DNA of 64,000 nt from Chlorobiota bacterium. Its GTDB lineage: Bacteria > Bacteroidota > Ignavibacteria > OLB7. Both the position numbers and the translations under genes were made by a program. This document shows, in pieces, positions 1 through 64,000 of the stretch; position 1 is the stretch's first letter, and every line of letters starts with the position of its first letter. Below the pieces are notes generated by a model. The model searched no databases, was not told where the DNA came from, and saw nothing but the letters and a program-made list of their open reading frames with translations. The stretch spans positions 2,374,534 to 2,438,533 of the forward strand of contig CP065014.1 of the NCBI GenBank assembly GCA_016700335.1, in the 5' to 3' direction.

Positions 1-1896
1 CTTTGCCCTAGTTATTGCAACATAACATAATCTTCTTTCTTCTTCTAATTCCTCTTGAACCATTGCTGTTTCCCCAACTGGGAACAATCCTTCTTCCATA
101 CCTGCAATTATTATAGTATCAAATTCAAGACCTTTCGCTGAATGAATTGTCATCATAGTAACTTTTTCAGCTGCTGAATCATAAGAATCAATATCAGCAA
201 TCAGAGCAACTTCTTGCAGATATTCCGACAAAGTTGCATTAGAATTCTTTTCATAAAAATCGGCTAAGTGAGATAAAATACTCTGAACATTTTCCCATCT
301 TGCAAGAGATTCAGGTGTCCCTTCGTCTTTATAGCTTTGCAACAAACCAGATTCGCTTAATATATTTCTGGCAGTATCAGTTGGAGGGAAAATTGAACTT
401 GTATATGACTCAATCATAAAAGCAAATTTCTTTATAGCATTAATAGTTCTGGAAGAAATATCTTTAATTCCATCACTAATTTTTGCTGCATCAAGAAGCG
501 AGATTCCCTTTTCATCTGCAAACGATTTTAACCTTTTTATAGAAACATCCCCAATTCCTCTTGATGGTACATTTATTATTCTGTTAAACGATTCGTTATC
601 ACGTTCATTAACAATCAATTTCAAATATGACAAAGCGTCTTTAACTTCCTTTCTTCTGTAAAATGGTACTCCACCTACAAGAGTATATGGAATACTAGAC
701 TTCCTCAAACCTTCTTCTATTGAAAATGATTGAGCATTTGTTCTATATAAGATTGCTATATTATTAAACGAAATTCTTGCATTTTGTTTTTTTCTAATTA
801 TTCTTACAATCTCTTCTGCTTCATCTTTTTCATCTTTTAAAGTAATTACTTTTAATTTTTCCCCTTCTTCATTTTCAGTCCATAATTTTTTGCTAATCTG
901 ATTTTTATTATTTTTAATAACACTATCAGCAGCAGCTAATATTGTTGAAGTTGACCTATAATTTTGTTCAAGCCTAACAATTTTAACATCGGAATAATCT
1001 CTTTCAAAATCTAGAATGTTTTTTATGTCAGCACCACGAAATTTATAAATAGATTGTGCATCATCACCAACAACACAAATGTTTTTGGATTTAGCTGCAA
1101 GCATATTAACTACAGTATATTGAGCTCTATTTGTATCTTGATATTCATCAATAACAATATATTTAAATTTATGTTGGTACTTTTCTAATACTTCAGGGAA
1201 CTTATCAAATAATTCGATTGTTCTAACTAATAAATCATCAAAATCCATAGCATTGTTTGCTTTGAGTTTTTTTTCATAGTCATCATAAACTAAAGCTATT
1301 TTTTCTTCCATAAAATCTTTTGCAAACCTTGAGTAATCATGAGGATTAATCATTGAGTTTTTTGCTGAAGAAATTCTAGAAGAAATTAATTTTGGCGAAA
1401 AATCTTGTGTTGAAATTGCATGAACAGTCATTAACTGCTTAATAACTGATTGTTGATCTTCAGTATCATAAATGGAGAAATTTGAAGTGAATCCAATTTT
1501 TTCTGCTTCAATTCTTAGAATTTTACCAAATACAGAATGAAAAGTACCCATCCATAAACTTTTTGAAGGATTTTCACCAACTAATTTGCAAATTCTTTCC
1601 TTCATTTCTGCAGCTGCTTTATTAGTAAAAGTAAGAGCTAAAATTGAATAAGCCGGTACTTTTTGATTTAACAAATATGCAATTCTATAAGTTAGAACTC
1701 GAGTTTTACCGGAACCAGCACCAGCAACAACAAGAACTGCACCATGTATTGTTTCAACTGCTTTACGTTGAAATTCATTAAGTCCTGCAAACAAGTCTGA
1801 ATCTAGCTTCAAAGGGCTTGGGTTATCATATAGAGGGAGTGAATATTCATTATCTTTTCCATCTTGAGTAACTCGTTTTATAATTATTTTTTGCAT
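1..1896 (-). CDS. uvrD: ATP-dependent DNA helicase, UvrD/PcrA/Rep family. Partial: the start is at 1896 and the C-terminus runs past the left edge of the window.
   Basis: The minus-strand translation from the ATG at 1894-1896 starts MQKIIIKRVTQDG. It carries Walker A (AGAGSGKTRVLTYRIAYL), the UvrD motifs TFTNKAAAEMKERI, VIDEYQDTN, GDDAQSIYKFRGAD and QNYRST, and the C-terminal MTIHSAKGLEFD...VAITRAK. The reading frame stays open through position 1. Confidence 0.85.
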   Translation of the reverse strand, partial: MQKIIIKRVTQDGKDNEYSLPLYDNPSPLKLDSDLFAGLNEFQRKAVETIHGAVLVVAGAGSGKTRVLTYRIAYLLNQKVPAYSILALTFTNKAAAEMKERICKLVGENPSKSLWMGTFHSVFGKILRIEAEKIGFTSNFSIYDTEDQQSVIKQLMTVHAISTQDFSPKLISSRISSAKNSMINPHDYSRFAKDFMEEKIALVYDDYEKKLKANNAMDFDDLLVRTIELFDKFPEVLEKYQHKFKYIVIDEYQDTNRAQYTVVNMLAAKSKNICVVGDDAQSIYKFRGADIKNILDFERDYSDVKIVRLEQNYRSTSTILAAADSVIKNNKNQISKKLWTENEEGEKLKVITLKDEKDEAEEIVRIIRKKQNARISFNNIAILYRTNAQSFSIEEGLRKSSIPYTLVGGVPFYRRKEVKDALSYLKLIVNERDNESFNRIINVPSRGIGDVSIKRLKSFADEKGISLLDAAKISDGIKDISSRTINAIKKFAFMIESYTSSIFPPTDTARNILSESGLLQSYKDEGTPESLARWENVQSILSHLADFYEKNSNATLSEYLQEVALIADIDSYDSAAEKVTMMTIHSAKGLEFDTIIIAGMEEGLFPVGETAMVQEELEEERRLCYVAITRAK

Positions 1897-1971
1897 TAAA
1901 TTTAAATAAATAAAAAGGTCAAATCTTTTGTCAATTAAAGTATAAAATCATCAATCTGAAATCACATTTTG

Positions 1972-2541
1972 TTAAGTCTTTTTATTAATTAACGCCTTTT
2001 TGCGAATTATAAATCTGATTATAAAAAATGCGAGAATTATAACTACTATAATTGCTAAAGTAGGAATAAATATAGCCAAGAAAGAAATAGAAACTGCACC
2101 AACAGTTTCACCAGTTGAAACAACGTTATTACCTACTCCAGCAGTTGATACAGTAGATAATCCTCTTAGTGCTACTGAAGTTCCTTGAAAGAGTCCTGCA
2201 ATTCCTCCGCCTGCAATGACTGCTAAAGTCCACCTCATATAAGGCGGCAAATCGAAAGCAACCGAAGCTGTAAGAATCATTCCAGCAATAACAGCCAAAG
2301 GTGATGCAACTAAATCTAGTGCGTGATCTAATATCGGAATATAATATGCACCAACTTCTAAAACTGCTGCAATTGAAAAACCAATTAAGCAAATATCTGT
2401 ACTAATCCACGAGAAATCTTGACCTAAATGAATCCATCCAAATTTAGATCCAATGCTTGTAATAGTCATAGGCATAAAAACTCTATACCCACAAGCTGCA
2501 CTTAAGCCAACACCAATTAATATGCTTAAAATAATATCCAT
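1972..2541 (-). CDS. Polytopic membrane protein, DUF4126-like
   Basis: The 189-aa product is very hydrophobic and Gly-rich, with four or five predicted TM helices (GYRVFMPMT, AGGGIAGLF) and a basic C-terminal tail. The family assignment is from memory only. Confidence 0.45.
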   Translation of the reverse strand: MDIILSILIGVGLSAACGYRVFMPMTITSIGSKFGWIHLGQDFSWISTDICLIGFSIAAVLEVGAYYIPILDHALDLVASPLAVIAGMILTASVAFDLPPYMRWTLAVIAGGGIAGLFQGTSVALRGLSTVSTAGVGNNVVSTGETVGAVSISFLAIFIPTLAIIVVIILAFFIIRFIIRKKALINKKT

Positions 2542-2568
2542 TTAAAAATAAATTATTAATTCAAAAGT

Positions 2569-3933
2569 TTAATATTTTGAATATTCTTCAAGAAAAAGAT
2601 AACAACTTTTAATACCTAAAAGATAAGTTGGTAAGTGCATATTTTCATTTGGAGAGTGAGCATTTTGATCTGGAAGACCAAATCCCATAAGTACAACTGG
2701 AGCATTAAGAACTCTTTCAAAATCTGCAACAATAGGAATTGAACCTCCGCTACGAATTAAATAGGGTTCAGTATTAAATGCTAATCTTAATGCATTTAAT
2801 GCTGCTTTCATTGGTATTGAATCTGTAGGAGTTAATGCTGGTGGACCACCATGTAATTCTATTACCTCAACAGTAACTCCAATTGGAGTATTTGATTTAA
2901 TAAACTCATTAAATTGAGAATATACCTTTTTATAATCTTGATTTGCAACTAGCCTCATTGATATTTTTGCTGAAGCTTTTGATGGTAAAACTGTTTTTGC
3001 TCCTTCACCTTGATATCCTCCCCATATACCGCATAGATCAAGTGTTGGTCTAGCCCAAAGCCTTTCTAAATCGGTGTACCCTTTTTCTCCATTAGTTGTT
3101 TTAATCTCTAATAAATTTTTAAAGTCCTCAACATTATAAGGTAATCTAGCTAGTTCTTTATGCTCTTCTTCCGAAACTTCAACAACATCATCATAAAAAC
3201 CTGGAATTGAAATTCTTTCATTTTCGTCTTTCATATTTGCGACCATTTTACAAAGTGCATTTAATGGGTTAACAATTGCTCCACCAAACATACCACTATG
3301 TAAATCTCTATTAGGACCATAAACATGAAGTTCAAGATAAGCTAAACCACGAAGACCGTATGTCAATGAAGGCATATTATAATCATGCATGGTAGTATCA
3401 GAAATCATAACAGAGTTGCAGGATAATAACTCTTTATTTTTTTCTAAAAATGAAACTAAGCTTGGTGATCCAATCTCTTCTTCACCCTCAATAATGAATT
3501 TTACATTTACTGGTAATTTTCCTTCAGTTTTTATTAATGCTTCAACTGATTTAATGTGCATATGCACCTGACCTTTATCATCAATTGAACCTCTAGCAAA
3601 AATATGTTCTCCTCTAACTTCAGCTTCAAAAGCTGGTGAAGTCCACAGATTAAGTGGGTCTGGTGGTTGAACATCATAATGACCATATATTAAAACTGTC
3701 TGTTTCCCTTCAGCATGAAGCCAATCTGCATATACTACTGGATTTCCATCAGTTTCCATTATAGCAACATTTTCCATTCCTGCATTTTTTAACATTTCCG
3801 ATGTAAAATCAGCAGCTAATCTGGTTTGAGAATTATAATTAGAGTCAGCTGAAATTGATGGAATTTTTAAATAATTTTTTAACTCTTCAATATAATTGTT
3901 GAAGTTTTCATCAATATAATTTGATGTTTTCAT
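2569..3933 (-). CDS. M20-family metallopeptidase (dipeptidase/ArgE/DapE-like)
   Basis: The 454-aa product carries the M20 metal-binding and catalytic motifs YGHYDVQPP, RGSIDDKGQ and IEGEEEIGS. Its size matches the Sapep/PepV-like dipeptidases. Confidence 0.8.
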   Translation of the reverse strand: MKTSNYIDENFNNYIEELKNYLKIPSISADSNYNSQTRLAADFTSEMLKNAGMENVAIMETDGNPVVYADWLHAEGKQTVLIYGHYDVQPPDPLNLWTSPAFEAEVRGEHIFARGSIDDKGQVHMHIKSVEALIKTEGKLPVNVKFIIEGEEEIGSPSLVSFLEKNKELLSCNSVMISDTTMHDYNMPSLTYGLRGLAYLELHVYGPNRDLHSGMFGGAIVNPLNALCKMVANMKDENERISIPGFYDDVVEVSEEEHKELARLPYNVEDFKNLLEIKTTNGEKGYTDLERLWARPTLDLCGIWGGYQGEGAKTVLPSKASAKISMRLVANQDYKKVYSQFNEFIKSNTPIGVTVEVIELHGGPPALTPTDSIPMKAALNALRLAFNTEPYLIRSGGSIPIVADFERVLNAPVVLMGFGLPDQNAHSPNENMHLPTYLLGIKSCYLFLEEYSKY

Positions 3934-4028
3934 TTTAAATGATTTTTTTATAAATTATAAATTGGAACAGTAGTTGTTCATTTATTTTTTTTTTAAATAT
4001 TTATTTTTACTAATTTTCTAACTTACTA

Positions 4029-4901
4029 TTATTTTTTTTGAGCCCAAAGAATTCTAGGAATTTTTGATAAATCATCTAATACTGAAATAGTAGAAAATTC
4101 ATTTGAATCATTAAAAATATTTTGCAATTCAATTGATTGACCAAAACCAATTTCTAGAAACAAGTTTCCACTATGCCTCAACAAATATTTTGAAACTTGT
4201 AAAAATCTTTTATAGAACATAAATCCATCAGCTCTATCAGTAAGTGCAATTTGAGGCTCAAAGTCTCTTACTTCAATTTGAAGAGTGGAAATATCATTTT
4301 TAGAAATGTAAGGTGGATTAGAAATTATCAAATCAAATGATCCTAAACTTTTCAAAGCATTATCATCAAAGAAATCTATACAAAAAAATGAAACATTATT
4401 AGCATTTAAGCTCTTACTATTTTCTTTGGCAACTTCAATTGCTTTACTTGAAACATCAATTGCAACAACCTCAGTTTCTGTGCGTTCTAACGAATAAGTA
4501 ATTGCAATACAACCTGAACCAGTACCAACATCTAAACATCGAATTGGATTGCCACTTCTTCTAATTGCTTCTTCTACTAAAATCTCAGTCTCTGGTCTTG
4601 GAATTAGCACATTGGGGGTTACTTTGAATACCCTTCTATAAAAATGCTCTTCTTCAAGTATATATTGAATTGGTTCTCTATTAACTCTTCTATTTATATA
4701 TCCTTTTAATTTCGATAATTCATCTAATAGTAATGGTCTTTCAAATTGTATGTAAAGTTCAAATCTTGTAACATTCAAAACATTAGAAAGCAATAACTCA
4801 ATTGTTAATCTTGGTGAGTCAATACCCTTCTCTTTTAGATAGCCACTCCCCCATTTGATTATTTTTATTACAGTCCAAATTACATCTTTGTTCTTTTCCA
4901 A
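4029..4901 (-). CDS. prmC: Release factor glutamine N5-methyltransferase PrmC (HemK)
   Basis: The 290-aa product has the NPPY motif (LIISNPPYISKND) and the SAM-binding motif LDVGTGSGCIAI. Confidence 0.85.
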   Translation of the reverse strand: MEKNKDVIWTVIKIIKWGSGYLKEKGIDSPRLTIELLLSNVLNVTRFELYIQFERPLLLDELSKLKGYINRRVNREPIQYILEEEHFYRRVFKVTPNVLIPRPETEILVEEAIRRSGNPIRCLDVGTGSGCIAITYSLERTETEVVAIDVSSKAIEVAKENSKSLNANNVSFFCIDFFDDNALKSLGSFDLIISNPPYISKNDISTLQIEVRDFEPQIALTDRADGFMFYKRFLQVSKYLLRHSGNLFLEIGFGQSIELQNIFNDSNEFSTISVLDDLSKIPRILWAQKK

Positions 4902-4978
4902 TTTAATCTAAGTTAAAAGATTTAGAAGTTAAAAACAAATTAATATTAAGATATTTATAATAAATATTTTATATAAAA

Positions 4979-5752
4979 TTATTTTTCATTTAAATATTCC
5001 TTACAAGTTTTGAACTCAGAAAATTCGGAAATATAGTTCAAAAATAAATCAAATTTGTTCAATAAATCATCTCCATTAACAAGATTAATATACCAAGGTA
5101 ATTTATAATTACTGATATCTGAAAACTCCCAAGGATGAATATAAAAAACAAACAATCCGTTGTTAATAATACTTCTAAACAATAGTTTACTTAGAAATAA
5201 AGGTAAATTCTTAAATGTTAACCAAAACAAGGGGATTCTAAAAACTTGTGTAACTGAACTGGGTATAATATTTACACCATTTTTATTAAATGGTGTTATT
5301 GGGCTTTTCAAATTGTTATAACGTCCTGGTAACCAAGTAGGGTTTAAAGAAGCATCATAATTGTATCCAGAACTTACTAATAAATTGTAGTCAACTTTTC
5401 TCAATCTTGGCATCCTAAAACCATGAATTCTTTTTTTAATTATACCCTCTAAAACTTCTTTTGATTTTATATAATCATCTTCACTAAAATTAGAATGGCT
5501 AAAAGAATGAGATGCAATTTCATGATTTTGAGATAACTTTATTACTTGCTCAGGAAAATTTACAGCATAATTTGCTGTTGTAAAAATTGTAGAATTAACT
5601 TTGTATTTTTCCAACAACTTAGATAACTTTTCCATACCATTGAATGAAATTTCATATTGAGTTTGTTGATTAATACTTTTAGCATTGTACTCTAATGGAA
5701 TATCAAATTCTTCTAAATCGCAAGTTATAAGAACTGGGATTTTTTTATTCAT
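4979..5752 (-). CDS. Polysaccharide deacetylase (CE4-like) family protein
   Basis: The 257-aa product has ITCDLEEFDIP, resembling the FTVDVEDWF motif of DUF3473/CE4 deacetylases, and a His-rich SHSFSHS. Its start overlaps the upstream GT2 stop. Confidence 0.5.
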   Translation of the reverse strand: MNKKIPVLITCDLEEFDIPLEYNAKSINQQTQYEISFNGMEKLSKLLEKYKVNSTIFTTANYAVNFPEQVIKLSQNHEIASHSFSHSNFSEDDYIKSKEVLEGIIKKRIHGFRMPRLRKVDYNLLVSSGYNYDASLNPTWLPGRYNNLKSPITPFNKNGVNIIPSSVTQVFRIPLFWLTFKNLPLFLSKLLFRSIINNGLFVFYIHPWEFSDISNYKLPWYINLVNGDDLLNKFDLFLNYISEFSEFKTCKEYLNEK

Positions 5753-6474
5753 TAATCTTTGAATAACTTTTTAACATTTAATAATTCTGAAAACAATACT
5801 TTAAATTTGAAATTCTTAAAATGTAAACCTTTACGACAGTTTATAGGTATCTCTTTAATCATACATGAATTATTTTTTGCTTTAACTACAAATTCAGTAT
5901 CAAATAAAAAACCATTAATTTTAGTTGATAGAAAGCTTTCAAGTCCTTTTTTATTAAACACCTTAAACCCAGCTTGAGTATCACTATTTGTTAGGTTTAA
6001 TATATACTTATTAACTGACCTTTGAGAAAAAGAAATTAGTTTTCTAAAAAATGGTAATTGTTTGAAATAGTCATTTCCACGATTCCCCAAAATAAGATCA
6101 TTATTTTCTAAAAGTGCAAATGCCTTAACAAATGGTTCAATACCAAAAGGAAAATCCCAATCAGAATATGCAAAATGTCCAGATGAATTTTTTACAATTT
6201 CAAATCCATATCTTAAAGCAAAACCTTTTCCTTTATTCCCAAAATAATGGTGAAGATTAATATTTAAATTTTCAAAAACATATAACTCATTTAAAGAGTG
6301 ATCATCAGAAAATTTTTCACCATCATTAATGATATGAACATTTAAAGAACAATTGTTAAAACTATTTATTAATTCATGACAATCAGTAATAACAGTTTCC
6401 AACCATTTATCAGGTGGATTATGAATTGGAAGTACTAATGAATAATTTGTTTTTGGATTATTTTGCATTACCAA
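5752..6474 (-). CDS. Family 2 glycosyltransferase
   Basis: The 240-aa product has a GT2 Rossmann pattern: LVLPIHNPP, IINDGEKFSDD, NKGKGFALRYG, the DxD-like SDWDFP, and TQAGFKVF. It has no TM region. Confidence 0.6.
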   Translation of the reverse strand: MVMQNNPKTNYSLVLPIHNPPDKWLETVITDCHELINSFNNCSLNVHIINDGEKFSDDHSLNELYVFENLNINLHHYFGNKGKGFALRYGFEIVKNSSGHFAYSDWDFPFGIEPFVKAFALLENNDLILGNRGNDYFKQLPFFRKLISFSQRSVNKYILNLTNSDTQAGFKVFNKKGLESFLSTKINGFLFDTEFVVKAKNNSCMIKEIPINCRKGLHFKNFKFKVLFSELLNVKKLFKD

Positions 6475-7642
6475 ATTGAAAGTATTTTCTTAATGATAAA
6501 TTAATTTCATTATAGTAAATCGATAACAGAACAGGCAACAAAGCAACAGGTTTTAAAACATAATTTTTTTGGATATTTTTCAAAATTTTTGGAGCAAGAT
6601 CTGAAGGTAAAATTGCTATTATTATAAAAGCAAATATAAATATACAGATATTTATTCTGGACTTAGAAGTATTTACAAACCACAAATACAAAGCCAATAA
6701 ACCAATAAAATAAGTAGCTGATTCACTTGCTCTATTGAATAATACAATCCATATCAACAAAAATATTAAACTTACAAATCTACTATCAAAATCCAACTCA
6801 TTAGATCTAAACCACTGAGAAATAATAAACGTAATCAATAAAAAGGCTCCAAAGATTAAGATTGGTATTTCACAATTACTCCACCCTAAAACAACTTCAC
6901 AAAAGCCTGCCAATGAAACATGTTCAATAATATTACTTCCAATAATTACATCAAACCAAGATTTATAAATTATAATTAGATTATCAAAACCAACAAACAA
7001 ACCTGGTAATAATGAGATTACAAAAGTTAGAATTATAGCATTTAAAACTATTTTCCATTTGTTTGAATAATTTATAAAAAGCAGTCCAACAATTCCACCA
7101 ACACCTTTAATACAAAAACCTAAAACCGAAAATAATGATGATTTAAAATTCTCATTTTTTTCAAAAGAAACAAAACTAAATATCATTAAAGCAGCAATTA
7201 ATGAATTGCTTTGACAGTATCTAATGTTTGTACTTAAACCAAAAAATAATAGAAAATAAATTAAAGTAGTTTTTGCTTTAGTAAGTTCTATTTTTTTTAT
7301 AGAAAAAAGAATTATCCAGGTATTAAACAACAACCAACAGAGCAAACCAAACTTAACAGGGAGTAAAGAAAACAGGGCAAACAATATTGAAAAAACTGGG
7401 TTGTATAGAAATACATCGGAATGCTCAGAAGGGTATTCAATATATAAATCTTTACTTTGAACTAAATGGAAATATGAACTTCTAAAAACTGAATAGTTAT
7501 TATATTTTTCTGGATTTTTAGATAATTGGAACCATATAATAATAGTAATAATTAAGTGAATACATGTAATTACTTTAATAGTATTCTTATTATTTAAGAT
7601 TTGAATTATTTCAGATTTCATAATAAAAAAAGGTTTAAGCAA
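6458..7642 (-). CDS. Polytopic membrane protein, GT-C-like (DUF2029/GT87-like) putative glycosyltransferase
   Basis: The 394-aa product has about 10 TM helices. It overlaps the downstream GT2 gene by 17 nt, which suggests translational coupling. The family call is tentative. Confidence 0.35.
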   Translation of the reverse strand: MLKPFFIMKSEIIQILNNKNTIKVITCIHLIITIIIWFQLSKNPEKYNNYSVFRSSYFHLVQSKDLYIEYPSEHSDVFLYNPVFSILFALFSLLPVKFGLLCWLLFNTWIILFSIKKIELTKAKTTLIYFLLFFGLSTNIRYCQSNSLIAALMIFSFVSFEKNENFKSSLFSVLGFCIKGVGGIVGLLFINYSNKWKIVLNAIILTFVISLLPGLFVGFDNLIIIYKSWFDVIIGSNIIEHVSLAGFCEVVLGWSNCEIPILIFGAFLLITFIISQWFRSNELDFDSRFVSLIFLLIWIVLFNRASESATYFIGLLALYLWFVNTSKSRINICIFIFAFIIIAILPSDLAPKILKNIQKNYVLKPVALLPVLLSIYYNEINLSLRKYFQFGNAK

Positions 7643-7687
7643 ACAACAATTATTTGAATGCTCAAACCCTAATTAATTGAAAATATA

Positions 7688-8632
7688 TTATTTATTTACA
7701 ACAATTTTACCTAATGGAATAACACCTTTTAAAGTATTAAATTTGAGAAAGTAAACTCCTGATAACAAATCTGATGTAAGTAAATGTGAGTTAAATATAT
7801 TATTACTTTCAAGTTCTGATTCCATATTTAAAACTAAATTACCTTTTGAATCATAAAATTCTATATTCCCTTTTGATATAGATTTGTCTTTAAGAACCAA
7901 GCTAATTTTAGCTTCATTTGTTACTGGATTAGGTGAAACATAGAACTCTTGTAAAGTGCTGGCTGCTTCGATGTGAACTCCTAAAACTGGTGCAGCAATT
8001 CTCTGACAAAATGCTTTTCCATCTGATCCTCCAACTATACAATTTAATGATGAATCTGGACCACCAGAATAACTAACACTCCAAATTGGCTGATTGTAGT
8101 TAAAGCCCGATACAGCATTGGCAGAATCACCCTGAATTTTACCATCTGCTAAAAATATAAATCCTGCACCAACTGTTGGTCTTTCAATTTTAAAACGTTT
8201 GAATGCTGTATCTAACTTTAATTGAGCAACCATTTTATCGCTGTTAATATATGGGAGTTTCATATTAAGTTCAATAATCGAACTTTGAGGAATTGGAATT
8301 GGTAATGCGAAAGATTGAACTAGCAATCCAGCTAAAGCTACGATAACAGTGATATTATCATTTTTAATTTCAGAATGATAAACATAAACCCACATAGTTG
8401 CAGTTCCATTTTTATCATTAAAATCTAATTTAATTCCACTAAATTCTTGCCCACCAACAGTTCCTCCAGCTATTAAAACAACATCACCTGCTAATGAATC
8501 AACAGCAAATTTCTTAGATGCTGCAATACCATCTTTAAATGAAGTTCCAAATTGAGCCTCAGTTTTATAAACTCCTAATAAAAAGGATATAATTGATAAA
8601 GCAATAAAAAAAAATTTTCGGTTTGTTCTCAT
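7688..8632 (-). CDS. Secreted protein with a T9SS C-terminal sorting domain
   Basis: The product has an N-terminal signal peptide (MRTNRKFFFIALSIISFLLGVYKTEAQ). Its C-terminus (EFYDSKGNLVLNM...SGVYFLKFNTLKGVIPLGKIVVNK) matches a type A Por secretion-system CTD. Confidence 0.6.
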   Translation of the reverse strand: MRTNRKFFFIALSIISFLLGVYKTEAQFGTSFKDGIAASKKFAVDSLAGDVVLIAGGTVGGQEFSGIKLDFNDKNGTATMWVYVYHSEIKNDNITVIVALAGLLVQSFALPIPIPQSSIIELNMKLPYINSDKMVAQLKLDTAFKRFKIERPTVGAGFIFLADGKIQGDSANAVSGFNYNQPIWSVSYSGGPDSSLNCIVGGSDGKAFCQRIAAPVLGVHIEAASTLQEFYVSPNPVTNEAKISLVLKDKSISKGNIEFYDSKGNLVLNMESELESNNIFNSHLLTSDLLSGVYFLKFNTLKGVIPLGKIVVNK

Positions 8633-8809
8633 ATTTATATTTATGCAAAAATAGATGTTAAAAAAAATATACTTTCAAAGATAATTGATAGGTTTGAAAT
8701 ATTTTATGTAAATAATTTTTCATAAATTCAAATCTTAAAAATTGAATTATTTTTTAAATTTAAATTGTAATTTATTGTTATTAGTATGATATTATGATTT
8801 TCTATAAAA

Positions 8810-9214
8810 ATGAAACCATTAAAGATTGGAAGAACTTTTGAATTAAAAATTCTAATAGATAAAGGGATGACAGCAAAATTTTTTGATTGCGAAATACATC
8901 CTCTTTACTCAACTTTTGATATTGTTAAACACTCTGAATATGCTGGAAGAATGGCTATATTACAGTCTCTAGAGCCGAATGAAGACGCTATTGGTTCTTC
9001 AGTTTACATTGATCATATTAATACAGCAATTGTTGGTGATATTGTTAAGATAAAAGCAGAGGTTGTTGAAATTGATTTAAATATCATTAAATGTAATATA
9101 ACAGTTACTTCAATTTCTGGTGAAACAATCGCTTTAGGATTTACTAAACAAAAAGTTGTTAACAAACAAAAATTATCTAAAAAGATAAAAGAATTATATA
9201 AATCAAAATTGTAA
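8810..9214 (+). CDS. Hypothetical protein, possibly a hotdog-fold thioesterase
   Basis: The 134-aa ORF has a clean start and stop. Its similarity to 4HBT/FlK-type thioesterases is weak and unverified. Confidence 0.3.
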   Translation: MKPLKIGRTFELKILIDKGMTAKFFDCEIHPLYSTFDIVKHSEYAGRMAILQSLEPNEDAIGSSVYIDHINTAIVGDIVKIKAEVVEIDLNIIKCNITVTSISGETIALGFTKQKVVNKQKLSKKIKELYKSKL

Positions 9215-9257
9215 TATCCCAAAAAATAAGTATATAAAGAATAAAAATTAATTTTAT

Positions 9258-10313
9258 TTATACTCCAAATACCCAATAAAGCATAACTGCTAATGTTTCT
9301 CGTAGATAATAAAATAATTTATTCTTAGGTTTTAATGGTGAGATAGATTCTACAAATGAAGCGTTCAAACCGTTAAATATAGTTATTTGATATAGTCTGA
9401 ACAAATGAAAATCATCTGATACGAAAATAATTCTTTTGTATCCCATTAACATTTTATTGTCTCTAATATAAAGTACTTGCTGAAGTGTTGAATGTGTTTC
9501 ATTTTCATAAACTATTCTTTCAGGATCCGCACCCAACTTTATCAGTTCATTATATGCAACAACTGACTCCGCTTTTTCAAGTGGTGCATTACTTCCAGTT
9601 AAAACAATTAATCCAACTTTATCTTTCTTTAATAAATCATAGGCTTTTAAATATCTTTGTTTTAATACAGGGCTTGGAATGTTATTGCTCCAAACTGCTG
9701 CTCCTGGAACTACAGCTATATCATATCTTTCATTCTGATATTTGAATTTATAAAAATATACAAAGAGTAAAACTGAAATTGATATTATAAATAAAATTTT
9801 TAAATATTTTTTAAGGATCGAACTTAAAATATTAAAATAATTAATGTTTGAAGATTTATTTAAAACTTTAACAAATGAGTACTCAAATATTTTCAAAAAC
9901 AAAAAAGATGCATAAACTTTTAGAATCTCATTGTTAGCGTACCAGTAGTTTTTATGATTAATTGAAATTACATCTGGTTGGAAATTACTTATTGCTAATA
10001 ATGAAACTAATGATATTACAAATAGAATTATAACTAAAAATATTTTTTTTTGATTTTTCCAAAAACTAATTAAATTCATAATTAAAATTATACTCGAAAC
10101 AAAAACAATAACATTTCCTATTTCAAATAAGTTGAAGTAATTTGGCTTTAAACTCTGAAACCCATACCTAAGAAATGTTGTCTGAAAATAGCATAAAACC
10201 TCTAGTATAATGCATAGGGAAATTAATAATAACAGAGTCCATTTTCTATTATTTTTATTTTGATTTAAATTTTCATTAATGTTGGGTTGTTCAATTACAA
10301 TTTTTCCACGCAT
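9258..10313 (-). CDS. Membrane-anchored DUF218 (YdcF/SanA/ElyC-like) protein
   Basis: The N-terminus has about 5 TM helices. The C-terminal domain (YDIAVVPGAAVWSNNIPSPVLKQRYLKAYDLLKKDKVGLIVLTGS...IIFVSDDFHLFR) matches the DUF218 fold. Confidence 0.65.
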   Translation of the reverse strand: MRGKIVIEQPNINENLNQNKNNRKWTLLLLISLCIILEVLCYFQTTFLRYGFQSLKPNYFNLFEIGNVIVFVSSIILIMNLISFWKNQKKIFLVIILFVISLVSLLAISNFQPDVISINHKNYWYANNEILKVYASFLFLKIFEYSFVKVLNKSSNINYFNILSSILKKYLKILFIISISVLLFVYFYKFKYQNERYDIAVVPGAAVWSNNIPSPVLKQRYLKAYDLLKKDKVGLIVLTGSNAPLEKAESVVAYNELIKLGADPERIVYENETHSTLQQVLYIRDNKMLMGYKRIIFVSDDFHLFRLYQITIFNGLNASFVESISPLKPKNKLFYYLRETLAVMLYWVFGV

Positions 10314-10498
10314 ATATTATTAAATAGTTTTTCCTACTAATTTATATTTACAAAGGTAAGTTAAATTCAATTTGTAAGTTGTTTAAGTTAATACTTTTAC
10401 AATAGTTTAAAAACTACATCGTTATATCAGATAATTATGTCCGATTATATGAACTTCAAGTATATTTTATCTAAAATAATTTCAATCAAACATTTATT

Positions 10499-11233
10499 AT
10501 GAAAATTACTGTTGATAGCAAAATTGGTGATGTGGTAGCTTTGGATTATAGAACTGCAACAATTTTTGAAAATTACAAAATAGATTTTTGTTGTGGAGGA
10601 TATAAAACAATTGGGCATTCTTGCCGGAATAATTCTGAGGCTGAAAATTTGGTTGAAGAGTTAACAGCTCAAATTAATTTAGAATCAAATTCATCAATTG
10701 ATTTTAATTCTTGGCAAACTGATTTACTAATTGATTACATTGTTAAAAAACATCATCGGTATGTACTAAAAAGTGTACCGATTATTAAAGGATATTTGAC
10801 TAAAATTTGTTCTGTCCATGGTATAAAACATCCAGAGTTATTTGAAATAAGAGATATCTTTTTTGATTCTGTTGAAGAATTATCTGTTCATATGAAAAAA
10901 GAAGAAGATGAATTATTTCCATATTTACTTTCATTGATTGATAATACTTCAAGTTTTAAAAGCAATTTTTCTAATAATGAAATTGATGGAAATATATTAG
11001 TTAAAGATTTGATTAAAGACCATGAAAATGAAGGAGAAAAGTATAGAAGAATATCAGAATTAACAAACAACTTTACAACTCCAGACGATGGATGTACTAC
11101 TTACAATATAGCATTATTATCATTGAAAGAATTCCAAAGTGATTTGCATTTACATGTACATTTAGAGAATAATATTTTATTCCCAAGAGCAGTAATGTTA
11201 GAAACAATAAAAACTGAGGGAATTATTAATTAG
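10499..11233 (+). CDS. ytfE: Iron-sulfur cluster repair di-iron protein RIC (YtfE/ScdA)
   Basis: The product has an N-terminal ScdA_N signature (IDFCCGG) followed by hemerythrin-like His/Glu motifs (KHHRY, DHENEG, HLHVHLENN). Confidence 0.8.
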   Translation: MKITVDSKIGDVVALDYRTATIFENYKIDFCCGGYKTIGHSCRNNSEAENLVEELTAQINLESNSSIDFNSWQTDLLIDYIVKKHHRYVLKSVPIIKGYLTKICSVHGIKHPELFEIRDIFFDSVEELSVHMKKEEDELFPYLLSLIDNTSSFKSNFSNNEIDGNILVKDLIKDHENEGEKYRRISELTNNFTTPDDGCTTYNIALLSLKEFQSDLHLHVHLENNILFPRAVMLETIKTEGIIN

Positions 11234-11253
11234 GTTTATATAGTTTCATTATC

Positions 11254-11290
11254 AAATTTGAATTGAATAATATTATTTATATTCAAATTT
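11254..11290. promoter_or_regulatory. Perfect 10-bp inverted repeat, a candidate Rrf2 operator: aaatttgaat, a 17-bp spacer, attcaaattt
   Basis: The two 10-bp arms are exact reverse complements. The right arm ends 49 bp upstream of the Rrf2 start codon, in the ytfE-rrf2 intergenic region. Confidence 0.35.
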
Positions 11291-11338
11291 ATAATTATAA
11301 ATTCTTTATTAATTGAAACCTAATATATCAAATTAATT

Positions 11339-11776
11339 ATGTTCTCAAAAGCTTGTGAATATGCAATTAGGGCTACAATATTTATTGCTTTGCAAACAAA
11401 AAACAAAATCATAGTAAGCCTTAAAGATATATCAAAAGAGATAGATTCACCTATTGCTTTTACAGGTAAAATTTTACAATCACTTGCAAACAAGAATATT
11501 TTAAAATCAATTAAAGGGGCTGGTGGTGGATATGAAATTAATGTAAGTTATAAAAATAATTCTATTAATTTGTATGATATTGTTGTTGCAATTGATGGAG
11601 AAAATCTATTTAAAAGTTGCGGTATTGGTTTAAAGGAATGTAATTCAATCAAACCTTGCCCAATTCATAATGAGTACAAAATTATTAGAGAAGGTTTAGT
11701 TAAGTTACTAGTAGAAACAACTATAAATAAATTAGTTATTGATTCAAAAAAGTTAGATTCATTTTTAAAGAATTAA
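11339..11776 (+). CDS. Rrf2-family transcriptional regulator (Fe-S cluster type, NsrR/IscR-like)
   Basis: The N-terminus (MFSKACEYAIRATIFIA) matches the Rrf2 wHTH. The three-Cys cluster C94/C101/C107 (KSCGIGLKECNSIKPCP) has IscR/NsrR spacing. Confidence 0.8.
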   Translation: MFSKACEYAIRATIFIALQTKNKIIVSLKDISKEIDSPIAFTGKILQSLANKNILKSIKGAGGGYEINVSYKNNSINLYDIVVAIDGENLFKSCGIGLKECNSIKPCPIHNEYKIIREGLVKLLVETTINKLVIDSKKLDSFLKN

Positions 11777-11796
11777 TTTTATAATTATTTAATTTA

Positions 11797-11849
11797 AAGC
11801 GACTTGCAATTTCTATTTTTAAAGAATTTACAAGTCGCTTTAGTTTTTT
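11797..11849 (+). terminator. Putative intrinsic terminator, possibly bidirectional
   Basis: The stem aaagcgacttg/caagtcgcttt encloses a long loop and is followed by a T-run (tagtttttt). It lies between the convergent Rrf2 gene and the giant 11918..16423 gene. Confidence 0.4.
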
Positions 11850-11917
11850 AATTTAAACCGAAATTGAATTCAGATACTTAATTCATTATTCAATAATTTA
11901 TCCAACTTAGTTAGTGA

Positions 11918-14900
11918 TTACTTTTGAAGAATCATCGGTTTAGTTTTTGAGTAAACACCTGAAGTTAATTTGTAATAATACAAACCACTTGGTAATGAAC
12001 TACCATCAAAAGTAAATTTATAATTACCAGATTCAAGATTTTCATTTATTAATGTCAATAATTTTTCACCTATTGAATTAAATATTTCAAGTTTAGTCAA
12101 ACCATCTAAACCTAAAGAAAAAAGAATTTCAGTTGAAGGATTGAATGGATTGGGATGATTTTGATTTAATGTATAATTACTATTAGTTAAATCAATTAAC
12201 CTGTATTTTCCACCACAAACTGTATCAATAAGAACTAAGCTTTTAGTTGTTGAAAAAGAAACACATTTATTCAGATTTTGCTCAATTGTATAGGAAATTT
12301 GATTATTTAATTTTTCACTTAGGAATAGATTGTACTTTAAATTTACCAATGTTCCTTTTCCATGTAATACTTGACCTTGTGGAGCATTCAACTCAAGTTT
12401 CATTTTTCCAGTTATTATAGATAAAATTTTGATATCCCAACCTTGTAAGATAGTTCCTTTTAGCAGCTGATATTTATTAGAATCATTATAGTTTGATAAT
12501 AAAATTGAGTTCGGTTCATAATTAACTTCAATAATTAAGGACTTAACATCGGCACTTACAATATCATCTGTTAAAGTTATTGGGATAATTATTGAATCTG
12601 AAGGTACTCCATTAAAATATTTATCAATTTTTGTTTCGGCTGTTATATTCTTAGATTTACCTGTAATATTAGAAGAAGCAGTTACAACTACAACATTACC
12701 AGAAGAATCAAAGCAATCAACAAACATGATAGTTGATTCAGTTTGAGCTTTGTTTGGAATAAACTTTATTGGGATCTTAAGTTTCTGACCTATTGATAAT
12801 CTTGTCTCTTGAATTAATCCTACAACAAAAACATCACTAGTCAGAACAATAGAATTTTTCTTAATGGTTAATGGCACTTCACCAGTATTAGTTAAAACAA
12901 CTGATCCTGTATCTGTATTACAAGTAAGAATCTCTTTGAATGATAAACCAGTTAAAGTTGCATCTGATTTTTTTTGTGGAATTTGATCATCTGGAATCCT
13001 TGCTAAGATTGTGGCACAAGAATCATCACAATATGAATGAAGATTAGATGATACACAAATTATTGCACTTTTTATTCCACCAGTATTTGATTTAAACCTA
13101 ATTGGAACTTGATAAATATCGCCAACATTTAAATCAATAGGATCCTTAGGAGTTGGTTTTTTATATAATGGTTCTAGTGAAATTTCTGGATCACCTTTAA
13201 GTTCAATTCCAGTTATCCTTAAAGGATGTGAAGGAAGTGCAGTTATAGTAATATAATCATTATAATAAAGTCCTTTATAACTTAACAATCCAAAATCAAA
13301 ATCATTGATTGCAATATGAGCAGTAATACCTTTACCCTGAATTAGAGTTTCAACAGTATCACCTGCAGTTGTTGTTAACCTTGCTCTGCAAGAATAGAAC
13401 TTCTCATCTTTTGGATAAAATAAAATCTCCTGAAATCTTTTATTATCAGCTGAAGTATCTTCACCTCTTATAATATCACCAATTTCAATTGCAGGACGTG
13501 GTTTTTTTGCAAATCTAAAAATACTATCTTTTGCATCTTGGCCTAAAAGCTCAAATGAAGAAACTGTAAATGGACCATTACTTGTATTCCAAATAAAAAT
13601 ATTCTGTGCTGAAGGGGTTTTGTTTTTTGCACAATTGCTAAGTGGATATGTAGTTAATTGACCACCGAAATCTGTTCCTGTTATGGCTGGTGCAGATTTA
13701 ATAACTTTTGAATAAAAAATAGGTGTATCTCTCTGACAAGTAATTGCATTACTATAGCATTTAGCTTTTACCCTATTAAATCTAAGTGTATCTGAAACAA
13801 AAGAAATACCTACTTTTTTACATTCGCCTCTTACTAAAGTAATGTTTTGTAAAGATAGCAAATCGATTGGATCAATGAAAAATTCACCTCCATTAGGAAA
13901 CTCAAATGTTGATTTACCAGGAGGAGTAATATTCCTAAAATGCAAAATACCTTCTCCCAAATTACAAATATCAATATACCTTTTAACTAACTTTCCAGGT
14001 GGAATAGTTCCAAAGTCAAGGTCATCAATGTAAATACAAGGAAATTTTAGTTTACTTAAATTCAAAGGAACATAAAAAGTATCGCAATCAGTAACAACTA
14101 CTAAATTATCTTTATAATTCTTGTAAAAATCTGTTGGATAAATAGTAACTTGAACTTTCATACTCTCACCAGGTTTTAGAGTATCAGGGAAGTTTGAAGG
14201 TATTATAGTATCTAGTTCAAAATCTGGAACAGCATTTCTAAATCCAAGTTGTTTAACAACAATTGTTTTATATGAATTATTCTTTATTGTAACAAATGGT
14301 TTAGCAGTTTTAGTAGAATCAAAATCAATTTTGTTAGGAATCATATCAAGTTTAAATCCTTGATGTGAATATTTAACTTTCCATTTATACCCAGTTCTAT
14401 CGGTTATTACAATATCTGCAACAGCATCTACTCTTATATTTTTAGGTCTAACTGTAAACCTAATAAAGTTTGCACCAATTACTCTGAAATATTTATCAGG
14501 TACTAATACACTATAAGCAACATTAGTATCATTTTCAATATTAATAGATCGAAATCCTGAAGGTTTTGGATTAACTATTTTTGCTTCAACTATCATAAAG
14601 CTACATTCATCTCTAAAAGTTTTAATTTCAACAGAATCATGTGGAGCTAAATAGAGTCTACTCGGAGCAACTGGATAACCATACGCAGTTGCTGTTGATT
14701 CATTATAATTGTAGTTACCATTTACTGGATCGGCTTGTCTAGATTCAGATCCATCAGAAAATCCATAACAATATGCAGCAAATTTTGCACCATTTGAACC
14801 CTGAATAAATCCTGGGCTACCAGCAAATTTTGCATCAAGTAATATAGTACCCCAAACATATCTAGTACCTGGTACAGCTTTAATAAGATTTAGTTTTGCA

Positions 14901-16423
14901 GGTCTGCCAGGTACTGAACTAAATTTTACTTCAATTTGATCTTTCCAAATTGAATCAGTTATAATATTTATATACTGAGCTTTATAAAAAGGAGCAAAAC
15001 TAATCCACTGTTCTCTTGGAGTTATCTCGCACATGAAAGTTGCTCGAGAAAGAAATGTAACATCTATAAATGCTTCTGAAGTTTTTGGACCTGTATAAAC
15101 CGGTAATGGAGTAACAAATGCTTGTGAAGGTTTATCTGTTTTTAGAAGAACTCCTTCTTCTATAGTTTTTATAAAAGGCCAACTTCCATCTCGACCAAAT
15201 TCTTGAGGAAAAAAAGGAGAAGCAGGGGTTGCTTTTGAGTTTACTACAAATGTAGGACCACTAATAATCTCAGATTTTAGAATTTTTGTTGTATCATTTG
15301 ATGTTCCATAAATTCTAACTAATTCTCCTAACCTCAAAAGTCCATTACTAGGGTAATCAGATATTGGCTGCTTAGGAAGTTTGTTATCATAAACTGGTGC
15401 AAATACAAACTCTGTTCCTTGTGCATTAATTGGTGTTAAAGACTCAATAAGTAAATTCTTAAAAGTATTTTTTAACATACCATGTATATCAGAATCTTTA
15501 AAACCTGCACTAGATCTTGTATTTCCTGAAATAACACCAATTGGTTTGTTAGAAATAATTCTAGTCCCAGCAATATCATTTTTCATCCTATAATCATCTC
15601 TTACAGTATCGGCATTACTTTGAATTAAGTAAGCATCATTCATTTCTAATTTAGCTTTAGTAACTTTTTCATAAGGGAAATAAGAAGAATCTTTTTTTGA
15701 CCAATAATAATATGTCGGGATATACTGAAAATCAGTACCACTATCAAGTGCTGTAACAACCGCCTCAGCAGGTGCAGGAACTGGTCTGCTATAAACAAAA
15801 TCAACATTTAAATCATCATCATTCTTATAATTATACTTTGTATTCACTTCAACAACTCCCTTTAAAGCATCATCAGGTGCAGATGCTAAATAATATTCAT
15901 TCCCCCAACTTTCAGCTGGAACGGGAGTCCATACTTCGGCACCGTTTGTTCCTGTAATTTCACAATAAACAACAATTGGATATGTTGACTCTATTCTAAT
16001 ACTTCTGTTTGCTAATACTTCCCCTGCTGTATCTGCAAATGCAGGAGTATCATCAGATCCGTTAAACAATGCTGTAAATATTGTAAATGACTTACCAGTT
16101 AAGGCAAGATTAATTACTGAATCGTTAGGTTTTTTAATAATTATAGTTTGATCAACTGCCGAATAAATATGAACTAATGGAGTACCAAGTGATGCTGATG
16201 GTTGAAGTGGTGGCATATATTTGCCCAATGAATCATCAAGAATATCTTGTTGATCTTTAGGAATAAATGTATGAGATCTAATTTGTGGAAACGATATGAT
16301 GTATATTTTACCTGTAGAACCTTCTTCTAATGATTGGGAAAATAATGAAGAATTTGAGATTAAAAAGAAAAGAAAAGAGATAAGAACTAACTTTGTAAAG
16401 TAAGTATAATTAATAAGAATCAT
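11918..16423 (-). CDS. Giant secreted protein (1501 aa): T9SS cargo, paralog 1 of a three-member family
   Basis: The product has a signal peptide (MILINYTYFTKLVLISFLFFLISNSSLFSQS). It shares the conserved N-terminal module (EVWTPVPAESWGNEYY, SNKPIGVISGNTRSS) and the DFG-repeats (DLDFGTIPPGK...) with the other two paralogs. Its C-terminus carries a T9SS CTD (NHPNPFNPSTEILFSL...SGLYYYKLTSGVYSKTKPMILQK). Confidence 0.8.
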   Translation of the reverse strand: MILINYTYFTKLVLISFLFFLISNSSLFSQSLEEGSTGKIYIISFPQIRSHTFIPKDQQDILDDSLGKYMPPLQPSASLGTPLVHIYSAVDQTIIIKKPNDSVINLALTGKSFTIFTALFNGSDDTPAFADTAGEVLANRSIRIESTYPIVVYCEITGTNGAEVWTPVPAESWGNEYYLASAPDDALKGVVEVNTKYNYKNDDDLNVDFVYSRPVPAPAEAVVTALDSGTDFQYIPTYYYWSKKDSSYFPYEKVTKAKLEMNDAYLIQSNADTVRDDYRMKNDIAGTRIISNKPIGVISGNTRSSAGFKDSDIHGMLKNTFKNLLIESLTPINAQGTEFVFAPVYDNKLPKQPISDYPSNGLLRLGELVRIYGTSNDTTKILKSEIISGPTFVVNSKATPASPFFPQEFGRDGSWPFIKTIEEGVLLKTDKPSQAFVTPLPVYTGPKTSEAFIDVTFLSRATFMCEITPREQWISFAPFYKAQYINIITDSIWKDQIEVKFSSVPGRPAKLNLIKAVPGTRYVWGTILLDAKFAGSPGFIQGSNGAKFAAYCYGFSDGSESRQADPVNGNYNYNESTATAYGYPVAPSRLYLAPHDSVEIKTFRDECSFMIVEAKIVNPKPSGFRSINIENDTNVAYSVLVPDKYFRVIGANFIRFTVRPKNIRVDAVADIVITDRTGYKWKVKYSHQGFKLDMIPNKIDFDSTKTAKPFVTIKNNSYKTIVVKQLGFRNAVPDFELDTIIPSNFPDTLKPGESMKVQVTIYPTDFYKNYKDNLVVVTDCDTFYVPLNLSKLKFPCIYIDDLDFGTIPPGKLVKRYIDICNLGEGILHFRNITPPGKSTFEFPNGGEFFIDPIDLLSLQNITLVRGECKKVGISFVSDTLRFNRVKAKCYSNAITCQRDTPIFYSKVIKSAPAITGTDFGGQLTTYPLSNCAKNKTPSAQNIFIWNTSNGPFTVSSFELLGQDAKDSIFRFAKKPRPAIEIGDIIRGEDTSADNKRFQEILFYPKDEKFYSCRARLTTTAGDTVETLIQGKGITAHIAINDFDFGLLSYKGLYYNDYITITALPSHPLRITGIELKGDPEISLEPLYKKPTPKDPIDLNVGDIYQVPIRFKSNTGGIKSAIICVSSNLHSYCDDSCATILARIPDDQIPQKKSDATLTGLSFKEILTCNTDTGSVVLTNTGEVPLTIKKNSIVLTSDVFVVGLIQETRLSIGQKLKIPIKFIPNKAQTESTIMFVDCFDSSGNVVVVTASSNITGKSKNITAETKIDKYFNGVPSDSIIIPITLTDDIVSADVKSLIIEVNYEPNSILLSNYNDSNKYQLLKGTILQGWDIKILSIITGKMKLELNAPQGQVLHGKGTLVNLKYNLFLSEKLNNQISYTIEQNLNKCVSFSTTKSLVLIDTVCGGKYRLIDLTNSNYTLNQNHPNPFNPSTEILFSLGLDGLTKLEIFNSIGEKLLTLINENLESGNYKFTFDGSSLPSGLYYYKLTSGVYSKTKPMILQK

Positions 16424-16595
16424 ATTTTAAAATTATAGAATAAAATTGACGATTTTGTGAAGTAGAAAAGAAAATAAAGATTGAAATGTATATTATTGTT
16501 CTTGACACTAAAATATGTTAATTAGTTACATTTGAAACGAAAATTTATATCAGAATAAACTTACTTCATAATTAAATCATTTACATTGCATAATA

Positions 16596-19500
16596 CTAAA
16601 TCTTATTTCGAATAATTTCAGCTTCGGCTTGTCTATTCTGTAAAGTTAAAATTCTCTCTAAATAAAAAACTAACTCATCATCATCTGGCATTAGAATTAT
16701 TGATTTGTAAAACAGTTCTTCTGCAATAGAAAGGTATTCTTCTTCTAACAATTTTTTGCCTATCATTAAGGTTGCATCTCTAATTGCATTTTCCCAATCT
16801 TCGCGTAATGATTCATAAAAATCTGAATATAATCCAGGAAAAGGAACATGATCTTTTACAATTTCAAACAATTTAATAAGTTGTTCTCCAGAGTTTATTA
16901 GATTGTTCTGCTTAAACAACTTGAGTGCATTTTTAAGTAATAATTGTGCATCTATCAAATCAATATTTACCTCTGTATTTTTAAAATTAATTGGCTCAGA
17001 ATCAACTTGTTCAAAATATTTTTCGTTCACAATCTCTCTTAATCTGAACCTAACTTTTCTCATCAAACTCTTAGCAATACTAGGGTTAATTTCTTCTGTA
17101 ACTAAAGTATTAAAGTCATCAAGTGAGAGTTTTTTTGATAACATTTGATTTGCAACTATTGCTCCAATTGCATTCTTTATCCTTTCTCCTCTAACTTTTT
17201 CATATTGATTTAACGGTAAAGCAATTGAGAATTCACCTAGAACAGATACTCTTAACTTTGACTCATTGTTTTGAATTTGATTTCGTAATGTTAAATTTGA
17301 TTTGTAAATTTTTTGTAACTCCGAACCAATTAAATTCACCTCTAGAGAATTAATATATCCCTCGAATTCTTTAATAAAAACTCTAAGGATCTCAAATAAT
17401 TCTCTATCTAAAAACCAAATTGAAATTGAAGTTAATGTGTCCTTTATTTTACTTTTTATTGTTTCAGATGTATCCTTTAAATAAAGCAAATACCTAATAA
17501 CTGATATTTTGAATGATACTGTTCTTAAAGTTAAGTTATCTACAATTAGAAATTTTATTATTACGGATTCATTTTCTCCAAATGTTTTATTGTTTTTTAT
17601 TGGCTCTAAAATGTCACACAATTGATTATTAGAATTTTCTGAAACAATTTTATTTATTTCGAAATAATTCTCTATGATTTGATAATATAATATTCTCATT
17701 TCAATAGGTAATATCTTGATATTCACATCAAAATTCAAATCAATTTTTTCTAATAGATTCACTAATTTTTTTTTATCTAATCTAAAATTAACTCCATAAA
17801 TTAACAGAATAAATAAATTCTGTTTTTCATTTGGATATGTATTTATAAAGTCAAGACATAATGATTCAACATTTTCAATATTTTCATTTAGTAAAATGTT
17901 TGAAAAAATTCTATAAATCTTACAGTTAATAATAGAAGTGTTATGTGAAATTTTATTTGATTCAATTTCAGCTCTTTGCAATAACTCAACACCTTTTTTT
18001 ATTTCTCCAATCCTAATCAAAAATCTAACCATTGATACAATTGTTTCAACTGGTAAATATTTTATTTGTTCTAGTCTTTTGAGTAACTCTTTCTTTTTAT
18101 TAATTTCTGAAATTGAATTAACTTCAACTAATAGTAAAGATCCTCCAACAGTTTTAAGTAATCCCTCACGGAGCTCTAACTCCAATTCATAATCATTACT
18201 TAAAAGGTTAAACTGGTTTTCAATTACTTTGATAATTTCAATATTATTTTTAATAGAAAACAAATCTAAAGCAATAGCTAAGAAACCGTCAAGACAACTT
18301 ATGTAGTTATCTGAATATCTCAAATCAGGGAATTTGGTTATAATATCCAATACATTTTTAAATTCTGACAACAACGAATAATTTTCTGGGGTACTATTAT
18401 TTTTCGACGAAATTAGATTTTTAGAATATACATAAAGCAGTAAAGCATTTAACCTAACATCACCTTCCTCAATCGTTTCAAAATTCTTTGTTGAATCAAC
18501 TAATTCAGTAATTTGTTTTAAATATTCATCCTCTGCAATGGATTCTCTAATAGAAAATAAATATCCACATTTTAGGGCTGCTTCCATTCTATTATAAACA
18601 GTTACATCAATTTTAACTTTTAAATATTTAAGAATTTTTTTTGCACAATTAAATACTTTTTGAGAATATTTATTTTCACTTGTTTGTGCTACTGTTGCAT
18701 GAATATCTAAGATATTTTCAAATGTTAATATTAAATCATTAATGTCTAGTTCATTAAAATTTATTTTTAAGAAATTTTCAAAATAAATGAAAGAATAAAT
18801 AGGTAAATTATTACAGATTATTGAAGTATATTTTTTAGAATTAAAAGTACTCAAATGTTGCATACTTTCATACACTATACTGTTTGAGAATGCATAAGTT
18901 GGAAATATACTATTCGTGCTCCCAGAAATTGCCCTAACTGAATAATGTGATTCAACTATAATTCCATTATCAACTAATGTGTTAATAATTTTACTATCAT
19001 CACCTATTAATATGTTGGCTGCTTCAATAGAAAATAACTCGCCAAGAGATGCTAATGTTTTTAAGTATGATAACTCAGAGTTGTTTAATGTTAATAATAT
19101 CCCATCACATACAGATTTGGCACATTTCATAATTATAGAATTACATTTTTCATAATCATCTTCAAAAAACCATCCATTTGCTTGAAGTGATATAACATTT
19201 TCTTTAATTAGAGCTCTTAACGAAGACCTGAGAACTAATGCATTTCCTTTTGTATGATAATATAATGATTCTATAATTGAATCAATAGGATTTGTATCAA
19301 AAATGAGTTTCCATAATTCAATTATCTCTAACATACTTAGCCCATGAATTTTAATTTCATCCTCCAAATATATTTCAATAATACTCCTGATTATACCTCC
19401 AATTGGTCTGGATATCAATACAATAGAAAATGATTCATCGCTTAATGCATCCATAATTTGAACAAGTTCCGACTGAGAATTTTTGTTCATCAAATTAACA

Positions 19501-19895
19501 TCTTCAATTACTAAAGTTGTAATTTTAATTCTTGACAATTTTCTTATAATTTGAATAATTTCAGATAAGTTATTTGAGGGTGATGATCTAATTAAATGTA
19601 AAGTTGATTCAGAATTAATGGTATTTGAAATTAGAGTTAATAAAGATGATTCCGACTCAGGGTAAAATTTTAGATGTAGAGCAATTATTTTATTTTTACT
19701 CAATTCTTCTAAGAGAATCCTTACAAATGAAGATTTACCAACACCAGCCTCACCAGTTATTAAGCATAATCTTAAATGATTTGCAATAGATGTTTTCTCA
19801 ATAAATTCTTTTGCTTGTTTGATTAGATCTAGCCTACCAATCAGGGGTAAATTCCCATAACTGATAAATGATTTTAGTTGCGAATCTGATAACAT
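16596..19895 (-). CDS. STAND/AAA-family NTPase with a C-terminal SARP-like DNA-binding wHTH and BTAD (putative signal-transducing transcription regulator)
   Basis: The N-terminus has a P-loop (GEAGVGKSS) and a Walker B-like TLVIEDVNL. The long middle region is helical. Near the C-terminus, LRVSVLGEFSIALP...GERIKNAIGAIVANQ...RKVRFRLREIV follows the Trans_reg_C/SARP pattern (LRxxLLGPxEV...LqvyvsrLRkaL) and is followed by a TPR-like tail. Confidence 0.55.
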   Translation of the reverse strand: MLSDSQLKSFISYGNLPLIGRLDLIKQAKEFIEKTSIANHLRLCLITGEAGVGKSSFVRILLEELSKNKIIALHLKFYPESESSLLTLISNTINSESTLHLIRSSPSNNLSEIIQIIRKLSRIKITTLVIEDVNLMNKNSQSELVQIMDALSDESFSIVLISRPIGGIIRSIIEIYLEDEIKIHGLSMLEIIELWKLIFDTNPIDSIIESLYYHTKGNALVLRSSLRALIKENVISLQANGWFFEDDYEKCNSIIMKCAKSVCDGILLTLNNSELSYLKTLASLGELFSIEAANILIGDDSKIINTLVDNGIIVESHYSVRAISGSTNSIFPTYAFSNSIVYESMQHLSTFNSKKYTSIICNNLPIYSFIYFENFLKINFNELDINDLILTFENILDIHATVAQTSENKYSQKVFNCAKKILKYLKVKIDVTVYNRMEAALKCGYLFSIRESIAEDEYLKQITELVDSTKNFETIEEGDVRLNALLLYVYSKNLISSKNNSTPENYSLLSEFKNVLDIITKFPDLRYSDNYISCLDGFLAIALDLFSIKNNIEIIKVIENQFNLLSNDYELELELREGLLKTVGGSLLLVEVNSISEINKKKELLKRLEQIKYLPVETIVSMVRFLIRIGEIKKGVELLQRAEIESNKISHNTSIINCKIYRIFSNILLNENIENVESLCLDFINTYPNEKQNLFILLIYGVNFRLDKKKLVNLLEKIDLNFDVNIKILPIEMRILYYQIIENYFEINKIVSENSNNQLCDILEPIKNNKTFGENESVIIKFLIVDNLTLRTVSFKISVIRYLLYLKDTSETIKSKIKDTLTSISIWFLDRELFEILRVFIKEFEGYINSLEVNLIGSELQKIYKSNLTLRNQIQNNESKLRVSVLGEFSIALPLNQYEKVRGERIKNAIGAIVANQMLSKKLSLDDFNTLVTEEINPSIAKSLMRKVRFRLREIVNEKYFEQVDSEPINFKNTEVNIDLIDAQLLLKNALKLFKQNNLINSGEQLIKLFEIVKDHVPFPGLYSDFYESLREDWENAIRDATLMIGKKLLEEEYLSIAEELFYKSIILMPDDDELVFYLERILTLQNRQAEAEIIRNKI

Positions 19896-19977
19896 TTTTT
19901 ACTTTTTTTAGGTTATAAAGTAAGTATTCTTAGTTCTAAAATTTAAAGATATAGTAAAGTTTGTATTTTCAAATAAG

Positions 19978-20304
19978 ATGTTCAAGGAGAATTTCATTTA
20001 TATGAGTAAATATATATTTTGGAACGAGTTGCAATTTAAAATGGAACACTTAAACATTAACTTGTTATTAGTTATAAAAAATAAAATTAATATGGAAACG
20101 AACTCTAACACTGTTTTAAATCTAAAAAGTACAATTAAAGTATGTATTCATTGTGGTGTAACTCAATTAGAGGGTCAGGATAAATGTTCAAATTGTGGTG
20201 AAATTTTAAACATAGAATGTAATTGTTGCAATAAAATTATTAGGCAAAATATATTTAACTATTGTCCAAATTGTGGAGTAAAAATAGTTATATTAATCAA
20301 ATAA
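19978..20304 (+). CDS. Small double zinc-ribbon protein
   Basis: The ORF contains two CxxC...CxxC pairs (CIHCG...CSNCG and CNCC...CPNCG). The true start may be an internal Met (METNSN...). It is transcribed divergently from the STAND NTPase gene. Confidence 0.4.
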   Translation: MFKENFIYMSKYIFWNELQFKMEHLNINLLLVIKNKINMETNSNTVLNLKSTIKVCIHCGVTQLEGQDKCSNCGEILNIECNCCNKIIRQNIFNYCPNCGVKIVILIK

Positions 20305-20411
20305 TGTTTTAGTGAAATATTATCATATAAAAATATTTTGAATTCTAAACAACTCCAGGTGTAAATAAAATTGCTTGATTAATAAGAAATTAAATTACAT
20401 CTGGTTTTTAT

Positions 20412-21422
20412 TTAATCATCAGTTGAAATATATTTCAAACATAATTGTATAGTTGCCTCTATGCCATCTTTATGTGTTCTTTCCATTCCGTGAGAGGCAG
20501 CAACACCTGGACCAATAAGGGCTACACGAAATTCATTTCCGGCAAGCAATGCAGCAGATCCATCTGAACTGTAATAAGGATAAACATCTACTTTATAAGC
20601 AATATTGTTTTTCTTACAAATTTCAACTAACTTTTTCCTAAAATTATAGTCATAAGGTCCAGAATTATCTTTAGCACAAATTGAACAACTAAACTCATCT
20701 CCTTCAAGTCCATCTCCTAAAGTACCCATATCAATAACCAATAATTCTTTTATTGTTGAGGAATATCCGCAAGTACCACCATGACCAACTTCTTCATAAT
20801 TTGAAAAAAATATTTCAACTGGTAAATTTAAATTTTGTTCTTTAATTCTTCTAGCTAATTCCAATAAAACAAAACAACCTGCTTTATTATCCATGAATCT
20901 TGATTTGATAAATCCACTTGGAGTTTCATGATACTTAGTTTCAAAAGCTATTATATCTCCATTATTTATACCCAATTTTTTTACATCATCTTTATTTTTC
21001 ACTACCTCATCTATTCTAATATGCATATTTGCAGTTGTTCTTTCAGTATTCCCTGCACCTCTATTTGCATGTGTTGAAGGGTTGTTTAACAACATTGTTC
21101 CTGTATAAATTTTTCCTTCTAATGTATAAATTCTTACATATTCACTTTCAAAACTTGGTAATAGAGGTGAACCAAGTAAAGAGAAAGATAAAGTTCCATT
21201 TGGGTTTATACCCGAAACAATAGCACCTAAAGTATCGGTATGAGCAGCGATTGCAATTTCTGGGTTGTTTCCAAAAGAACATTTTACAGCTCCTTTATTT
21301 GTGTATTGTGGTTCCCAACCATATTCTTTTAGAATATTAAAAATATATCTGCATGAATTTTGGGTGTACCCTGTAGGGGAATCAATAGCTACTAAATTTT
21401 CTAATGTTTTACAATTTAACAT
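20412..21422 (-). CDS. M42-family aminopeptidase (FrvX/glutamyl aminopeptidase-like)
   Basis: The 336-aa product matches the M42 family (AHTDTLGAIV and a metal-binding His/Asp/Glu pattern). Confidence 0.7.
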   Translation of the reverse strand: MLNCKTLENLVAIDSPTGYTQNSCRYIFNILKEYGWEPQYTNKGAVKCSFGNNPEIAIAAHTDTLGAIVSGINPNGTLSFSLLGSPLLPSFESEYVRIYTLEGKIYTGTMLLNNPSTHANRGAGNTERTTANMHIRIDEVVKNKDDVKKLGINNGDIIAFETKYHETPSGFIKSRFMDNKAGCFVLLELARRIKEQNLNLPVEIFFSNYEEVGHGGTCGYSSTIKELLVIDMGTLGDGLEGDEFSCSICAKDNSGPYDYNFRKKLVEICKKNNIAYKVDVYPYYSSDGSAALLAGNEFRVALIGPGVAASHGMERTHKDGIEATIQLCLKYISTDD

Positions 21423-21491
21423 TCAATATATTTAAACTTGAGTTTAATGATTTTCTACTTTTTTATTATTAAAATATTACAAGAAATAAAT

Positions 21492-22379
21492 TTAATCAAT
21501 ATACCTTTTAGTAATTTCAGAATATGAATCAATCCTCCTGTCTCTCAAAAATGGCCAGTTCCTTCTAACATTTTCTAATCTATTTAAATCTATATCAGCA
21601 ATTAAAATTTCTTCTTTATTACTAGATCCTTCTGCCAAAATTACACCTTGTGGATCACAAATAAATGAGTTTCCCCAAAATTCTATGCCTGCTCCATCTG
21701 TATTATATTTTTCATGACCAACTCTATTAACTGATGCTACAAAAACCCCATTTGCAATTGCATGACCTCTTTGCACTGTTTTCCATGCATCTAATTGATT
21801 CATTCCATGAATGTCTTTTTCATGCGGATGCCAACCAATTGCTGTTGGATAAAATATCACATTTGCTCCAGCAAGAGCTGTAAGCCTTGCTCCTTCTGGG
21901 TACCATTGATCCCAACAAACAAGTGTTCCAAGTTTACCACATGAAGTATCAAATGCCTTATATCCTAAATCGCCTTGAGTAAAATAATATTTTTCATAGT
22001 ATGATGGGTCATCTGGAATATGCATTTTGCGATATAAGCCAATAGTTTTACCATTCCTTTCAAAAACTACTGATGTATTATGATATAAACCTGGTGCTCT
22101 TTTCTCAAACAAAGATGCAAAAAGTACAACCCCATTTTCAAGTGCTGCCTCAGATAACTTTCGAGTAGTTTCGCTCGGAATTGGCTCAGCTAAATTAAAA
22201 GATTCTACATCTTCACTCTGGCAGAAATATTGTGATTTAAAAAGCTCAGGTAAACAAACTACATCAGCTCCTAAGTTTGCGGCACTTTTAATATTGAAAA
22301 TTGCTTTCTCTAAATTATCTTGAGTATCTAAAGTGCAGCTCATTTGTATTAAGGCAACTTTGAAAAATTTTACATCCAT
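21492..22379 (-). CDS. aguB: N-carbamoylputrescine amidase (carbon-nitrogen hydrolase family)
   Basis: The 295-aa product has the nitrilase-superfamily catalytic triad context (ALIQM..., CWDQWYPE, the Glu-Lys-Cys pattern) and is colinear over its length with AguB. Confidence 0.75.
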   Translation of the reverse strand: MDVKFFKVALIQMSCTLDTQDNLEKAIFNIKSAANLGADVVCLPELFKSQYFCQSEDVESFNLAEPIPSETTRKLSEAALENGVVLFASLFEKRAPGLYHNTSVVFERNGKTIGLYRKMHIPDDPSYYEKYYFTQGDLGYKAFDTSCGKLGTLVCWDQWYPEGARLTALAGANVIFYPTAIGWHPHEKDIHGMNQLDAWKTVQRGHAIANGVFVASVNRVGHEKYNTDGAGIEFWGNSFICDPQGVILAEGSSNKEEILIADIDLNRLENVRRNWPFLRDRRIDSYSEITKRYID

Positions 22380-22458
22380 TTATTTAATATTTTTTAGAGT
22401 TAACAAATTGAAAATAAATATATCATAATTTATTTTTATTTAGTTTTAGAAACAATTG

Positions 22459-22959
22459 TTAAAAAATTTTCTCACCTTTTTTTAACCACAAACCCCATAT
22501 ATGGTCATAAGCATGAATTTTTTTTGTACTTTTGTTATTCAAATCATAAATTGGTGAATTATTATTTACCCATTCAAAAATTCCACCATATAGATTAGAA
22601 ACGTTTGTGTAATTGTTGCTTAATAACTTCTCAGATATTTTCTCACTTCTATAACCAACTGAACAATATACAACAATTTTAGAACTCTTGTCTATTCCTT
22701 TTAATCTTTCTAAATTAAAATCAGAATATCCAACCCATATTGAATTTTTAAGATGACTCACATCATATTCTTTTTTCTCTCTAGAATCTAACAATATAAC
22801 ATCATTACTTTTTTCTAATTGACTAACTGTAACTTCTCTAACAGTATGTGATAGTAATGATTTTAACATAATATTATAAAAAGGATTTTGCACTTTTTGT
22901 GAAAATGATATGCTAAAGGTATTTATAAAAATGATTAAGATTAAAATAAATCTTTTCAT
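22459..22959 (-). CDS. Secreted rhodanese-domain protein
   Basis: The product has a signal peptide and a rhodanese active-site loop (VVYCSVGYRSE). Confidence 0.7.
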   Translation of the reverse strand: MKRFILILIIFINTFSISFSQKVQNPFYNIMLKSLLSHTVREVTVSQLEKSNDVILLDSREKKEYDVSHLKNSIWVGYSDFNLERLKGIDKSSKIVVYCSVGYRSEKISEKLLSNNYTNVSNLYGGIFEWVNNNSPIYDLNNKSTKKIHAYDHIWGLWLKKGEKIF

Positions 22960-23140
22960 TATAATTTGATGTTAATTAAGTTCGTATTTCTAATATTCAA
23001 AATTAGATAAAAGTTTCAACTGTTTTTTATTTAATTAGTAATTTTTTAATTTTCATAATTATTTTAATTTTACTTATAATAGTTGAAATTGAATAATATT
23101 TAAATCAAAAAAACCTTGTACTTCAAATAAATATATTCTT

Positions 23141-23602
23141 ATGAAAGATCAAAATAAAGAAGAGAGAATAAAAGTTATAATATCAAATAGAAAAGCAAGA
23201 TTTGAATATGAAATATTAGACAAATATGAAGCAGGGATGGTTCTTGTTGGTACTGAAGTTAAATCAGTCAGAAACGGTAAAATATCTCTTCAAGAAAGTT
23301 ATGCTACAATAAATAAAAAAGGAGAAGTTGTACTTGAAGGCTGCACTATTCAGCATTACACTCATGGTAATATTAATAATCATGAGCCAACAAGACCACG
23401 AGTGTTATTATTACACAAAAAAGAAATTTTCAAGATAAGACAAAAAATTCTTGAAAAGGGACTTACTTTTATCCCTTTAAGAGTTTACTTCAAAGGTAAT
23501 AAATTAAAAATTGAACTCGGAATAGCTAGAGGAAAAAAACTTTTTGATAAAAGAGAAACTATAAAGTATAGAGATATTTCAAGGGTGAATAGAGAAGAAT
23601 AA
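23141..23602 (+). CDS. smpB: SsrA-binding protein SmpB
   Basis: The 153-aa product contains IISNRKARFEYEILDKYEAGMVLVGTEVKSVR and LLLHKKEI, both canonical SmpB motifs. Confidence 0.9.
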   Translation: MKDQNKEERIKVIISNRKARFEYEILDKYEAGMVLVGTEVKSVRNGKISLQESYATINKKGEVVLEGCTIQHYTHGNINNHEPTRPRVLLLHKKEIFKIRQKILEKGLTFIPLRVYFKGNKLKIELGIARGKKLFDKRETIKYRDISRVNREE

Positions 23603-23743
23603 TTTCAAATATTTGTAACAATTTAATATTATTTTTTTACTATTTCTATGTACTCTTTATCTTTAATTTTGCACAAAATATTAAACTGAAAATTTCAAAA
23701 ATATTTGATTACCTATTAAATTAATTTAAATTATATTTATTAA

Positions 23744-24802
23744 ATGATAAACAAAATCCTTGAACTTTTAGGTTCGGAAGCTGATGCTTTATTAAATCAT
23801 AATTGTACAACTATTCCAAAAGAAAATCTTCATTTGCCATCAAAAGATTTTGTTGATAAAGTATTTGTTAATTCTGATAGAAATTTGAGGACTCTTAATA
23901 ACCTTTCTAGAATATATAATTCAGGGAGATTGCAAGGTACTGGTTATATGTCAATATTGCCTGTTGATCAAGGTATAGAGCATGCTGCTGGTGCATCATT
24001 TGCTCCAAATCCTATCTATTTTGACCCGGAAAATATTGTTAAATTAGCTATTGAAGGTGGATGTAATGCAGTTGCTTCAACTTTTGGGGTGCTTGGAATT
24101 GTAGCAAGGAAATTTGCTCACAAAATTCCATTTATTGTAAAAATTAATCATAACGAGTTATTAACTTATCCAAATAAACATGATCAAATAATGTTTGGTA
24201 CAATAGATCAAGCTTATGATATGGGAGCTGCAGCTGTTGGTGCAACAATTTATTTTGGATCAGATGAATCTACCAGACAGATCACAGAGGCAGCAAATGC
24301 ATTTGCTTATGCTCATGAACTTGGAATGGGTACAATTCTTTGGTGCTACTTAAGGAATCCAGCATTCAATGTTAAGGGGGATAAAGATTACCATCTTTCA
24401 GCTGATTTAACTGGTCAGGCTAATCATTTAGGAGCTACAATTCAAGCTGATATTGTTAAGCAAAAATTACCTGAAAACAATGGAGGTTACAATGCAATTA
24501 AATTTGGTAAAACGAGTAAAATTGTATATGATTCTTTAACAACTGATAATCCTATAGATCTATGTAGGTATCAAGTTGCAAATGGATATATGGGAAGAAT
24601 TGGATTGATTAATTCAGGGGGAGCTTCAAGTGGGGCTACAGATATGGCTGAAGCTTTAAAAACTGCTATAATAAATAAAAGAGCTGGTGGAGCTGGTTTG
24701 ATTTCTGGTAGAAAAGCTTTCCAACGACCAATTAATGAAGGGATTGAATTGTTAAATTTGATACAGGATGTTTATAATTGTAATGATGTTACAGTTGCTT
24801 AG
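23744..24802 (+). CDS. fbaB: Class I fructose-bisphosphate aldolase (FbaB/DhnA type)
   Basis: The 352-aa product is colinear with E. coli FbaB. Shared segments include [68 protein letters not shown] and [18 protein letters not shown]. Confidence 0.9.
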
Positions 24803-24830
24803 TTAAGCTTTTTTTATTTTGATATATTTT

Positions 24831-24862
24831 AGCCAAGGAATTTGTTCCTTGGCTTTTTTTTT
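24831..24862 (+). terminator. Rho-independent terminator of fbaB
   Basis: The hairpin agccaaggaa-tttg-ttccttggct is followed by a T9 run. Confidence 0.7.
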
Positions 24863-25015
24863 GATTAAATTTTTAACTTAAAAATTTGTGCACGATTAAG
24901 TATCTAAAAATGACTTCAACAAATTCTTAAAATCATTATCTTTGATAGATTCTTTTTTTTATTCGATATAGGTTTTCTATCTTGTAGTTACTTTCAATTT
25001 TAATTAATTCTTTAA

Positions 25016-26374
25016 ATGTTGAAATTTACTTTAGTACTTTTTTTGATATCATATTTTTCTCTCAATTCTCAAAATATTTTTTCTCCTGTTAGTTCTGGAA
25101 AAGCTCATGCAACTGTTGCAACTAGCAAAGGGTTAGATGCTATATTTTCAAATCCTGCTAGCCTGGATGATAAATCTGATTCAAGTGTTTTCGAGTTGTC
25201 AGTCTATAATTTTGGAGGTAAAATTGGTAAAACTTATCTTAATTCTAGTGAGTTAAATAAAATATTCGGTTTTAGTGGAAGTGAAACAGTAGACAGATCT
25301 GAGTTAGCACAACTTTTAGAAGATGAAAAATTGTTTTTAAACATAGGAATTAACTTGATTACTGCGAAACTTTCACTTGGGAATAACGGTACATTAGGTA
25401 TTAATTTTGGCACTAGATTATATTGTAGGTTAAGATTCGATAATCAACTTGTGAAATTAATTGAAACTAGTAATATTGGAATTCAAGATTATTTGATAAC
25501 TAATAAAGGAGTTGGTGGAGCTTGGACTCGTGAAATTGGAATAACTTATTCTAAACAATTTTTAAATTACAATGAATTTTTCTCAGAATTATCTTTTGGT
25601 ATTACTCCAAAACTAATATTTGGTATTGCCTCATTAGAACTAGATGAAAACAGTATTATTTCTACTAATCAAATTAATGTCCGCGGAAGTTCTGGTTACA
25701 GAATTCGTGGGGGATTTAAATTTTCAGCCTCTCATCCAGATAACTTCAACCTATCTGAAGAGTTAAGTAACTTCACAACTAATTTCTTCTCTCCTTCATC
25801 AGGATTTGGTATTGGGGTTAACTTAGGTTTCCAAACAGTTTTTATTAAAACAGCTAATAGTAAATATAAATTCGGTGTAGAATTACAAGATCTTGGAAAA
25901 ATAAATTGGAGTAATCAAGTATTTAAACGTTCTTTAGTAAATTTAGATGATACAATAACAACTGGTGCAATATCAAACGATAAGTTTAAAGAATATTCAG
26001 GGGAACTCAAAACTGGTGGAGAATTTTCAACTGAACTCCCAACATCCATTCGTTTGGGTTTTGGTGCTGAATTTATTAAGTTAAATATTTCATTTATAAC
26101 ACTTGATTTTGAGAGTGAATTCCCCTTAACTAAAATTGGAGGAGTTTATTCAAATCCAAGATTCGCTATTGGTAGTGATATAAAAATTATGGATTACTTA
26201 TCTTTAAGAAATGGCTTTTCTTTTGGAGGTAATGATGAATTTGGTATTGGGTTTGGAATAGGTCTAAATCCAATATCAAATTTAAAATTTGATATTGGAT
26301 CTAGTTCATTAAACAAATTTTTTACTTTGAAACAAATCGATTTTTCAGCAAGATTGAGCTATGTAATTTTATAA
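25016..26374 (+). CDS. Hypothetical outer-membrane beta-barrel protein
   Basis: The product has a signal peptide and an alternating hydrophobic, Gly-rich beta-strand pattern. Its C-terminal strand ends in an aromatic residue (...RLSYVIL). No specific family could be assigned. Confidence 0.4.
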   Translation: MLKFTLVLFLISYFSLNSQNIFSPVSSGKAHATVATSKGLDAIFSNPASLDDKSDSSVFELSVYNFGGKIGKTYLNSSELNKIFGFSGSETVDRSELAQLLEDEKLFLNIGINLITAKLSLGNNGTLGINFGTRLYCRLRFDNQLVKLIETSNIGIQDYLITNKGVGGAWTREIGITYSKQFLNYNEFFSELSFGITPKLIFGIASLELDENSIISTNQINVRGSSGYRIRGGFKFSASHPDNFNLSEELSNFTTNFFSPSSGFGIGVNLGFQTVFIKTANSKYKFGVELQDLGKINWSNQVFKRSLVNLDDTITTGAISNDKFKEYSGELKTGGEFSTELPTSIRLGFGAEFIKLNISFITLDFESEFPLTKIGGVYSNPRFAIGSDIKIMDYLSLRNGFSFGGNDEFGIGFGIGLNPISNLKFDIGSSSLNKFFTLKQIDFSARLSYVIL

Positions 26375-26425
26375 TAAAAAAGTAGTAAATCCAATCTTTA
26401 ATTTCGTTTTGTGGTTTTGTTAAAT

Positions 26426-26830
26426 TTAATCCTTTAAGTCTAAAGAAGATTTTATAACTTCTAATTTTTCTTTTTCAATATTTTTAAGAGTAACTTTTAA
26501 GTTCATTAGATGAAATATTATTAAAGACAAACCTCCTGCAATCAACATTAAACATACTCCAAATGTATCCATATTTTCAACTTCAAATGTTTGATTTATC
26601 CACCATGTTACCATGCCTGCAATACCCATAAACAGTGCAACAATACCCCATTTCAAATTAGTTAAAGTTTTATTATCATTTGATGTAAATGGTAATGAGA
26701 GTTTATCTAATTCACCAGGTACTAATCCTTGTGTTATTAACGACATCCTTTCTTTATGTCTATCGTTATAAAATTTCCATGAAATTATTGTCCAAAAAAA
26801 TGTAAGAGGAACTAAAATTGTAAAATCCAT
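26426..26830 (-). CDS. Small integral membrane protein
   Basis: The 134-aa product has three predicted TM helices. Confidence 0.4.
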   Translation of the reverse strand: MDFTILVPLTFFWTIISWKFYNDRHKERMSLITQGLVPGELDKLSLPFTSNDNKTLTNLKWGIVALFMGIAGMVTWWINQTFEVENMDTFGVCLMLIAGGLSLIIFHLMNLKVTLKNIEKEKLEVIKSSLDLKD

Positions 26831-27033
26831 TTTGATTGTTTATGATTACAGTTTGAATTAATATTATTTATCGTTTTTATATTTGACCAACCTTTAATTA
26901 TTTTTGTTGCATAAAATATTATTTTTTAGATAAATTTTTTCTTTTTTTAAATTTTAATAATTAATTGATTTTTCATGCAACAAAATTGTGATAGAATATA
27001 GTCTAATTATTTATTATTGAAATTGCAAAAACT

Positions 27034-27630
27034 TTGAAAAATACATTAGATAAAGAAATAGTAGATAGGATTTTGCAAAATGATAAATCTGCTTTTATTG
27101 ATTTGATAAATCGATATAAGAATAAAGGATTTTCATTGTCTATGAAAATACTTAAAAACAAAGAAGATGCAGAAGAAGCTTTACAAGATTCATTTATTAG
27201 GGTTTTTAATGCTTTAAATAATTTCAACTGGAATTCTTCTTTTTCTACTTGGTTCTATAGAATTGTTTTTAATGTATGTTATTCAAGAACCCAGGCAGGA
27301 AGTGAAAAATTTTACAAACTAGGATCTTCAATTAGTGACATGGAGGAAGGTGGTGTTGATAGCATAGGATCTAATAAGATGACTCCAGATACAATTTTAA
27401 TCAATAGTGAAATAGAAAAAATTGTAAATGAAGAAATTGAAAAACTACCTCCACATTATTCAATTGTTCTAGATTTATTTCTACTTCAAGAGCAAAGTTA
27501 TGAGGAGATTGTATCAATAACTGGAATTAATATGGGTACAGTTAAAGCACAAATTAGCCGAGCAAGGATTATATTAAGGAATAATGTTGCTAATCGACTT
27601 GAATTAAATAGTTTAGCAAATATCTATTAG
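27034..27630 (+). CDS. RNA polymerase ECF-type sigma-70 factor
   Basis: The product has a region-2 pattern (ALQDSFIRVFNAL...WFYRIVFN) and a region-4 HTH (EQSYEEIVSITGINMGTVKAQISRAR). Confidence 0.8.
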   Translation: MKNTLDKEIVDRILQNDKSAFIDLINRYKNKGFSLSMKILKNKEDAEEALQDSFIRVFNALNNFNWNSSFSTWFYRIVFNVCYSRTQAGSEKFYKLGSSISDMEEGGVDSIGSNKMTPDTILINSEIEKIVNEEIEKLPPHYSIVLDLFLLQEQSYEEIVSITGINMGTVKAQISRARIILRNNVANRLELNSLANIY

Positions 27631-27680
27631 TTATTTTTTTATTAATATCTTAGTAATTAGTTTTTAATTTTTAAACTAAA

Positions 27681-28214
27681 ATGGATCATTTAACACAAGA
27701 ACAAATCCAACTTTGGATTGATTTGGAATCACCTAACTCCAAGGAGGTGGCAATGCATATTCATATTTGTAAAAAATGTGCAAAAGAAGTAGAATTCAAT
27801 GTTCTGATAGAAAAATTTGCTTCATCAACAAATGAAAATAATATTACAACATTAAATTTTACAAACCAATTAGTTAGTAAAGTTTATCCTTTGAATTTAA
27901 ACTATCTTAAAGAACAAACTTTTTTAGAAAAGTATAGTTTATTAATATTGACTTCTCTTTCAGTTCTTATTGGTTCATTAGTTTACATTAACAAACCTGT
28001 ATTTGCTTCAAAATATTTACCTAATTTAAATCTTAAATCATTTTTTGAATTATCAATTTCAAAACTAATTAATTTATTTGGAGTAAACATAAGTTCAATC
28101 TTACACCTAACTTATGATCCTTTCTTTAAGTTATTAATTGTTTCAACATTAATTATTTCATTCCTTTTCTTTATAGATAAAATTATTAAAAATGTAGTTT
28201 CAAAAAATCATTAA
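27681..28214 (+). CDS. Putative zinc-finger (ZAS-type) anti-sigma factor, membrane-anchored
   Basis: The ORF lies immediately downstream of the ECF sigma gene. Its N-terminal HIHICKKC fits the HxxxCxxC motif, and two TM helices follow. Confidence 0.5.
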   Translation: MDHLTQEQIQLWIDLESPNSKEVAMHIHICKKCAKEVEFNVLIEKFASSTNENNITTLNFTNQLVSKVYPLNLNYLKEQTFLEKYSLLILTSLSVLIGSLVYINKPVFASKYLPNLNLKSFFELSISKLINLFGVNISSILHLTYDPFFKLLIVSTLIISFLFFIDKIIKNVVSKNH

Positions 28215-28228
28215 TTGATTTTATAAAA

Positions 28229-28260
28229 AAGTCGAGTTTGTAGAATTACAAACTCGACTT
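28229..28260. terminator. Bidirectional intrinsic terminator
   Basis: The 14-bp stem aagtcgagtttgta / tacaaactcgactt has a gaat loop and is flanked by an A-run and a T-rich stretch. It sits between convergent genes. Confidence 0.6.
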
Positions 28261-28281
28261 ATAAATTTGAAAATCTGATTT

Positions 28282-28797
28282 CTAGTTAATTTTTGCTCCA
28301 TTATTCATTTCGATTGTACCAGCATCTTTCTTTTCTTTTCCTTTACAGCATCCTTTTTCTTTTTTATCTCCACAACTTTTATTTTTATTTCCACATGATT
28401 TCATCATCGTATCTAACTTTAATTTTTGTTCTTCAGTTAACAAATTTTTAATATCAGATTCTAATTTTTCATGAGCTAATTTAATTTCATTAGCTTTAGC
28501 CTCAATTTGAAGTTTTACCTCTGAAAGTCCAGTAGCTTCTCCTTCAGATTTTATTAGCTTTGCTTTATTCTTTAACTCTTTAATTTCATTTCTTGTAGTT
28601 TCAGTAGAAGTTTTAAATCCTTCCTTTAAAACTTTCATTTTGTCCTTTTGTTCTTGAGTTAAATTAAGTTTTTGCATACATTGATCTGGTCCACAAGCTT
28701 TTTTATCTCCACCACAGTTTCCTGATGCAAATAATGAACTTAAGGATACAATTGAAATCATCAATAAAGTGCTTAAATATCCGATTGTTTTTTTCAT
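28282..28797 (-). CDS. Periplasmic LTXXQ-motif protein (Spy/CpxP/ZraP family) with Cys-rich termini
   Basis: The product has a signal peptide, LTQEQKDKMKVL and LTEEQKLKLDTM motifs, an N-terminal CGGDKKACGPDQC, and a C-terminal CGNKNKSCGDKKEKGCCKGKEKK. Confidence 0.6.
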   Translation of the reverse strand: MKKTIGYLSTLLMISIVSLSSLFASGNCGGDKKACGPDQCMQKLNLTQEQKDKMKVLKEGFKTSTETTRNEIKELKNKAKLIKSEGEATGLSEVKLQIEAKANEIKLAHEKLESDIKNLLTEEQKLKLDTMMKSCGNKNKSCGDKKEKGCCKGKEKKDAGTIEMNNGAKIN

Positions 28798-28922
28798 TTT
28801 TTAAGTATGATATAGTTAGTTTATATGTTTTTTTATCGACGAAATAACAGACTCAAAATTATACATATATAACATTAAATAAAATAAATATTATTTAATA
28901 AATCTGTACATATAATAAATTT

Positions 28923-29360
28923 TTATTTAATTATTTTATCTTTATGTTCGCTTTCTTTGCAACTTTTTAATAATTGTTGTAGTTCAGTATTTTGATAACT
29001 AGTTAAAATCCCTTTAATGTCTGACTTTAACTCCTTTCTTTTAGGTTTTAATACTTCAATTCTGTCTTTTAATAGAGGTTTAATTTCATCAATTTTTATT
29101 TGATTATTTGCTGTTTTTGCATTTTTCAACTCCATTTTTAATACCTTAACCTCATTAATTGAACTTTTATTTTCATTTTTAAATTTTTCAAAAAGAATTT
29201 TTATTTTACTCTTTTGTTCATTACTTAAATTTAATTGTTTCAGTGCTTCTCTAAAACAATTAGCTCTTTTTAGATCTTTGCTAATAGTTAATTTTACTGA
29301 TGTTAAACTGAATACTAATATCAATACAAGTATTCCTATTCTGTTTAATAATCTTTTCAT
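28923..29360 (-). CDS. Periplasmic LTXXQ-like (Spy/CpxP family) protein
   Basis: The product has a signal peptide, LSNEQKSKIKILFEKF, and LTSYQNTELQQLLKSC. It is paralogous in style to the upstream gene. Confidence 0.5.
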   Translation of the reverse strand: MKRLLNRIGILVLILVFSLTSVKLTISKDLKRANCFREALKQLNLSNEQKSKIKILFEKFKNENKSSINEVKVLKMELKNAKTANNQIKIDEIKPLLKDRIEVLKPKRKELKSDIKGILTSYQNTELQQLLKSCKESEHKDKIIK

Positions 29361-29479
29361 TTTAATTTTATTTTTAATTATAATTTGAATAAATAATTTA
29401 TTATTTAAAAGTTAGTTACATCAAAATTAAAATGGTTCCAAAATATTTATTTTTATCAAATTATTTAAGCACTTAATAT

Positions 29480-30217
29480 TTAATAATTATTTTTTTTCAT
29501 AAAAGTATTTGTTTCATTCAATTTACTTATAGAACCTATATCAAACCAATAACTTTCATCACATAACACTCCTTTAATTATCTCACCATTTTTAGCTAAG
29601 TTCAAATATATATCTCTAATAGAAAACGATCCATTTTGGATTATTTTATTAAAAATTTCTGGAGATATTATATGAATACCAGTAAATCCTAATCTGTAAA
29701 ATTCATCTCCTATTATGTTTTTGTCCATAATTTCTTCACAATTTAAATTTCCATATCCACATAAATTATATTCTGAATTGAAAATAAAATATCTATCAGA
29801 TTTTCTATTTTGAACTGCTAAAGTTACTAATGAATTATTTGTTTGGTAATTTTCATATAACTTGTTTAGATTGATATTTGAAACTATATCAACGTTATGA
29901 AGTAATATTGGATACTCTTTTGAGAAGTACTTTTCAGCATATTTCAAACCTCCTCCTGTATCTAGTAATATATCAACTTCAATTGAAATTTTAATATCCA
30001 AATCGAAGTAATTTTTATTTTTAAGAAAATCAATTATCAAATCTTCATAATGGTGAACATTTACTATTATTTTTTGTACACCAAAAGATTTCAATCTTTT
30101 AATAACTCTTTCTAAAACAGTTATTTTATTAACTTCAACAAGTGCTTTTGGTAAATAATCTGTTATTGGTTTAAGTCTGGTTCCTAATCCAGCAGAAAAT
30201 ATCATTGCTTCAATCAT
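29480..30217 (-). CDS. Sugar-phosphate nucleotidyltransferase (MurU/GlmU-N-terminal-like)
   Basis: The N-terminus matches the nucleotidyltransferase G-loop and fold (MIEAMIFSAGLGTRLKPITDYLPKALVEV). The product is 245 aa. Confidence 0.7.
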   Translation of the reverse strand: MIEAMIFSAGLGTRLKPITDYLPKALVEVNKITVLERVIKRLKSFGVQKIIVNVHHYEDLIIDFLKNKNYFDLDIKISIEVDILLDTGGGLKYAEKYFSKEYPILLHNVDIVSNINLNKLYENYQTNNSLVTLAVQNRKSDRYFIFNSEYNLCGYGNLNCEEIMDKNIIGDEFYRLGFTGIHIISPEIFNKIIQNGSFSIRDIYLNLAKNGEIIKGVLCDESYWFDIGSISKLNETNTFMKKNNY

Positions 30218-30304
30218 AAATTCAAAAATAACGTAGTTATTATTTTCTTAAGTATATTATTATTTATTTTAGTGTAATATTATCGATAACTCCTTATAAA
30301 GAAT

Positions 30305-32587
30305 ATGTCAAAAGAAAATCATTCTATATTAAATCGTGATAATTTTAGTACAGAATCTAATCCTTTTTTAACCGAAGAGTATAAAAATGAATGTTTAGAT
30401 AGATTACTTAATTCATGCAAAGCACATTTCAAAATTTTTGATTCAGATTTAATTAAAAGAGCATTTTATTTATGTTATGATGCTCACAAAAAAATGATAC
30501 GAGCTTCTGGAGAACCTTACTGGACTCATCCTTGGAATGTTGCAATGATTGTTGCTCAAGAAATTACTATTGATGATGTTTCTGTTGCAGCAGCATTATT
30601 ACATGATGTTGTAGAAGATACTAATTTTACAATTGAAGATATAAAAGAGGAATTTGGTTTTGAAATTGCAGAAATTGTTGATGGTGTTACAAAAATTGGA
30701 GGTGTATTTCATAGTTATGAAGTTTCACAAGCAGCTAGTTACAGAAAGTTACTCTTATCTATGGTAAATGATGTAAGAGTTATATTGGTAAAGTTTGCTG
30801 ATAGACTTCATAATATTAGAACATTATCATTTTTACCTATTAATAAACAAATCAGAATTGCAAAGGAAACCTTAGAAATTTATGCTCCATTTGCAAATAG
30901 ATTTGGTTTAGCAAAACTAAAATGGGAACTTGAAGATTTATCATTTAAGTATATAAACCCTGATGCTTATAATCAAATAAAAAATGGATTAAAAATAAAG
31001 CGAGAAGAACGTGAAAACTATATAAATTCTTCACTAGATTTACTTAAATCTAGATTAGATAAAGAAGGTTTTACATACCAAATTGCAGGTAGACCAAAAC
31101 ATATTTATTCAATATATAATAAAATGAGAATCCAAGGAAAAGATATTGATGAAATACATGATTTATTTGCATTAAGAATTATTTTAGATACTATAAGTCC
31201 TAATGATTGTTTTACTGTATATGGAATTATTTCTGAGGTTTTCACTCCTGTCCCTGAAAAGTTTAAAAACTATATATCAGTACCTAAGAAAAATGGGTAT
31301 CAATCTATCCATACAACTGTTATTGGTCCTAACGGTAAGCAAGTGGAAATTCAAATTAGAACTAAAAAGATGCATGAAATTGCAGAACGAGGAGTTGCTG
31401 CTCATTTTCTTTACAAAGAATCAACTGATGCAGTTCGTAATCCATTGATAAGTATTGATAAACAGATGGAGGATTGGGTTTCTTGGATGAGAGATGTATT
31501 TGATAAAGCAGGCTCAACAAACGCTTCACAAGAAGTTATTGAAAGTTTTAAAATGAATTTATTTCAAGATGAAATTTATGTTTTTACACCAAAAGGAGAA
31601 TTAAGAATATTACCAAAAGGATCAACTCCAATTGATTTCGCTTTTGAGATACATTCTGCTGTTGGGCTTCATTGTATAGGAGCAAAAGTTTCAGGTAGAA
31701 TTGTTCCTTTGAATTCAGAATTAAAATCTGGAGATCAAATTGAAATATTAACTTCAAAAAATCAAACCCCTAGTTTAGATTGGGAAAAATTTGCATTTAC
31801 TCATAAAGCTCAAAATTCTATTCGCAAATTTTTCAATGAATCTAAAAGATTAAAAATAAAAATTGGTAAAGATGCTTGGCAAAAGATATGTAAAAAAGAA
31901 AAATTTCATATAAATGATGATGACTTAGAAAACATTTGTTTAGCTTTAAAATATAGTAATACAAATGAAATGTTTTTTGAGATTGCAAACGAAATAATTA
32001 CATCTGAAAAAGCTTTAACTTTAATTAAGGAAAAACTAAAACCTTATGTTATACTAAATCAGTCAGAAGATCAATCTTCTGAAATTATTCATTATGATAA
32101 GTTTATTAAAGAAGCTAGATTTTCAAATGGAATTATTGTGAATGGCGATGTTAAAGGGTTGAATTATTCTTACGCAAGATGCTGTAACCCAATTCCTGGT
32201 GATTTAGTAATGGGTGTCATTTCTTCTGGAAAAGGAGTAATAGTTCATCGTTCAAATTGTAATAACATTATTTCTTTACTTCAAAAACCAAAAATTAGAA
32301 ATCAAATAGTTGACGTAAATTGGGATACTAATAACAGCATTGAATTTTTATCTGGAATTAGAGTATCAGGTCTAGATCGAGCTGGTATTTTAAATGATGT
32401 TACACATGCAATTTTAACATGTGATAATACTAACATTAGAAGTGTAAACATATATTCTAAAGATTCCATTTTTGAAGGTTATGTTACTCTAATTGTAAAA
32501 GATTTACCTCATTTGTTAAAACTAATGGAGCGATTAAGAAAGATAAGAAATGTTAAATTAGTTGAGAGATTTGAACAATTGACTTAA
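30305..32587 (+). CDS. spoT: Bifunctional (p)ppGpp synthetase/hydrolase (RelA/SpoT family)
   Basis: The 760-aa product has an HD hydrolase domain (HPWNVAMIVA...LLHDVVEDT), a synthetase domain (RPKHIYSIYNKM, SIHTTVIGPNGKQVEIQIRT), and TGS and ACT domains. Confidence 0.9.
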   Translation: MSKENHSILNRDNFSTESNPFLTEEYKNECLDRLLNSCKAHFKIFDSDLIKRAFYLCYDAHKKMIRASGEPYWTHPWNVAMIVAQEITIDDVSVAAALLHDVVEDTNFTIEDIKEEFGFEIAEIVDGVTKIGGVFHSYEVSQAASYRKLLLSMVNDVRVILVKFADRLHNIRTLSFLPINKQIRIAKETLEIYAPFANRFGLAKLKWELEDLSFKYINPDAYNQIKNGLKIKREERENYINSSLDLLKSRLDKEGFTYQIAGRPKHIYSIYNKMRIQGKDIDEIHDLFALRIILDTISPNDCFTVYGIISEVFTPVPEKFKNYISVPKKNGYQSIHTTVIGPNGKQVEIQIRTKKMHEIAERGVAAHFLYKESTDAVRNPLISIDKQMEDWVSWMRDVFDKAGSTNASQEVIESFKMNLFQDEIYVFTPKGELRILPKGSTPIDFAFEIHSAVGLHCIGAKVSGRIVPLNSELKSGDQIEILTSKNQTPSLDWEKFAFTHKAQNSIRKFFNESKRLKIKIGKDAWQKICKKEKFHINDDDLENICLALKYSNTNEMFFEIANEIITSEKALTLIKEKLKPYVILNQSEDQSSEIIHYDKFIKEARFSNGIIVNGDVKGLNYSYARCCNPIPGDLVMGVISSGKGVIVHRSNCNNIISLLQKPKIRNQIVDVNWDTNNSIEFLSGIRVSGLDRAGILNDVTHAILTCDNTNIRSVNIYSKDSIFEGYVTLIVKDLPHLLKLMERLRKIRNVKLVERFEQLT

Positions 32588-32600
32588 GTACTAAACAGTA

Positions 32601-32636
32601 AAAAGGCGATTATTTTAAAAATAATCGCCTTTTTTA
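32601..32636. terminator. Bidirectional Rho-independent terminator
   Basis: In aaaaaggcgattatt-ttaaaa-aataatcgccttttttt, the stem is flanked by A- and T-runs. It lies between the convergent spoT and ompA-like genes. Confidence 0.75.
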
Positions 32637-32656
32637 AATCAAAATTTATTTATGTC

Positions 32657-34510
32657 TTAATCACATCCTTGAACTGACTCTGCCTCAATACGGCGATTCT
32701 GTTTGCGGATATTTTCTAAATCATCTTTTTGAGATTGAGACATTTTAGCTTCTGCTTTTGGATTAGGTGTAGGTTCTTGAACCGCTGGTTTTGAACTTCC
32801 CATACCGATTGCAGAAACTATTCTACTTGAAGGAATTCCTTTAGAAATCATATAATCACGAACTCTTTTTGCACGACCATCAGATAAAGTTTTATTTTTA
32901 GCTGGATTACCTTCTTTAGAAGCATGACCCGTTAAATTTACTTTTACTTGTTCGCAAGCATTTAAAAATTTGTATAATTTATCTAAATCTCTTGATGTTC
33001 CTTCATATCCAAAATCAATTTCAGTACTATTTTTTTGGAAACGAATGTCAGCTAAACTAAGTTTTTCTCCTTTTCTAACTGGTTTACATCCTTTTGCTGA
33101 TGCAGACCCTGGTTCTAATGGACATTTATCTACATCATCTTGAACTCCATCACCATCTGTATCTTTTTTAGTTGGATCTGTTTTGAAACTTCCATTTGGA
33201 TGATTTCCATTTACTTCATCTCCATCTTTTAAATTATCTCCATCAGTATCTTTATTTGTTGGATCTGTGTTATAAGTTTTAACTTCATCTCCATCTTTCA
33301 ATCCGTCTCCATCAGTATCAGGATTTTTAGGATCAGTTTTGTATCTTGTAACTTCATCTCCATCTTGAAGACCATCACCATCTGTATCAACATTTAAAGG
33401 ATTTGTACGATATTGATTAACTTCATCTCCATCTTTTAATCCATCTCCATCTGTATCAGGTTTTAATGGATCAGTTTTGATATTGTTAACTTCATCTCCA
33501 TCTTTTAATCCATCTCCATCTGTATCAGGATTTTTAGGGTCAGTTTTAGTTGAATTAACCTCTTGACCATCCTTTAAACCATCACCATCTGTATCAGGAT
33601 TACGTGGATTAGTTTTGTAGATTTTAATTTCTTGCTCATTTGTTAAGCCATCTTTATCCCAATCATTATCTTCTGGTTCTCCTTCACCAAGAGCAAATTT
33701 TAATGCTGCTCCAACTCTAATTGAATTATTAGAAAAGTTGAATGCAGATGAATTTGGTAAATCATATGAGTTACCACCTGAAAATTTTGTTAAAGGATAG
33801 ATATAACTTGCTTCTGGAGCAAACACTAAAGATGTTCCTAATGGAATATCATAACTTAAACCAACTTGAAGAGCCGCAAATAATGATTGAGGATCTGGTA
33901 TTTCTCGATCATCAAATTTATTTCTAGTTTTACTTCCGTCTGAGAATGTAAAACCCTCTGTTAACATATCTTCTTGTTGACTAAATTTCTTCGTCATAAT
34001 AAAAGAAAATACAGGACCAAGATTAATATCAAGACCTGCTCCTTGAATTGGACGTAAAGAAAGTAATGGCTCAATACCTATAACACCAATGTTTGAACTG
34101 AATTTGTGTCTGGTATTAAGTTGTACTAGGTTATTATTTAAAACTTGTTGACCAATACGTTCATCAACTGATGTTTCAGCTCCTAATTGAGCATATCCTA
34201 ATCTGAATTGAATTGCAATTGCTTCAGACATTGGAGCTTCATACAAACCACCAAGTGCAATACCATTTCCTTTAGCTTCAGTGAAACCAGGTGAACAGTT
34301 AGGACAATCAGGTGTTAATTGTTTGAAATTTAACGTATGATTGTTCATATTTAAGTTACCATAAACACCTAACATAGCGCGTCTTTTGGTCCCTTCTTCT
34401 TCCATTTCGGTCTGGGAAAAAGCTTTATGAATGCTTACTTGAGTAAGTAAAGCAATCATTAATAAGCTCCCTGCGATTTTTGTGAAACGTTTAACCATTT
34501 TTTGTTTCAA
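32657..34510 (-). CDS. OmpA-family outer-membrane protein with thrombospondin type 3 (TSP3) repeats
   Basis: The product has a signal peptide and an N-terminal beta-barrel region. It carries about nine DTDGDGLKDGDEV calcium-binding TSP3 repeats and a C-terminal OmpA domain (NLTGHASKEGNPAKNKTLSDGRAKRVRDYM). Confidence 0.85.
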   Translation of the reverse strand: MKQKMVKRFTKIAGSLLMIALLTQVSIHKAFSQTEMEEEGTKRRAMLGVYGNLNMNNHTLNFKQLTPDCPNCSPGFTEAKGNGIALGGLYEAPMSEAIAIQFRLGYAQLGAETSVDERIGQQVLNNNLVQLNTRHKFSSNIGVIGIEPLLSLRPIQGAGLDINLGPVFSFIMTKKFSQQEDMLTEGFTFSDGSKTRNKFDDREIPDPQSLFAALQVGLSYDIPLGTSLVFAPEASYIYPLTKFSGGNSYDLPNSSAFNFSNNSIRVGAALKFALGEGEPEDNDWDKDGLTNEQEIKIYKTNPRNPDTDGDGLKDGQEVNSTKTDPKNPDTDGDGLKDGDEVNNIKTDPLKPDTDGDGLKDGDEVNQYRTNPLNVDTDGDGLQDGDEVTRYKTDPKNPDTDGDGLKDGDEVKTYNTDPTNKDTDGDNLKDGDEVNGNHPNGSFKTDPTKKDTDGDGVQDDVDKCPLEPGSASAKGCKPVRKGEKLSLADIRFQKNSTEIDFGYEGTSRDLDKLYKFLNACEQVKVNLTGHASKEGNPAKNKTLSDGRAKRVRDYMISKGIPSSRIVSAIGMGSSKPAVQEPTPNPKAEAKMSQSQKDDLENIRKQNRRIEAESVQGCD

Positions 34511-34606
34511 TTTAAATAAATTGACGTTGATTATTATATTAATTATTATTATTCGTTGTTATTCATTGAGGATTCGATGCAAATCGAACCCTCTTTGAAG
34601 TTTCGA

Positions 34607-37600
34607 TTATTTTACTATGATGACCAACTGACGATCTATAACGCCATCACATTCTAATGTAAGCATATAAATTCCACTTGCAAAATACTTACTTGAAACA
34701 TCTAACATAGTCTCTTTTTCAATTAACCCAGCTACAGCATTTCCATTTTTAGCAGCTTCAAATTGAGTTAAAACTAAGTTACCATTCATGTCATAAAGTT
34801 TCAATTTAGCATCTTTACTATCATCTAATAAATACTTTACTAACATTGTTGATGAAACTGGATTTGGAGAAATTTTTGTTACTCCACCCTTAAATGGATC
34901 TGTACCTCTTAAACCACCAAGTTTACAGAATCCTTTAACTTTAAATGAACCATCAAACAATCCAGTTGTAATTACTTTTCCACCCTTAGATGGAACATTC
35001 CATTTAATACTTTCCTTCACAAATCTTACTGGTGTTACAGAATCATTTCCTAATAACACATTCATAGGAATTGATTTCAAAGTTCCACTTGCAAGAACAG
35101 GAGAAACTGTTAATGGTAACTGAGCCCAAGTTAGACCTAAAGCATCTTTCTTGTATGAAACCTGTGAAAGTAACGCTGGATCTTGAGGTGCAAGCATTGT
35201 TGCGTTATATTCAATTGTAAAACTAAGCGAAGATACTTCACTTTCTATTATTTTGGTTGGTACTCCATTGTAAGAAATTGTTACGAAGTTAGGATTTGTT
35301 TGTTTAACATCTCCTGTCGAATTATTAATTTCTAATGCAGCGTATGCTACTCTTTCGTCTCCAGTTCCTTGTAATACTATTCTTGCAGAAGCAGGACATG
35401 TAGCATCTGCACTTATTACTATAGAATCTTTAGATGTTCCTGGAGTTCCAACATATTTAACTTTAAGTACTATTTCTTCACCTGGTAATAATGTCTTAGG
35501 TAATGCAGGTATTCCAGATACAATTGTAAATGGTGTTGTTGATGCTGGTCCTCTAAAGTTATTAATTATAGCATTTGTATTTCCACCATTACGGAAACTA
35601 ACACTAACTTCTTTAAACGATACTGAATCAACTAATACTGCTCCAAAATCAACTTGACTTGCAGAAGATGTTAAAATTGTTTTGTTAACAACTAACTTAG
35701 CTGTAGCACTTGCAATTTCATTTCCACAATCACCTTTAACATTACAACTATAATCTCCTGACTCATTTGAAGTCAAATTACTCAAACTATAAGTATTTGA
35801 ATTTGCTCCTGAAATCACTTGACCATTTTTTAACCATTGGTATTTTATGTTTGCTCCAGTTGCTGTAACACTAAATGATGCAGATCCACCTTCACAAATA
35901 ATTTGACTTGTTGGTTGTGTTGAAATTGCAGCTACTGAACCAACTATTACTGTTGCAGTTGTAGTTGTTTGTGTTTGACCACAATCATCAGTAACATCAC
36001 ATGAGTATGTTCCAGCTTCACCAGAACCACTTATATTCGTTGAGTAAGATGATTTAGTTTCACCTGGTAATGCTGTTCCATTCTTTTTCCATTGGTATTT
36101 CAAATTCTTACCTCCAGATACTGTTACTGAGAATGAAATACTACCTCCTGGACAAACATTCTGAGTTCCTGTTGGTTGAGATGTAATTGTAAATGGTTTA
36201 GAAATAGAAAGTTTAGCTGTTAAAGGACCAGATCCAGTAATTGCACAAGCTCCTGTAACTTCTACTGTGTAGAAACCAGCATCTGCTTCTGAAACTGAAG
36301 TTATACTTAAATCAGCTTTATTTTCACCAGGTATATTTACACCATTTTTCTTCCATTGATATGTAATACCAGAGCCAGTTGCTTTAACTGAGAACTTAGC
36401 TGGATTACCAACACATAATTCTAAGTCTTTTGGACCTTCAGTTATTGCACCACCATCTTTAACAGTTATAACACATTCTTTACTTGCCACATCTGGTTTA
36501 CAACCACCTTTAATTGTTACTTTAATTTTAGCATTATTATCTGCTTTAGTAACATTAAATTTATAAGATGATGTAGTTTGACCTACTATCACAGTTCCAT
36601 TTTTTGTCCATTCATATGCTAATCCACCTCCAGTAGCAGTTACATCTAATTGAGCTGCGGTATTATCACATGCATCTAATGTAGCTGGTAAATCTAAAGT
36701 TATTATTGGAGATTTATTTACAGTTAATACAGCTGACACAGTTGTTGAAGGTGGACATTGTCCCATTACTTCAACTGAATATGTTCCTGCATCTGTATCT
36801 ACAACATTACTTAGATTTAACATGTTAGTATTAGCACCTGTTATTGCAACGCCATTTTTCTTCCATTGGAAATTCAAACCTCCACCTTTAGCTTCAACAC
36901 TAAATGATGCATTATCTCCAGCACATGCAATAGCATCAATAGGAGATGTAGTTACTACTGGAGCAGTATTAACAACTAAATAAGCATCAACAGAAACTAC
37001 TGATGCAAAAGCACAAGGTGTTCTTACTTCACAGCTATAATCACCTGCATCAGATGCAGCAACTGAATTAATTGTATAAATTGTATCGTTTGCACCTGGA
37101 ATAATTTGGTTATTCCTTCTCCATTGATAACTATATGTTCCATTATTAAACCATTCTCTTGTACCAAACACTCCAATAGAGAAAGATACATTGCTTCCTG
37201 CACACATTGTTCTATTTAGTGGCTGACGTGTAATTCTTGGTAATGGTAGAACTTTTAATAGAAGTTCTTGAGCAAAATTAACTTTAGTTGAACAAGGTCC
37301 ATTTGAAAAATAATTTGCACGATACTTTGTTGTATCATCTAATCTTAAATTATTAATTCTCATTTTAAACACTGTTGTTGGAGGCACTGGTAATGGATTT
37401 ACAGTTTGATTAGAACTTAAATCATAATGATTACCTAATAAATTACTATGAACAACAGTATCTCTATTAGTTGATGAACTTAGGAAATAATTAGAAGATC
37501 CAATTGTTGTCCAAGTAATTCCATCTCTTTCTAGTTTTTGCCAAATAACACCTGGGTTATCACCGTTTAATGTAACAGATAAGTCACCATTTTCTGTTTC

Positions 37601-40600
37601 GCAAGGTGAAGAATTCACAGCATTTACGCCACCATTAACTGCCAATGAAACTGGTTGTTTCATTTTAACGTTAACATAAATTCTTGTTGGAGGAACTGGA
37701 GTACAAGCACTAAGTACTGGAGCACAAGCCGAACCAACTGGTCTAATTAAATCTAAATAATATAAACCACCATCAGCTAAAGTTGTTACTCCTAAAGGTC
37801 CAGTACCAGGAATTGGTAAAGCAGCTGGTAATGTATGGAATCCTGTTGTTGGAATTGTATATGCAAAATTATTTACTCCATTCATTGTTCCTGAGTTTAC
37901 CAAAGCATTTAATGGACCTCTCCATTCATAATTTAATATATTTAATGCATTATTTCCACCAGCACCCAAAGCTCTAATGTTTGTTGATATAGCATTGCCT
38001 AAAGCATCAGTTGTATTATAGTTACCACTGAAAGTATTACCAGTTGTACCTATACAAACTTCAGTATTGATAACAGGATATGTAACTCCACCAACTAAAA
38101 CTGTGTTTTGTGGAAGTCTATCAGCATACATAGGTCTTTGAACCAAAGTAAATCCTGATGGATTTCCATTAGCCCCATTATATCCAATACGACCATCATT
38201 TCCTTGAATTATATTAAAATTGGCAAATGTTCCTCCTGTTGGTAAAGGAGATCCAGGTGACACAATATTTTGTGTATTATCACTAGTATCAGCCACTGTA
38301 GTTTGAGGATATGGACGAATATCTGTTTGAGTTACTTTCCATCTATAGCCACTTAAATAATCTACTCCGTTTGAACCAGTTGGTAAAATATTTGATGGCA
38401 ATTGAGGAACAGTAAACCCGTAATAATAACTTTCAACACCATTTATTGTACCTGCAACAGCAATACCTTGATCATTTAATGAACCTGCACCAACTGCAGC
38501 TATACCTGGACGCATTTGATCTTGATTCCATTCCCAATTACTATTAATTAAAGGATTTGTAATATCATAAGGTATTAAACCAGCAGGTAATCCAGGACCT
38601 GGCTCTGGGGGACGAGTAATATAAAGATCATTAAATAATGGATTATCACTTACAGCATAAGTTGTAAAAGCACCAGCACATCCAACACTTCCTGGAGCTA
38701 CAAATGTTCTTGGGTTTCCAGTTGGAAGATTTTGATCTGAGCTCCAAACTGGACTCAATGCTGAGTTTAATAATTCAATTTTAACGCTTTTAACACAACC
38801 AGATGTTGCAAAACTTACAGTATGAGCTTGTCCAATACATACATTTGTATTACCAACATCTGCTACTGCTATTTCTGATGGTTGCATTTTTAATACATAT
38901 GCATCATCAAAGTTAGGTGTAGAAGTAGGTGGATAGTTTGAACTAGAAGGGAAACCATAAGAATCACCAAATGCATCAAATACTGGATAAGGAGCATTAG
39001 TATATACCGGAATTGTGTAGACGCCTCCAACTCCTGTATTTGCAACCCTACCACCAACAATATATACATTTCTAGCATCATCTAAGTCCATACCACCGCC
39101 ATTTTGTGCGGTAAATTCTCCCATTTGATTTGCACCATTTGAGTTTAATCCTAAATTCCAAATAGTGTTTCTAACTCTTGGGAACTGGCCAGGAGGAATA
39201 GCTGAAGCTGTTGTTGCTCCAAATCCTGCGTTAGCTACTAATGCGTTTGAAGAAGCCATTAATCTTGAATAACATAACGTATCTAGTCTTGGAGAAAATT
39301 TACATACGAACATATTGTAAGCAGTATATAAATTTATTCTGACAGGTATTCTTGATTGAGGGAAACTTGAACTAGAAGTATTACCAACTACATAAACATA
39401 TCCAGCGTCATCAACATCAATTGCAACACCCCATTCAGTATTTTGGTTTCCACCAATATATGTTGAATACGGGAATTGATTACCATTTGTTTGAGATGGG
39501 TCTACATAAGTAACAAAAGCTTCACCATTTCCTTGACATCTAGTATCTGCCGCTCTATTAGAAATAGGGAATGAATTACGATAGTTTATACCATTATAAG
39601 CTGGGTTAAACTGTGTTGAACCTGCTCCATAAAAAGCTAAACCAGTAGAAGGATCAATTACACCTGCATTATTACTGTAAGTAACACCTGTAATATATAC
39701 ACCTCCTTGTGGAGCTAATGCTAAATCCCAAGCTTCATCATTATCTACTGCTGTGAAATTTGGTGTACTTATCATTGTTCCATACTCCATTTGGCCTCCG
39801 CCTGTATTTGCAGTATTTAACTGTAATAAAAAAGCATCTTCTTGATTAGCTGCATAAGCACCAGCAGGTGAACCACTCCAAGAAGTTGGAAATTGATCAG
39901 CAATTGTTGTACCTAATGTTGTTCTTAAAAAAGGAGCAATTGTTGTTCCTGTAATAAACACAGATTGATTAGGTCCAACTTTAATTGCAGAAACATTATC
40001 TACATAATCAACATATTGACCACTTACGGTTGGTATATCTCCTGCTCCACCGAAATAAGAACCATACAACAATTGAGAACTTCCATTAACAGCTGGGTTT
40101 AGCCTAGCTACGAATCCATCAGTTACATTGTAAAAACCATTTATATTTCCACCTTGAACTTGCGAAGGTAATGTTGGTGCAGTATATCTTGGTGCTGGTT
40201 GGAATGCAACCATTGCAGATCCGAATGTTGGGAAATAATTTGTTGCTGTACCTAAAGCTGGAGGTGCAGTTTGAACTGCTGGTAAAGTAGGTAAAACACC
40301 ACCAGAAAATGGAGGTAAATTCACACCCCATTTAAAGATTGTTTGACCACAAATATAGATTTGTCCTCCATCAACATCAATATCAAAAGCTCCATCTTGA
40401 GTATAACTTCCACCTAAATAAGTAGAATATATGATATTCGTACCTAAAGAATTTAATCCTGTTACGAATGCATCACAATACCCTGGTGTAGCATTAAAGT
40501 TCTGATAAGAAGCGTTTAAATTTTGTGACCCCATATTGTATGGGTTTAAATTCCTATTAGGAGATGGTTGAATTGCACCTAATGATGTAGGCAATGTATT

Positions 40601-41872
40601 TGTTCCAATTCCACCAATCAATCTTGAATCAGTTGAAACATAACCACAAATATAAGCATTACCATTTTCAACATCAATATCCATTGAACGATCATCACCA
40701 GAACTAGCAATAATTGTCATATATATCATTGCTCCATTCGGATCCATTTTGGTAACAAAAGCGTCATTATAGAATGATGTTATTGAAGGAACACCTGAAC
40801 CAGCTGGATCATTTCCTGTTGGAAATGTTGTACTTGTACCGTTTGTTCCAGCACCTAATTTTTGAGGATTTGGTGCTCCAGAACCAGCAATTAACATTTG
40901 GTTAGAAGAAGTAAAACCAGTAATGTAAGCATATCCAGCTGCATCTACAGATACCCCAGTTGCTACATCATGGCTTGTTGCAACAGGACCAACTGGATTG
41001 CCAATATATGTACAATATACTAATGGATCAATAACAAGCGGACGAGAAGCATCATAGCTTCCGATATTAAATCCTACAGTTCCATTCTGACGAACAGAAA
41101 AAGAGCATTTAACTTCGCGGTTGTTACCGTTCATATCTTTTTGATATGCATAAATACCAGCTTGACGAATTTCACCAAACTGTGTAAGTATGCGAAGATC
41201 ACCATTGTCATCTACTTTTAAACCACTTTGCCCTGTAATTTTCATTGCAATCATATCAGGGCTCGCACCTGGAGCAACAATGAAATCATAACGTGGTTGG
41301 TTGTTTTCCGTATATAATACGGCATCAATTCCTTTATAAAGTTTTTCAACTTTAACAGAATTAAACTTTGAGACAAAACTTGCCCATTTTGTACGATCAT
41401 TACCCATAAGGTAATTATAGTACCCTGGTTGTTTGTCTTCACCTAGAAGTTTTGTAGAGGCAGAAGCACCTACAAAATTAACTTCAACGGCTTGAACTAA
41501 AGAACTAGAATTTTTAGAATCTGAATTCTTAAAATCATTCTTAGTTTCTTTTTTAGCGGCTAAAGTAGAAGCTTCAGAATTACCATTAGTAGTTTGGTAC
41601 ATATTATACACAAAACCAGTATTGGTAACCCAAAGGTTCATACCATTTAAATCCGCCATGAAGCGTGCATTACCTTCCCATTGTCCTTTATTTTCAATAA
41701 AGCCAATGGAATGATTAGCGAACGCCCTCTCGGCAGACTTAGTATTTGTCTTGCCAAGATCCTTTGTGTTCGTGCTTTGTTGCGCATTAGCAACGGCAGC
41801 AACTACTAACATCAATGCTACTAAAGTAGCCCGTAAAAATGTCGGTCGTTTCATTTTCTGGAGTCCTTTCAA
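34607..41872 (-). CDS. Giant (2421 aa) secreted beta-propeller (SBBP)/Ig-repeat protein with a T9SS C-terminal sorting domain
   Basis: The product has a signal peptide (MKRPTFLRATLVALMLVVAAVANAQ). It carries about 7 SBBP-like repeats (DAAGYAYITGFTSS, DDAGYVYVVGNTSSSSFP) and about 8 Ig-like modules (YQWKKNG...AGTYSCEV). The C-terminal CTD reads LKLYDMNGNLVLTQ...SGIYMLTLECDGVIDRQLVIIVK. Confidence 0.8.
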   Translation of the reverse strand: MKGLQKMKRPTFLRATLVALMLVVAAVANAQQSTNTKDLGKTNTKSAERAFANHSIGFIENKGQWEGNARFMADLNGMNLWVTNTGFVYNMYQTTNGNSEASTLAAKKETKNDFKNSDSKNSSSLVQAVEVNFVGASASTKLLGEDKQPGYYNYLMGNDRTKWASFVSKFNSVKVEKLYKGIDAVLYTENNQPRYDFIVAPGASPDMIAMKITGQSGLKVDDNGDLRILTQFGEIRQAGIYAYQKDMNGNNREVKCSFSVRQNGTVGFNIGSYDASRPLVIDPLVYCTYIGNPVGPVATSHDVATGVSVDAAGYAYITGFTSSNQMLIAGSGAPNPQKLGAGTNGTSTTFPTGNDPAGSGVPSITSFYNDAFVTKMDPNGAMIYMTIIASSGDDRSMDIDVENGNAYICGYVSTDSRLIGGIGTNTLPTSLGAIQPSPNRNLNPYNMGSQNLNASYQNFNATPGYCDAFVTGLNSLGTNIIYSTYLGGSYTQDGAFDIDVDGGQIYICGQTIFKWGVNLPPFSGGVLPTLPAVQTAPPALGTATNYFPTFGSAMVAFQPAPRYTAPTLPSQVQGGNINGFYNVTDGFVARLNPAVNGSSQLLYGSYFGGAGDIPTVSGQYVDYVDNVSAIKVGPNQSVFITGTTIAPFLRTTLGTTIADQFPTSWSGSPAGAYAANQEDAFLLQLNTANTGGGQMEYGTMISTPNFTAVDNDEAWDLALAPQGGVYITGVTYSNNAGVIDPSTGLAFYGAGSTQFNPAYNGINYRNSFPISNRAADTRCQGNGEAFVTYVDPSQTNGNQFPYSTYIGGNQNTEWGVAIDVDDAGYVYVVGNTSSSSFPQSRIPVRINLYTAYNMFVCKFSPRLDTLCYSRLMASSNALVANAGFGATTASAIPPGQFPRVRNTIWNLGLNSNGANQMGEFTAQNGGGMDLDDARNVYIVGGRVANTGVGGVYTIPVYTNAPYPVFDAFGDSYGFPSSSNYPPTSTPNFDDAYVLKMQPSEIAVADVGNTNVCIGQAHTVSFATSGCVKSVKIELLNSALSPVWSSDQNLPTGNPRTFVAPGSVGCAGAFTTYAVSDNPLFNDLYITRPPEPGPGLPAGLIPYDITNPLINSNWEWNQDQMRPGIAAVGAGSLNDQGIAVAGTINGVESYYYGFTVPQLPSNILPTGSNGVDYLSGYRWKVTQTDIRPYPQTTVADTSDNTQNIVSPGSPLPTGGTFANFNIIQGNDGRIGYNGANGNPSGFTLVQRPMYADRLPQNTVLVGGVTYPVINTEVCIGTTGNTFSGNYNTTDALGNAISTNIRALGAGGNNALNILNYEWRGPLNALVNSGTMNGVNNFAYTIPTTGFHTLPAALPIPGTGPLGVTTLADGGLYYLDLIRPVGSACAPVLSACTPVPPTRIYVNVKMKQPVSLAVNGGVNAVNSSPCETENGDLSVTLNGDNPGVIWQKLERDGITWTTIGSSNYFLSSSTNRDTVVHSNLLGNHYDLSSNQTVNPLPVPPTTVFKMRINNLRLDDTTKYRANYFSNGPCSTKVNFAQELLLKVLPLPRITRQPLNRTMCAGSNVSFSIGVFGTREWFNNGTYSYQWRRNNQIIPGANDTIYTINSVAASDAGDYSCEVRTPCAFASVVSVDAYLVVNTAPVVTTSPIDAIACAGDNASFSVEAKGGGLNFQWKKNGVAITGANTNMLNLSNVVDTDAGTYSVEVMGQCPPSTTVSAVLTVNKSPIITLDLPATLDACDNTAAQLDVTATGGGLAYEWTKNGTVIVGQTTSSYKFNVTKADNNAKIKVTIKGGCKPDVASKECVITVKDGGAITEGPKDLELCVGNPAKFSVKATGSGITYQWKKNGVNIPGENKADLSITSVSEADAGFYTVEVTGACAITGSGPLTAKLSISKPFTITSQPTGTQNVCPGGSISFSVTVSGGKNLKYQWKKNGTALPGETKSSYSTNISGSGEAGTYSCDVTDDCGQTQTTTTATVIVGSVAAISTQPTSQIICEGGSASFSVTATGANIKYQWLKNGQVISGANSNTYSLSNLTSNESGDYSCNVKGDCGNEIASATAKLVVNKTILTSSASQVDFGAVLVDSVSFKEVSVSFRNGGNTNAIINNFRGPASTTPFTIVSGIPALPKTLLPGEEIVLKVKYVGTPGTSKDSIVISADATCPASARIVLQGTGDERVAYAALEINNSTGDVKQTNPNFVTISYNGVPTKIIESEVSSLSFTIEYNATMLAPQDPALLSQVSYKKDALGLTWAQLPLTVSPVLASGTLKSIPMNVLLGNDSVTPVRFVKESIKWNVPSKGGKVITTGLFDGSFKVKGFCKLGGLRGTDPFKGGVTKISPNPVSSTMLVKYLLDDSKDAKLKLYDMNGNLVLTQFEAAKNGNAVAGLIEKETMLDVSSKYFASGIYMLTLECDGVIDRQLVIIVK

Positions 41873-42152
41873 AGAAAGCTGATGGGATTAACGTTAATAT
41901 TAATTATAATTATTATTTATTCTAAGTAAAAAAGATAGTTGACTATTAGACAAACACTTTAAAAGCTATTACAAAACCCCTAAATTGGGATTTTGTTTCA
42001 ATTAATTTTTTTTTCTCTTATTAAGTATTTTAGAAAATAGTATCTCAATTTAAGAAAAAAAAACTTACTATCGAAGGAAAGATTTCAATAATGCAATAAA
42101 AAGAGAATTTAATTTTATAATAAATTTAGCTCAATAAAAAATATTTTATCAC

Positions 42153-42189
42153 AATTTGTAATAAAATTTATTGAATTTTATTACAAATT
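42153..42189. promoter_or_regulatory. Perfect 15-bp inverted repeat (aatttgtaataaaat, 7-bp spacer, attttattacaaatt) in a divergent promoter region
   Basis: The arms are exact reverse complements. The repeat ends 32 bp upstream of the rsmB ATG and lies about 280 bp upstream of the divergently transcribed giant gene. Confidence 0.3.
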
Positions 42190-42221
42190 TTAGCTTAAAT
42201 TTATGATCATACAATAAAAGA

Positions 42222-43568
42222 ATGTTCGCCAATAAAATAATTAATTCTTCTAGAACTGCATCTGTGCGTATTCTTACAACATTACTAAATGAAAGTGAAA
42301 ATGTAAGAAACACATTTCAAGAAAAAGAAATTTTAAGTAAATTATCTAACTCAGATAAAGCACTAGCTCATGAAATCATATCCGGAACAATTAGATGGTT
42401 ACTAAAAATCGATTGGATAATTTTGCAAAGATACAAAGGTGATTTTAATTCTGCACCACTTATTGTAAAAAATTCTCTGCGTATTGCTATATACCAAATA
42501 TTATTTTTAGACAAAATTCCTCAAAGTGCTGCTGTTAATGAATCTGTTGAAATTATTAAACAATATCATAGCCTATCAGTTTCGAAACTTGTAAATGCTG
42601 TATTAAGAGATATACTCCGAAATTTAAACTCCGTTACATATCCAGATGAAAAATCAGATTTGCCTTTAGCTTTATCAGTTAAATATTCTCACCCAAGATG
42701 GATGGTGAGAAGATGGTTAAAAAGATTTTCTGTAGATGAGGTTATTCAGATAATGGAAGCAAACAATGAAAGACCAAAAATTTCTATAAGAGTTAACCCA
42801 ATTATTACTTCAACTGAAAATTTTTTAGATTTAATTTCAAGAACTAAAATTCATTTAAGTAACGGTTACTTTTTAAAAGACAATTTTTATTCTGAAAAGC
42901 TCTCATCAATTGAAAGTAACACATTGTTCAAAAAAGGTTTTTTTACTATTCAAGATGAAGGTTCAGCATTATGTTCAAAACTTTCTCAAGCGAAGCCTGG
43001 TATGAGAGTAATAGATTTATGCTCTGCTCCAGGTGGCAAAGCTTTAAATATAGCTGGGCAAATGAATAATAAAGGTGAAATTATTGCTGTTGATATTTAT
43101 GAGAATAAGTTAATCAAGATTACTCAAGCTGCTCTTAGGTTGGGTGTCAAGATTATAGAGCCTGTGTTAGGAGATGCAAAATCAATTGATATACACAATG
43201 CTGATATTGTTTTTGTTGATGCTCCATGTTCAGGTTTGGGGGTTATCAGAAAAAAACAAGATATAAAATGGATGAGAACTTCTAACCAAATTAATGAATT
43301 AGTAGTTTTACAATCTGAAATCCTTGAAAATGCAAAAAATCTTGTAAAACCAAATGGACATTTAATTTATTCAACTTGTACAATTGAACAACAAGAAAAT
43401 CATGAAATAATAAAAAAATTTTTAGAAATAAATTCCAATTTTTCAATTGAAAATGCTAACAATTTCTTACCTAATGAAGTGGTGAGCAATAATGGGTTTT
43501 TAGAAACATATTCTCATAAACATAAAATTGATGGTACTTTTGGTGTAAGGTTAAGAAAACATGATTGA
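42222..43568 (+). CDS. rsmB: 16S rRNA (cytosine967-C5)-methyltransferase RsmB (Sun)
   Basis: The product has a NusB-like N-terminus, a SAM motif (DLCSAPGGK), and the catalytic DAPCSG and YSTCT motifs. Confidence 0.85.
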   Translation: MFANKIINSSRTASVRILTTLLNESENVRNTFQEKEILSKLSNSDKALAHEIISGTIRWLLKIDWIILQRYKGDFNSAPLIVKNSLRIAIYQILFLDKIPQSAAVNESVEIIKQYHSLSVSKLVNAVLRDILRNLNSVTYPDEKSDLPLALSVKYSHPRWMVRRWLKRFSVDEVIQIMEANNERPKISIRVNPIITSTENFLDLISRTKIHLSNGYFLKDNFYSEKLSSIESNTLFKKGFFTIQDEGSALCSKLSQAKPGMRVIDLCSAPGGKALNIAGQMNNKGEIIAVDIYENKLIKITQAALRLGVKIIEPVLGDAKSIDIHNADIVFVDAPCSGLGVIRKKQDIKWMRTSNQINELVVLQSEILENAKNLVKPNGHLIYSTCTIEQQENHEIIKKFLEINSNFSIENANNFLPNEVVSNNGFLETYSHKHKIDGTFGVRLRKHD

Positions 43569-43590
43569 TTTTTATTATTATTTGATTTGT

Positions 43591-44370
43591 TTAAAGTTTA
43601 AAAATCAACATGTCATCGAAATCATCAGATTGTTCACAACCAATTAAACTATTTTTTATCAATTCCAACAATGCTAAAAAAGTAACAATAATACCAATCC
43701 TTTCTAAACCTCCAACTAATGTAAAGAATGTTGTTTGAGACTGTGCTCCTAATACAGATAAAATATATTCTGCTTGTTCTTCAACATTGTAATTAATCTG
43801 CTCAACTTTATGTTGGGTTTCAACTTTTGGGGCTTTATCTAATGCTCTTTTAAAAGTTTTTAACAAATCAAATAAAGTTACATTTTTCAATAGTTGATCT
43901 GGAGTAACTTCATCATGAATTGCAATATCAGCTGTAAAAAGTTCCCTATAAAAGATAAATCTATTTTTATCTTCTAATTCTTTTAATTCCTCTGATACCT
44001 CTTTATATTGTTTGTATTCTAATAATCGTCTTATAAGTTCAGCCCTTGGATCATCTTCCTCTGGTTCATCAGGTAACCTCTCTTCTTTTGGGATTAACAT
44101 TTTTGCTTTTATTTGCATAAGCATAGATGCCATAACTATAAATTCTCCAGATCTCTCTAAATCAAGTATTTTTAGTTCTTGAGTATAAACTAAAAACTCC
44201 TCTGTAATTTTTGAGATTGGTATATCATATATATTTAACTCATCCCTTTTAATAAAAAAAAGTAACAAATCTAATGGTCCTTCAAAATCTGGAAGTGTGA
44301 TTATATATTTATCATTATCCATTTTAAATGGGGGTATGAATTCTACAATTGGAACTGTTGTTTCTTTCAA
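43591..44370 (-). CDS. scpA: Segregation and condensation protein A (ScpA)
   Basis: The 259-aa product has the N-terminal FEGPLDLLLFFIKRDELNIYDIPISKIT, the canonical ScpA motif. Confidence 0.85.
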   Translation of the reverse strand: MKETTVPIVEFIPPFKMDNDKYIITLPDFEGPLDLLLFFIKRDELNIYDIPISKITEEFLVYTQELKILDLERSGEFIVMASMLMQIKAKMLIPKEERLPDEPEEDDPRAELIRRLLEYKQYKEVSEELKELEDKNRFIFYRELFTADIAIHDEVTPDQLLKNVTLFDLLKTFKRALDKAPKVETQHKVEQINYNVEEQAEYILSVLGAQSQTTFFTLVGGLERIGIIVTFLALLELIKNSLIGCEQSDDFDDMLIFKL

Positions 44371-44452
44371 AATTTTGTTAATAAATTACTTCTGTTTTTA
44401 AGGAAGTTGAATATCTATTGTTAAAATGTTATTAAAATAATAAATATTAAAA

Positions 44453-45727
44453 TTAACCAACATAATCTTTAAACTCATTTTTCTCTGGTTCATTATAAAC
44501 ATAAGTTGGTTCATGTTTATCTTCAATTGTTTCACCAGTTATAATAACTTTTAATAGATTTTTTTTATCAGATAAATTATACATAATATCAAGCATCACA
44601 TCTTCAACAACACCTCTTAAAGCTCTTGCTCCAGTTTTTCTTTCTACAGATTTTTTTATAATAGCATCAATAGCATTCTCATTAAATTCTAATTCAACAC
44701 CTTCCATTGCAAATATTTTTTTAAACTGTTTTACAATTGCATTTTTTGGTTGAGTTAAAATTTGTTTCATTGCAATATCTGTTAATGGTTCAAGTGCTGC
44801 AATAACAGGAAGCCTTCCAACGAATTCTGGAATTAGACCAAACTTCAATAAATCAGAAGGTTCAACAAACTGAAATAGTTCTTCAGATTCTTTTACTCTT
44901 TGCTCTCCTTTGTCATCACCAAACCCCATTTTTGTTTTTGTCATTCTTGATGCTATTATTCTATCTAATCCAGAAAATGCTCCACCACATACAAACAAAA
45001 TATTTTTTGTATCAACTGTTACTAAAGGTTGTTCTGGATGTTTGCGACCACCCTTTGGAGGTACTTTTGCTTTTGTACCCTCAAGTATTTTAAGCAACCC
45101 TTGCTGAACTCCTTCACCAGATACATCCCTAGTAATTGAAGGAGAATCTGATCTACGTGTAATTTTATCTATCTCGTCAATATAAATAATTCCTTTTTCA
45201 GCTTTCTCTACATCGTAATCTGCATTTTGAAGTAATGCAACTATTATTGACTCAACATCATCACCAACATATCCAGCCTCTGTAAGTGTTGTGGCATCAG
45301 CTATTGCAAATGGTACGTCTAAAAGCCTTGCCATTGTTTGAGCTAATAATGTTTTACCAACTCCTGTAGGTCCCATTAATAATATATTCGATTTATCAAT
45401 TTCAACATCATCAAATCCTGAAATTGTTCCTTGAGATTCAATCCTTTTATAATGATTGTAAACAGCAACAGATAAAGATTTTTTTGCTTTGTCTTGACCA
45501 ATTACATATTCATCTAATGCTGATCTGATTGCTTTTGGAGTTGGTCTTTTTGTAAGTTGCTTCTGTATAAGATCCCTTGAATTTTTGCGTAACATATCTA
45601 CTGAGTTTTGAACGCAAATATCACAAATATACACATTTGGTCCTGCTAATATAGAACCAACCTCATCTGGCAGTCTGCTACAAAATGAACATCTTACAAA
45701 ATCTGACTGAAAATTATCAACTGACAT
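44453..45727 (-). CDS. clpX: ATP-dependent Clp protease ATP-binding subunit ClpX
   Basis: The product has a zinc-binding N-terminus (CSFCSR...CDIC), the Walker A motif [12 protein letters not shown], and the GYVGEDVE-like and IVKQF motifs. Confidence 0.9.
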
Positions 45728-45976
45728 ACTATTTTTATTAATTTTTTTAAGGGCGTGAAACTAAGAATAGTTTTTAATGCGACAAACTGTTATTTAGTAA
45801 TTGATTTGTAAAAAAATATTATTTAGTTTTATGATTTTATAATTTAACTAAATACTATTATTTTTTATTAGTTAATAATTTTTAGTTAGAATTCAAATGT
45901 AATTACTTTCGATCTTTAGAAGATAACAAGAGATAAAATTATAAAATTATTATTTTTAGACTTTGCTTAAACAAAA

Positions 45977-46729
45977 ATGTATTCTATTTTGGTACATATG
46001 AAATTTATTATATTTACAATCATTTTCCTTTCTTCTTTTAACTATTTATTTTCACAAGATGATTTATTTGTTGAAATTGGAGCTGGGTTTAATGGTAGTG
46101 ACAATTCCGTTTTTTCTAACAGATTATCATCATTCCAACCTAGGGATTTAAACAACAAACCAATTCTATATAGGTCTGCAGCATTTTCAAATACTGGTTT
46201 ATCTTTACAAGCAACTTCTACAGTAAGTTTTGGAAATTTAATTTTAAATGCAACTTTATCTAATGTTTACTTCCCTAAAGTATTTTCTATAAATGAATAT
46301 AACTCTAATAGAAGTGAATATAAATTATCAAACTTTGAATTAGGAATTGCATTTGGATATCCTATTGTTCGTAATTCTGGATTTATTTTATTTCCATTTA
46401 TTCAAGGAAGTTTAACAAGATATAATTTATCTTTCAATAACAATAATTTATTACCTATACCATTTTTTGAAGGTGATAATGTGTTACCTGGTGAAATTGC
46501 TAATTATACTGCAAATGGTCCGAGAGCATCTATTGGCTTAGCTTTTGATAAAGTTTTAAGTAATTCAGAAATAGGATTAATTATTGGATCAAGAATAACT
46601 TTTGGTAAAATGTTAAGCTCTGCTCAATGGGAACAGAATAATTCGCTTGTTAAAAATGGAGGTAATTCCCCGTGTAACTGTGGAGCAACAATAACTTTAA
46701 ACTTTGGTTATGGTAAAATTAATAAATAA
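45977..46729 (+). CDS. Hypothetical outer-membrane beta-barrel protein
   Basis: The product has a signal peptide and a beta-strand pattern, and ends in an aromatic residue-containing strand (LNFGYGKINK). No family could be assigned. Confidence 0.4.
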   Translation: MYSILVHMKFIIFTIIFLSSFNYLFSQDDLFVEIGAGFNGSDNSVFSNRLSSFQPRDLNNKPILYRSAAFSNTGLSLQATSTVSFGNLILNATLSNVYFPKVFSINEYNSNRSEYKLSNFELGIAFGYPIVRNSGFILFPFIQGSLTRYNLSFNNNNLLPIPFFEGDNVLPGEIANYTANGPRASIGLAFDKVLSNSEIGLIIGSRITFGKMLSSAQWEQNNSLVKNGGNSPCNCGATITLNFGYGKINK

Positions 46730-48143
46730 ATATTTCGGATTTGGTAACTTTAAAATTGTTTTTAAAAAATTTAATATTTACTACATTTCTTTTTTAATTG
46801 TATTATTTTTTTTAATAAATTTAATTGCATACAATAAATGTTGTTCTCAAAATTTCAATGTAAGTGAGTTTTATTCATATGGAGATGATTACTTTTTTGA
46901 GATAAATACTTTGCCGGGCTCTAAAGTGATTGGCAAAGAAAGAGTTATTGTAACTTTTAGATTAACACATGATTTACTAAATTTTAAAAAAAGTATTTTG
47001 AATGATAAAAGCACTAGATATATTGCTACTCCGAGTATATTTCTCGAAGCTACAAATTATGAAGGTGTAATTTGTGAAAGAGCTTTTTGGAAAGATACTA
47101 TTGTAACTAATTCCTATGAAAATACTAATTCCAAAAATATTTTAGTTTGTGGTTCTTTTGAATTATCATTAAGATCAGATTCTTATAAATTAAAATATGT
47201 AATAGATGATGGTTCTCAAGTGAACTCTATTTCAAAGGTTACTGAGTTTTTTAAAGTTCCTTCTTTTACTAATAGTAGTGGAATTGGTACTCCTAAATTT
47301 TATAATGATGTATCAAATGATACTTTAATTGCGTCTGAAATTGATGCTTCGGTATTGTTTGGAAATAGTTTAAAAGTTTGTATTCCATTTACTTTACAAC
47401 AAGTCCCAATTTCGTCAATTTGTACCATTTCAAAAGTTACAACTAACCCCAATGAAACATCAATTGAAATTAAGTCCTATCCTTGTAAGATATTAGAAAA
47501 CAAAACTTTATCTAAAGCTATAATTTGTAATAATGATATCAAATTTGAAATAGTTGATTTTAAAGATTCATCTAAACAAAGTATATATTTAGCAATTCTT
47601 GAAACACCAATTAATTTTTTAGATGTTGGTGATTATATTTTAAAGGTTAATTGTAAAAGTACTAAGGAAAATTTATCAGATAGTTTTTTATTTAAACTGC
47701 GATGGTTAACTATGCCTTTATCAATTGCAGCAACAAAAAATGATTATAACATTAGGTCTTTATATCCAATAGCAACTCCAGATGAGATAAAAGAACTAAG
47801 AAGTGGAAGTACAGAAGAAAAAGTAAAAAAATTTAATGAGTTTTGGAGGATATTAGATCCTACTAAGGATACAAAATTTAATGAAGCAATGGCTGAATAT
47901 TACACAAGAGTTGATTATTCTTTTTTTAATTTTAGATCATTAGATCAAAACGATGGTACTTTTACAGATAGAGGTAAAATATATATATTAAACGGACCAC
48001 CAACAGAACTTCAAAGAGATTTACGAGGTGAAACACCAAAGGAAGTTTGGATTTATAAAAACAGAGTTTCTAAAGAATTTATATTCACTGACAAAACAAC
48101 AAAGGGTAACTTTAAGTTGATAGGAGTTGTTGATTTAAAATAA
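46704..48143 (+). CDS. GWxTD domain-containing protein
   Basis: The C-terminus reads DGTFTDRGKIYILNGPPTE...EVWIY, matching the GWxTD signature. The annotated start overlaps the upstream gene by 26 nt, so the true start may be an internal TTG or GTG. Confidence 0.6.
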   Translation: MVMVKLINKYFGFGNFKIVFKKFNIYYISFLIVLFFLINLIAYNKCCSQNFNVSEFYSYGDDYFFEINTLPGSKVIGKERVIVTFRLTHDLLNFKKSILNDKSTRYIATPSIFLEATNYEGVICERAFWKDTIVTNSYENTNSKNILVCGSFELSLRSDSYKLKYVIDDGSQVNSISKVTEFFKVPSFTNSSGIGTPKFYNDVSNDTLIASEIDASVLFGNSLKVCIPFTLQQVPISSICTISKVTTNPNETSIEIKSYPCKILENKTLSKAIICNNDIKFEIVDFKDSSKQSIYLAILETPINFLDVGDYILKVNCKSTKENLSDSFLFKLRWLTMPLSIAATKNDYNIRSLYPIATPDEIKELRSGSTEEKVKKFNEFWRILDPTKDTKFNEAMAEYYTRVDYSFFNFRSLDQNDGTFTDRGKIYILNGPPTELQRDLRGETPKEVWIYKNRVSKEFIFTDKTTKGNFKLIGVVDLK

Positions 48144-48150
48144 AAAAAAA

Positions 48151-48178
48151 TACCACGATTAAATAAATAATCGTGGTA
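48151..48178. terminator. Bidirectional intrinsic terminator
   Basis: The hairpin taccacgatta-aataaa-taatcgtggta is preceded by an A9 run. It lies between the convergent GWxTD and typA genes. Confidence 0.55.
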
Positions 48179-48219
48179 AGATATTTTATTAAGATAAATT
48201 TTTCAAATAGAAGAATTTA

Positions 48220-50055
48220 TTAATCAGTTAAAGTTTGTGCTTTTAAAGTGTGTCTTTTGCTAGCTTCAAGAATTACCTTTCTTAATCTAATAGATTTTGG
48301 AGTAACTTCAACTAGTTCATCTTCTTTTAAAAATTCAATTGCTTTTTCTAATGTTAAAGGAGTTACAGGTGTTAGTTGAACAGCTTCATCTTTACCAGAA
48401 GCCCTCATGTTTGAAAGCTTTTTCTCTTTTACAGCATTAACATTTAAATCATTATCTCGATTATGTTCACCAATAATCATCCCTTCATAAACTGGATTTG
48501 TTGGCTCAACAAACATTGTTCCTCTTGGCTCTAGATTAAACAATGCGTAAGGAACTGCATTTCCTGATCTATCAGCAACTAATGATCCAGTAAGCCTTGT
48601 AGGGAAATCTCCACGATGCTCCTCATAACCCATTAAATATGAATTCATCAAACCTGTTCCTTTAGTATCTGTTAAAAATTCATTTCTGTAACCAATCAAA
48701 GATCTTGATGGAATTGAAAATTCTAATCTTACTCTTCCAGTTCCATGATTAACCATATTAATCATTCTACCTTTTCTTCTAGATAACTTTTCAGTAACAA
48801 CACCCATAAAATTTTCATCACAATCAATAAACAAATGTTCAATTGGTTCCACAACTTTCCCATCTTTTTTCTTGAAAATAACTTGTGGTCTGCCAACAGT
48901 TAGTTCATAACCTTCCCTTCTCATTGTCTCAATCAAAATTGCCATTTGAAATTCACCTCTACCTTTTACAGTAAATGAATCTGATTCCTGAGTTGTCTCA
49001 ACTTTTAAAGCTACATTACTTAACGTCTCTTTTAATAATCTTTCTCTAATTTTATTAGATTGTACATGCTTACCTTCACGGCCAGATAATGGAGAAGTAT
49101 TAATTGTAAACATCATAGATATAGTTGGCTCATCTACAGAAATTCTTTTTAAAGGTTTTGGATTATTTCTATTGCAAATAGTATCACCAATTTTTACATC
49201 TTCAATACCTGCAAGAATTGCAATATCTCCAGCATCTACTTGTTCAGTATCACCAATACTAACTCCTTGATACGTTTGTAATTTAGAAACTTTTAACGGA
49301 ACTGGTTTGTTATCTTCACCAATACAAACCAAAGATTCACTATTATGAACATTACCATTGATTACTCTTCCAATTGCTAATCTACCAAGATATTCACTGT
49401 AATTTAAATCTGCAACTAACATCTGGAATGGTTCATCAGGATTGTAAGATGGTGGTGGTAATTCATTTACAATTGCTTCATATAAAGGCTTTAAATCTAT
49501 TCCAATTTCATCTAAACTATTTTGAGCAATTCCGTCTCTTCCAATAGCATATAAAACTGGGAACTCAATTTGTTCATCATTAGCTTCTAGATCAATAAAC
49601 AGATCATAAATTTCATTTAGAACTTCTTGAGGTCTTGCATCCTGACGATCAATTTTATTTACAACAACAATAATTTTCTTTTTTCCCTCAAGTGCTTTTT
49701 TGAGAACAAACCTAGTTTGAGGTAATGGTCCTTCACTAGCATCAACAAGAAGGATAGCACCATCAACCATCATTAAAGCTCTTTCAACTTCCCCTCCAAA
49801 ATCTGAGTGACCAGGAGTATCTAGAATATTAATTTTAACATCACCCCAATGGACTGAACAGTTTTTAGCAGAAATTGTAATCCCTCTTTCCCTTTCTAAA
49901 TCCATAGAATCCATAATTCTATTATCAACATGTTGATTTTCCCTAAAGATACCACTCTGTTTGAAAAGATGATCTACTAGTGTAGTTTTACCGTGATCAA
50001 CGTGTGCTATAATAGCTATGTTGCGGACTTTATTGTTGAATACTATATTTTTCAT
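48220..50055 (-). CDS. typA: Translational GTPase TypA/BipA
   Basis: The product has G1 (AHVDHGKTT), G3 (DTPGHSDF) and G4 (NKID) motifs and is colinear with EF-G-like domains over 611 aa. Confidence 0.9.
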
Positions 50056-50204
50056 AATAATTTAATAATTGCTTTTTTAAAATTTAAAATTCAAAAAATT
50101 TAATTCAGAGATATTAAATAAGATATAATTCACCGATTAAATTTTTTGAAGTCGCGAAGATACGGTAACTCACTTAATTTGAAGATATTTTTGAAATAAA
50201 AAAA

Positions 50205-50229
50205 AGGTCAAGTAATAATTACCTGACCT
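50205..50229 (-). terminator. Putative terminator of guaB
   Basis: On the minus strand, ggtcaggta-attat-tacttgacc is followed by a T8 run. The stem is imperfect. Confidence 0.4.
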
Positions 50230-50248
50230 CCAGATATAATAATATCTT

Positions 50249-51712
50249 TTAAAAATAGTTTGGTGATTCTTTTGTTATTGATACATCATGTGGATGAGAT
50301 TCCCTTAATCCTGCTCCACTCATTTTTACAAACCTAGCATCTCGCTTTAAATCATCTATTGTTCTACAACCGCAATAGCCCATTGCTGCTCTCAATCCAC
50401 CAACCATTTGCCTAATAACATCAGCAAGAGGACCTTTAGAAGGAACTCTTCCTTCAATTCCTTCTGGGACTAATTTTGATATTTCATCTTCCACATCTTG
50501 AAAGTATCTATCAGCTGAACCTTTTACCATTGCACCTAAAGAACCCATTCCTCTGTAAGTTTTATAAGATCTACCATCTAAAATAATTTTTTCACCTGGC
50601 GATTCATCAACTCCTGCAAACAAATTTCCAATCATAACAGTATCTGCTCCTGCAGCAATAGCCTTCGCCATATCACCAGTTTGTTTTATTCCACCATCTG
50701 CAATAATTGGAACCCCTTCACGATTTGCTATATCAGCAACATTCATTATAGCTGATAGTTGTGGCACACCAACACCAGCTATTATTCTAGTTGTACATAT
50801 ACTTCCAGGACCAATACCAATTTTTATTCCATCAGCTCCTGCATCTATCAAAGCACTACATGCTTCCGAAGTTGCTATATTGCCAGCTACTACCTGAAGA
50901 TTAATAAATTTAGATTTGACCATTCTAACTGCTTCGATAACGCCTTTTGAATGCCCGTGTGCTGTATCAATTATAACTGCATCAACTCCAGCTCTTACAA
51001 GTGCATCTGCTCTTTCTAATGTTTCTCCACTTACTCCTAAAGCTGCTCCTACTCTTAATCTACCCAACATATCCTTTGCAGAATTTGGATGCTCCCTTTT
51101 TTTTCTAATGTCTTTAACTGTAATTAACCCTTTTAAAAATCCATTCTTATCTACTACTGGCAATTTTTCGATTCTGTTTTTTTGTAAAATATCTTCTGCT
51201 TGCTCTAATGTTGTTCCTTCAGGTGCAGTTACAAGATTTTCATGAGTCATGACTTCAGAAATTGGTGTATCAGGATTATGCTGAAATCTTAAATCACGAT
51301 TAGTTACAATTCCAACTAACTTGCCTTCATCATCAACAACAGGTACTCCACTTATAGAATATGTTGTCATTAACTTTGTGGCATCATATACTTTACTTTC
51401 ACGTTTTACTGTTATCGGATCTAATATCATTCCACTTTCACTCCTCTTAACTTTTAAAACATTCGCAGCTTGTTGATCTATTGACATATTCTTGTGTATT
51501 ATACCTATCCCACCTTCTCGGGCTATAGCAATTGCAAAACTAGATTCAGTTACAGTATCCATTGCTGCAGAAACAAGTGGTATATTTAATTTTATACCCT
51601 TAGAAAAATTTGTTATCAAACTTGTCTCTCTAGGTAAAAACTCGCTGTATCTTGGCACCAATAGCACATCATCGTAAGTAAGTGCTTCACCAAGTATCTT
51701 GTTTAAATTCAT
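50249..51712 (-). CDS. guaB: IMP dehydrogenase
   Basis: The product has the catalytic loop [11 protein letters not shown], tandem CBS domains and GGIKQTGD. It is 487 aa. Confidence 0.9.
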
Positions 51713-51795
51713 TTGTCTTAAAATTATTTTAATTGAAATGGTAACTCTAATCTGTTTGAATCAATTAGTTTTTAAATATTCAAATTTTAAATAAA

Positions 51796-54444
51796 TTATG
51801 TATTTGAAATTTGCAACTTATCAGTGACATCTAATCCAAGTCTATGAGAAAAAAATCTAAAATTTTCAATTGGTAATGTCTCATCTGGAATCAATTTTAT
51901 TCTTACAAAATTTTTCATCATTAACTTAGTTAATCGGCTAATGTTTCCCTCTGTTATATAGTCCATCATTGAAGGATTTACTGATAAAGATAACCTAAAG
52001 TCTTTAGTATTTTGCTTAAAATCATGAAGCCATTGTTCTATTCTTTTCATTATTAATGGTTTTGAATGAACAAATCCTCTACCATCACAAGTCCTGCATG
52101 TTTCAGACATTGAGTTAACAACTTGATTACGAATTCTTTGCCTAGTTATTTGTAAAATGCAAAATTGTGACATTGGTAAAACAACAGTTTTAGCTTTATC
52201 TGTCAATAATAATCTTCTCATTTCATCATAAATTTTTCTCTTATTTCTATCATCTTGCATATCAATAAAATCAATAGCAACTAATCCACCAACATCTCGC
52301 AATTTTAACTGTCTTGCAATTTCACGTGCAGATTCAATATTTGTATGCAACGCATTTATCTCTTGTTCATTGCTCCCTTTATATCTTCCCGAATTAACAT
52401 CAACAACCATCATTGCTTCTGTTTGTTCTAAAATAATATAACCTCCACTCTTTAAATATATTTTTCTATGAAACATTTTAGCTAATTCTTTCTCTATTCC
52501 AAATGACTCATAAATTGGATTCTTCTCCTTATAATGTTCAATATTTTTTAACATATCTGGCGCAGCCCAAGATACATATTCCCTTATTTCTTCAAACACT
52601 TTTTTATCATCAATAATTACCTTATTAATATTTTCTGTAAATAAATCACGCATAATACTTGATACTAGTGATGATTCAGAATAAATAAGAGATGGATTAT
52701 TAGCAACTTTAATTTTCTCATCAATAACTTTCCATCTTGCTATTAAATGAGATAACTCCTCACGAATTATATCTTCATCTTTTTCTTTAGCAACTGTTCT
52801 TATTATACAACCATATCCCGTTGGCAACATTTCTTTTGCTATTCTTCTTAATCTTTTTCTTTCAATGTATGATTCTATTTTTTTTGAAACTCCAACCATT
52901 GGTTCTAGTGGTAAAAGCACAAGAAATCTTCCAGGTAAAGATATTTTTGTTGATACTCTCATTCCTTTCTGAGCATATCTTTCACGGGTTACTTGTACTA
53001 ATATTTCCTGTCCCTTTACTAAATCAATAATTACTGAGCCAGACCTTTTTGTTTGAAATGTAGGGAGTTTATTATCAATTGTTTTACTCTTAATTGATTT
53101 GACTTTTTTCTTTAATTCATTTTTTTTATCACTTTTTATTTCGTCAATTTCTTTAACTAAAGTATTTGAGTTATTTTTTAAAATTGGGTTATTATTCTCA
53201 AGTTTAATTATATTATCATTTCTTTTCTTTGATACAGAGTTATTAATTGATCTATTTTTATCAGAGATTTTTGTAGAGTCCTTTATTTTTTTATTTGGTT
53301 CAATTTTATTTTTTTCATGGACAACATTGCTTATACTTAAAACAGTTTCTATAGATTTACTTTTATTGTCATTAACTGAGATACTCTGTTTTGTTTTTAT
53401 ATTATCTTGTTTTCCTTCAGTAACTTTTGTTTGTTTTTTAGAAGTTAAAACACTTTTAATATTAGAACTTATGTCATTATTCTGTTTTTTAGATATAAGT
53501 TTTTTTTCTTTACTTATTACATCATTTTTATTTCCATCATTAAAACTATTTGAAGGTTGAATCTCACTATTTTTTTGGGATAAATTATTACTCTTTTGTT
53601 GTTTTACAATTAGATTTGAATTAACTTTAACTTGAGTAACCTTATTTGAAGCAATTAATTCCCTTGAATTTTGCTTCTGATTTAATGAATTATTATTTAA
53701 ACCTTTTTTTAAAACTAATTTTTTATTCCCTTTATGTAACCCCTTAGAAACAAGATCCAAATCTGTTGATTTGGGATTTACTTGTTTAATATAATCAATT
53801 TTATTAAGTTTATTTTTATGTAGTTTTACTTGGCTCTCTTTTGTAAAATTAACTTCGTTCTTGATTTTTAAGTCATTTACTTTAGTCAATAAATCTAATT
53901 TACTAATTATGTTCCCTTGAGTATGACTTACTTTAGGACGGGTTAAAATAATAGCTCTTTTTTCTTCGGTTAAAGATTCTTTAAGCTCAACTTTAGGATT
54001 AGATGAACTCTTCACTTTACTTTTTTTCTTGTTCTTATTGGAATTTGATTTATTATTATTTTTTAATTTCTTTGAATTAGGATCAATTGAGATTTCCTCT
54101 TTATGAGGATTTTCTTTTTTATTATTTGGGTTAATATTACTTTTATTACCAATCTTTGGAGTTGGCAATTCATCATCATCATCATCACCTGTATCAAGCT
54201 CTGAAGCATTAGCGGCATCAGAAAAATGCAAGAAAGCATCTTGAGAATCCCCAATATCAACAAAAGCAGCATTCATTCCTTGAGCAACTCTCTTTACTTT
54301 TCCCAAATAAATTGCACCTACTGGATTTTCTGTTTCTGGTGTTTCGATAAAAATCTCAACTAATCGATTTTCTTCCAGTAAAGCAACTCTAATTTCTTTT
54401 CCTGTAGCATTTATTACTATCTCTTTTTTCATCTTTTCAATCAT
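51796..54444 (-). CDS. Ribonuclease E/G family endoribonuclease with a large low-complexity insertion
   Basis: The N-terminus carries the first half of the S1 domain (GAIYLGKVKRVAQGMNAAFVDIG...DAFLHFSDA). The second half (IIDLVKGQEILVQVTRE...ISLPGRFLVLLP) and an RNase E/G catalytic core (DVGGLVAIDFIDM) follow about 400 residues later. Confidence 0.8.
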   Translation of the reverse strand: MIEKMKKEIVINATGKEIRVALLEENRLVEIFIETPETENPVGAIYLGKVKRVAQGMNAAFVDIGDSQDAFLHFSDAANASELDTGDDDDDELPTPKIGNKSNINPNNKKENPHKEEISIDPNSKKLKNNNKSNSNKNKKKSKVKSSSNPKVELKESLTEEKRAIILTRPKVSHTQGNIISKLDLLTKVNDLKIKNEVNFTKESQVKLHKNKLNKIDYIKQVNPKSTDLDLVSKGLHKGNKKLVLKKGLNNNSLNQKQNSRELIASNKVTQVKVNSNLIVKQQKSNNLSQKNSEIQPSNSFNDGNKNDVISKEKKLISKKQNNDISSNIKSVLTSKKQTKVTEGKQDNIKTKQSISVNDNKSKSIETVLSISNVVHEKNKIEPNKKIKDSTKISDKNRSINNSVSKKRNDNIIKLENNNPILKNNSNTLVKEIDEIKSDKKNELKKKVKSIKSKTIDNKLPTFQTKRSGSVIIDLVKGQEILVQVTRERYAQKGMRVSTKISLPGRFLVLLPLEPMVGVSKKIESYIERKRLRRIAKEMLPTGYGCIIRTVAKEKDEDIIREELSHLIARWKVIDEKIKVANNPSLIYSESSLVSSIMRDLFTENINKVIIDDKKVFEEIREYVSWAAPDMLKNIEHYKEKNPIYESFGIEKELAKMFHRKIYLKSGGYIILEQTEAMMVVDVNSGRYKGSNEQEINALHTNIESAREIARQLKLRDVGGLVAIDFIDMQDDRNKRKIYDEMRRLLLTDKAKTVVLPMSQFCILQITRQRIRNQVVNSMSETCRTCDGRGFVHSKPLIMKRIEQWLHDFKQNTKDFRLSLSVNPSMMDYITEGNISRLTKLMMKNFVRIKLIPDETLPIENFRFFSHRLGLDVTDKLQISNT

Positions 54445-54515
54445 CGTATTTCAAATATTTAATCTACTTTATTTTGATAAACTAATTTATTTCTAACTTA
54501 AAGGATATAAAAAAA

Positions 54516-54614
54516 GGACCAAGCTTTACCGATTCACACGCCACCTATGCTGACTGCTGCTTCCTTCCGGATCTGACAGGATTGGGCTCGATGACGTTGC
54601 TCGGGACTTGGTCC
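54516..54614 (-). ncRNA. ffs: Signal recognition particle RNA (small/4.5S type)
   Basis: The minus-strand sequence contains CCUGUCAGAUCCGGAAGGAAGCAGCAG, matching the conserved SRP domain IV motif (GUCAGGUCCGGAAGGAAGCAGC). The terminal helix pairs ggaccaag with cttggtcc. The region is a local GC-rich island of about 100 nt. Confidence 0.75.
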
Positions 54615-54736
54615 AACTTCCATAATATGTAAGATATTATCTGTATCTAAAAACTTAATACTAATATTCTAAAAAGTTTGGCAAAAATAACAGAATTATT
54701 TCTAGTACTGAAATTTTTTTAAATTCTTATTCAATA

Positions 54737-54895
54737 TTATCTTTTCTCAATTATAAATCCAATTAAAAAAATTACTATTCCTGTACCTAAATACATAAAC
54801 TCATACTTCATATCATTCTCAATAATTCCGTATAATAAACCAACTCCTGTAATCCCCATACCTATGAACTGTATTAACTTTGGCACCTTTTGCAT
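54737..54895 (-). CDS. Possible small (52 aa) two-TM membrane protein
   Basis: The minus-strand ORF reads MQKVPKLIQFIGMGITGVGLLYGIIENDMKYEFMYLGTGIVIFLIGFIIEKR. It is below the 60-aa cutoff of the ORF track and has no homology support. Confidence 0.2.
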   Translation of the reverse strand: MQKVPKLIQFIGMGITGVGLLYGIIENDMKYEFMYLGTGIVIFLIGFIIEKR

Positions 54896-55025
54896 TTATA
54901 ACAAATTTAAATATGTTTGTTTCAAGTTTATACTACATGACTTAAACATTTAATCTAAATATAAAACAGATGTAAAATAGTTATGTTGAAAATTAGAAAT
55001 TAAAAAACTATCTACAATTTTAGTT

Positions 55026-55063
55026 AAAAAAAAACCTCCCGGAAATTCACCAAAACCGGGAGG
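55026..55063 (-). terminator. Rho-independent terminator (minus strand)
   Basis: The stem cctcccgg/ccgggagg has a 13-nt loop. On the minus strand it is followed by a T9 run. It lies about 210 nt downstream of the stop of the giant gene at 55271. Confidence 0.55.
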
Positions 55064-55270
55064 GCCTCACTAAGGTACTATGAATCTGCAAATGTCCTCA
55101 TACTTACAGACAGTGGCAAATATAGAAAAAATTACTCAACCTACAAGTTTTAAATAACAAATGAGTTTTTACAATACTATTTTAAGGTTCTATTTTAATA
55201 GATTAAAGTTTATTTGTATGATATTATTACCTCTTAATTTTAAATTAACTATTAAGTTAAATAACTAAAT

Positions 55271-58200
55271 TTATTTTTGAATAATCATGCTTTTAACGCA
55301 TGAATAAGTTCCACTAGATAATTTGTAGAAATAGACTCCACTTGGGTATTCAGTTGCATCAAATGTATATTTATACTTACCTGGTTCTAGATATTTGTTT
55401 AATAAAACTCCTATTTTTTGTGAATACGAATTGTATAATGTTATAGTTGTTTGTCCATTTAAACCTACACTAAAATTAAAATTAGTTGATGGGTTAAATG
55501 GATTTGGACTGTTTTGTGAAAGTGAATAATTTTCATTTGTAATTTCTATTAATCTGTTCTTGATTCCGCAAATAGAATCGATCTCACCAAATCCTGAAGT
55601 TCCTTTTATACTTACACATTGAAGCTTATCAGATAACTCCATGTTAATACTATATTTAAAATTAGTAATGTCACTTGCAAAGCAAATAAATTTTGGGTTG
55701 AATATATTTCCAAAATCATTTAAGTATTCATTAGTTGGAGCAATTAATTTTAGAGTTAATTTTCCTGGAATATTTTCTAAAATATCAACATTCCAATCAT
55801 TAAAAATAGTACCTTTAAAAAAATTATTTATAGTTCCATTAAACTCTAAATCTAAATTTTCTTTAGTATATTCTAGCTCAAATTTCACCTCTTTAGATTT
55901 AATTATTTTTAGAGATTTATCTAATTTCACCATTAAAGAAAATGAATCTAATTGACTCATTTTTAAACCAGTTTGTGTTCTAAGTTCTCCTGAAAGTGTA
56001 AATGCTGAGCCAGATATTTCTAACTCATTTTCTGGAAAATTCTTTAAAGAATCACTCAAATATTTTACAATTATTTTAGCACTGTAGTTACCTACTTGCA
56101 TTGGATTAAAATTCACTTTTATAAATAAACTATCACCCTTAATTACTTTTTTTGGTAATGAAATTGGGTCTAAGTTGAATACTGAATTAGTATCTATAAT
56201 CTCAATATCTTTAATAAAAATATCAACATCACCTGAATTATATACACTTAAATATCCAAAACCACTACTGCATAAATCAATAGGCTGTAAATTAAAGCCT
56301 AAGGAATAAGCTGATTTTGAATACGAAAAACCTTTTAAAACATTAACTGAATCATCACAATAAGGATGATTTGAAGTGACTCTTACATTAGCAGTTCTTA
56401 ATCCTGGCCTTTTTGGTTTAAAGACTATATTATATTTTTTAGATTCATTTGGCATTAATATTAAAGGGTTAATAGTTGATGGAAAACTATCCTTTGATTC
56501 AAAACTGAATTCTAAGAAATTATCATTATAAATTTCTAAATCCGTTACTTCTAATTGTTTAGATCTAGATGCTGAAATATAAATACTCCCTTTTCTAATA
56601 GTAATACCTTCACCAACGAATTCTAATGTATCAAAATTAAAACCTGTTATAGATACTCCAGACTCAATTCCCACACCCTTTAAAGTGCCTATTGCTACTT
56701 CATTAGCTTCAGTGGTTAGTACTATTTTACAAGAGTATTGTCTTTCATTCCCTGGTTTGAATAGAACTTGTTGATACCTTTTATTATCCTCAGTTGTATC
56801 ATCACCAACAAAGGCCATCCCTATGTTTACTTGAGGATTATATCCAAGAGAGAAATATCCACTATCTGCATCTGCTCCAATTAGTTCTAATGATTTTACT
56901 ATAAATGGTGCACTTCCAAAATTAGCAACTCTAATAGAATCAAATACATAAACACCATTTACATTTTTAGTACACTTTGAGAATGTATTACTAACCCATT
57001 TTTCACCCCAATCATAACTTGTTATTTTAGGACTAGGTTTTCTAACTTTAGCTATCCAAATTGAACTGTCCCTTTGGCATTTTGCATTTGTAGAAAAATA
57101 CCCTGTGGTTTCGAAAAAACCAACTGTATCGGCTATAAATTTAACATTTATATAAATGCATTCATCTTTTTTGAGTATAGTATTATATAACAATTTCTGA
57201 TCATCTACTGTAATTGAAAATTTCTTTAATAACCATTTAACAATATCTGTTCCTGATTTATCCTTAGAATTAAACGTTAAAGTTCCACCTAATGTATTGC
57301 ATATTTTTAATGGTAAAGTTTCTTCCTCTCCAACAATCAAAGTACCAAAATCTAAATCTCCTACATAAACACATGGGATTCCTAAAATTGCAGTTAATGG
57401 TATCTTTGCCTCTGAGCAACCATATTTTACTCTTAATGTATCTATTGCTCTTTTAGTATTATTTGGAAAATTATTAAATAAAGTGATTGTTATTGTATCC
57501 CATTTTTTAAGTTGTACTGGAAGTTTTGGATCAATTTTTTCAATTACATAACCAGCATTTTTAAAAATTAAATCTACTGATTGTACATTTAAACTATTTG
57601 GTTTTGTGTTTACAATTTTAATCGTTAAACTTTTTGATTGGGAATTAACAGTCACCTCTCCAAAATCTAGACTCTTTGGATTAATTTGTGGGGCATCACT
57701 AACCCAACTATAATTTATTGTTTTAGATCTTCCTGTGCGATCCCTAATCACTACAATTGCACTTGCATCAAAAATCGGATTAATTGGAGAAACACTGAAT
57801 GTTGCATCATTTGCATTAATAACTCCATTATTTGTTTGTGGCTTACTAAAAGAAATTTTAGAATTATTCGAATTAATTAATTTAATCAAACGAATACCAG
57901 ATGGATTTTGATTAACACATTTAACAGTTACATTCATTGAGGTGCAATTGTAACTTGAAGTAATTACTAAAGAATCTGGAACTTTGTTTATTGCTCTAAC
58001 TGGAGCGAGAGGATAAGCATAACTTCTTGAATTAATTTCTTTATACTCTGCAGGATGTTGAGGTGTTGATTTTCCATCAAATGTTTGTATTTTATCTTTC
58101 CCATCATCTAGTAAATTTGAGCCTGGTGTAAAAGCTTCAATTCCATTCCCAACACCATAAACATAAGCATAAAATTTACCATCATTTTCTGAAAATAACA

Positions 58201-59683
58201 TAGCATTAGTATTTGGCTCAAATTTTACTGAAGTCCAGCAATAAGAAGTGTTTGGAACATTACTCTCACATATTATATTAAATTTCCCTCCATTTAAAAA
58301 TTTTCTATACTTGATGTTATACCTATTTACAGTATCTGTAACAACAACCAAAAAATGTTGCATTAAATCATTACCTGTAAAAAATGGAGCTTTATTAATC
58401 CAATTTTCTTTTGGCACCAATTCAACCATAAATGTTGAAACTGTATTGTATTCTGAAATATTGCCAACTTGATCTTTTCGAGATGTAAATGAAAATGCGC
58501 TTGTATTCATAAATACTTGAGATGGCTTATTTGTTACCATAAAATTAGCTCCATCTGATTTGCCAAAGACCAAATTATGAAAAGATTTTATAGTGTCAAC
58601 TTCTGTAACTTCACCATTATTTAATGAATCAAATCCAAATATATTACCTAATATAGTATATCCGTTATAGGTTCCATAAGCTCTAACAAAGTCATATTTA
58701 TGAGAATAATCCATTGCAGGTAAATAAACAAAATTTGTACCATGATAATCTACTGGAGGCATATCTTCAATTAACAAATTTTTAAGAGTATTTTTTGCAA
58801 AACCAGCAAGATTTCTAGGAATTTCACCTCCTGAACTTCTTGTATTCCCCGATAAAACTCCAATCGGTTTGTTAGAAACAATTTCTAGTCCAGACAAATC
58901 TATTTCAAAATCATTACCATTATTTTTTTTAACAGATTGGGAATCTACTCTACTATTAATCAATAATGATTGACCAACATTCATATTAATATTTGATGTA
59001 TTCATATTTGGATTAAAGAAAATACTTTTTCCTAAATTTGAATACCTAAATGGGTTATTAATTTTTACTTTAGTATTGTTTTCTAATGCTGTAATAATTA
59101 CTTGAGAAGGTGCTAATACAGAATTCCGAAAATAGTTAAACTCACCATCACCACCAACATGGTATGTTAAATCACCTTTTAATGCAGCCGCAAAATAATC
59201 TTTTCCCCAAGCATCAGCTGGAATTGGCGTCCAAGCTTCGGATCCAGAAGAAGTGTTCATATAACAATAAACAATTATAGGGTATTCAGCTTCAATTTTA
59301 AATGAAGAGTTTGAACTAACAACACCAGAAGTTAGTGGGAAAATATTTGAAATGTAAAGACCTCTCTTTTGAACTATTCTATGTGTGTAAATATTATCAG
59401 CATCTAATTTCAGAAAAGTTACTCCTCCTTTAGGGTCAGTTACAGTAGCTTGTTGATATTCTGAAGAATAAATAACAAAAGATATCTCATTAAACCTATT
59501 ATCAATAAATCTATAATCTGGTGCATTAAATACTATTTGAGGAAGGGTTATATAGTATAAATTCCCTGCAGCTTTATCATTAAAACTTTCAGTTTGAGAA
59601 TATATATATCGTTCTTTTATAATGAATAGAACAATAAAAATTAAAAAGCATTTATTTATCCGAAACCTAATTTTTGAGAACAT
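55271..59683 (-). CDS. Giant secreted protein (1470 aa): T9SS cargo, paralog 2
   Basis: The product has a signal peptide (MFSKIRFRINKCFLIFIVLFIIKERYIYSQT) and the conserved module (EAWTPIPADAWGKDYF, SNKPIGVLSGNTRSS, YAYPLAPVRAI). It carries DFG-repeats (DLDFGTLIVGEE) and a C-terminal CTD (SPNPFNPSTNFNFSV...SGVYFYKLSSGTYSCVKSMIIQK). Confidence 0.8.
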   Translation of the reverse strand: MFSKIRFRINKCFLIFIVLFIIKERYIYSQTESFNDKAAGNLYYITLPQIVFNAPDYRFIDNRFNEISFVIYSSEYQQATVTDPKGGVTFLKLDADNIYTHRIVQKRGLYISNIFPLTSGVVSSNSSFKIEAEYPIIVYCYMNTSSGSEAWTPIPADAWGKDYFAAALKGDLTYHVGGDGEFNYFRNSVLAPSQVIITALENNTKVKINNPFRYSNLGKSIFFNPNMNTSNINMNVGQSLLINSRVDSQSVKKNNGNDFEIDLSGLEIVSNKPIGVLSGNTRSSGGEIPRNLAGFAKNTLKNLLIEDMPPVDYHGTNFVYLPAMDYSHKYDFVRAYGTYNGYTILGNIFGFDSLNNGEVTEVDTIKSFHNLVFGKSDGANFMVTNKPSQVFMNTSAFSFTSRKDQVGNISEYNTVSTFMVELVPKENWINKAPFFTGNDLMQHFLVVVTDTVNRYNIKYRKFLNGGKFNIICESNVPNTSYCWTSVKFEPNTNAMLFSENDGKFYAYVYGVGNGIEAFTPGSNLLDDGKDKIQTFDGKSTPQHPAEYKEINSRSYAYPLAPVRAINKVPDSLVITSSYNCTSMNVTVKCVNQNPSGIRLIKLINSNNSKISFSKPQTNNGVINANDATFSVSPINPIFDASAIVVIRDRTGRSKTINYSWVSDAPQINPKSLDFGEVTVNSQSKSLTIKIVNTKPNSLNVQSVDLIFKNAGYVIEKIDPKLPVQLKKWDTITITLFNNFPNNTKRAIDTLRVKYGCSEAKIPLTAILGIPCVYVGDLDFGTLIVGEEETLPLKICNTLGGTLTFNSKDKSGTDIVKWLLKKFSITVDDQKLLYNTILKKDECIYINVKFIADTVGFFETTGYFSTNAKCQRDSSIWIAKVRKPSPKITSYDWGEKWVSNTFSKCTKNVNGVYVFDSIRVANFGSAPFIVKSLELIGADADSGYFSLGYNPQVNIGMAFVGDDTTEDNKRYQQVLFKPGNERQYSCKIVLTTEANEVAIGTLKGVGIESGVSITGFNFDTLEFVGEGITIRKGSIYISASRSKQLEVTDLEIYNDNFLEFSFESKDSFPSTINPLILMPNESKKYNIVFKPKRPGLRTANVRVTSNHPYCDDSVNVLKGFSYSKSAYSLGFNLQPIDLCSSGFGYLSVYNSGDVDIFIKDIEIIDTNSVFNLDPISLPKKVIKGDSLFIKVNFNPMQVGNYSAKIIVKYLSDSLKNFPENELEISGSAFTLSGELRTQTGLKMSQLDSFSLMVKLDKSLKIIKSKEVKFELEYTKENLDLEFNGTINNFFKGTIFNDWNVDILENIPGKLTLKLIAPTNEYLNDFGNIFNPKFICFASDITNFKYSINMELSDKLQCVSIKGTSGFGEIDSICGIKNRLIEITNENYSLSQNSPNPFNPSTNFNFSVGLNGQTTITLYNSYSQKIGVLLNKYLEPGKYKYTFDATEYPSGVYFYKLSSGTYSCVKSMIIQK

Positions 59684-59770
59684 TAAGTTAATTTAAAAAT
59701 ATATTATTTACACTTAAAACTAAAATGTGAAATTATGAAAAATTATAAAATAAAAATTATTTTATACAAA

Positions 59771-59807
59771 AGAAGGACGATCTTTATGAAAATAGACCGT
59801 CCTTCTT
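59771..59807 (-). terminator. Rho-independent terminator separating the tandem giant genes
   Basis: The stem agaaggacg/cgtccttct is followed on the minus strand by a T-rich tract. It lies 28 nt downstream of the stop at 59835. Confidence 0.5.
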
Positions 59808-59834
59808 GCATTTTAACTCTCAACTTAAAGTAAA

Positions 59835-62800
59835 CTATTTTTGTAAAGTCATTGAATTAGTTTTAGTCCAATGCCCACTAGTTAATCTATAATAATACAA
59901 ACCAGATGATGAGGCAGAAGCATCCCAAGTTACTCTATACTTACCTGGAGTCATAAGCTGATTAACTAAAGTTGCAACTTTTTGTCCTCCTTCATTATAA
60001 ACAACCAAAGAAGTAGGTGCATCTAAGGCAACTTCAAAATCAATATCTGTAGAAGGATTAAATGGGTTTGGAGAGTTTTGCTTTAAAGCATAGTTTCCAG
60101 AAATCAATTCAATCAATCTCAAATTTAATCCACAAATAGAATCAAGTCTAGCAAACCCAGGATCAGTAGTAACATCTGTACAATTCAATTTATCTTGAAT
60201 CAACATATACCAAGGTAATTCAGATTCTGATACATCTCCAACATAAGTTGCAAACCTTAAGTTTAACATAGTACCAAAACCTTTTAAGAAATCTCCCTTA
60301 ATATTTTTTAATCCAACAGTAAATATACCTGGTTCATTATCTATAACAGTTGCATCCCAACCATCTAAAATAGTCCCTTTTATCATATCAGATTCTACAT
60401 CTGATTTTGAATTATTTACTAATTGCATCATTCCTTTACTATATCTGAATGAAATAACTACATCTTTTGATTTTGCCTCATCTAATGGTGAATCTAAAAT
60501 TACTGGTATAATCAATTCCTGACCAGGTGCACAATGATGATCACGATTAATATGTCCATGTGCAATAAGAATATGAGATTTTCCAGTTAAGTCAGCAGTT
60601 TGATCTGGTAAAACTTTACCAATTTCATCTGTCATTGAATACACTACAGTAGCTTTATAATCTCCAACAACTTTAGGTAAAAATCTAACTGGTATAGTAA
60701 CAGTTTGACCAGGAGTCAATTTAAAAGGAACTGTTGGATAAGTTAGAATGAAAATACCACCATCTCCAATTAAATCTATATTTGTTACAATAATGTCAGC
60801 TGATCCTACATTTGTTAGAGTAGTTGTTCCATTTTGTTCATCACAACTTAACAAATCTCCAAATACAAATCCAGTTGGTTTAGCGCCTAAAGTATATGAA
60901 TAACCAATTAATTTATTTGTTGAATCATCACATCTTGCATGATCACCTAAAACCTCAATTATAGCATTTTTAACGCCAGGTTTATTTGGTTTGAACAACA
61001 TTGGTATAATTCTTTCTTCACCAGGAGTCATAATCCATGGAGAAGATTGGCTTGGAAGTGAGAAACCACCACTTAAATCAAAATCATAATCAGCTTTGTC
61101 TGCTCCAATAATTTGCAAACCAGTTACTGTTAAATCACGAGTTGGTTTTGCTGTAAGTTTAACTGCTCCTTTTACTGCTGTTAATCCAGCACCTAAGAAT
61201 TCAGTTGTATCAAAATCATGACCTGTAATGGATACATGCGATTCAATTCCTACTCCTTTTAAAATTCCCTCTGCTGTTCCACCTTCGGTTGTTGTTAACT
61301 TAACAATACATGTATAGTCTCTTTCATCCTTTGGTTTGAAAAATACTTGTTGATATCTTCTAGCATCAGGATCTTTACCTGACATAACATCTCCTGGAGA
61401 TATAATTGGATTATTTCCTAAGGTAAAAAATCCATCATCAGCATCTTTTCCAACTAATTCAATTTTTTCTACTGTGAAATCGGCTGTTCCAGTATTTGAA
61501 ATTGCTATTGAATCGAATGGATATTGTTGTTCTGTATTTTTAGTACAATTATTTAAAGGTACAACTACCCATCGTTTACCCCAATCATATCCTGTTATTT
61601 GAGGACCAGGAACAGTAACTTTAGCAATCCAAACAGAAGTATCTCTATTACAATTAGCATTTGTATAGAATTTTCCAAGTGTAGTAAATAATCCAAGTGA
61701 ATCTGTAGAAGTAAAAGTTACATTTATCATAACAAATTCATTTGCTTTCAATTTAGAAGCTTTTAGCTTAGCCATATCAAATGGAGTTACTGTAAAGAAT
61801 CTTGATAACCAATCTAAAACTTCAGCAGCTTGACCGCTTGGATGTTCAAAGGTTAACAAACCCTTACCATTATTCTCAATTTTTAAAGGTAGTTGTTTTG
61901 AAGTATTCTGTTTCAAAGTACCGAAATCTAAATCTCCCACATATATACAAGGTACTTCACCAGTTGCATGTAAAGGAACATTCATTTGACCACATTCAGT
62001 TTTAACTACCAATACATCTTGATAAATTCCTAACTCTTTTGTAGGATTAATTCTAACTTTAATAGTTATACTTTGTCCTTCTTTAATTTGGACTGGTAAT
62101 GGACTTGGATTAAATGAAACAATCTCAAAATCATTTGTTCCTTTTTCAAGTTTAATTTGAGTAATTGTAATTGTTTTCTTAAGTGTATTTGTAGCAACAA
62201 CATCTTTAATATCTGATGGTGCTCCAACACTTACTGACCCAAAATCAATTTTATCAGGAGTTATTTCTAATCTTTCAGCTTCATAAAAATAAGGTATTGT
62301 CCAAGATTGCCCTGTTTTGCTTATAACTTCAACTGTTGCTTCTGCATTTTTACTTGGGTCGATTGGAACAACCTGAAAAGTAATAGTAGATGCACCTATA
62401 ATTCCTGTTACTTTTGAAGGTGTTATCCATAATAACTTAGCATTTTTTGGGTCAACAAGTCTAACTGTTCTAAATCCAGCAGGCTTAGGAGATTTCATCC
62501 CAATTAAGTTTGCTTGTACCTCAAAGATGTTGCAATCTTTCTTTATCTTTAATTCTAATGAATCTATTTGACCTAATGTAATACGATTCGGTGCTAATGG
62601 ATAACCATAAGAGTGCGAATTTGTTGTATAATAATCTGATGGATGTAACACTTTATCTTTACCTCCACCTTGAGTTTCATTACCATTTTTATCATCATCT
62701 TTTTTCTTTGTTGTACCTGGTTGATATTGTTCTGAACCATTTCCAGTACCAGAAACATCACCAAAGAACTTACCTTTACCACTCTTTGATTGCACTATAA

Positions 62801-64000
62801 ATTTCATTGCAGAATTTAATCCTACATTTGTCCAAACGTAAGGACTACCTGGAATTTTTCTATTGAAATTTATTTTTGTTACACTTCCTCCTTCATTTAC
62901 AAGTTCAATATCATCTTTATTTAATGAATCTGTACAAATGTTTAAGTTATTGTCATAAGTTCCTGTAACAGGAGTAAAACCTGGTGCAAAAGTTACCCAC
63001 TGTTCTACTGGAACCATTTCAACCATAAAAGGTGCCCAAGTATTATATGTTCCTGAACCATCTGTTGAATTTGCTACAACGAAAGAAACTGAAGTTGAAA
63101 TTTTTGTAGCTTGAGTTGGTTTATCTGCCTTCATATAATATGCAGCTCGAGGATCAAACTCAATTCCTTCTCCATTAATACCAGTAATAGTTTCAACCAA
63201 AGTCCCTTGACCCAATTTTACATTTCTTTTTCTCATTGGCAAACCAATTGGTCCTGGATTAGTTAACTCTATATTAGTAACATCGTCTCCAGATGTATCA
63301 TTTTTACTTGTTCCATAAAAGCGACCATACTCCCTTAATCTTACACCCCCTTTACCTTTAGCGGGAGGGATGTCAGTTGGTCTTCTTGAATCCCAAGTTG
63401 GCATATATACAAATTCTTTCCCATGAGTTTCAATTGGTGCAACAGCTTCCATTAACATATTAAGCATTGTTGTTTTTCCACAGCCATACATTGATCCTGA
63501 TGCAATTCCACCCATTGTTCTTGTATTACCTGAAATCATTCCAACGGGTTTATCAGTAGTAACTCTAATCCCACCTGCATCTGGTTGGTTAACTCCTAAA
63601 TTCCTTTGTAGGGTATCAACATCAGATTCAATCAAGCTAGCAAAATTCTCTTCTAAAGTAAAACTTATTTTAGTGTCAGGTGGGAAATATCTATGAATAA
63701 CTACATTACTTGAATAAGTAGGATCTGTTAAAGATACATGTGTATCTGAATCTAATGCAGCAACTACAAACTGACCAACTGCTAATTTTGGAGCGGTTGA
63801 ATATGTAAATTCTCCTGCGGTATATAAATTGTTAATTGGTTGTCCAGGAACACCTACAGAATAATAATCTGTACCCCAACTTTCAGCCGGTAGAGGAGTC
63901 CATGCTTCTGTTCCAAATCTAGTATCGAACATAACATAAACAACAATTGGTTGTTCAGATCTTAGAACAAACAATTTATTTGCTTGAGGGAGATTTGGGA
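59835..64000 (-). CDS. Giant secreted protein (at least 1379 aa): T9SS cargo, paralog 3. The 5' end is truncated by the window edge.
   Basis: The frame is open to position 64000. The reported M is a TTG at 63972-63974. Alignment with paralogs 1 and 2 (EAWTPLPAESWGTDYY, TDKPVGMISGNTRTM, YGYPLAPNRI, DLDFGTLKQNTSK) shows that about 130 N-terminal residues are missing. The C-terminal CTD reads SPNPFNPSTDIDFEV...SGLYYYRLTSGHWTKTNSMTLQK. Confidence 0.8.
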   Translation of the reverse strand, partial: PNLPQANKLFVLRSEQPIVVYVMFDTRFGTEAWTPLPAESWGTDYYSVGVPGQPINNLYTAGEFTYSTAPKLAVGQFVVAALDSDTHVSLTDPTYSSNVVIHRYFPPDTKISFTLEENFASLIESDVDTLQRNLGVNQPDAGGIRVTTDKPVGMISGNTRTMGGIASGSMYGCGKTTMLNMLMEAVAPIETHGKEFVYMPTWDSRRPTDIPPAKGKGGVRLREYGRFYGTSKNDTSGDDVTNIELTNPGPIGLPMRKRNVKLGQGTLVETITGINGEGIEFDPRAAYYMKADKPTQATKISTSVSFVVANSTDGSGTYNTWAPFMVEMVPVEQWVTFAPGFTPVTGTYDNNLNICTDSLNKDDIELVNEGGSVTKINFNRKIPGSPYVWTNVGLNSAMKFIVQSKSGKGKFFGDVSGTGNGSEQYQPGTTKKKDDDKNGNETQGGGKDKVLHPSDYYTTNSHSYGYPLAPNRITLGQIDSLELKIKKDCNIFEVQANLIGMKSPKPAGFRTVRLVDPKNAKLLWITPSKVTGIIGASTITFQVVPIDPSKNAEATVEVISKTGQSWTIPYFYEAERLEITPDKIDFGSVSVGAPSDIKDVVATNTLKKTITITQIKLEKGTNDFEIVSFNPSPLPVQIKEGQSITIKVRINPTKELGIYQDVLVVKTECGQMNVPLHATGEVPCIYVGDLDFGTLKQNTSKQLPLKIENNGKGLLTFEHPSGQAAEVLDWLSRFFTVTPFDMAKLKASKLKANEFVMINVTFTSTDSLGLFTTLGKFYTNANCNRDTSVWIAKVTVPGPQITGYDWGKRWVVVPLNNCTKNTEQQYPFDSIAISNTGTADFTVEKIELVGKDADDGFFTLGNNPIISPGDVMSGKDPDARRYQQVFFKPKDERDYTCIVKLTTTEGGTAEGILKGVGIESHVSITGHDFDTTEFLGAGLTAVKGAVKLTAKPTRDLTVTGLQIIGADKADYDFDLSGGFSLPSQSSPWIMTPGEERIIPMLFKPNKPGVKNAIIEVLGDHARCDDSTNKLIGYSYTLGAKPTGFVFGDLLSCDEQNGTTTLTNVGSADIIVTNIDLIGDGGIFILTYPTVPFKLTPGQTVTIPVRFLPKVVGDYKATVVYSMTDEIGKVLPDQTADLTGKSHILIAHGHINRDHHCAPGQELIIPVILDSPLDEAKSKDVVISFRYSKGMMQLVNNSKSDVESDMIKGTILDGWDATVIDNEPGIFTVGLKNIKGDFLKGFGTMLNLRFATYVGDVSESELPWYMLIQDKLNCTDVTTDPGFARLDSICGLNLRLIELISGNYALKQNSPNPFNPSTDIDFEVALDAPTSLVVYNEGGQKVATLVNQLMTPGKYRVTWDASASSSGLYYYRLTSGHWTKTNSMTLQK

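Follow-up and report, generated by a model that had tools for sequence, protein, structure and literature searches.

A STAND NTPase with a C-terminal SARP module in a Chlorobiota genome and its predicted target, a small divergent zinc-ribbon gene

What kind of protein is encoded just upstream of a giant T9SS cargo gene in a Chlorobiota genome, and which of its neighbours does it control? The locus lies in a stretch of 64,000 nucleotides, which we call the window, and an earlier note had read the protein as a probable transcription factor acting as an ATP-dependent switch on the giant gene. The protein is identical to the public entry QQS66047.1, which is annotated just as 'ATP-binding protein [Chlorobiota bacterium]', and a search of the literature for this architecture or family found nothing. 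The genes in question are the following.

16596..19895, minus strand: STAND-SARP regulator gene (1099 aa; the open reading frame is real)
16424..16595, minus strand: spacer between the regulator and the cargo gene (172 bp)
11918..16423, minus strand: T9SS cargo gene (1501 aa), downstream of the regulator on the same strand (Pfam and NCBIfam)

The N-terminal NTPase module and the middle region of the regulator are arranged as follows.

19341..19844, minus strand: P-loop nucleotide-binding domain, residues 18-185 (Pfam AAA_16 and AAA_22)
19731..19754, minus strand: Walker A motif GEAGVGKS, residues 48-55
19500..19514, minus strand: Walker B motif LVIED, residues 128-132
18855..19334, minus strand: helical domain and winged-helix domain of the NOD, residues 188-347 (secondary structure of the model and conserved columns)
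17262..18839, minus strand: all-helical repeat region, the presumed sensor, residues 353-878 (AF2 model and Foldseek)

The P-loop NTPase that the earlier note had recognised is confirmed by Pfam, as both AAA_22 (34.8 bits for a cut-off of 27) and AAA_16 (34.7 bits for a cut-off of 32.6) match residues 18-163 above their thresholds. In the family alignment, residues G51, G53, K54, D132 and R163-P164 of the NTPase are invariant. The regulator gives no Pfam match to NB-ARC at E<=0.1 and none to GerE, the LuxR-type HTH, and the N-terminal family profile, compared with the PDB by sequence, finds weak Hsp104/ClpB and MalT matches and nothing stronger. Within the NOD, the segment TKGNALVLR (TxGNPLALR in the family) probably corresponds to a GxP-like motif, and FSNSIVY lies at what seems to be the position of the family's FTHxLLH. 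Three histidines conserved in the family are replaced in the window regulator (H134N, H338N and H342Y), so that its switch may behave atypically.

Over residues 353-878, the AF2 model of the full-length protein (pLDDT 92.3) consists of nothing but helices, with pLDDT mostly above 85 there. The helical middle of about 700 aa that had been described is indeed all-helical, but it is not of a single kind: in the full-length model, about 160 aa belong to HD/WHD and about 530 aa to the sensor, the latter being the part of the family alignment with the lowest conservation. The top PDB match of the full model in Foldseek is the STAND-TPR protein 6mfv (E 2e-10 over 751 columns), and it is followed by NLRs (NRC, NOD2), MalT (8bob) and AVAST5. 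As modelled, the protein appears to have the architecture of STAND proteins, that is, a NOD (NBD, HD and WHD) and then a repeat sensor, and by analogy with these proteins it may switch and oligomerise depending on the bound nucleotide.

The remaining C-terminal part comprises the following elements.

16962..17258, minus strand: OmpR/SARP-type wHTH, residues 880-978 (models, profile match to AfsR, Foldseek)
17028..17084, minus strand: recognition helix, residues 938-956, with the motif RKVRFRLRE
16599..16961, minus strand: BTAD (bacterial transcriptional activator domain, TPR-like), residues 979-1099 (BTAD matches in the family, fold matches)

The C-terminal 238 aa of the window regulator, taken by themselves, have no Pfam match even at E<=10. 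Because single-sequence Pfam is empty here, the SARP identity becomes visible through family profiles and structure. The window C-terminus aligns with those of other family members at 27-50% identity, and of 43 homologous C-termini, 30 match the Pfam BTAD model (E 1.5e-8 for the best), as do 4 of the 8 members of a smaller set. Searched against the PDB, the profile built from the 43 sequences finds AfsR first (E 1.3e-6), in a colinear alignment that takes in both wHTH and BTAD (profile positions 6-229), and the 8-sequence profile finds AfsR at E 0.008, amid TPR noise. For the AF2 model of residues 872-1099 (pLDDT 95.9), Foldseek finds significant matches over the full length in AfsR and EmbR alone (E 5e-7 to 1e-4), superposing with a TM of 0.65-0.69 over about 225 columns, a result that upholds the structural side of the earlier proposal. 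Residues R951, R953 and E954 of the recognition helix are invariant in an alignment of 8 members and near-invariant in one of 100.

At the family level, the C-terminus is clearly a SARP module, an OmpR-type wHTH followed by a BTAD. Family profile, BTAD matches and model agree with the claim that these two domains close the protein in an order reversed with respect to AfsR. A Pfam search for Trans_reg_C and BTAD had been put forward as a check of this idea, and its outcome is mixed: Trans_reg_C is matched neither in the window regulator nor among the listed family matches, and BTAD is found in the family but not in the window sequence. Applied to the window sequence alone, such a test would wrongly reject a SARP module whose family-level match is clear. 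The module occupies residues 880-1099 of 1099 and is C-terminal, whereas SARPs are usually defined as N-terminal and actinobacterial (PMC10972967).

This family is unannotated, undescribed and much duplicated in Kapaibacteria-type bacteria. It counts at least 388 representatives (50%-identity clusters) at E<=1e-30, all of about 1100 aa, and at least 150 cluster representatives are full-length homologues of the regulator. Almost all of them belong to MAGs of the Kapaibacteria/Ignavibacteria/Chlorobiota type. A genome scan found 76 family loci in about 23 MAGs, with 8-9 loci in some of them and frequent tandem arrays, the nearest homologue of the window regulator having 41% identity.

Comparison of these loci draws attention to the divergent side of the regulator, where the following features lie.

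20092..20304, plus strand: small double-zinc-ribbon gene of about 70 aa (Pfam DZR/Zn_Ribbon_1; the reading frame is open from 19978)
20021..20025 and 20043..20047, plus strand: predicted SARP operator, two direct repeats GGAAC, 22 bp apart centre to centre
20058..20064, plus strand: TAACTTG, a -7 box of the Bacteroidota type (TAnnTTG), 10 nt past the proximal repeat and 34 nt ahead of the zinc-ribbon ATG

The zinc-ribbon gene, divergent from the regulator, is the most conserved neighbour of the family. An alignment of 8 Cys unites the window zinc ribbon with the neighbours of other family members, and an HMM made without the window sequence has this ORF as its sole match in the window (E 1.8e-8). 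A divergent double-zinc-ribbon homologue is found upstream of 30 of the 70 assessable regulators, the window regulator and its closest homologue included, and at 29 of the 70 neither the gene nor a repeat pair was seen with what are crude detectors. These associations suggest that the zinc-ribbon gene is the direct target of the regulator, a prediction made from sequence comparison.

The repeats themselves recur in the family. Self-matches of 7-mers in the regions upstream of the regulators peak at a spacing of 22 (239 for 38 expected), a signal distributed over at least 30 loci, and repeats spaced by 22 bp are detected in 24 of 80 regulator upstream regions compared with 26 of 443 control upstream regions. 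The family layout, reading away from the regulator, is a direct repeat, N12, a second direct repeat, N4-9 and TAnnTTG. For comparison, a sigma-A -7 box TAnnTTTG has been described (PMC9723704). Of 35 pairs, 18 have a TAnnTTG box at +3 to +10 past the proximal repeat when read away from the regulator, and 0 of 35 have one when read towards it (p about 6e-25), the random expectation at that position being 1.3%. The repeats keep a constrained distance from the zinc-ribbon gene, 122-169 nt at 12 of 16 loci, and a search anchored on that gene recovers the identical layout in further loci. Across 80 loci, no repeat pair has a second copy within +/-10 kb, be it ahead of a neighbouring cargo gene or elsewhere, and the single pair always lies on the divergent side. 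A sigma-70 promoter scan was uninformative (40 sites for 32 expected).

In the window, the repeats sit in the shared divergent region, 128 nt from the regulator start. The motif GTTCC-N17-GTTCC has one exact occurrence in the 64 kb, at 20021..20047, and the full layout of repeats and -7 box is likewise found once, there, and nowhere else. With a core of just 5-6 nt in AT-rich DNA, the pair was missed by a direct-repeat search of the two intergenic regions of the window, which detected none, and it was noticed once the family pattern had been seen. Support for it comes from the family layout and from the closest homologue, which carries TTCGGAACG twice with the same spacing and position. No k-mer beyond AT-rich words is common to all 80 upstream regions; the repeat sequence varies by subfamily, in step with the recognition helix, a covariation that shared ancestry alone could explain. 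At locus L062, moreover, the GATAATC repeat goes with a different recognition helix. On this comparative evidence, the SARP modules are predicted to bind the repeats spaced by 22 bp.

We consider it likely, with a probability of about 0.6, that the regulator is a signal-dependent activator combining a MalT-like domain order with a SARP output, and that through the zinc ribbon it forms a two-tier module comparable to AfsR/AfsS. The in silico support for this reading consists of the domain architecture, the existence of the family and of its conserved partner gene, and the layout of repeats and promoter with its orientation. The helical region would sense a ligand or a partner, and sensing would cause the NTPase module to exchange its nucleotide and to oligomerise. 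The C-terminal SARP modules, thereby freed or aligned, would bind the two direct repeats 22 bp apart and recruit RNA polymerase, and the zinc-ribbon gene 20092..20304 would be transcribed. The small zinc-ribbon protein would then be the output of the module, in parallel to the activation of the adjacent afsS by AfsR. We infer the binding, the activation, the ATP switch and the role of the zinc ribbon from this support.

The giant gene downstream offers another target, one that the regulator would activate directly or drive as part of an operon, in an ATP-dependent switch of a surface protein. The gene is what the earlier note took it to be, a T9SS cargo on the same strand, and it lies 172 bp away: its product matches IgGFc_binding and a HYDIN/choice-of-anchor-D Ig domain, and has a T9SS Por_Secre_tail at residues 1424-1499 (PF18962 with 27.5 bits for a cut-off of 27, TIGR04183 with 29.7 bits for a cut-off of 23). 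No terminator-like site was found in the spacer, so that transcription may read through from the regulator. Across the family, genes for products of 700 aa or more are enriched beside the regulators (34/136, 25%, versus 49/420, 11.7%; p 3e-4), full-length or partial cargo homologues recur near the distant members L034, L044/L047, L052, L036 and L077, and in one distant subfamily the repeat-promoter is aimed at an operon with a gene of about 2000 aa. However, the spacer contains no detected repeat operator, the sole repeat pair of the window is on the other side of the regulator with its -7 box towards the zinc ribbon, and neither second pairs nor boxes facing the regulator are seen at the other loci. 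The closest homologue has no giant neighbour; what comes after it is a gene for a peptidase S9. The enrichment in large genes is moderate, and among large genes the T9SS tail is equally frequent in adjacent (8/34) and non-adjacent (10/49) cases. Such cargo genes are abundant in these genomes regardless, and the window itself has two full-length paralogues (55271..59683 and 59835..63974; 31-35% identity), a pair whose upstream side lies beyond the end of the window. Direct control of the giant gene, as first proposed, is unlikely, and an effect on it, if any, would be indirect, via the zinc-ribbon protein or read-through transcription.

The position of the repeats in the shared divergent region, close to the regulator start, also fits an autoregulatory operator, which is common among divergent regulator-target pairs, or the site of another factor, with the zinc ribbon as a mere neighbour or as the partner or ligand of the sensor. 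In tandem arrays, the second copies have neither zinc-ribbon gene nor repeats in 7 of 7 cases, which can be counted in its favour. However, the distance from repeats to regulator is variable and unconstrained (30-222 nt), and the promoter box points away from the regulator wherever it is found; we hold this reading to be less probable still than control of the cargo. Finally, an Avs-like antiviral or conflict STAND, whose variable sensor would recognise invader proteins and whose C-terminus would be a defence effector, has in its favour the STAND fold with its AVAST5 and NLR matches, the strong expansion of paralogues in tandem arrays and the poorly conserved sensor, but it is very improbable and was rejected on domain content, as the sole PADLOC match (mad8, E 3e-4) is confined to 30 residues of the P-loop (42-71), no nuclease, protease, TIR or similar effector is present, the output is a well-conserved DNA-binding SARP module with its recognition-helix motif intact, and a conserved promoter-linked operator adjoins the gene, all of which sides with the earlier preference for a transcription factor.

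The activator of a zinc-ribbon gene that we favour can be compared with several known systems. AfsR of Streptomyces coelicolor (PDB 8hvr, 8k60) is the best PDB match by profile and by fold; in it, too, a SARP wHTH and BTAD are combined with a STAND NTPase and a sensor of helical repeats. Its binding sites are direct repeats that overlap the -35, and it activates the adjacent small-protein gene afsS (PMC10936776); its activity is controlled by a His-Asp switch that is conserved in the NOD (bioRxiv 10.64898/2026.09.02.748808). The order of AfsR is, however, SARP-NOD-TPR whereas that of the window regulator is NOD-sensor-SARP, and its NOD has been described as an NB-ARC (PMC10972967), whereas Pfam gives AAA_16/AAA_22 here. 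AfsR uses two adjacent 11-bp repeats; here the repeats are spaced by 22 bp and no copy lies between them, so the binding geometry would differ. AfsR is actinobacterial, in contrast to this family of Kapaibacteria-type Bacteroidota/Chlorobiota, and the predicted small target in the window is a double-zinc-ribbon protein, seemingly unrelated to AfsS.

MalT and the LAL proteins (large ATP-binding LuxR-family) have their parts in the same order as the window regulator, beginning with an AAA_16-type STAND NTPase, continuing with a helical repeat sensor and ending in a DNA-binding output. The fold matches include MalT (8bob), which the N-terminal profile also matches weakly in sequence, but the output of MalT is a LuxR/GerE helix-turn-helix and not a SARP wHTH with BTAD. 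EmbR of Mycobacterium tuberculosis (2fez) shares the wHTH and BTAD fold (TM 0.69, 228 columns), and both EmbR and the small SARPs (ActII-ORF4, DnrI, RedD) bind direct repeats near the -35 (PMC10972967); unlike the window regulator, they stand alone or carry an FHA domain and have no NTPase or sensor. More generally, SARPs bind direct repeats with spacers of 4-15 nt that overlap the -35 region (PMC10972967). The SARP-LAL hybrids (PimR, SanG, FilR) also join a SARP to an AAA_16-type ATPase half (PMC10972967), but their SARP is N-terminal. The Avs/AVAST proteins resemble the regulator in the STAND core and helical repeat sensor, with AVAST5 as a fold match, whereas the regulator has a transcription-activator module as its output and neither a defence effector nor a PADLOC family match.

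STAND transcription factors are, to our knowledge, known from just a few models, namely MalT, AfsR and GutR. SARP activators have so far been viewed as an actinobacterial speciality, linked to antibiotic clusters, and a review describes them as exclusive to actinobacteria (PMC10972967); the family described here is not actinobacterial. It is a large unannotated family from another phylum in which a C-terminal SARP is coupled to an NTPase and sensor of the MalT kind, with many paralogues per genome, each apparently with its own operator. Its recognition helices and the operators that go with them form a natural series in which SARP specificity can be studied, and the explicit layout of operator and promoter makes the predicted binding of the regulator testable. 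The conserved zinc-ribbon partner may represent a new type of small regulator. More tentatively, Kapaibacteria-type bacteria may possess a large and lineage-specific repertoire of one-component STAND-SARP switches, at 8-9 or more loci per genome, each with a private operator of repeats spaced by 22 bp and its own zinc ribbon. The zinc ribbons would form a new class of second-tier regulators, and the module would be a convergent equivalent of AfsR/AfsS beyond the actinobacteria. If this is true, the zinc ribbons would relay the signal, for example to RNA polymerase or to the genes of giant surface/T9SS proteins.

The earlier note had read the 1099-aa protein encoded upstream of the giant T9SS cargo gene as a STAND NTPase ending in a SARP-type wHTH and BTAD, and this is now confirmed by Pfam (AAA_16/AAA_22), by a family profile that matches AfsR, and by AlphaFold2 combined with Foldseek.

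16596..19895, minus strand: ORF of the STAND-SARP regulator, 1099 aa (ORF call)

Walker A (GEAGVGKS) lies at residues 48-55 and Walker B (LVIED) at 128-132, and residues 18-163 match AAA_22 and AAA_16, both above their curated cut-offs. The regulator has no Pfam match to NB-ARC, and NCBIfam and PADLOC contribute nothing past the P-loop. The full-length AlphaFold model, computed on a 100-sequence alignment (pLDDT 92.3, pTM 0.77), shows an NTPase domain of alpha/beta type, then helices and a winged helix as far as about residue 347, then helical repeats that run unbroken from 353 to 878, and last the SARP module. In the PDB, its fold is closest to 6mfv, an archaeal STAND-TPR protein (E 2e-10, 751 columns), and next to SAMD9, ORC/Cdc6, plant NRC NLRs, NOD2, MalT and AVAST5. 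By sequence, the N-terminal profile matches only Hsp104/ClpB and MalT, and these weakly. The regulator shares with the MalT/LAL regulators the order of NTPase, sensor and DNA-binding output, but it carries a SARP module where these have a LuxR helix-turn-helix. We infer that the architecture seems to have arisen by a separate fusion and not by permutation of AfsR.

The C-terminal 238 aa alone give no Pfam match at all, even at E<=10, so that judging the idea on a Pfam match in this segment, as the earlier note proposed, would reject it wrongly. Across the family, by contrast, Pfam finds BTAD in 30 of 43 C-termini drawn from profile-search relatives (best E 1.5e-8). BTAD is also matched by half (4/8) of the ~1100-aa relatives returned by a word-indexed search, two of which JGI calls 'DNA-binding SARP family transcriptional activator'. 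When the profile of the 43 C-termini is compared with the PDB, AfsR ranks first (E 1.3e-6), in a colinear match that covers both wHTH and BTAD (profile positions 6-229). The AlphaFold2 model of residues 872-1099 is very confident (pLDDT 95.9, pTM 0.90), and its only significant full-length Foldseek matches in the PDB are the SARP modules of AfsR (8k60 and 8hvr, E 5e-7 to 2e-6, TM 0.65-0.66) and EmbR (2fez and 2ff4, TM 0.68-0.69), the remainder being generic TPR proteins. The RLRE motif of the OmpR family is present in the recognition helix and hardly varies, if at all, among the relatives of the regulator. The C-terminus of the regulator is thus a SARP module, one that goes unrecognised in public annotation: the 90%-identity cluster of the protein includes an 'ATP-binding protein [Chlorobiota bacterium]' (QQS66047.1) as well as an entry from Candidatus Kapaibacterium.

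SARPs are stated to be exclusive to actinobacteria in a recent review (PMC10972967), and our literature search found no description of the NTPase-sensor-SARP architecture. At E<=1e-30, an exhaustive profile search returns 388 cluster representatives; of the 150 best, nearly all are full-length, at ~1100 aa. In one-genome-per-species GTDB contigs, the family amounts to 76 loci in about 23 MAGs labelled Kapaibacterium/Kapaibacteriota, Ignavibacteria, Chlorobiota or Bacteroidota, a few bins being evidently mislabelled, and three MAGs hold 8-9 loci each. Judged by its 90%-identity cluster, the window comes from a low-GC member of this group. Fourteen loci have more than one match, mostly through tandem copies and in a few cases through a single gene in fragments. 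Tandem pairs or triplets are frequent (L011, L019, L025, L043, L051, L054, L058, L065, L076 and L080).

We called ORFs across all family loci and clustered the neighbours. The most conserved of them is a small gene of ~70-110 aa, divergently transcribed, whose eight cysteines form a double zinc ribbon. An HMM built without the window sequence has a single match in the window (E 1.8e-8), to a gene that the earlier note did not mention:

19978..20304, plus strand: double-zinc-ribbon ORF, open from 19978, likely ATG at 20092, end at 20304 (HMM and eight-cysteine match)

This gene accompanies 30 of the 70 regulators that stand first or alone with sufficient upstream sequence, and none of the seven assessable second copies in tandem arrays, which also lack a repeat pair of their own of the kind described below; this hints at shared targets or hetero-oligomers. 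An alternative arrangement, which ties the small gene to a cargo gene, is seen in L034 (13405..13719), L044 (8137..8439) and L047 (7839..8141), all on the plus strand, where the zinc-ribbon gene follows the regulator, co-oriented with it, and directly precedes a neighbour of ~850-890 aa. That of L034 is a confirmed T9SS cargo with a Por_Secre_tail, and those of L044 and L047 cluster with it.

The region between regulator and zinc-ribbon gene has a distinctive layout. When 7-mers within the 300-nt regions preceding 80 regulators are matched against themselves, a spacing of 22 nt gives a sharp maximum (239 matches vs 38 expected). At least 30 different loci contribute to this signal, and each has a single pair of 9-21-nt direct repeats. 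Such pairs are present in 24/80 regulator upstream regions vs 26/443 control upstream regions from the same loci, and no other spacing stands out in this comparison. Within +/-10 kb, no locus has a second copy of its pair. The repeat sequence varies by subfamily (GATAATCG, CCGTGGCCGA, CGACCGC, CGTGACGG, TGTAAGC and others) and goes together with that of the recognition helix, a covariation that shared ancestry could also produce. The repeats keep a constrained distance from the zinc-ribbon core (122-169 nt in 12/16), while their distance from the start of the regulator varies between 30 and 222 nt. In the zinc-ribbon direction, TAnnTTG follows the proximal repeat at +3..+10 in 18 of 35 pairs, and in the regulator direction it follows in none of the 35, with 1.3% expected at random (p about 6e-25); TAnnTTTG is the -7 box of the Bacteroidota sigma-A (PMC9723704). 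Further loci show the same layout when the search is anchored on the zinc-ribbon genes. In the window, the elements are:

20021..20025 and 20043..20047, plus strand: direct repeats GGAAC, predicted SARP operator
20058..20064, plus strand: -7 box TAACTTG, ahead of the zinc-ribbon ATG at 20092

The exact pattern GTTCC-N17-GTTCC occurs a single time in the 64 kb, and in the closest homologue of the regulator (41% identity) two copies of TTCGGAACG occupy the corresponding position with equal spacing. SARPs bind heptamer repeats separated by 4-15-nt spacers, at helical-turn spacing and overlapping the -35 (PMC10972967), a pattern to which the family repeats may conform. The AfsR box likewise overlaps the -35, and it drives the adjacent small gene afsS (PMC10936776).

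The earlier note had also proposed that the regulator controls the giant cargo gene, and this interpretation is supported only in part. The regulator is very probably a transcription factor; its likely direct target, however, is the small zinc-ribbon gene and not the cargo gene, for which no direct site was found. The cargo genes are:

11918..16423, minus strand: T9SS cargo gene, 1501 aa, with IgGFc_binding, HYDIN/choice-of-anchor-D Ig and Por_Secre_tail
55271..59683 and 59835..63974, minus strand: full-length cargo paralogues, 31-35% identity among the three

The first follows the regulator in the same orientation after a gap of 172 bp. As no terminator was found between them, it could be affected through read-through, or else through the small protein. 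The two paralogues stand in tandem at the window edge, and their upstream region lies beyond it. Large genes (700 aa or more) are moderately more frequent beside the regulator than farther off in the same loci (34/136 vs 49/420, p 3e-4), but among these large genes a T9SS sorting tail is just as frequent in the non-adjacent (10/49) as in the adjacent ones (8/34). Cargo homologues recur near distant family members, and the closest homologue is followed downstream by a peptidase S9 gene.

The idea of a regulator of a giant may still be right for some relatives, because in one distant subfamily (L003, L032, L033, L069 and probably also L029) the -7 box and four repeats face a divergent operon whose products include an fn3 protein and a protein of ~2000 aa that looks secreted. 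A conserved gene set recurs beside this regulator subfamily, made of the ~2000-aa protein (no Pfam match), the ~700-aa fn3 protein and a ~600-aa protein. It lies upstream and divergent at:

L003, 1..9824
L032, 1..9830
L033, 1..9921
L069, 1..9680

The four repeats, of the CCGTGGCCGA/CCGTGGTCG type, lie between set and regulator, as read in the intergenic sequences of L069, L032 and L033. In L010 and L051, the same set is found downstream of the regulator, on the opposite strand.

Elsewhere in the window, an ScdA_N/hemerythrin gene of the iron-sulfur repair type (10499..11233, plus strand) and an Rrf2-family regulator gene (about 11339..11776, plus strand) lie just past the cargo gene, seemingly as a pair for nitrosative or iron stress. 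A sigma factor gene of the ECF type (27034..27630, plus strand; annotated Sigma70_r2/r4_2 in the public gene call) precedes a 177-aa ORF (27681..28214, plus strand) that could encode the matching anti-sigma factor. The 2421-aa ORF at 34607..41872 (minus strand) lies in the highest-GC part of the window (0.33-0.36 vs about 0.27) and has no similarity to the cargo paralogues at E<=1e-5. The sole Rfam match in the window is a bacterial small SRP RNA (RF00169, 54.2 bits; 54514..54613, minus strand).

Alongside the architecture, the conserved partner gene and the layout and orientation of repeats and promoter, all established in silico, we can set a mechanism in which a signal sensed in the helical region would switch the NTPase module, after which the C-terminal SARP modules would occupy both repeats and activate the zinc-ribbon promoter. 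The small zinc-ribbon protein would then be the output of the module, by analogy with AfsR/AfsS. In AfsR two modules sit side by side, but here the 22-bp spacing has no middle copy, and the modules would therefore not be arranged in that way; they would lie one turn apart, plausibly held by an oligomer.

The window copy retains 84 of the 114 strongly conserved family positions and has lost three near-invariant histidines, one after Walker B (H134N) and two at residues 336-342, where FTHxLLH has become FSNSIVY:

18870..18890, minus strand: residues 336-342, lost histidines (family alignment)
19494..19496, minus strand: residue 134, lost histidine (family alignment)

In the NOD of AfsR, a His-Asp motif acts as the activation switch, and its mutation locks the protein ON (bioRxiv 10.64898/2026.09.02.748808, preprint). 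If H338 is an MHD-like switch histidine as in AfsR and NLRs, the window copy could be uncoupled from its signal or active all the time. The regulator is very probably a STAND transcription activator with a SARP output, and the large family to which it belongs, so far undescribed, comes with an operator model that can be tested.

Follow-up and report, generated by a model that had tools for sequence, protein, structure and literature searches.

The locus is best explained as a whole by two independent units placed tail to tail, Unit 1 (26426-28214) and Unit 2 (28282-29360), a reading to which we give a probability of about 0.72. Unit 1 is best read as an ordinary autoregulated module of an ECF sigma factor, a ZAS anti-sigma factor and a DUF6249 protein and, as far as sequence comparison can tell, recurs as a conserved, self-contained switch in Ignavibacteria, Kapabacteria and Cytophagales-type Bacteroidota. 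Unit 2 consists of two Spy-like periplasmic proteins (LTXXQ1 and LTXXQ2) that are encoded in tandem and restricted to this lineage; it is transcribed towards Unit 1 and, on the best reading, lies beside it by chance.

Organization of the locus

The window, that is, the whole 64-kb stretch of DNA analysed, belongs to the genome of an uncultured member of Kapabacteria/"Chlorobiota" with a GC content of about 28%. The four genes named in the original prediction (the sigma gene, the membrane protein gene and the two LTXXQ genes) were all found by an ORF check where it had placed them. The features of the locus are as follows:

26426..26830, minus strand: DUF6249 small membrane protein, 134 aa (PF19762, 53.4 bits against a gathering score of 33)
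26882..26911, minus strand: putative ECF-type promoter of the DUF6249 gene, TGCAAC(aa)-N15-(g)GTCAAA, mirroring TGAAACC-N15-GGTCAAA at the same position in relatives
26976..27006, plus strand: putative autoregulatory ECF-type promoter of the sigma/anti-sigma operon, TGCAAC(aa)-N16-(a)GTCTAA, the equivalent of TGAAACC-N15-(G/A)GTCTAA in relatives
27034..27630, plus strand: ECF (group 4) sigma-70 family sigma factor, 198 aa (Pfam and NCBIfam)
27681..28214, plus strand: membrane anti-sigma factor, 177 aa, with an N-terminal cytoplasmic zf-HC2-type domain and two transmembrane segments
28229..28260, no strand assigned: predicted hairpin terminator between the convergent units, 14-bp and GC-containing, flanked on one side by a T-run that follows LTXXQ1 on the minus strand and on the other by an A-run
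28282..28797, minus strand: LTXXQ1, Spy/CpxP-family periplasmic protein, 171 aa, with a signal peptide (PF07813, 31.6 bits)
28923..29360, minus strand: LTXXQ2, paralog of LTXXQ1, 145 aa (PF07813, 18.3 bits)

The hairpin at 28229..28260 was the single intrinsic terminator returned by a scan of 26300-29600; its RNA is predicted to fold at -21.2 kcal/mol (z = -6.5), and none of 200 shuffled sequences was equally stable. Transcription of Unit 2 would stop at this hairpin, which the two units share.

The ECF sigma factor and its mirrored promoters

The sigma factor, at 198 aa, carries the sigma-2 and sigma-4 domains only, which is the domain content of the ECF group (group 4). Both Sigma70_r2 (44.1 bits) and Sigma70_r4_2 (41.3 bits) scored above the Pfam gathering scores, and the NCBIfam model TIGR02937 (sigma70-ECF) reached 84.5 bits, its cutoff being 42.9, bearing out the earlier assignment of an ECF sigma gene to this position. 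The two further marks of a group 4 system, an autoregulatory promoter (AAC-containing -35 and GTC/CGT-containing -10 elements) and a co-transcribed anti-sigma gene, were also found; the latter begins 50 nt downstream of the sigma gene on the same strand. According to homolog searches and a metagenome scan, the nearest relative of the sigma factor shares approximately 52% identity, apart from a locus of the same species (L088), which at 99.8% identity was uninformative for footprinting.

In the closest relatives, the intergenic region between the DUF6249 and sigma genes contains a mirrored promoter pair, TGAAACC-N16-(G/A)GTC(T/A)AA. A total of 49 sites of the form TGAAACC[T/C]-N15-[G/A]GTC[T/A]AA were collected from relatives, almost all of them in this intergenic region and in both orientations, and the GTC of the -10 element is invariant (49/49). 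In the window, exactly two perfect matches to TGMAAC-N17-19-GTCWAA occur in 64 kb, where 0.1 would be expected by chance; both read TGCAAC-N18/19-GTCWAA and lie at the homologous positions. A position weight matrix built from the sites of the relatives scored these two promoters below threshold, because the -35 element of this lineage is GCAACA and not GAAACC; the window was therefore scanned with a degenerate consensus and mismatch counting in place of the matrix. The specificity of the sigma factor is deduced solely from its own promoter and that of the DUF6249 gene, and since the -35 element of the lineage already departs from that of its relatives, a target promoter that has diverged further is conceivable. 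The motif TGAAACC-N16-GGTCTAA in mirrored pairs provides a testable promoter for this sigma family of Ignavibacteria, Kapabacteria and Cytophagales, which would allow regulons to be defined across whole genomes and offer a route to the function of DUF6249.

The conserved DUF6249 partner

The DUF6249 gene is divergent from the sigma gene and adjoins the ECF/anti-sigma pair, and a homolog is likewise placed in nearly all of the closest relatives. The 26 closest genome loci share the trio of DUF6249, sigma and anti-sigma genes, which also occurs in many of the 160 loci that were examined; the flanking genes vary. Conserved motifs of the protein include RHKERMxxIEKGL, NPxSSLKWG, and FGGLGL. The DUF6249 protein is the conserved partner of the ECF sigma factor and its likely target, which corrects a plausible annotation by adjacency that had given this place to the Spy-like genes. 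To our knowledge, DUF6249 is almost absent from the literature. The gene had been overlooked in the original prediction.

Taken together, the sigma factor would be held at the membrane by its co-transcribed anti-sigma factor, which is predicted to combine a cytoplasmic N-terminal His2Cys2 (ZAS) site with two transmembrane helices and a short periplasmic loop. Once released, it would transcribe from two mirrored promoters within one intergenic region; one of them would drive its own operon, giving positive autoregulation, and the other would drive the divergent DUF6249 membrane protein, the only output visible locally.

The membrane anti-sigma factor and signal sensing

The anti-sigma factor possesses an HxxxCxxC motif (H26-x3-C30-x2-C33, nt 27756-27779) together with an upstream fourth ligand, H3, as in class I ZAS/zf-HC2 domains. 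Two hydrophobic segments (residues 85-103 and 151-169) are predicted to span the membrane, and the loop of about 45 aa between them would be periplasmic. The protein itself has no Pfam match, and PF13490 (zf-HC2) gave none at E<=1; its positional orthologs include several that match PF13490 at 22.5-35.4 bits (gathering score 22.2), and against a profile of 28 positional orthologs the window protein scored 38.6 bits over its full length. The zf-HC2 search suggested by the original prediction fails for the window protein and succeeds for several of its positional orthologs, and it is through these orthologs and the profile that the HxxxCxxC membrane protein is established as a homolog of ZAS-like anti-sigma factors, a homology whose absence would have counted against that prediction. 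A word-seeded search with the anti-sigma factor recovered essentially the same species only, and an exhaustive HMMER search added only three matches, one of which (P0003) lies on a 1.1-kb contig without usable context. An AF2 monomer model from a 3-sequence alignment (pLDDT 56.7) was too poor for use.

The four ligands (H-x22-H-x3-C-x2-C) behave as a set: all of them are present in 44 of 97 orthologs, and none is present in 50 of the other 53. One interpretation is that the anti-sigma factor is a genuine RsrA-like redox or zinc sensor, which would make Unit 1 a switch for thiol-oxidative or metal stress. Conservation of the complete set as a unit argues for this, and so does the sensitivity to H2O2 of Porphyromonas gingivalis PG1660 mutants (PMC9862357), if PG1660 is assumed to be an ortholog of the sigma factor. 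However, the orthologs without the ligands, about half of the 97, retain the same architecture and promoters. ZAS motifs are moreover structural in non-redox anti-sigma factors such as ChrR and RsiW, and we regard a redox or zinc sensor as doubtful, with perhaps one chance in four. Since about half of the orthologs do without the zinc ligands, the signal is more likely to reach this anti-sigma family through the membrane or the loop, or by regulated proteolysis, than by thiol or zinc chemistry. With all ligands in some members and none in others, the family is a clean natural experiment that could tell a sensory role of ZAS sites from a structural one.

The Spy-like proteins LTXXQ1 and LTXXQ2

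The original prediction had assigned both LTXXQ proteins to the secreted Spy/CpxP/ZraP family. For LTXXQ1 this holds on its PF07813 score alone (gathering score 24.3); LTXXQ2 falls below the same threshold and is attached to the family as a paralog, with 31% identity to LTXXQ1 over 135 aa (E 4e-18). The features typical of the family were found, namely predicted secretion, two LTXXQ motifs and a modelled cradle of helical-hairpin fold: the motifs read LTQEQ/LTEEQ and LSNEQ/LTSYQ in the pair, and both proteins begin with a hydrophobic segment. In LTXXQ2 this segment (residues 8-26) may be a signal peptide or an anchor and has no obvious AxA cleavage site.

The AF2 model of LTXXQ1 shows a helical core at residues ~40-135 (helices 48-85, 88-119, and 122-136, pLDDT 80-92) and tails with pLDDT <50. 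Its best sequence match in the PDB is Spy (E 0.0095). Foldseek top matches to the model were STV, CnrX, NccX, CpxP, and ZraP, with probabilities of 0.96-1.0 and weak E-values (0.06-0.5); for CnrX, NccX and CpxP, the target-normalised TM-scores were 0.56-0.75. Among 5.8 billion proteins, a word-seeded search brought up homologs of LTXXQ1 in its own species only; apart from one distant protein of 155 aa (P0008), the searches of this kind with the anti-sigma factor, LTXXQ1 and a profile of both LTXXQ proteins yielded essentially nothing beyond the same species. Most likely, LTXXQ1 and LTXXQ2 would act as ATP-independent periplasmic holdases.

The Cys clusters noticed earlier at both ends of LTXXQ1 are indeed there, verbatim. 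They comprise Cys 28, 35 and 40, and Cys 135, 142, 150 and 151, so that the 92-residue core is free of Cys and the 54 residues of the tails hold all seven (binomial P 4e-6, for a window background of 1.2% Cys); LTXXQ2 has only two flanking Cys (35 and 134) and lacks Cys-rich tails. These Cys/Lys/Gly-rich tails of LTXXQ1, predicted to be disordered, are the only unusual feature of the locus. Being flexible, they could bind soft metals or form disulfides. A bolder and rather improbable proposal would make LTXXQ1 a new Spy-like sub-type. Its helical cradle would hold unfolded clients, and its metallothionein-like tails of repeated CG-x4-7-C units would meanwhile sequester soft metals (Cu(I), Zn, Cd) or be sacrificed as a thiol/disulfide buffer; in this one lineage, it may have come to lie beside the ECF switch to serve it as an additional input or output. 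The same proposal holds, separately, that the DUF6249 gene with its mirrored ECF promoter may serve a widespread stress sigma factor of Bacteroidota as its conserved, single-gene effector; we know of no explicit description of this so far. Unless metal binding is shown, the Cys-tailed protein is a minor curiosity.

Relationship of the LTXXQ genes to the sigma factor

The original prediction held it plausible that the LTXXQ pair is controlled by the ECF sigma factor and forms a candidate envelope or metal stress module with it. This is not what the promoters indicate. No match to the sigma motif with <=2 mismatches occurs upstream of LTXXQ1 or LTXXQ2, and the two 3-mismatch matches found in these regions are as many as the background of 6.6 per strand-kb would yield; the search for ECF -35/-10 elements upstream of 28797 and 29360 therefore gave nothing above chance, the outcome that had been named as telling against ECF control. 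An LTXXQ neighbour of a related sigma gene was found in 0 of 160 loci by phmmer, a two-sequence HMM, a regular expression or a comparison of 59 small ORFs from the flanks with Pfam. On these sequence grounds, the promoter of the LTXXQ pair is not of the type predicted for the neighbouring sigma factor, and LTXXQ1 adjoins the ECF module but is not demonstrably part of it.

It might still be argued that the pair are lineage-specific members of the sigma regulon, served by a degenerate or non-canonical ECF promoter. The genes physically adjoin the module, Spy and CpxP are classical envelope-stress outputs, the -35 element has already drifted in this lineage, and a weak site, TGGAAC-N17-AACTAA, lies upstream of LTXXQ2. 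However, this site has three mismatches, a level that arises by chance at the rate given above, and lacks the GTC that is invariant in relatives; LTXXQ1 has no site at all at <=3 mismatches. Together with the convergent orientation, the terminator between the units and the lack of LTXXQ neighbours in related loci, this makes membership of the regulon quite unlikely, at odds of about one in ten.

TAATTTTG, a candidate for the Bacteroidota housekeeping -7 element, was found upstream of both LTXXQ1 (at 64 nt) and LTXXQ2 (at 69 nt). As an LTXXQ promoter, TAnnTTTG was rejected: it occurs 11 times in sense and 12 times in antisense in the intergenic DNA of the window and is not enriched in sense, so no promoter is claimed for these genes. 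The two upstream regions gave no meaningful alignment with each other, and a generic sigma-70 promoter scan (16 sites, 25.5 in shuffles) was uninformative.

The pair could also be imagined as an input, one or both LTXXQ proteins (LTXXQ2 possibly being membrane-anchored, given its strongly hydrophobic N-terminus) binding the periplasmic loop of the anti-sigma factor and tuning sigma release upon metal or misfolded protein, much as CnrX acts on CnrY and CpxP on CpxA. This is the least probable of the explanations and very unlikely: the Foldseek matches to CnrX, NccX and CpxP and the pairing of anti-sigma factors with periplasmic PF13801 proteins in ECF281, ECF290 and ECF291 (PMC7826278) speak for it, but those matches have weak E-values, neither LTXXQ protein matches PF13801 at E<=1, CnrX-type His/Glu/Met ligands are absent by inspection rather than by alignment with CnrX (LTXXQ1 has one His and LTXXQ2 two), the LTXXQ genes do not share a transcript with the sigma operon, and the module does without such a partner in every relative examined.

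Comparison with known systems

Among named models, the best match of the sigma factor is SigW, yet its scores (PRK09641, 132 bits; TIGR02948, 109 bits) are far under the equivalog cutoffs of 209 and 243. SigW of Bacillus subtilis is autoregulated and its outputs are mostly small membrane proteins; its partner RsiW is also a membrane anti-sigma factor with an N-terminal zf-HC2 domain. Unlike RsiW, which has one transmembrane segment and a sizeable extracytoplasmic domain, the window anti-sigma factor has two such segments and its short loop. Its ligand arrangement resembles the His2Cys2 pattern of ChrR-type ZAS proteins (H6/H31/C35/C38 in ChrR), and its orthologs match zf-HC2. However, ChrR is soluble and carries a C-terminal cupin domain, whereas the window protein is membrane-embedded and has no extra domain.

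LTXXQ1 is similar to Spy, CpxP and ZraP of Escherichia coli in its PF07813 match, two L[T/S]xxQ motifs, signal peptide and helical-hairpin core of about 95 aa. We know of no counterpart in these three proteins to its disordered tails with seven Cys; ZraP uses His-rich motifs.

The original prediction held that such an arrangement had not been described for this lineage, which needs qualifying: in ECF281, ECF290 and CnrYXH, the anti-sigma factor is already paired with a periplasmic heavy-metal-resistance protein (PF13801), at position +2 in ECF281 and ECF290 (PMC7826278). The resemblance of an ECF sigma factor, a zinc-finger anti-sigma factor at +1 and a nearby periplasmic protein of CnrX/ZraP fold is superficial. 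Here the LTXXQ genes are convergent, behind a terminator, without an ECF promoter and absent from relatives, and none of the marks of membership (a conserved neighbour, PF13801, CnrX ligands) was found.

Unit 1 is probably, by analogy, the kind of module found near P. gingivalis PG1660. PG1660 (RpoE/SigE), whose anti-sigma factor is PG1659, reportedly belongs to group ECF251. Gene content is the basis of the likeness: in the PG1660 system and in the neighbourhood of clsB in Bacteroides fragilis, as in Unit 1, an ECF sigma factor, an adjoining membrane anti-sigma factor and DUF6249 lie in one small cluster (PMC12094164; bioRxiv 10.1101/2025.05.12.653583; PMC12596196). PG1662, which encodes the DUF6249 protein, is two genes from PG1660 (PMC12094164), and in B. 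fragilis DUF6249 adjoins the ECF sigma gene together with DUF5056 (bioRxiv 10.1101/2025.05.12.653583), to which neither the window anti-sigma factor nor the downstream protein of a Bacteroidales relative (L083) has a match. This relative has DUF6249, sigma factor and a protein with two transmembrane segments in a row on one strand, whereas in the window and its Ignavibacteria-like relatives the DUF6249 gene points away from the sigma gene, with a mirrored ECF promoter of its own.

Organization of the locus

The locus studied here comprises, with a probability of roughly 70%, two units, an ECF sigma/ZAS anti-sigma switch and an abutting pair of LTXXQ genes for Spy/CpxP/ZraP-like periplasmic proteins. 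The first would be an ordinary autoregulated switch whose conserved local output would be a DUF6249 membrane protein; the second would be two tandem genes for Spy-like periplasmic proteins, restricted to the species and merely abutting the sigma module. The original prediction, in which the ECF sigma factor controls the LTXXQ pair as a candidate envelope or metal stress module, identified the components correctly, but the functional link it proposed was unsupported. The main caveat of the two-unit reading is twofold: the genome offers only two promoters from which sigma specificity is deduced, and the relatives compared include none at intermediate distance, which bears on lineage-specific recruitment. 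The features of the locus are as follows.

26426-26830 (-), DUF6249 membrane protein, divergent from sigma (PF19762 53.4 bits, gathering score 33)
26911-26882 (-), candidate promoter facing DUF6249, TGCAAC(aa)-N15-(g)GTCAAA
26976-27006 (+), candidate promoter facing sigma, TGCAAC(aa)-N16-(a)GTCTAA
27034-27630 (+), ECF sigma gene (Sigma70_r2 44.1 bits, Sigma70_r4_2 41.3 bits, both above gathering scores)
27681-28214 (+), anti-sigma candidate (H26-x3-C30-x2-C33; hydrophobic segments 85-103 and 151-169)
28282-28797 (-), LTXXQ1 (PF07813 31.6 bits, gathering score 24.3)
28923-29360 (-), LTXXQ2 (PF07813 18.3 bits, below threshold)

The window has a low GC content (~28%), and public sources place its proteins in a MAG of an uncultured "Chlorobiota bacterium" / "Candidatus Kapaibacterium sp."; the same locus was found on many Logan contigs as well as on the 3.14-Mb contig JADKIV010000001.1 (99.8% identity). 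All four originally predicted ORFs (sigma, anti-sigma, LTXXQ1 and LTXXQ2) are present at these coordinates; together with the domain scores and the two Cys strings quoted for LTXXQ1, both of which are present at its ends, this confirms the earlier observation. The assignment of sigma as an ECF factor is further upheld by the NCBIfam sigma70-ECF superfamily model (84.5 bits, cutoff 42.9). SigW was the best named model, but sigma is not a SigW equivalog, because it scored 132 bits against a cutoff of 209.

Anti-sigma factor

No Pfam or NCBIfam match was found for the anti-sigma candidate itself, and direct searches returned almost no homologs, so orthologs were taken by gene position from the 80 genome loci retrieved with sigma. 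In most of these, a 155-200-aa two-TM protein is encoded 3' of the sigma gene; the start of this downstream gene and the sigma stop codon overlap in the closest relatives. When eight orthologs with the ZAS motif were searched for PF13490 (zf-HC2), four exceeded the gathering score (22.5-35.4 bits) and three were just below it. Against a profile of 28 orthologs taken by position, the window protein aligned along its entire length and scored 38.6 bits (E 5e-8, with the database size set nominally at 10^6 sequences). H3, H26, C30 and C33 (window numbering) occur all together in 44 of 97 aligned non-identical family members, while the remaining 53 have either none of the four (50) or a single one (3); this all-or-none pattern is the signature of a putative single His2Cys2 metal site. 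The ortholog matches, the profile match and the ligand covariation support the assignment as a ZAS anti-sigma factor, originally suggested by the HxxxCxxC motif. Roughly half of the family works without this site, which argues that zinc/thiol chemistry would not be its general sensing mechanism. Among the orthologs (L007-L172), the ZAS site is gained or lost as a unit, with architecture and promoters unchanged. The AF2 model of the anti-sigma factor (three-sequence alignment) was too poor for use (pLDDT 56.7).

Promoters and conserved neighbourhood

The closest relatives possess a mirrored promoter-like pair in the DUF6249/sigma intergenic region, with TGAAACC[T/C]-N15-[G/A]GTCTAA facing sigma and TGAAACC[T/C]-N15-[G/A]GTCAAA facing DUF6249. 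G, AAC and GTC are invariant over 49 sites of relatives, and within 5 kb on either side of each locus the motif is essentially limited to this intergenic region. In the window, perfect matches to TGMAAC-N17-19-GTCWAA on both strands of the 64 kb are confined to the two candidate promoters, against 0.1 expected from shuffles; both sites share ATGCAACAAAA. A PWM built from the relatives' sites under-scores these promoters because, judged by the sites compared, the -35 of the window lineage has drifted from theirs. By lineage (the window, L028 and L034-L086 compared), the -35 reads ATGCAACAAAA in the window, GCAACC in relative L028 and TGAAACC in 47 of 49 Ignavibacteria-like sites, and Cytophagales relatives carry the variant GTAACC with a GCATCTAA -10. 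Such variation suggests that sigma specificity and promoter have drifted together.

The DUF6249 gene, which the original prediction did not include, has a homolog with sigma in all 26 closest genome relatives and in many Cytophagales loci, mostly divergent and directly upstream of sigma. The 80 metagenome loci follow the same pattern where long enough (anti-sigma in 69, DUF6249 in 38). Searches of the 160 loci with phmmer, an HMM built from LTXXQ1 and LTXXQ2, and a double L[TSN]xxQ regex detected no LTXXQ-like ORF in the vicinity of sigma. This co-occurrence, with LTXXQ lacking throughout, argues that the conserved unit is DUF6249, sigma and anti-sigma; by the same comparison, the LTXXQ pair is peculiar to the window's species. 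The other window neighbours (DUF5723, DeoC aldolase, NTP transferase and RelA/SpoT) are syntenic in no relative. When 59 small flanking ORFs of the 26 closest loci were scanned with Pfam, YmdB appeared in 12 loci, and GcpE, methyltransferases and others were matched as well; neither LTXXQ nor Metal_resist is among the 25 families listed, which include all those with at least two ORFs, and 24 further families had a single ORF each.

In these 12 relatives (L007, L010, L011, L014-L016, L020, L022-L024, L027 and L038), the YmdB phosphoesterase gene is located at most ~4 kb downstream of the module, the place taken by the LTXXQ genes in the window, and in most of them is preceded by a ~530-aa gene, forming an rny-ymdB-like housekeeping pair. 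DUF6249 and 61 homologs share a strongly conserved RHKERMxxIEKGL on the cytoplasmic side after TM1, and conserved NPxSSLKWG and FGGLGL in later TM helices.

LTXXQ proteins and their expression signals

LTXXQ1 passes the PF07813 threshold; LTXXQ2 does not do so alone, yet it is a clear paralog (31% identity over 135 residues, E 4e-18). The seven Cys of LTXXQ1 are all found in its 54 tail residues; the 92-residue core has none (P ~4e-6 against the window Cys frequency of 1.2%). In its AF2 model, a helical core (~40-135, pLDDT 80-92; helices 48-85, 88-119 and 122-136) is flanked by disordered tails (pLDDT <50). The best Foldseek PDB matches were Salmonella STV, CnrX, NccX, CpxP and ZraP, with probability 0.96-1.0 and target-normalised TM-score 0.54-0.83 at weak E values (0.06-1.1), and the best PDB sequence match was Spy (E 0.0095). 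In LTXXQ1, LTXXQ2 and P0008, a distant 155-aa homolog, one Cys shortly precedes the first L[T/S]xxQ and another directly follows the last helix (KSC or NCGG); the two may clamp the helical hairpin as a conserved disulfide. Extra CG-x4-7-C repeats in a Lys/Gly-rich context occur in LTXXQ1 only. Word-seeded protein searches found no LTXXQ1 homolog beyond its own species, and no description of a Cys-rich LTXXQ protein was found in the literature searched.

ECF control of the LTXXQ pair was not borne out: no motif above chance lies upstream of either gene, and no LTXXQ neighbour was detected in the 160 loci. Upstream of LTXXQ1, no match was found at up to three mismatches. The region upstream of LTXXQ2 (29355-29520) contains two 3-mismatch matches, both without the invariant GTC and one in the end of the upstream NTP-transferase gene; such matches occur at 6.6 per strand-kb, the number that chance predicts in the sequence scanned. 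A 14-bp hairpin (28229-28260, -21.2 kcal/mol, z = -6.5), followed by a T-run on the LTXXQ1 strand, separates the convergent units. LTXXQ2 and LTXXQ1 may be co-transcribed, because no terminator was found between them. TAATTTTG lies 64 and 69 nt upstream of LTXXQ1 and LTXXQ2, respectively, but it is not supported as their promoter, TAnnTTTG showing no sense-strand enrichment in the window.

Other features of the window

11918-16423 (-), 1501-aa protein with a weak Por_Secre_tail (T9SS sorting domain) match
19978-20304 (+), 108-aa ORF with nine Cys as CxxC/CxC pairs (CIHCG...CSNCG...CNCC...CPNCG)
30305-32587, RelA/SpoT gene adjoining the LTXXQ side of the locus
32657-34510 (-), OmpA-family protein with many thrombospondin type-3 (DxDxDG) repeats
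34607-41872 (-), 2415-aa DUF7948/Ig-repeat protein
54514-54613 (-), bacterial small SRP RNA (54.2 bits, gathering score 40), the only Rfam match

The 108-aa ORF resembles a double zinc ribbon; at this position a gene is called on the opposite strand (91 aa), with no Pfam match on record. An ARAGORN search of the 64 kb turned up no tRNA genes.

Comparison with known systems

ECF sigma factors combined with a zinc-finger anti-sigma factor and a CnrX/ZraP-like periplasmic protein have precedents in ECF281, ECF290 and CnrYXH, which are defined by a periplasmic protein at a conserved place by sigma (+2 in ECF281/ECF290) and by its PF13801 match (PMC7826278). Unlike these, the window LTXXQ proteins have no conserved sigma-adjacent place and no PF13801 match, and they lack the His-rich ligand set of CnrX. 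The mildly novel remainder is the Cys-rich tails of LTXXQ1 and the mirrored-promoter DUF6249 arrangement.

In Bacteroides, proteins with DUF5056 and DUF6249 domains are listed alongside a sigma factor in the conserved clsB neighbourhood (bioRxiv 10.1101/2025.05.12.653583). In P. gingivalis W83, the DUF6249 protein PG1662 is encoded two genes from PG1660 (PMC12094164), an ECF sigma factor whose mutant is H2O2-sensitive (PMC9862357); the neighbouring PG1659 is reported to be its anti-sigma factor. A 2025 study placed PG1660 and B. thetaiotaomicron BT1817 in group ECF251. The Bacteroidales relative L083 carries DUF6249, sigma and a two-TM protein in a row, and by analogy with this gene row the window module is probably the Ignavibacteria/Kapabacteria version of the PG1660/PG1662-type cluster.

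Follow-up and report, generated by a model that had tools for sequence, protein, structure and literature searches.

RNase E governs global mRNA decay in many bacteria, and current models place the organising disordered region of this enzyme at its C-terminus. A gene of the Rne/Rng family in the window (the whole stretch of 64,000 nucleotides of Chlorobiota bacterium DNA that was analysed) encodes a protein in which about 400 low-complexity residues lie inside the S1 domain of the catalytic half. The question raised by this locus is whether the insertion is a genuine part of the enzyme, and if so, what it may contribute. The features of the gene are summarized in Table 1.

Identity of the enzyme and its split S1 domain

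The 882-aa protein matched the TIGR00757 profile with 435 bits against a cut-off of 326, and PF10150 with an E-value of 7e-96 and 321 bits against a curated cut-off of 25.5. NCBI places the start of the identical protein at M5 (window 54432), giving 878 aa; its entry P0127/QQS66070.1 is the same as the window protein from M5 onward. The best NCBIfam equivalog match was RNase G (NF008689), and as its score of 338.9 lay below the cut-off of 594 the protein is not an RNase G equivalog. The RNase E equivalogs NF008074, NF052586 and NF052588 were not reached either (247.7 against 908, 263.3 against 900 and 242.9 against 1400, respectively). The profile scores place the window protein in the Rne/Rng family at large, as neither an E. 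coli-type RNase E nor an RNase G.

The functional sites were compared in an alignment of 89 sequences. The Mg-binding and catalytic residues D682, N684 and D725 (E. coli D303, N305 and D346), the 5' sensor residues R549 and T550 (R169 and T170), the S1 RNA contacts F61, F71 and K493 (F57, F67 and K112) and the Zn-link CPxCxGxG cysteines C783 and C786 (C404 and C407) were all invariant. Judged by its residues, the RNase is catalytically intact, the catalytic, 5'-sensor, S1 and Zn-link sites all being kept. The core HMM match runs to residue 877 of the 882, leaving no C-terminal extension.

A phmmer comparison with PDB sequences aligned residues 6-78 to positions 1-74 of E. coli RNase E and residues 475-870 to positions 94-492. 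The Pfam S1 profile matched the first half only (residues 41-97, profile positions 3-50 of 74), and the Pfam RNase_E_G match covered residues 502-770. Between the HMM anchors at core positions 76 and 104, the loop comprises residues 81-476 (window 53017..54204), that is 396 aa. The equivalent loop has ~19 aa in E. coli and 27 aa in insert-free relatives of 506 aa, so the excess over the insert-free baseline is ~370 residues. The connection of the S1 OB-fold from beta3 (with a short helix) to beta4 has thus grown from ~27 to 396 residues. A sequence-only reading of the stretch had described two S1 halves separated by an insertion of about 400 aa at 53040-54220, at the site of a loop of about 25 residues in the E. 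coli enzymes; this description agreed with the alignments, its coordinates and residue numbers being right to within ~20 nt.

The AF2 model gave core pLDDT values above 90, and the strands of the split S1 domain were modelled with confidence on either side of the insert. The first S1 half was composed of beta-strands 45-54, 59-63 and 70-73 followed by the short helices 74-77 and 80-83. The C-side flank motif, for which the clade consensus is MDAKLPTFQTKRSGEVTIALE, was modelled as a hairpin with strands 462-465 and 469-472, and pLDDT climbed from 56 to 89. This conserved LPTFQTKRSG hairpin brings the chain back to the S1 barrel, and the halves of S1 are apparently arranged as they are in E. coli RNase E. 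The best Foldseek match of the model was the catalytic domain of E. coli RNase E (2bx2_L, E=7e-39, TM(target) 0.68), the alignment covering both sides of the insert.

Table 1. Features of the Rne/Rng-family gene, with residue numbers counted from the first ATG and positions in the window
Feature	Residues	Window positions	Strand	Remarks
Rne/Rng-family endoribonuclease CDS		51796..54444	(-)	882 aa from first ATG
RNase H-like subdomain and first S1 half	1-80	54205..54444	(-)	Alignment to E. coli RNase E 1-74; AF2 pLDDT 80-96
Acidic insertion head SELDTGDDDDDEL	81-93	54166..54204	(-)	Acidic run kept in nearly all insert-bearing relatives
K/N/S-rich polycationic insertion body, predicted disordered	94-455	53080..54165	(-)	AF2, FoldIndex
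C-side flank motif IDNKLPTFQTKRSGSVIIDLV	456-476	53017..53079	(-)	Clade conservation; predicted beta-hairpin into S1
Second S1 half (K493), 5' sensor, DNase I-like catalytic subdomain, Zn-link, small domain	477-882 + stop	51796..53016	(-)	

Composition, predicted disorder and evolution of the insert

The insert opens with an acidic DTGDDDDDE head and contains 20% K, 15% N, 12% S and 23% I+L+V, the last share being unusually high for an IDR. Residues K/R/D/E make up 33% of it and the net charge is +40. FoldIndex was negative (-0.21), and the AF2 model showed pLDDT below 50 at residues ~99-455 and no secondary structure across 85-460, low pLDDT being by itself no proof of disorder. The insert is predicted to be intrinsically disordered, as the sequence-only reading had also suggested. 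In charge patterning it was no more blocky than expected by chance (kappa z = 0.6), and therefore no 'charge-block condensate' signature can be claimed for it; the inserts of some relatives are blocky in charge (kappa z = 5-7). The longest K/N/S-rich segment spans 403 residues in this protein versus 0-64 in 24 other large window ORFs. A genome-wide inflation of low complexity was ruled out, as none of those 24 ORFs carried a comparable segment.

Relatives of the protein were then compared. The same reading had pointed to insertion length among close relatives as a check, and the loop measured 377-640 aa in all members of a 23-representative clade, with no short loop among them. This insert-bearing clade is monophyletic and its core identity is only 50-76%. 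In most of its members the core HMM stops 2-7 residues before the C-terminus, hence most have no C-terminal tail. Inserts of 370-720 aa recur in Rhodothermia (Rubricoccaceae) and Candidatus Sumerlaeota, and Fitch parsimony over 252 representatives required at least 7 changes for loops of at least 350 aa and at least 15 for loops of at least 200 aa. In the Chlorobiaceae homologues P0115 and P0116, this loop measures 75 aa and contains the same acidic run. A contig search with back-translated peptides, including insert-derived ones, yielded distant relatives alone (Thioalkalivibrio, Planctomycetota and others), and the insert-bearing clade was not represented among them.

Conservation within the insert is confined to its flanks, namely the acidic head and, on the C side, the LPTFQTKRSG hairpin motif. 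Over the first 30 residues of the loop, insert-bearing forms have a mean net charge of -9 to -13; the polarity of acidic head and fast-evolving basic body is kept across relatives, and in many of them a basic patch, only loosely fixed in position, lies ahead of the C-side motif. An E-INS-i alignment of 21 inserts contained no conserved interior islands or short linear motifs, and in pairwise BLAST the inserts scored against one another just as shuffled sequences did, the closest relative included; SLiMs specific to single lineages may nevertheless be present. Charged residues account for 24-50% of the inserts and hydrophobic residues are few. The composition follows the genome, with K giving way to R/G/P/A at higher genomic GC. 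Within the population, all 6 polymorphic amino-acid sites fall inside the insertion (residues 125-436), and 11 full-length variants showed no length change and no indel. The interior polymorphism together with the GC-tracking composition fits a weakly constrained spacer. This structural and evolutionary description of the giant S1 insert is held with high confidence.

The genomic neighbourhood was also inspected. The neighbouring genes in the window are housekeeping genes only (RelA/SpoT, RsmB, ClpX, a DeoC-type aldolase and others), with no helicase, PNPase or enolase as degradosome partner among them. Promoter-like sites in the window scan stood at chance level (24 found, 22 expected). An SRP RNA is adjacent to the gene, without any other gene-relevant Rfam match in the window, and no meaning was attached to 3 terminator-like matches within the CDS.

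Competing explanations and the proposed role of the insert

An artefact of assembly or annotation, in which two gene fragments were joined as a chimera or misassembled through low complexity, would suit the AT-rich and compositionally biased insert region (GC 0.21-0.23); the sequence-only reading had feared that repeats promote misassembly. That concern was contradicted by TRF, which detected only one 27-nt and one 18-nt micro-array, and by a DNA repeat search, which gave nothing meaningful among dispersed, inverted or direct repeats, insert flanks included. Self-BLAST of the protein for cryptic repeats was blank off the diagonal for real and shuffled sequence alike and is therefore uninformative on internal repeats. 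The assemblies of two other sequencing runs carry a near-identical gene without length change, with differences of 2-3 nt and no indels; over the 8649 nt of the locus compared there were 4-6 mismatches and 0 indels. The identical protein occurs on NCBI contigs of 3.14-3.15 Mb, the one of 3.15 Mb being from a 'Chlorobiota bacterium', its 90%-identity cluster has 27 members, and a 76%-identical relative preserves both synteny and insert. The single open frame noted in the earlier reading also held, with 0 stops across the insert where 2000 shuffles gave a mean of 39 (minimum 20), the other five frames having 8-94 stops each. An artefact is thus all but ruled out and is the most improbable of the explanations. 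The capture of a folded domain, an intein or a mobile element within S1 is brought to mind by the large size of the insert and by its aliphatic share; it is very improbable, as no Pfam family besides S1, RNase_E_G and RNase_E_G_Thio matched the protein at E<=0.01, which leaves no intein or transposase, and as the modelled insert has no secondary structure, its interior is unconserved across relatives and its borders have no inverted or direct repeats. The opposite strand holds a 153-aa ORF (53099..53560, +) that is F/L/S-rich and was rejected as a mere mirror image of the K/N/E-rich coding strand.

Two further explanations accept the insert as genuine. The permissive beta3-beta4 loop may have grown by mutation and drift into a tolerated, harmless and essentially functionless segment. 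An interior that is unalignable and scores like shuffled sequence, the confinement of the polymorphic sites to the insert, a composition tracking genomic GC, the many independent loop expansions and the wide range of loop lengths within the clade all agree with such accretion. However, bacterial genomes are deletion-biased, yet the insert was lost in 0 of the 23 clade representatives and no indel was present among the population variants. High charge and low hydrophobicity are upheld across very different GC contents, the polarity of acidic head and basic body is conserved, and shorter inserts at the same site matter in Arabidopsis, where deletion lowers activity (cited in PMC4245959). Functionless growth is accordingly rated as unlikely, while carrying real weight. 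The insert may otherwise act purely as an autoinhibitory gate, the acidic head and the insert blocking the RNA channel until a partner such as a DEAD-box helicase, or a signal, displaces them, with no scaffolding or RNA capture. [quoted passage not shown] Against a pure gate, tens of residues suffice for such a task and short-insert relatives already carry the acidic run, ~350 further cationic residues are left unexplained, and no helix is predicted in the window insert. This explanation was judged quite improbable.

The preferred explanation, which blends the description with a mechanism, was given slightly better than an even chance as a whole; its functional part, an RNA-capturing or scaffolding arm, is proposed tentatively, at less than an even chance. 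RNase E works as a tetramer, and as the protein has no C-terminal tail, four polycationic arms of ~370 residues each would project from beside the RNA-binding channel as the only disordered appendage of the enzyme. These arms would capture and concentrate RNA electrostatically, and may possibly recruit partners or drive condensation, much as the C-terminal IDR does in the enzymes of E. coli and Caulobacter. By folding back onto the S1/5'-sensor channel, the acidic head may serve there as an RNA mimic or a gate, a role also put forward for the Caulobacter insert. With the C-terminal tail missing, it is reasonable, by analogy, to consider the internal IDR as a possible stand-in for the C-terminal scaffold of RNase E, an analogy that the sequence-only reading had drawn. 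A broader and more doubtful proposal is that the giant S1-embedded IDR could be the equivalent of the degradosome or BR-body scaffold in tail-less RNase E/G lineages, convergently invented several times at the one permissive loop by the RNA channel, in a Chlorobiota/Ignavibacteria-like clade, in Rhodothermia (Rubricoccaceae) and in Candidatus Sumerlaeota, and that it would organise RNA decay, from within the catalytic half, via RNA capture, partner recruitment and/or condensation.

The significance of the insert depends on which explanation holds. Tail-less enzymes that carry 370-720 residues, predicted to be disordered, inside the S1 module occur in a deep uncultured clade and in at least two other phyla. 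If these arms bind RNA or partners, a degradosome-like organisation would have evolved via a different topological route, beside the active-site channel, which would bear on how substrates gain access and how the enzyme is regulated. Should the insert be no more than tolerated, it would mark the most expandable loop documented in the RNase E fold, of use in protein engineering and in annotation, the latter because Pfam S1 is only half-detected. The locus offers a clean natural test case in which IDR length, charge and polarity are conserved without sequence conservation.

Comparison with known S1 inserts and RNase E scaffolds

E. coli RNase G (Rng, 489 aa) shares the core-only, tail-less architecture of the window protein, whereas its S1 loop is short in place of the 396-aa loop. 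C-terminal IDRs of RNase E are described in the literature as scaffolding degradosomes and BR-bodies. Like those of the E. coli degradosome and the Caulobacter BR-bodies, the IDR considered here is long, highly charged and borne on the same catalytic core; unlike them, it is internal to the catalytic half with none following it, and the comparison of 21 inserts detected no conserved microdomains or SLiMs. Nor does it show the charge blocks of those IDRs that have been connected with condensation.

The closest likeness is to inserts of the S1 domain itself. Inserts of 50-150 aa have already been described in alpha-proteobacteria, plants and Chlorobium (PMC4245959, PMC2486463), and were reported as charged, predicted disordered and adjoining the RNA channel (PMC4245959). 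In Caulobacter crescentus RNase E (PDB 4OXP; Voss et al. 2014, PMC4245959), the insert occupies the same S1 loop, E. coli 74-94: residue ~173 of 4OXP corresponds to E. coli 94-96, the offset of ~78 residues arising after E. coli residue 74. Both inserts are charge-rich and predicted disordered, with acidic residues by the RNA channel. The Caulobacter insert has ~80 aa as compared to ~370 extra residues here and is partly alpha-helical in the crystal, in contrast to the helix-free prediction for the window insert, and the Caulobacter enzyme has a long C-terminal scaffold in addition. The RNase E of plant chloroplasts and the RNase E/G of Chlorobium tepidum (Mudd et al. 2008, PMC2486463), the latter from the same broad lineage as the window organism, have their inserts at the same location; those inserts have ~50-150 aa, and the plant enzymes also bear long N-terminal extensions. 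The window insert fits this published class by site, charge and predicted disorder, and falls outside its length range of 50-150 aa; the giant inserts are 3-5 times longer. A class of giant (>350 aa) S1 inserts was not mentioned in the literature searched. Since inserts of 50-150 aa are already published, the giant insert is an extreme variant and not a new kind: the insertion hot spot is known, and what is new here is the size of the insert and the lineage that carries it.

The RNase E/G gene and its divided S1 domain

The single ORF of 882 aa encodes an intact RNase E/G whose S1 domain is split by a long segment, translated, conserved in its lineage and with predicted disorder. The RNase_E_G catalytic family was matched by Pfam at residues 502-770 (E=7e-96) and a thioredoxin-like small domain at residues 782-863; of S1, the first half alone was matched (residues 41-97, profile positions 3-50 of 74). 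The NCBIfam cut-off of TIGR00757 (Rne/Rng family) was exceeded, and the equivalog models for RNase G and RNase E all scored far under theirs. A classification is reportedly available from Aït-Bara and Carpousis. The phmmer search of PDB sequences aligned the protein with E. coli RNase E in two parts, residues 6-78 with 1-74 and residues 475-870 with 94-492. With a core profile from 21 insert-free homologues (505-512 aa), the insert was delimited as residues 81-476, between core positions 76 and 104, giving a loop of 396 aa against 27 in insert-free forms and ~19 in E. coli. This length and the split match bear out the sequence-only reading, which had placed an insertion of about 400 aa in the S1 domain at 53040-54220. 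The core ends 5 residues before the protein terminus and therefore the window protein has no C-terminal scaffold. The start codon is ambiguous (54432 or 54444, minus strand), the ORF opening with MIEKMKKE and homologues beginning with MKKEI; the NCBI annotation of the identical protein starts at Met5 (878 aa).

AlphaFold2, run on an 89-sequence alignment, predicted the RNase E core with pLDDT of 90-97 and residues ~99-455 with pLDDT <50; between about residues 84 and 461 the model has no secondary structure. S1 strands were predicted before (45-54, 59-63, 70-73) and after the insert (480-487, 496-498, 508-511), with an extra hairpin (462-465 and 469-472) at the conserved motif LPTFQTKRSG. In Foldseek the top PDB match, 2bx2_L (E=7e-39, target-normalised TM 0.68), is the catalytic domain of E. 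coli RNase E; its alignment covers both sides of the insert, and the Caulobacter S1/5'-sensor structure 4OXP was also among the matches. All the defining functional residues are present and invariant across the alignment.

The SRP RNA shares the strand of RNase E/G, ~70 nt upstream of its start codon. The protein-gene order of T9SS-tailed giant protein, rne and guaB is kept at L059, the locus of the 76%-identical relative. The domain matches and Por_Secre_tail signal of the 1470-aa ORF are consistent with an FCB-group organism. No tRNA genes were found in the whole 64 kb.

Features of the window and functional residues of the RNase E/G protein
Feature	Position	Strand	Remarks
RNase E/G ORF	51796..54444	minus	882 aa, single; ORF call
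S1 insert	53017..54204	minus	396 aa; core profile
Small SRP RNA, bacterial (ffs)	54514..54613	minus	Rfam RF00169; 54.2 bits, E=4e-9
Large ORF, 1470 aa	55271..59683	minus	upstream of rne; IgGFc_binding and Ig-like domain matches, Por_Secre_tail (T9SS C-terminal sorting) signal
Large ORF, 1379 aa	59835..63974	minus	upstream of rne
RelA/SpoT	30305..32587	plus	housekeeping, normal length
RsmB	42222..43568	plus	housekeeping, normal length
ClpX	44453..45727	minus	housekeeping, normal length
BipA/TypA-like GTPase	48220..50055	minus	housekeeping, normal length
IMP dehydrogenase	50249..51712	minus	housekeeping, normal length
S1 RNA contacts	F61, F71, K493		E. coli F57, F67, K112
5' sensor	R549, T550		E. 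coli R169, T170
Mg-binding / catalysis	D682, N684, D725		E. coli D303, N305, D346
Zn-link	C783, C786		E. coli C404, C407

Authenticity and composition of the insert

The coding frame showed no stops over the 396 codons, compared with a mean of 39 and a minimum of 20 in shuffled DNA; the remaining five frames contained 8-94. Repeat finders detected neither tandem nor dispersed DNA repeats of any significance around the insert, and the 8.6-kb locus was present in two independent Logan assemblies (SRR30574913 and SRR30574938) with 4-6 mismatches and no indels. The protein cluster at 90% identity has 27 members, including QQS66070.1 (the same sequence as the window protein from Met5 on) and MBL0331477.1, both labelled 'Chlorobiota bacterium' at NCBI and lying on 3.14-3.15-Mb contigs. 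Among 11 full-length population variants, all 6 polymorphic amino-acid sites fall within the insert (chance ~0.008) and no length changes occur. An assembly artefact is thus excluded for practical purposes. The split S1, the in-frame insertion and the predicted disorder (pLDDT <50, FoldIndex <0) were retained from the sequence-only interpretation; its worry of repeat-driven misassembly was dropped, as repeats are lacking and the locus recurs without indel.

The insert, opening with SELDTGDDDDDE, is composed of K 20%, N 15%, S 12% and I+L+V 23% with a net charge of +40. Only the RNase E/G ORF among the 25 window ORFs of at least 250 aa carries a long K/N/S-rich segment, therefore genome-wide low-complexity inflation is ruled out. 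An antisense F/L/S-rich ORF of 153 aa (53099..53560, plus strand) is very unlikely to be a gene; its composition mirrors that of the K/N/E-rich coding strand.

The flanks and charge polarity are conserved across the clade. On the N-side, a short 'LDEFxDLL'-like stretch leads into an acidic run of D/E, an arrangement also present in short-insert forms; a K/R-rich patch lies loosely 30-50 residues ahead of the insert end, and the C-side motif MDAKLPTFQTKRSGEVTIALE appears in the window protein as IDNKLPTFQTKRSGSVIIDLV (residues 456-476). Net charge is about -9 over the first 30 residues, and it averages +24 in the middle. No alignment was possible across the clade in the interior: against P0002, the 76%-identical relative, the best local score was 57.8 bits compared with a shuffled mean of 57.3, and global identity was 29% for the insert and 76-82% for the core, with lengths nearly equal (396 and 405 aa). 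Clade inserts have a charged-residue fraction of 24-50%, mostly 2-10% hydrophobics, and FoldIndex below 0 in every one examined; K/N is used in AT-rich genomes and R/G/P/A instead in GC-rich ones. Charge blockiness reached z = 5-7 in some relatives and was absent in the window insert (z = 0.6).

Giant loops among relatives

Among 120 homologues, the 20 closest non-identical ones (858-1506 aa, core identity 50-76%) all carry a loop of 377-623 aa at exactly the same site, so the insertion in close relatives is giant and not a short loop. At greater distance, in relatives with Kapabacteria, Bacteroidota MAG and Chlorobiaceae annotations, the loop measures 40-130 aa; in the farthest it returns to the 27-aa baseline. 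The neighbour-joining tree of the core grouped the giant-loop sequences in one clade and placed a second giant-loop pair, P0041 and P0059 (485-488 aa), among short-loop forms.

HMMER was run exhaustively over 1.84 billion representatives, followed by analysis of 252 well-aligned top representatives; 35 of them have loops >350 aa and 52 have loops ≥200 aa. By Fitch parsimony the >350-aa class needs 7 or more changes and the ≥200-aa class 15 or more, counts that are rough minima on an approximate NJ tree. The window's clade (23 representatives) was the largest group; outside it, Rubricoccaceae (Rhodothermia) and Candidatus Sumerlaeota are named carriers, their loops reaching 723 aa. By these minima and carriers, the S1 loop is a recurrent expansion hot spot. 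Three giant-insert clade members, P0012 (1506 aa), P0141 (1488 aa) and P0021 (1193 aa), also bear C-terminal extensions of 300-460 aa past the small domain, therefore the internal and C-terminal appendages are not strictly mutually exclusive. The homologue P0146 (1034 aa) has a tandem of complete RNase E/G catalytic cores, one at residues 6-504 and the other at 530-1031, both spanning core HMM positions 2-504, and looks like a fused duplicate.

Possible role of the insert and comparison with known S1 inserts

RNase E is a tetramer in which the RNA is clamped by S1 and the 5' sensor (PDB 2BX2/2C0B), so four polycationic arms of ~370 residues each would emanate beside the RNA channel. Electrostatic RNA capture and retention would be their most economical role, possibly with partner recruitment or condensation. 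These jobs are done in E. coli and Caulobacter RNase E by the C-terminal IDR, for which the arms may substitute in the window protein. This reading is offered tentatively, its probability being well short of even. The insert may instead be a tolerated spacer, a reading only slightly less probable: its similarity to relatives lies at the shuffled-sequence level, polymorphism is concentrated in it and SLiMs are lacking, but every member of a deep clade has kept it although bacterial genomes are biased towards deletion, it shows no indels in the population, and its charge, polarity and low hydrophobicity are conserved from AT-rich to GC-rich genomes. The acidic head may mimic RNA within the molecule or act as a gate, as put forward for Caulobacter; a purely regulatory gate is improbable as the whole explanation. 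An origin as an artefact, or as a folded or mobile insertion, has next to no probability.

The S1 insertion as a kind of feature is already known, since such inserts of ~50-150 aa, charged and predicted disordered, were described by Voss et al. 2014 (PMC4245959) and an S1 insertion was noted in Chlorobium tepidum and plants (Mudd et al. 2008, PMC2486463). In PDB 4OXP, part of the Caulobacter insert is helical, and the insert projects toward the RNA site, where acidic side chains might mimic RNA, and deletion of the Arabidopsis insert lowers activity (PMC4245959). No paper was found on giant S1 inserts, or on Ignavibacteria/Chlorobiota RNase E/G past the 2008 remark, in a search thin on subscription papers. 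Alignment placed a ~78-residue offset of 4OXP relative to E. coli past E. coli residue 74, residue ~173 corresponding to E. coli 94-96; the Caulobacter insert therefore occupies the same interval as that of the window. What is new, against the published ~50-150 aa, is the size class (~370 extra residues here and up to ~700 elsewhere), the lineages, and the insert being the protein's only region of predicted disorder.

Follow-up and report, generated by a model that had tools for sequence, protein, structure and literature searches.

The three giant genes A, B and C are real, well conserved and ordinary members of a large, tandemly expanding and catalogued protein family, and their products are, on balance, best regarded as T9SS-anchored adhesin-like or capture proteins of the cell surface, not as enzymes. 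All three share the same order of elements, namely a signal peptide (seen in A and B), a head built around PF17517, a set of five Ig domains of the ASH/PapD-like type, a cohesin fold, a linker and a type A CTD, and they are old paralogues that have diverged in function.

Three colinear paralogues

The window, that is, the whole stretch of 64,000 nucleotides analysed, comes from an uncultured, Kapaibacterium-like 'Chlorobiota' MAG with an AT-rich genome of about 28% GC, and it also encodes a TSP3-repeat OmpA protein (32657..34510). In the case of gene C, the reading frame is open up to base 64000, so the TTG start at 63974 is an artefact of the ORF listing, and residue 1 of the visible protein pairs in alignments with residue 121-122 of its orthologues (Table 1). 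Pairwise BLASTP gave 35% identity over 1393 aa for B and C (822 bits), 31% for B and A (568 bits) and 33% for C and A (676 bits), with E=0 in every case. These alignments of about 1400 residues are colinear from end to end, and the 31-35% identity measured agrees with the 30-40% that the first-pass annotation had expected of three giant colinear paralogues. The similarity of each pair reaches well outside the CTD, and the four N-terminal motifs previously quoted are found in all three translations.

Table 1. Positions of the features discussed, numbered from the first base of the window
Feature	Positions	Strand	Description
Gene A	11918..16423	(-)	Complete ORF, 1501 aa; third long-form paralogue
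Candidate small RNA	55018..55110	(-)	~90 nt; contains the hairpin 55026..55063 earlier credited to B
Gene B	55271..59683	(-)	Complete ORF, 1470 aa, pI 8.3; fast-evolving long-form paralogue
B type A T9SS CTD	55274..55507	(-)	Residues about 1393-1470
B cohesin-fold module	55577..55996	(-)	Residues about 1230-1369
B stalk	56000..57694	(-)	Residues 664-1228; five ASH/PapD-like (choice-of-anchor D) Ig domains
'DNKRYQ...YSC...LTT' block of B			Within the third stalk Ig domain, residues about 885-1005
B head module	57695..59596	(-)	Residues 30-663; secondary-structure boundaries, approximate
B signal peptide	59597..59683	(-)	Residues 1-29; predicted cleavage before Gln30
Intrinsic-terminator-like hairpin after C	59771..59807	(-)	13-bp stem, dG -22.6 kcal/mol, z -6.7, then UUUUG
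Gene C	59835..>64000	(-)	1387 aa visible, pI 5.4; ~121 N-terminal residues past the window edge

Architecture of the proteins

The signal peptides of A and B are visible directly in the translations, that of B with a basic n-region and a hydrophobic core. Of 160 family members, 92% share the Gln30 and 79% the Ala29 of B. As a predicted cleavage site, the conserved Ala29-Gln30 of B agrees with the 'Q-rule' of signal peptidase I cleavage in Bacteroidetes, which Bochtler et al. reportedly formulated in 2018.

The head of B begins with a beta-sandwich (about 40-151), continues with the core that Pfam assigns to PF17517 (154-510) and closes with an Ig-like domain (about 572-660), and its AlphaFold2 model is all-beta, with a pLDDT of 84 and a pTM of 0.87. 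In the Pfam scan, PF17517 (IgGFc_binding) scored 57.8, 108.2 and 94.6 bits in A, B and C, against a gathering threshold of 25.6 bits, and nearly the whole model is covered in each of them (positions 6-297 of 297 in B), whereas residues 1-128 and 530-663 of B have no Pfam match of their own. Neither sequence nor fold searches returned a solved homologue of the head (~630 aa), and no PDB chain was matched in sequence by either B or the head profile. All three proteins have the conserved module of about 600 aa that had been proposed at their N-terminus, but its family, earlier called apparently uncharacterised, is already catalogued. The reservation attached to that proposal, a head matching a characterised Pfam family, applies in part: PF17517 is matched, and the absence of a functional characterisation in bacteria stands. 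Literature searches on PF17517 or IgGFc-binding proteins in bacteria and on T9SS secretomes yielded no bacterial study, nor any PF17517 protein of a bacterium whose function had been tested, and so the bacterial family stands as catalogued yet functionally uncharacterised and without a solved structure.

Alignments of 11 and of 160 sequences contain neither an invariant His (the best candidate, H443, is 72% conserved and missing from A and C) nor an obvious catalytic constellation, in agreement with the earlier failure to recognise any catalytic motif. On the other hand, the family alignment shows conserved acidic and polar residues in the head (D202, D247, D262, S278, N280, R282, E306, D325, E426, E516 and E549), which could form a catalytic or metal site instead of a binding surface.

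The stalk matches the choice-of-anchor D model NF012200 above its cut-off of 45 bits in all three proteins (A, 52.8; B, 62.5 in three stretches; C, 89.2 in two), which bears out the DFG-type, choice-of-anchor-D/ASH-like Ig repeats previously described. The 'conserved block' (in C, DARRYQQVFFKP) is not a distinct element, since in the model it forms the last strands of Ig-like domain three. The stalk of B is followed by a nine-stranded jelly-roll with the cohesin fold, a module absent from the architecture given earlier. No Pfam cohesin family was matched in the whole-protein scans, nor at E<=1 when the fragment was scanned.

A short linker separates this module from the CTD, which adopts the Ig-like beta-sandwich of seven strands known from solved CTDs and matches the fold of the mirolase CTD. 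TIGR04183 (cut-off 23) scored 29.7 in A, 23.5 in C and 22.4 in B in whole-protein scans, so that B falls just under the cut-off; PF18962 (cut-off 27) reached 30.0 when the last 310 aa of B were scanned alone. The previous assignment of a type A T9SS CTD thus holds for A and C through TIGR04183, and for B through PF18962. Four further CTD-bearing ORFs occur within the window, which makes the use of a T9SS likely, and, among the ORFs of the window that were scanned, no match to a family of T9SS machinery emerged.

Family history and transcription

An exhaustive search with a single profile recovered 9119 cluster representatives at E<=1e-3, 5602 at 1e-10 and 1431 at 1e-30, and word-indexed homologue searches returned only 16 (query B) and 8 proteins (query head alignment). 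In the genome scan, the family was found almost only in MAGs of Kapaibacterium, Chlorobiota and Bacteroidota, with many loci carrying 3-5 tandem copies, and its members fall into two length classes, one of about 950 aa and one of about 1450-1517 aa, the short forms being devoid of the cohesin-fold module. Relatives already bear the NCBI names 'IgGFc-binding protein' or 'T9SS type A sorting domain-containing protein'. Proteins of one locus (L021) have only the stalk, cohesin and CTD in common with C, and those of two others (L018 and L023) only the head: heads and stalks recombine across the family. A short-form relative (P0029), which may belong to the same genome as A, B and C, is 73% identical to C over the head and two Ig domains and then passes directly to the CTD. 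No description of this passenger architecture was found in the literature searched.

Gene B is 99.9% identical to a protein (P0001) on Logan contig L027. Full-length orthologues of A (P0058) and C (P0032) show 62% and 61% identity, respectively. The latter adjoins the positional orthologue of B (P0002, only 38% identical) on contig L028, where the order C, B, a 52-aa ORF, RNase E/G and IMPDH is kept. Identities to that contig reach 86% for IMPDH and 76% for RNase E/G (429 aa aligned), so that, judging from these values, the pace of evolution is moderate in A and C and much higher in B, at a conserved chromosomal position. Such a fast rate would be expected of a surface protein with a changing ligand or selective pressure. 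The old duplication claimed by the first-pass annotation finds support in the orthologues of A and C present elsewhere and in the synteny of the C-B pair in another organism.

In the case of transcription, B and C had each been credited with a terminator hairpin. Both hairpins are real, but only that of C can be kept as proposed: it is a good, strong terminator that starts 28 nt past the stop of C, and the orthologue of C on L028 has, at the equivalent place, a hairpin of another sequence followed by a T-run. Together, these two structures make a separate transcription of C and B plausible. The hairpin assigned to B (55063..55026; 8-bp GC stem, T9 run, z -1.95) lies 208 nt past its stop, inside the candidate small RNA. 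It sits within a 55-nt block identical at 54 of 55 positions to L028 and L029, whereas the flanks and protein B have diverged, and both loci have a Bacteroidota-type -7 box, TAnnTTTG, some 35 nt upstream. For these reasons, the hairpin probably terminates the candidate small RNA. Both small-RNA loci fold into a 5' hairpin, its stem differing in sequence between them, a single-stranded conserved part and a terminator. No Rfam family was matched, nor was the core of this RNA found in a JGI metagenome scan. The two hairpins credited to B and C were assessed by direct folding, because their loops of 10 and 13 nt exceed the limit of 8 of the consensus terminator scan, which gave none; downstream of A, nothing resembling a terminator folds within the first 85 nt.

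Proposed function and relation to known systems

The biology of T9SS cargos is established in Porphyromonas and Tannerella. By analogy, A, B and C would be exported by the Sec pathway, their CTDs would be recognised by the T9SS translocon, and a PorU-type sortase would remove the CTD and link the proteins covalently to anionic LPS, leaving the Ig stalk to hold the head out from the outer membrane. The head would then be a ligand-binding module, as its place in this architecture and the roles of animal PF17517 domains in IgG-Fc binding and in mucus and glue matrices suggest (PMC11237159, PMC3325411). IgG as the native ligand is implausible for an environmental bacterium.

The first-pass annotation had left adhesins and S-layer-like proteins side by side; adhesin-like proteins are the reading favoured here, and a two-component S-layer-like lattice of B and C, comparable to tfsA/tfsB and co-assembled by the charges of acidic C and basic B, is unlikely. 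Similarity to any solved S-layer protein was absent from the PDB sequence searches, the matches to SbsC reflect generic Ig domains, and the basic pI of B may merely be due to the Lys/Asn-rich composition of a 28% GC gene. Acid-base pairing as a rule of the family was rejected by the pI computed for all tandem arrays, most of which, elsewhere, are all acidic and consist of 3-5 copies, not of pairs. Moreover, tfsA and tfsB are co-transcribed, whereas a strong terminator stands between C and B. Quite unlikely, too, is the stricter version in which syntenic C and B would be obligate partners of a T9SS-anchored lattice, with the PF17517 heads outside and the cohesin folds making lateral or anchoring contacts; if true, it would give thousands of bacterial PF17517 proteins their first function and assembly principle, and would model what domain H of animal FCGBP evolved from. 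Another role for the cohesin fold, as a membrane-proximal dock through which A, B and C would assemble dockerin-like or calcium-binding-repeat partners into a multiprotein complex, is improbable in the face of the missing Pfam match, the lack of an identified dockerin and the frequent use of non-cellulosomal cohesin folds as mere spacers. Indeed, the existence of short forms without the module indicates that it is dispensable for the core role of the family.

An enzymatic head displayed at the surface, such as a peptide L/D isomerase or a carboxylate-using hydrolase, would be in keeping with the numerous conserved Asp, Glu, Ser, Asn and Arg residues of the head and with the fact that T9SS cargos are often enzymes, and the peptidyl-aminoacyl L/D isomerase of Bombina is homologous to FCGBP domain H, that is, to PF17517 (PMC3325411, PMC11237159). 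This proposal has little likelihood. Least credible, and already largely refuted, is a repertoire for antigenic or phase variation, in line with the 'possibly surface variation' of the first-pass annotation. Several diverged paralogues of one surface protein, the fast evolution of B (38% against 61% for C at equal evolutionary distance) and the tandem arrays common in related genomes would accord with it. However, DNA identity between B and C attains at most 71-77% over <=137 nt at homologous positions, too low for recent gene conversion, and the absence of both gene-conversion tracts and invertible repeats across 54400..64000 leaves surface variation unsupported. Neither inverted repeats flanking promoters nor a recombinase were found nearby, every copy is intact with its own signal peptide, each paralogue has its own orthologue, one pair being syntenic, and the clear orthologues of A and C argue for stable, separately maintained functions.

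The finding is otherwise as expected in a genome of the FCB group, where large Ig-rich T9SS surface proteins occur in paralogous families. The interest of the locus lies in its head: bacterial PF17517 proteins are numerous, and their animal homologues (FCGBP, peptide L/D isomerase, frog glue) are poorly understood. Since it offers complete diverged paralogues, confident models, a domain map and a syntenic pair with very unequal rates, the locus can be used to find what a bacterial head binds or does.

With respect to known systems, the cohesin-fold module of B shares only 10-21% identity with the cohesins of cellulosomal scaffoldins (4uyp_A, 4dh2_C, 2vn5_A), below Pfam detection, and, unlike them, it sits in a Gram-negative T9SS protein. 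The five stalk domains score and superpose with choice-of-anchor D/ASH/PapD-like proteins (NF012200; HYDIN, CEP192, the VesB Ig domain), which are generic spacers or interaction domains and thus uninformative on a specific function. As in the A-LPS-anchored type A cargos of P. gingivalis and T. forsythia, there is a Gln at the predicted mature N-terminus and a CTD of ~75 aa; the lineage is here Kapaibacterium/Chlorobiota-like, not Bacteroidia, and export and anchoring are predicted only. Tannerella forsythia TfsA/TfsB are likewise an adjacent gene pair of large Ig-rich T9SS type A cargos, from which the present pair differs by the strong terminator between its genes; TfsA and TfsB are not known to have a PF17517 head or cohesin module. 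The comparison of B and the head profile with the solved chains of the PDB gave no detectable relation. Unlike the isomerase of Bombina, the bacterial head lacks the conserved His proposed for that enzyme, a hypothesis derived from DEPC sensitivity, and the catalytic residues of the frog isomerase are not firmly established (PMC11277431). Finally, the PF17517 core is, in animals as in these bacteria, an extracellular, beta-rich and N-terminal part of large secreted multidomain proteins. In the bacterial heads it is flanked by a family-specific sandwich on the N-terminal side and by an Ig-like domain on the C-terminal side. Where the animal proteins carry VWD/TIL domains or disordered repeats, the bacterial ones continue into ASH Ig domains and a cohesin fold and end in a T9SS CTD.

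Architecture of the three paralogues

The genes A, B and C encode colinear paralogues, whose BLASTP alignments run from the head to the tail over ~1400-1550 columns with identities of 35% (B/C), 31% (B/A) and 33% (C/A), all at E=0, which bears out the 30-40% proposed in the first-pass annotation. The sequence motifs quoted there occur in all three translations, except that C reads DARR in place of the DNKR of A and B, and the choice-of-anchor D repeats and T9SS tail are matched by curated models. Alignment with orthologues indicates that ~121 N-terminal residues of C are missing. In the tests applied, A, B and C come out as members of three groups: T9SS type A cargo, PF17517 and choice-of-anchor D. 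Each protein carries a head of ~630 aa around a PF17517 (IgGFc_binding) core, a stalk of five ASH/PapD-like Ig domains and a type A C-terminal domain (CTD). PF17517 scores 57.8 bits in A, 108.2 in B and 94.6 in C (threshold 25.6) and spans residues 154-510 of B, where the flanking residues 1-128 and 530-663 gave no match in the Pfam scan but are nonetheless conserved within the family. Of 160 family members, 92% have Gln at position 30 and 79% have Ala just before it, a pattern that agrees with the Bacteroidetes Q-rule for signal-peptidase I sites. The block around DNKR, previously regarded as a feature of its own, falls, in the model, inside the third Ig domain. As for the cohesin-like region, a profile of 18 family members gave cohesins as its six best PDB matches, with weak E-values (0.027-0.27), and the relation is one of fold only.

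The pI is 8.3 for B, a basic protein, and 5.4 for C, an acidic one, and the orthologous pair is alike (8.3 and 5.5). The Bacteroidota O-glycosylation sequon D[ST][AILMTV] exceeds the shuffle expectation 2.5-3.3-fold in A (15 vs 5.6), B (14 vs 4.2) and their orthologues P0058 and P0002, whereas no such excess is seen in C (8 vs 5.7) or its orthologue P0032. The GC content is ~28% in B vs ~33% in C; the low value of B parallels its Asn/Lys/Ile-rich composition and faster divergence.

Features of the window discussed in the text
Feature	Position	Strand	Description
Small T9SS protein	7688..8632	-	314 aa; clear CTD (37.1 bits), no other Pfam domain
Gene A	11918..16423	-	ORF, 1501 aa
AAA_16/AAA_22 ATPase	16596..19895	-	STAND-like, 1099 aa; 172 nt upstream of gene A, same strand
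OmpA-family outer-membrane protein	32657..34510	-	N-terminal beta-barrel and five bacterial TSP3 calcium-binding repeats; adjoins the 2421-aa cargo
T9SS cargo of different type	34607..41872	-	2421 aa; DUF7948, SBBP beta-propeller repeat, many Ig_3/I-set domains
GWxTD-domain protein	46704..48143	+	48.3 bits
Small SRP RNA, bacterial	54514..54613	-	RF00169, 54.2 bits (gathering score 40); just upstream of RNase E/G
Hydrophobic (membrane) ORF	54737..54895	-	52 aa, MQKVPKLIQFIGMGITGVGLLYGIIENDMKYEFMYLGTGIVIFLIGFIIEKR; same length and position in L028 and L029
Candidate small RNA	55018..55110	-	~90 nt, between B and the 52-aa ORF; conserved core, -7 box, fold
Gene B	55271..59683	-	ORF, 1470 aa
Gene C	59835 to window edge	-	Frame open to base 64000

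Genomic context and host

The window is AT-rich chromosomal DNA (GC ~24-37%), with housekeeping genes spread through it (RNase E/G, IMPDH, TypA/BipA, ClpX, RelA/SpoT, RsmB and ScpA). Its TypA is 100% identical to a protein that NCBI annotates as coming from a 'Chlorobiota bacterium' MAG and to a partial sequence labelled 'Candidatus Kapaibacterium sp.', which makes the host a Kapaibacterium-like, uncultured organism within the Bacteroidota/Chlorobiota group. The 314-aa T9SS protein is the fifth CTD-bearing ORF within 64 kb. In the 2421-aa cargo, the Por_Secre_tail match is weak (22.9 bits, where the threshold is 27), and the GC content of this gene, ~33-37%, is visibly higher than the 24-31% typical of the window. 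Nothing was found that ties the function of the ATPase upstream of A to this gene. Homologues of the GWxTD protein also lie near family genes at two other loci (L022 and L025), possibly by coincidence.

Age of the C-B pair and its intergenic regions

Each long paralogue is nearer to a protein of another organism than to its siblings in the genome: A shares 62% identity with P0058 and C 61% with P0032, both at full length. The Logan contig L028 keeps the gene order of the window (C-type, B-type, 52-aa membrane ORF, RNase E/G and IMPDH), with identities of 86% for IMPDH, 76% for RNase E/G (429 aa aligned), 61% for C and 38% for the positional orthologue of B. Most residues of the 52-aa ORF are shared, by eye, with its counterparts in L028 and L029. 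The synteny and these identities show that the tandem pair is older than the split of these lineages, in line with the old duplication first proposed, and that over its entire length B has a much higher rate of evolution than C.

B and C had also each been credited with a terminator of their own, which holds well for C. The hairpin after this gene (59807..59771; 13-bp stem, -22.6 kcal/mol, z -6.7, U-run) is convincing as an intrinsic terminator, and at the corresponding position of the orthologous locus lies a hairpin of other sequence with a T-run. It is thus plausible that C and B are transcribed separately, with read-through possible. The hairpin assigned to B (55063..55026), on the other hand, lies 208 nt past the stop codon, inside a 55-nt block that is identical at 54 of 55 positions to L028 and L029 while the flanking DNA and B have strongly diverged. 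Both loci show, ~35 nt upstream of the block, a TAnnTTTG box, the Bacteroidota -7 promoter motif, and both fold into a 5′ hairpin, a single-stranded stretch that is conserved (UUCAUAGUACCUUAGUGA) and a GC-rich terminator hairpin with a U-run. The stem of the 5′ hairpin differs in sequence between loci with its structure kept, and the loop contains GAGGA. This region looks like a small RNA with its own promoter. It matches no Rfam family, and searches for its core gave one occurrence in the window and none in JGI metagenomes. The transcript of B may or may not end at the same hairpin.

Family diversity and putative function

Used as a profile in an exhaustive search, the head alignment matched 9119 cluster representatives at E<=1e-3, 5602 at E<=1e-10 and 1431 at E<=1e-30. 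Nearly all of the best 150 matches extend over the greater part or the whole of the 644-position profile, and they fall into two length classes, a short one of ~950 aa (head, two Ig domains and CTD) and the long one of ~1450-1517 aa to which A, B and C belong. A motif-based scan of species-representative genomes yielded 26 loci, almost without exception from MAGs of Kapaibacterium, Chlorobiota or Bacteroidota; many of these loci hold 3-5 family genes in tandem. Heads and stalks have been shuffled within the family, as proteins of locus L021 resemble C only in stalk, cohesin and CTD, and those of L018 and L023 have only the head in common. P0029 (QQS66961.1, 1009 aa, 'T9SS type A sorting domain-containing protein [Chlorobiota bacterium]') shares 73% identity with C across the head and two Ig domains and then passes directly to the CTD; it is probably a fourth, short-form paralogue of the same genome, outside the window. 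The family can be called uncharacterised only in part: it is catalogued, with PF17517 above threshold and relatives named 'IgGFc-binding protein' or 'T9SS type A sorting domain-containing protein' in NCBI, but literature searches found no paper on any bacterial PF17517 protein. The finding is real and tidy, and unsurprising for the phylum.

Among the possible roles, a repertoire for surface variation, as first suggested, is very improbable, because no gene-conversion tracts were found between the copies (DNA identity <=77% over <=137 nt), nor inverted repeats hinting at an invertible promoter; this speaks for functions that are stable and have diverged, a single member changing fast. The opposite charges of B and C could reflect a two-component surface lattice, an unlikely arrangement given that such basic/acidic pairing is absent from other tandem arrays. 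An enzymatic head, which a frog L/D isomerase homologue would favour, is harder still to credit, since no His is conserved and no enzyme family is matched. A cohesin-based scaffold is just as improbable, and to name the OmpA/TSP3 protein as a conceivable partner of the cohesin-fold modules is pure speculation.

The role that we consider somewhat favoured is that of surface-anchored, adhesin-like binding proteins. Following established T9SS biology, A, B and C would be exported by Sec and translocated by the T9SS in a CTD-dependent manner, after which the CTD would be cut off and the proteins anchored to A-LPS, leaving an Ig-domain stalk that presents the head. Finally, the head would bind a ligand, as suggested by the architecture and by the animal PF17517 proteins, which include the Fc-binding FCGBP and a galectin-crosslinked frog glue protein (PMC11237159, PMC3325411).
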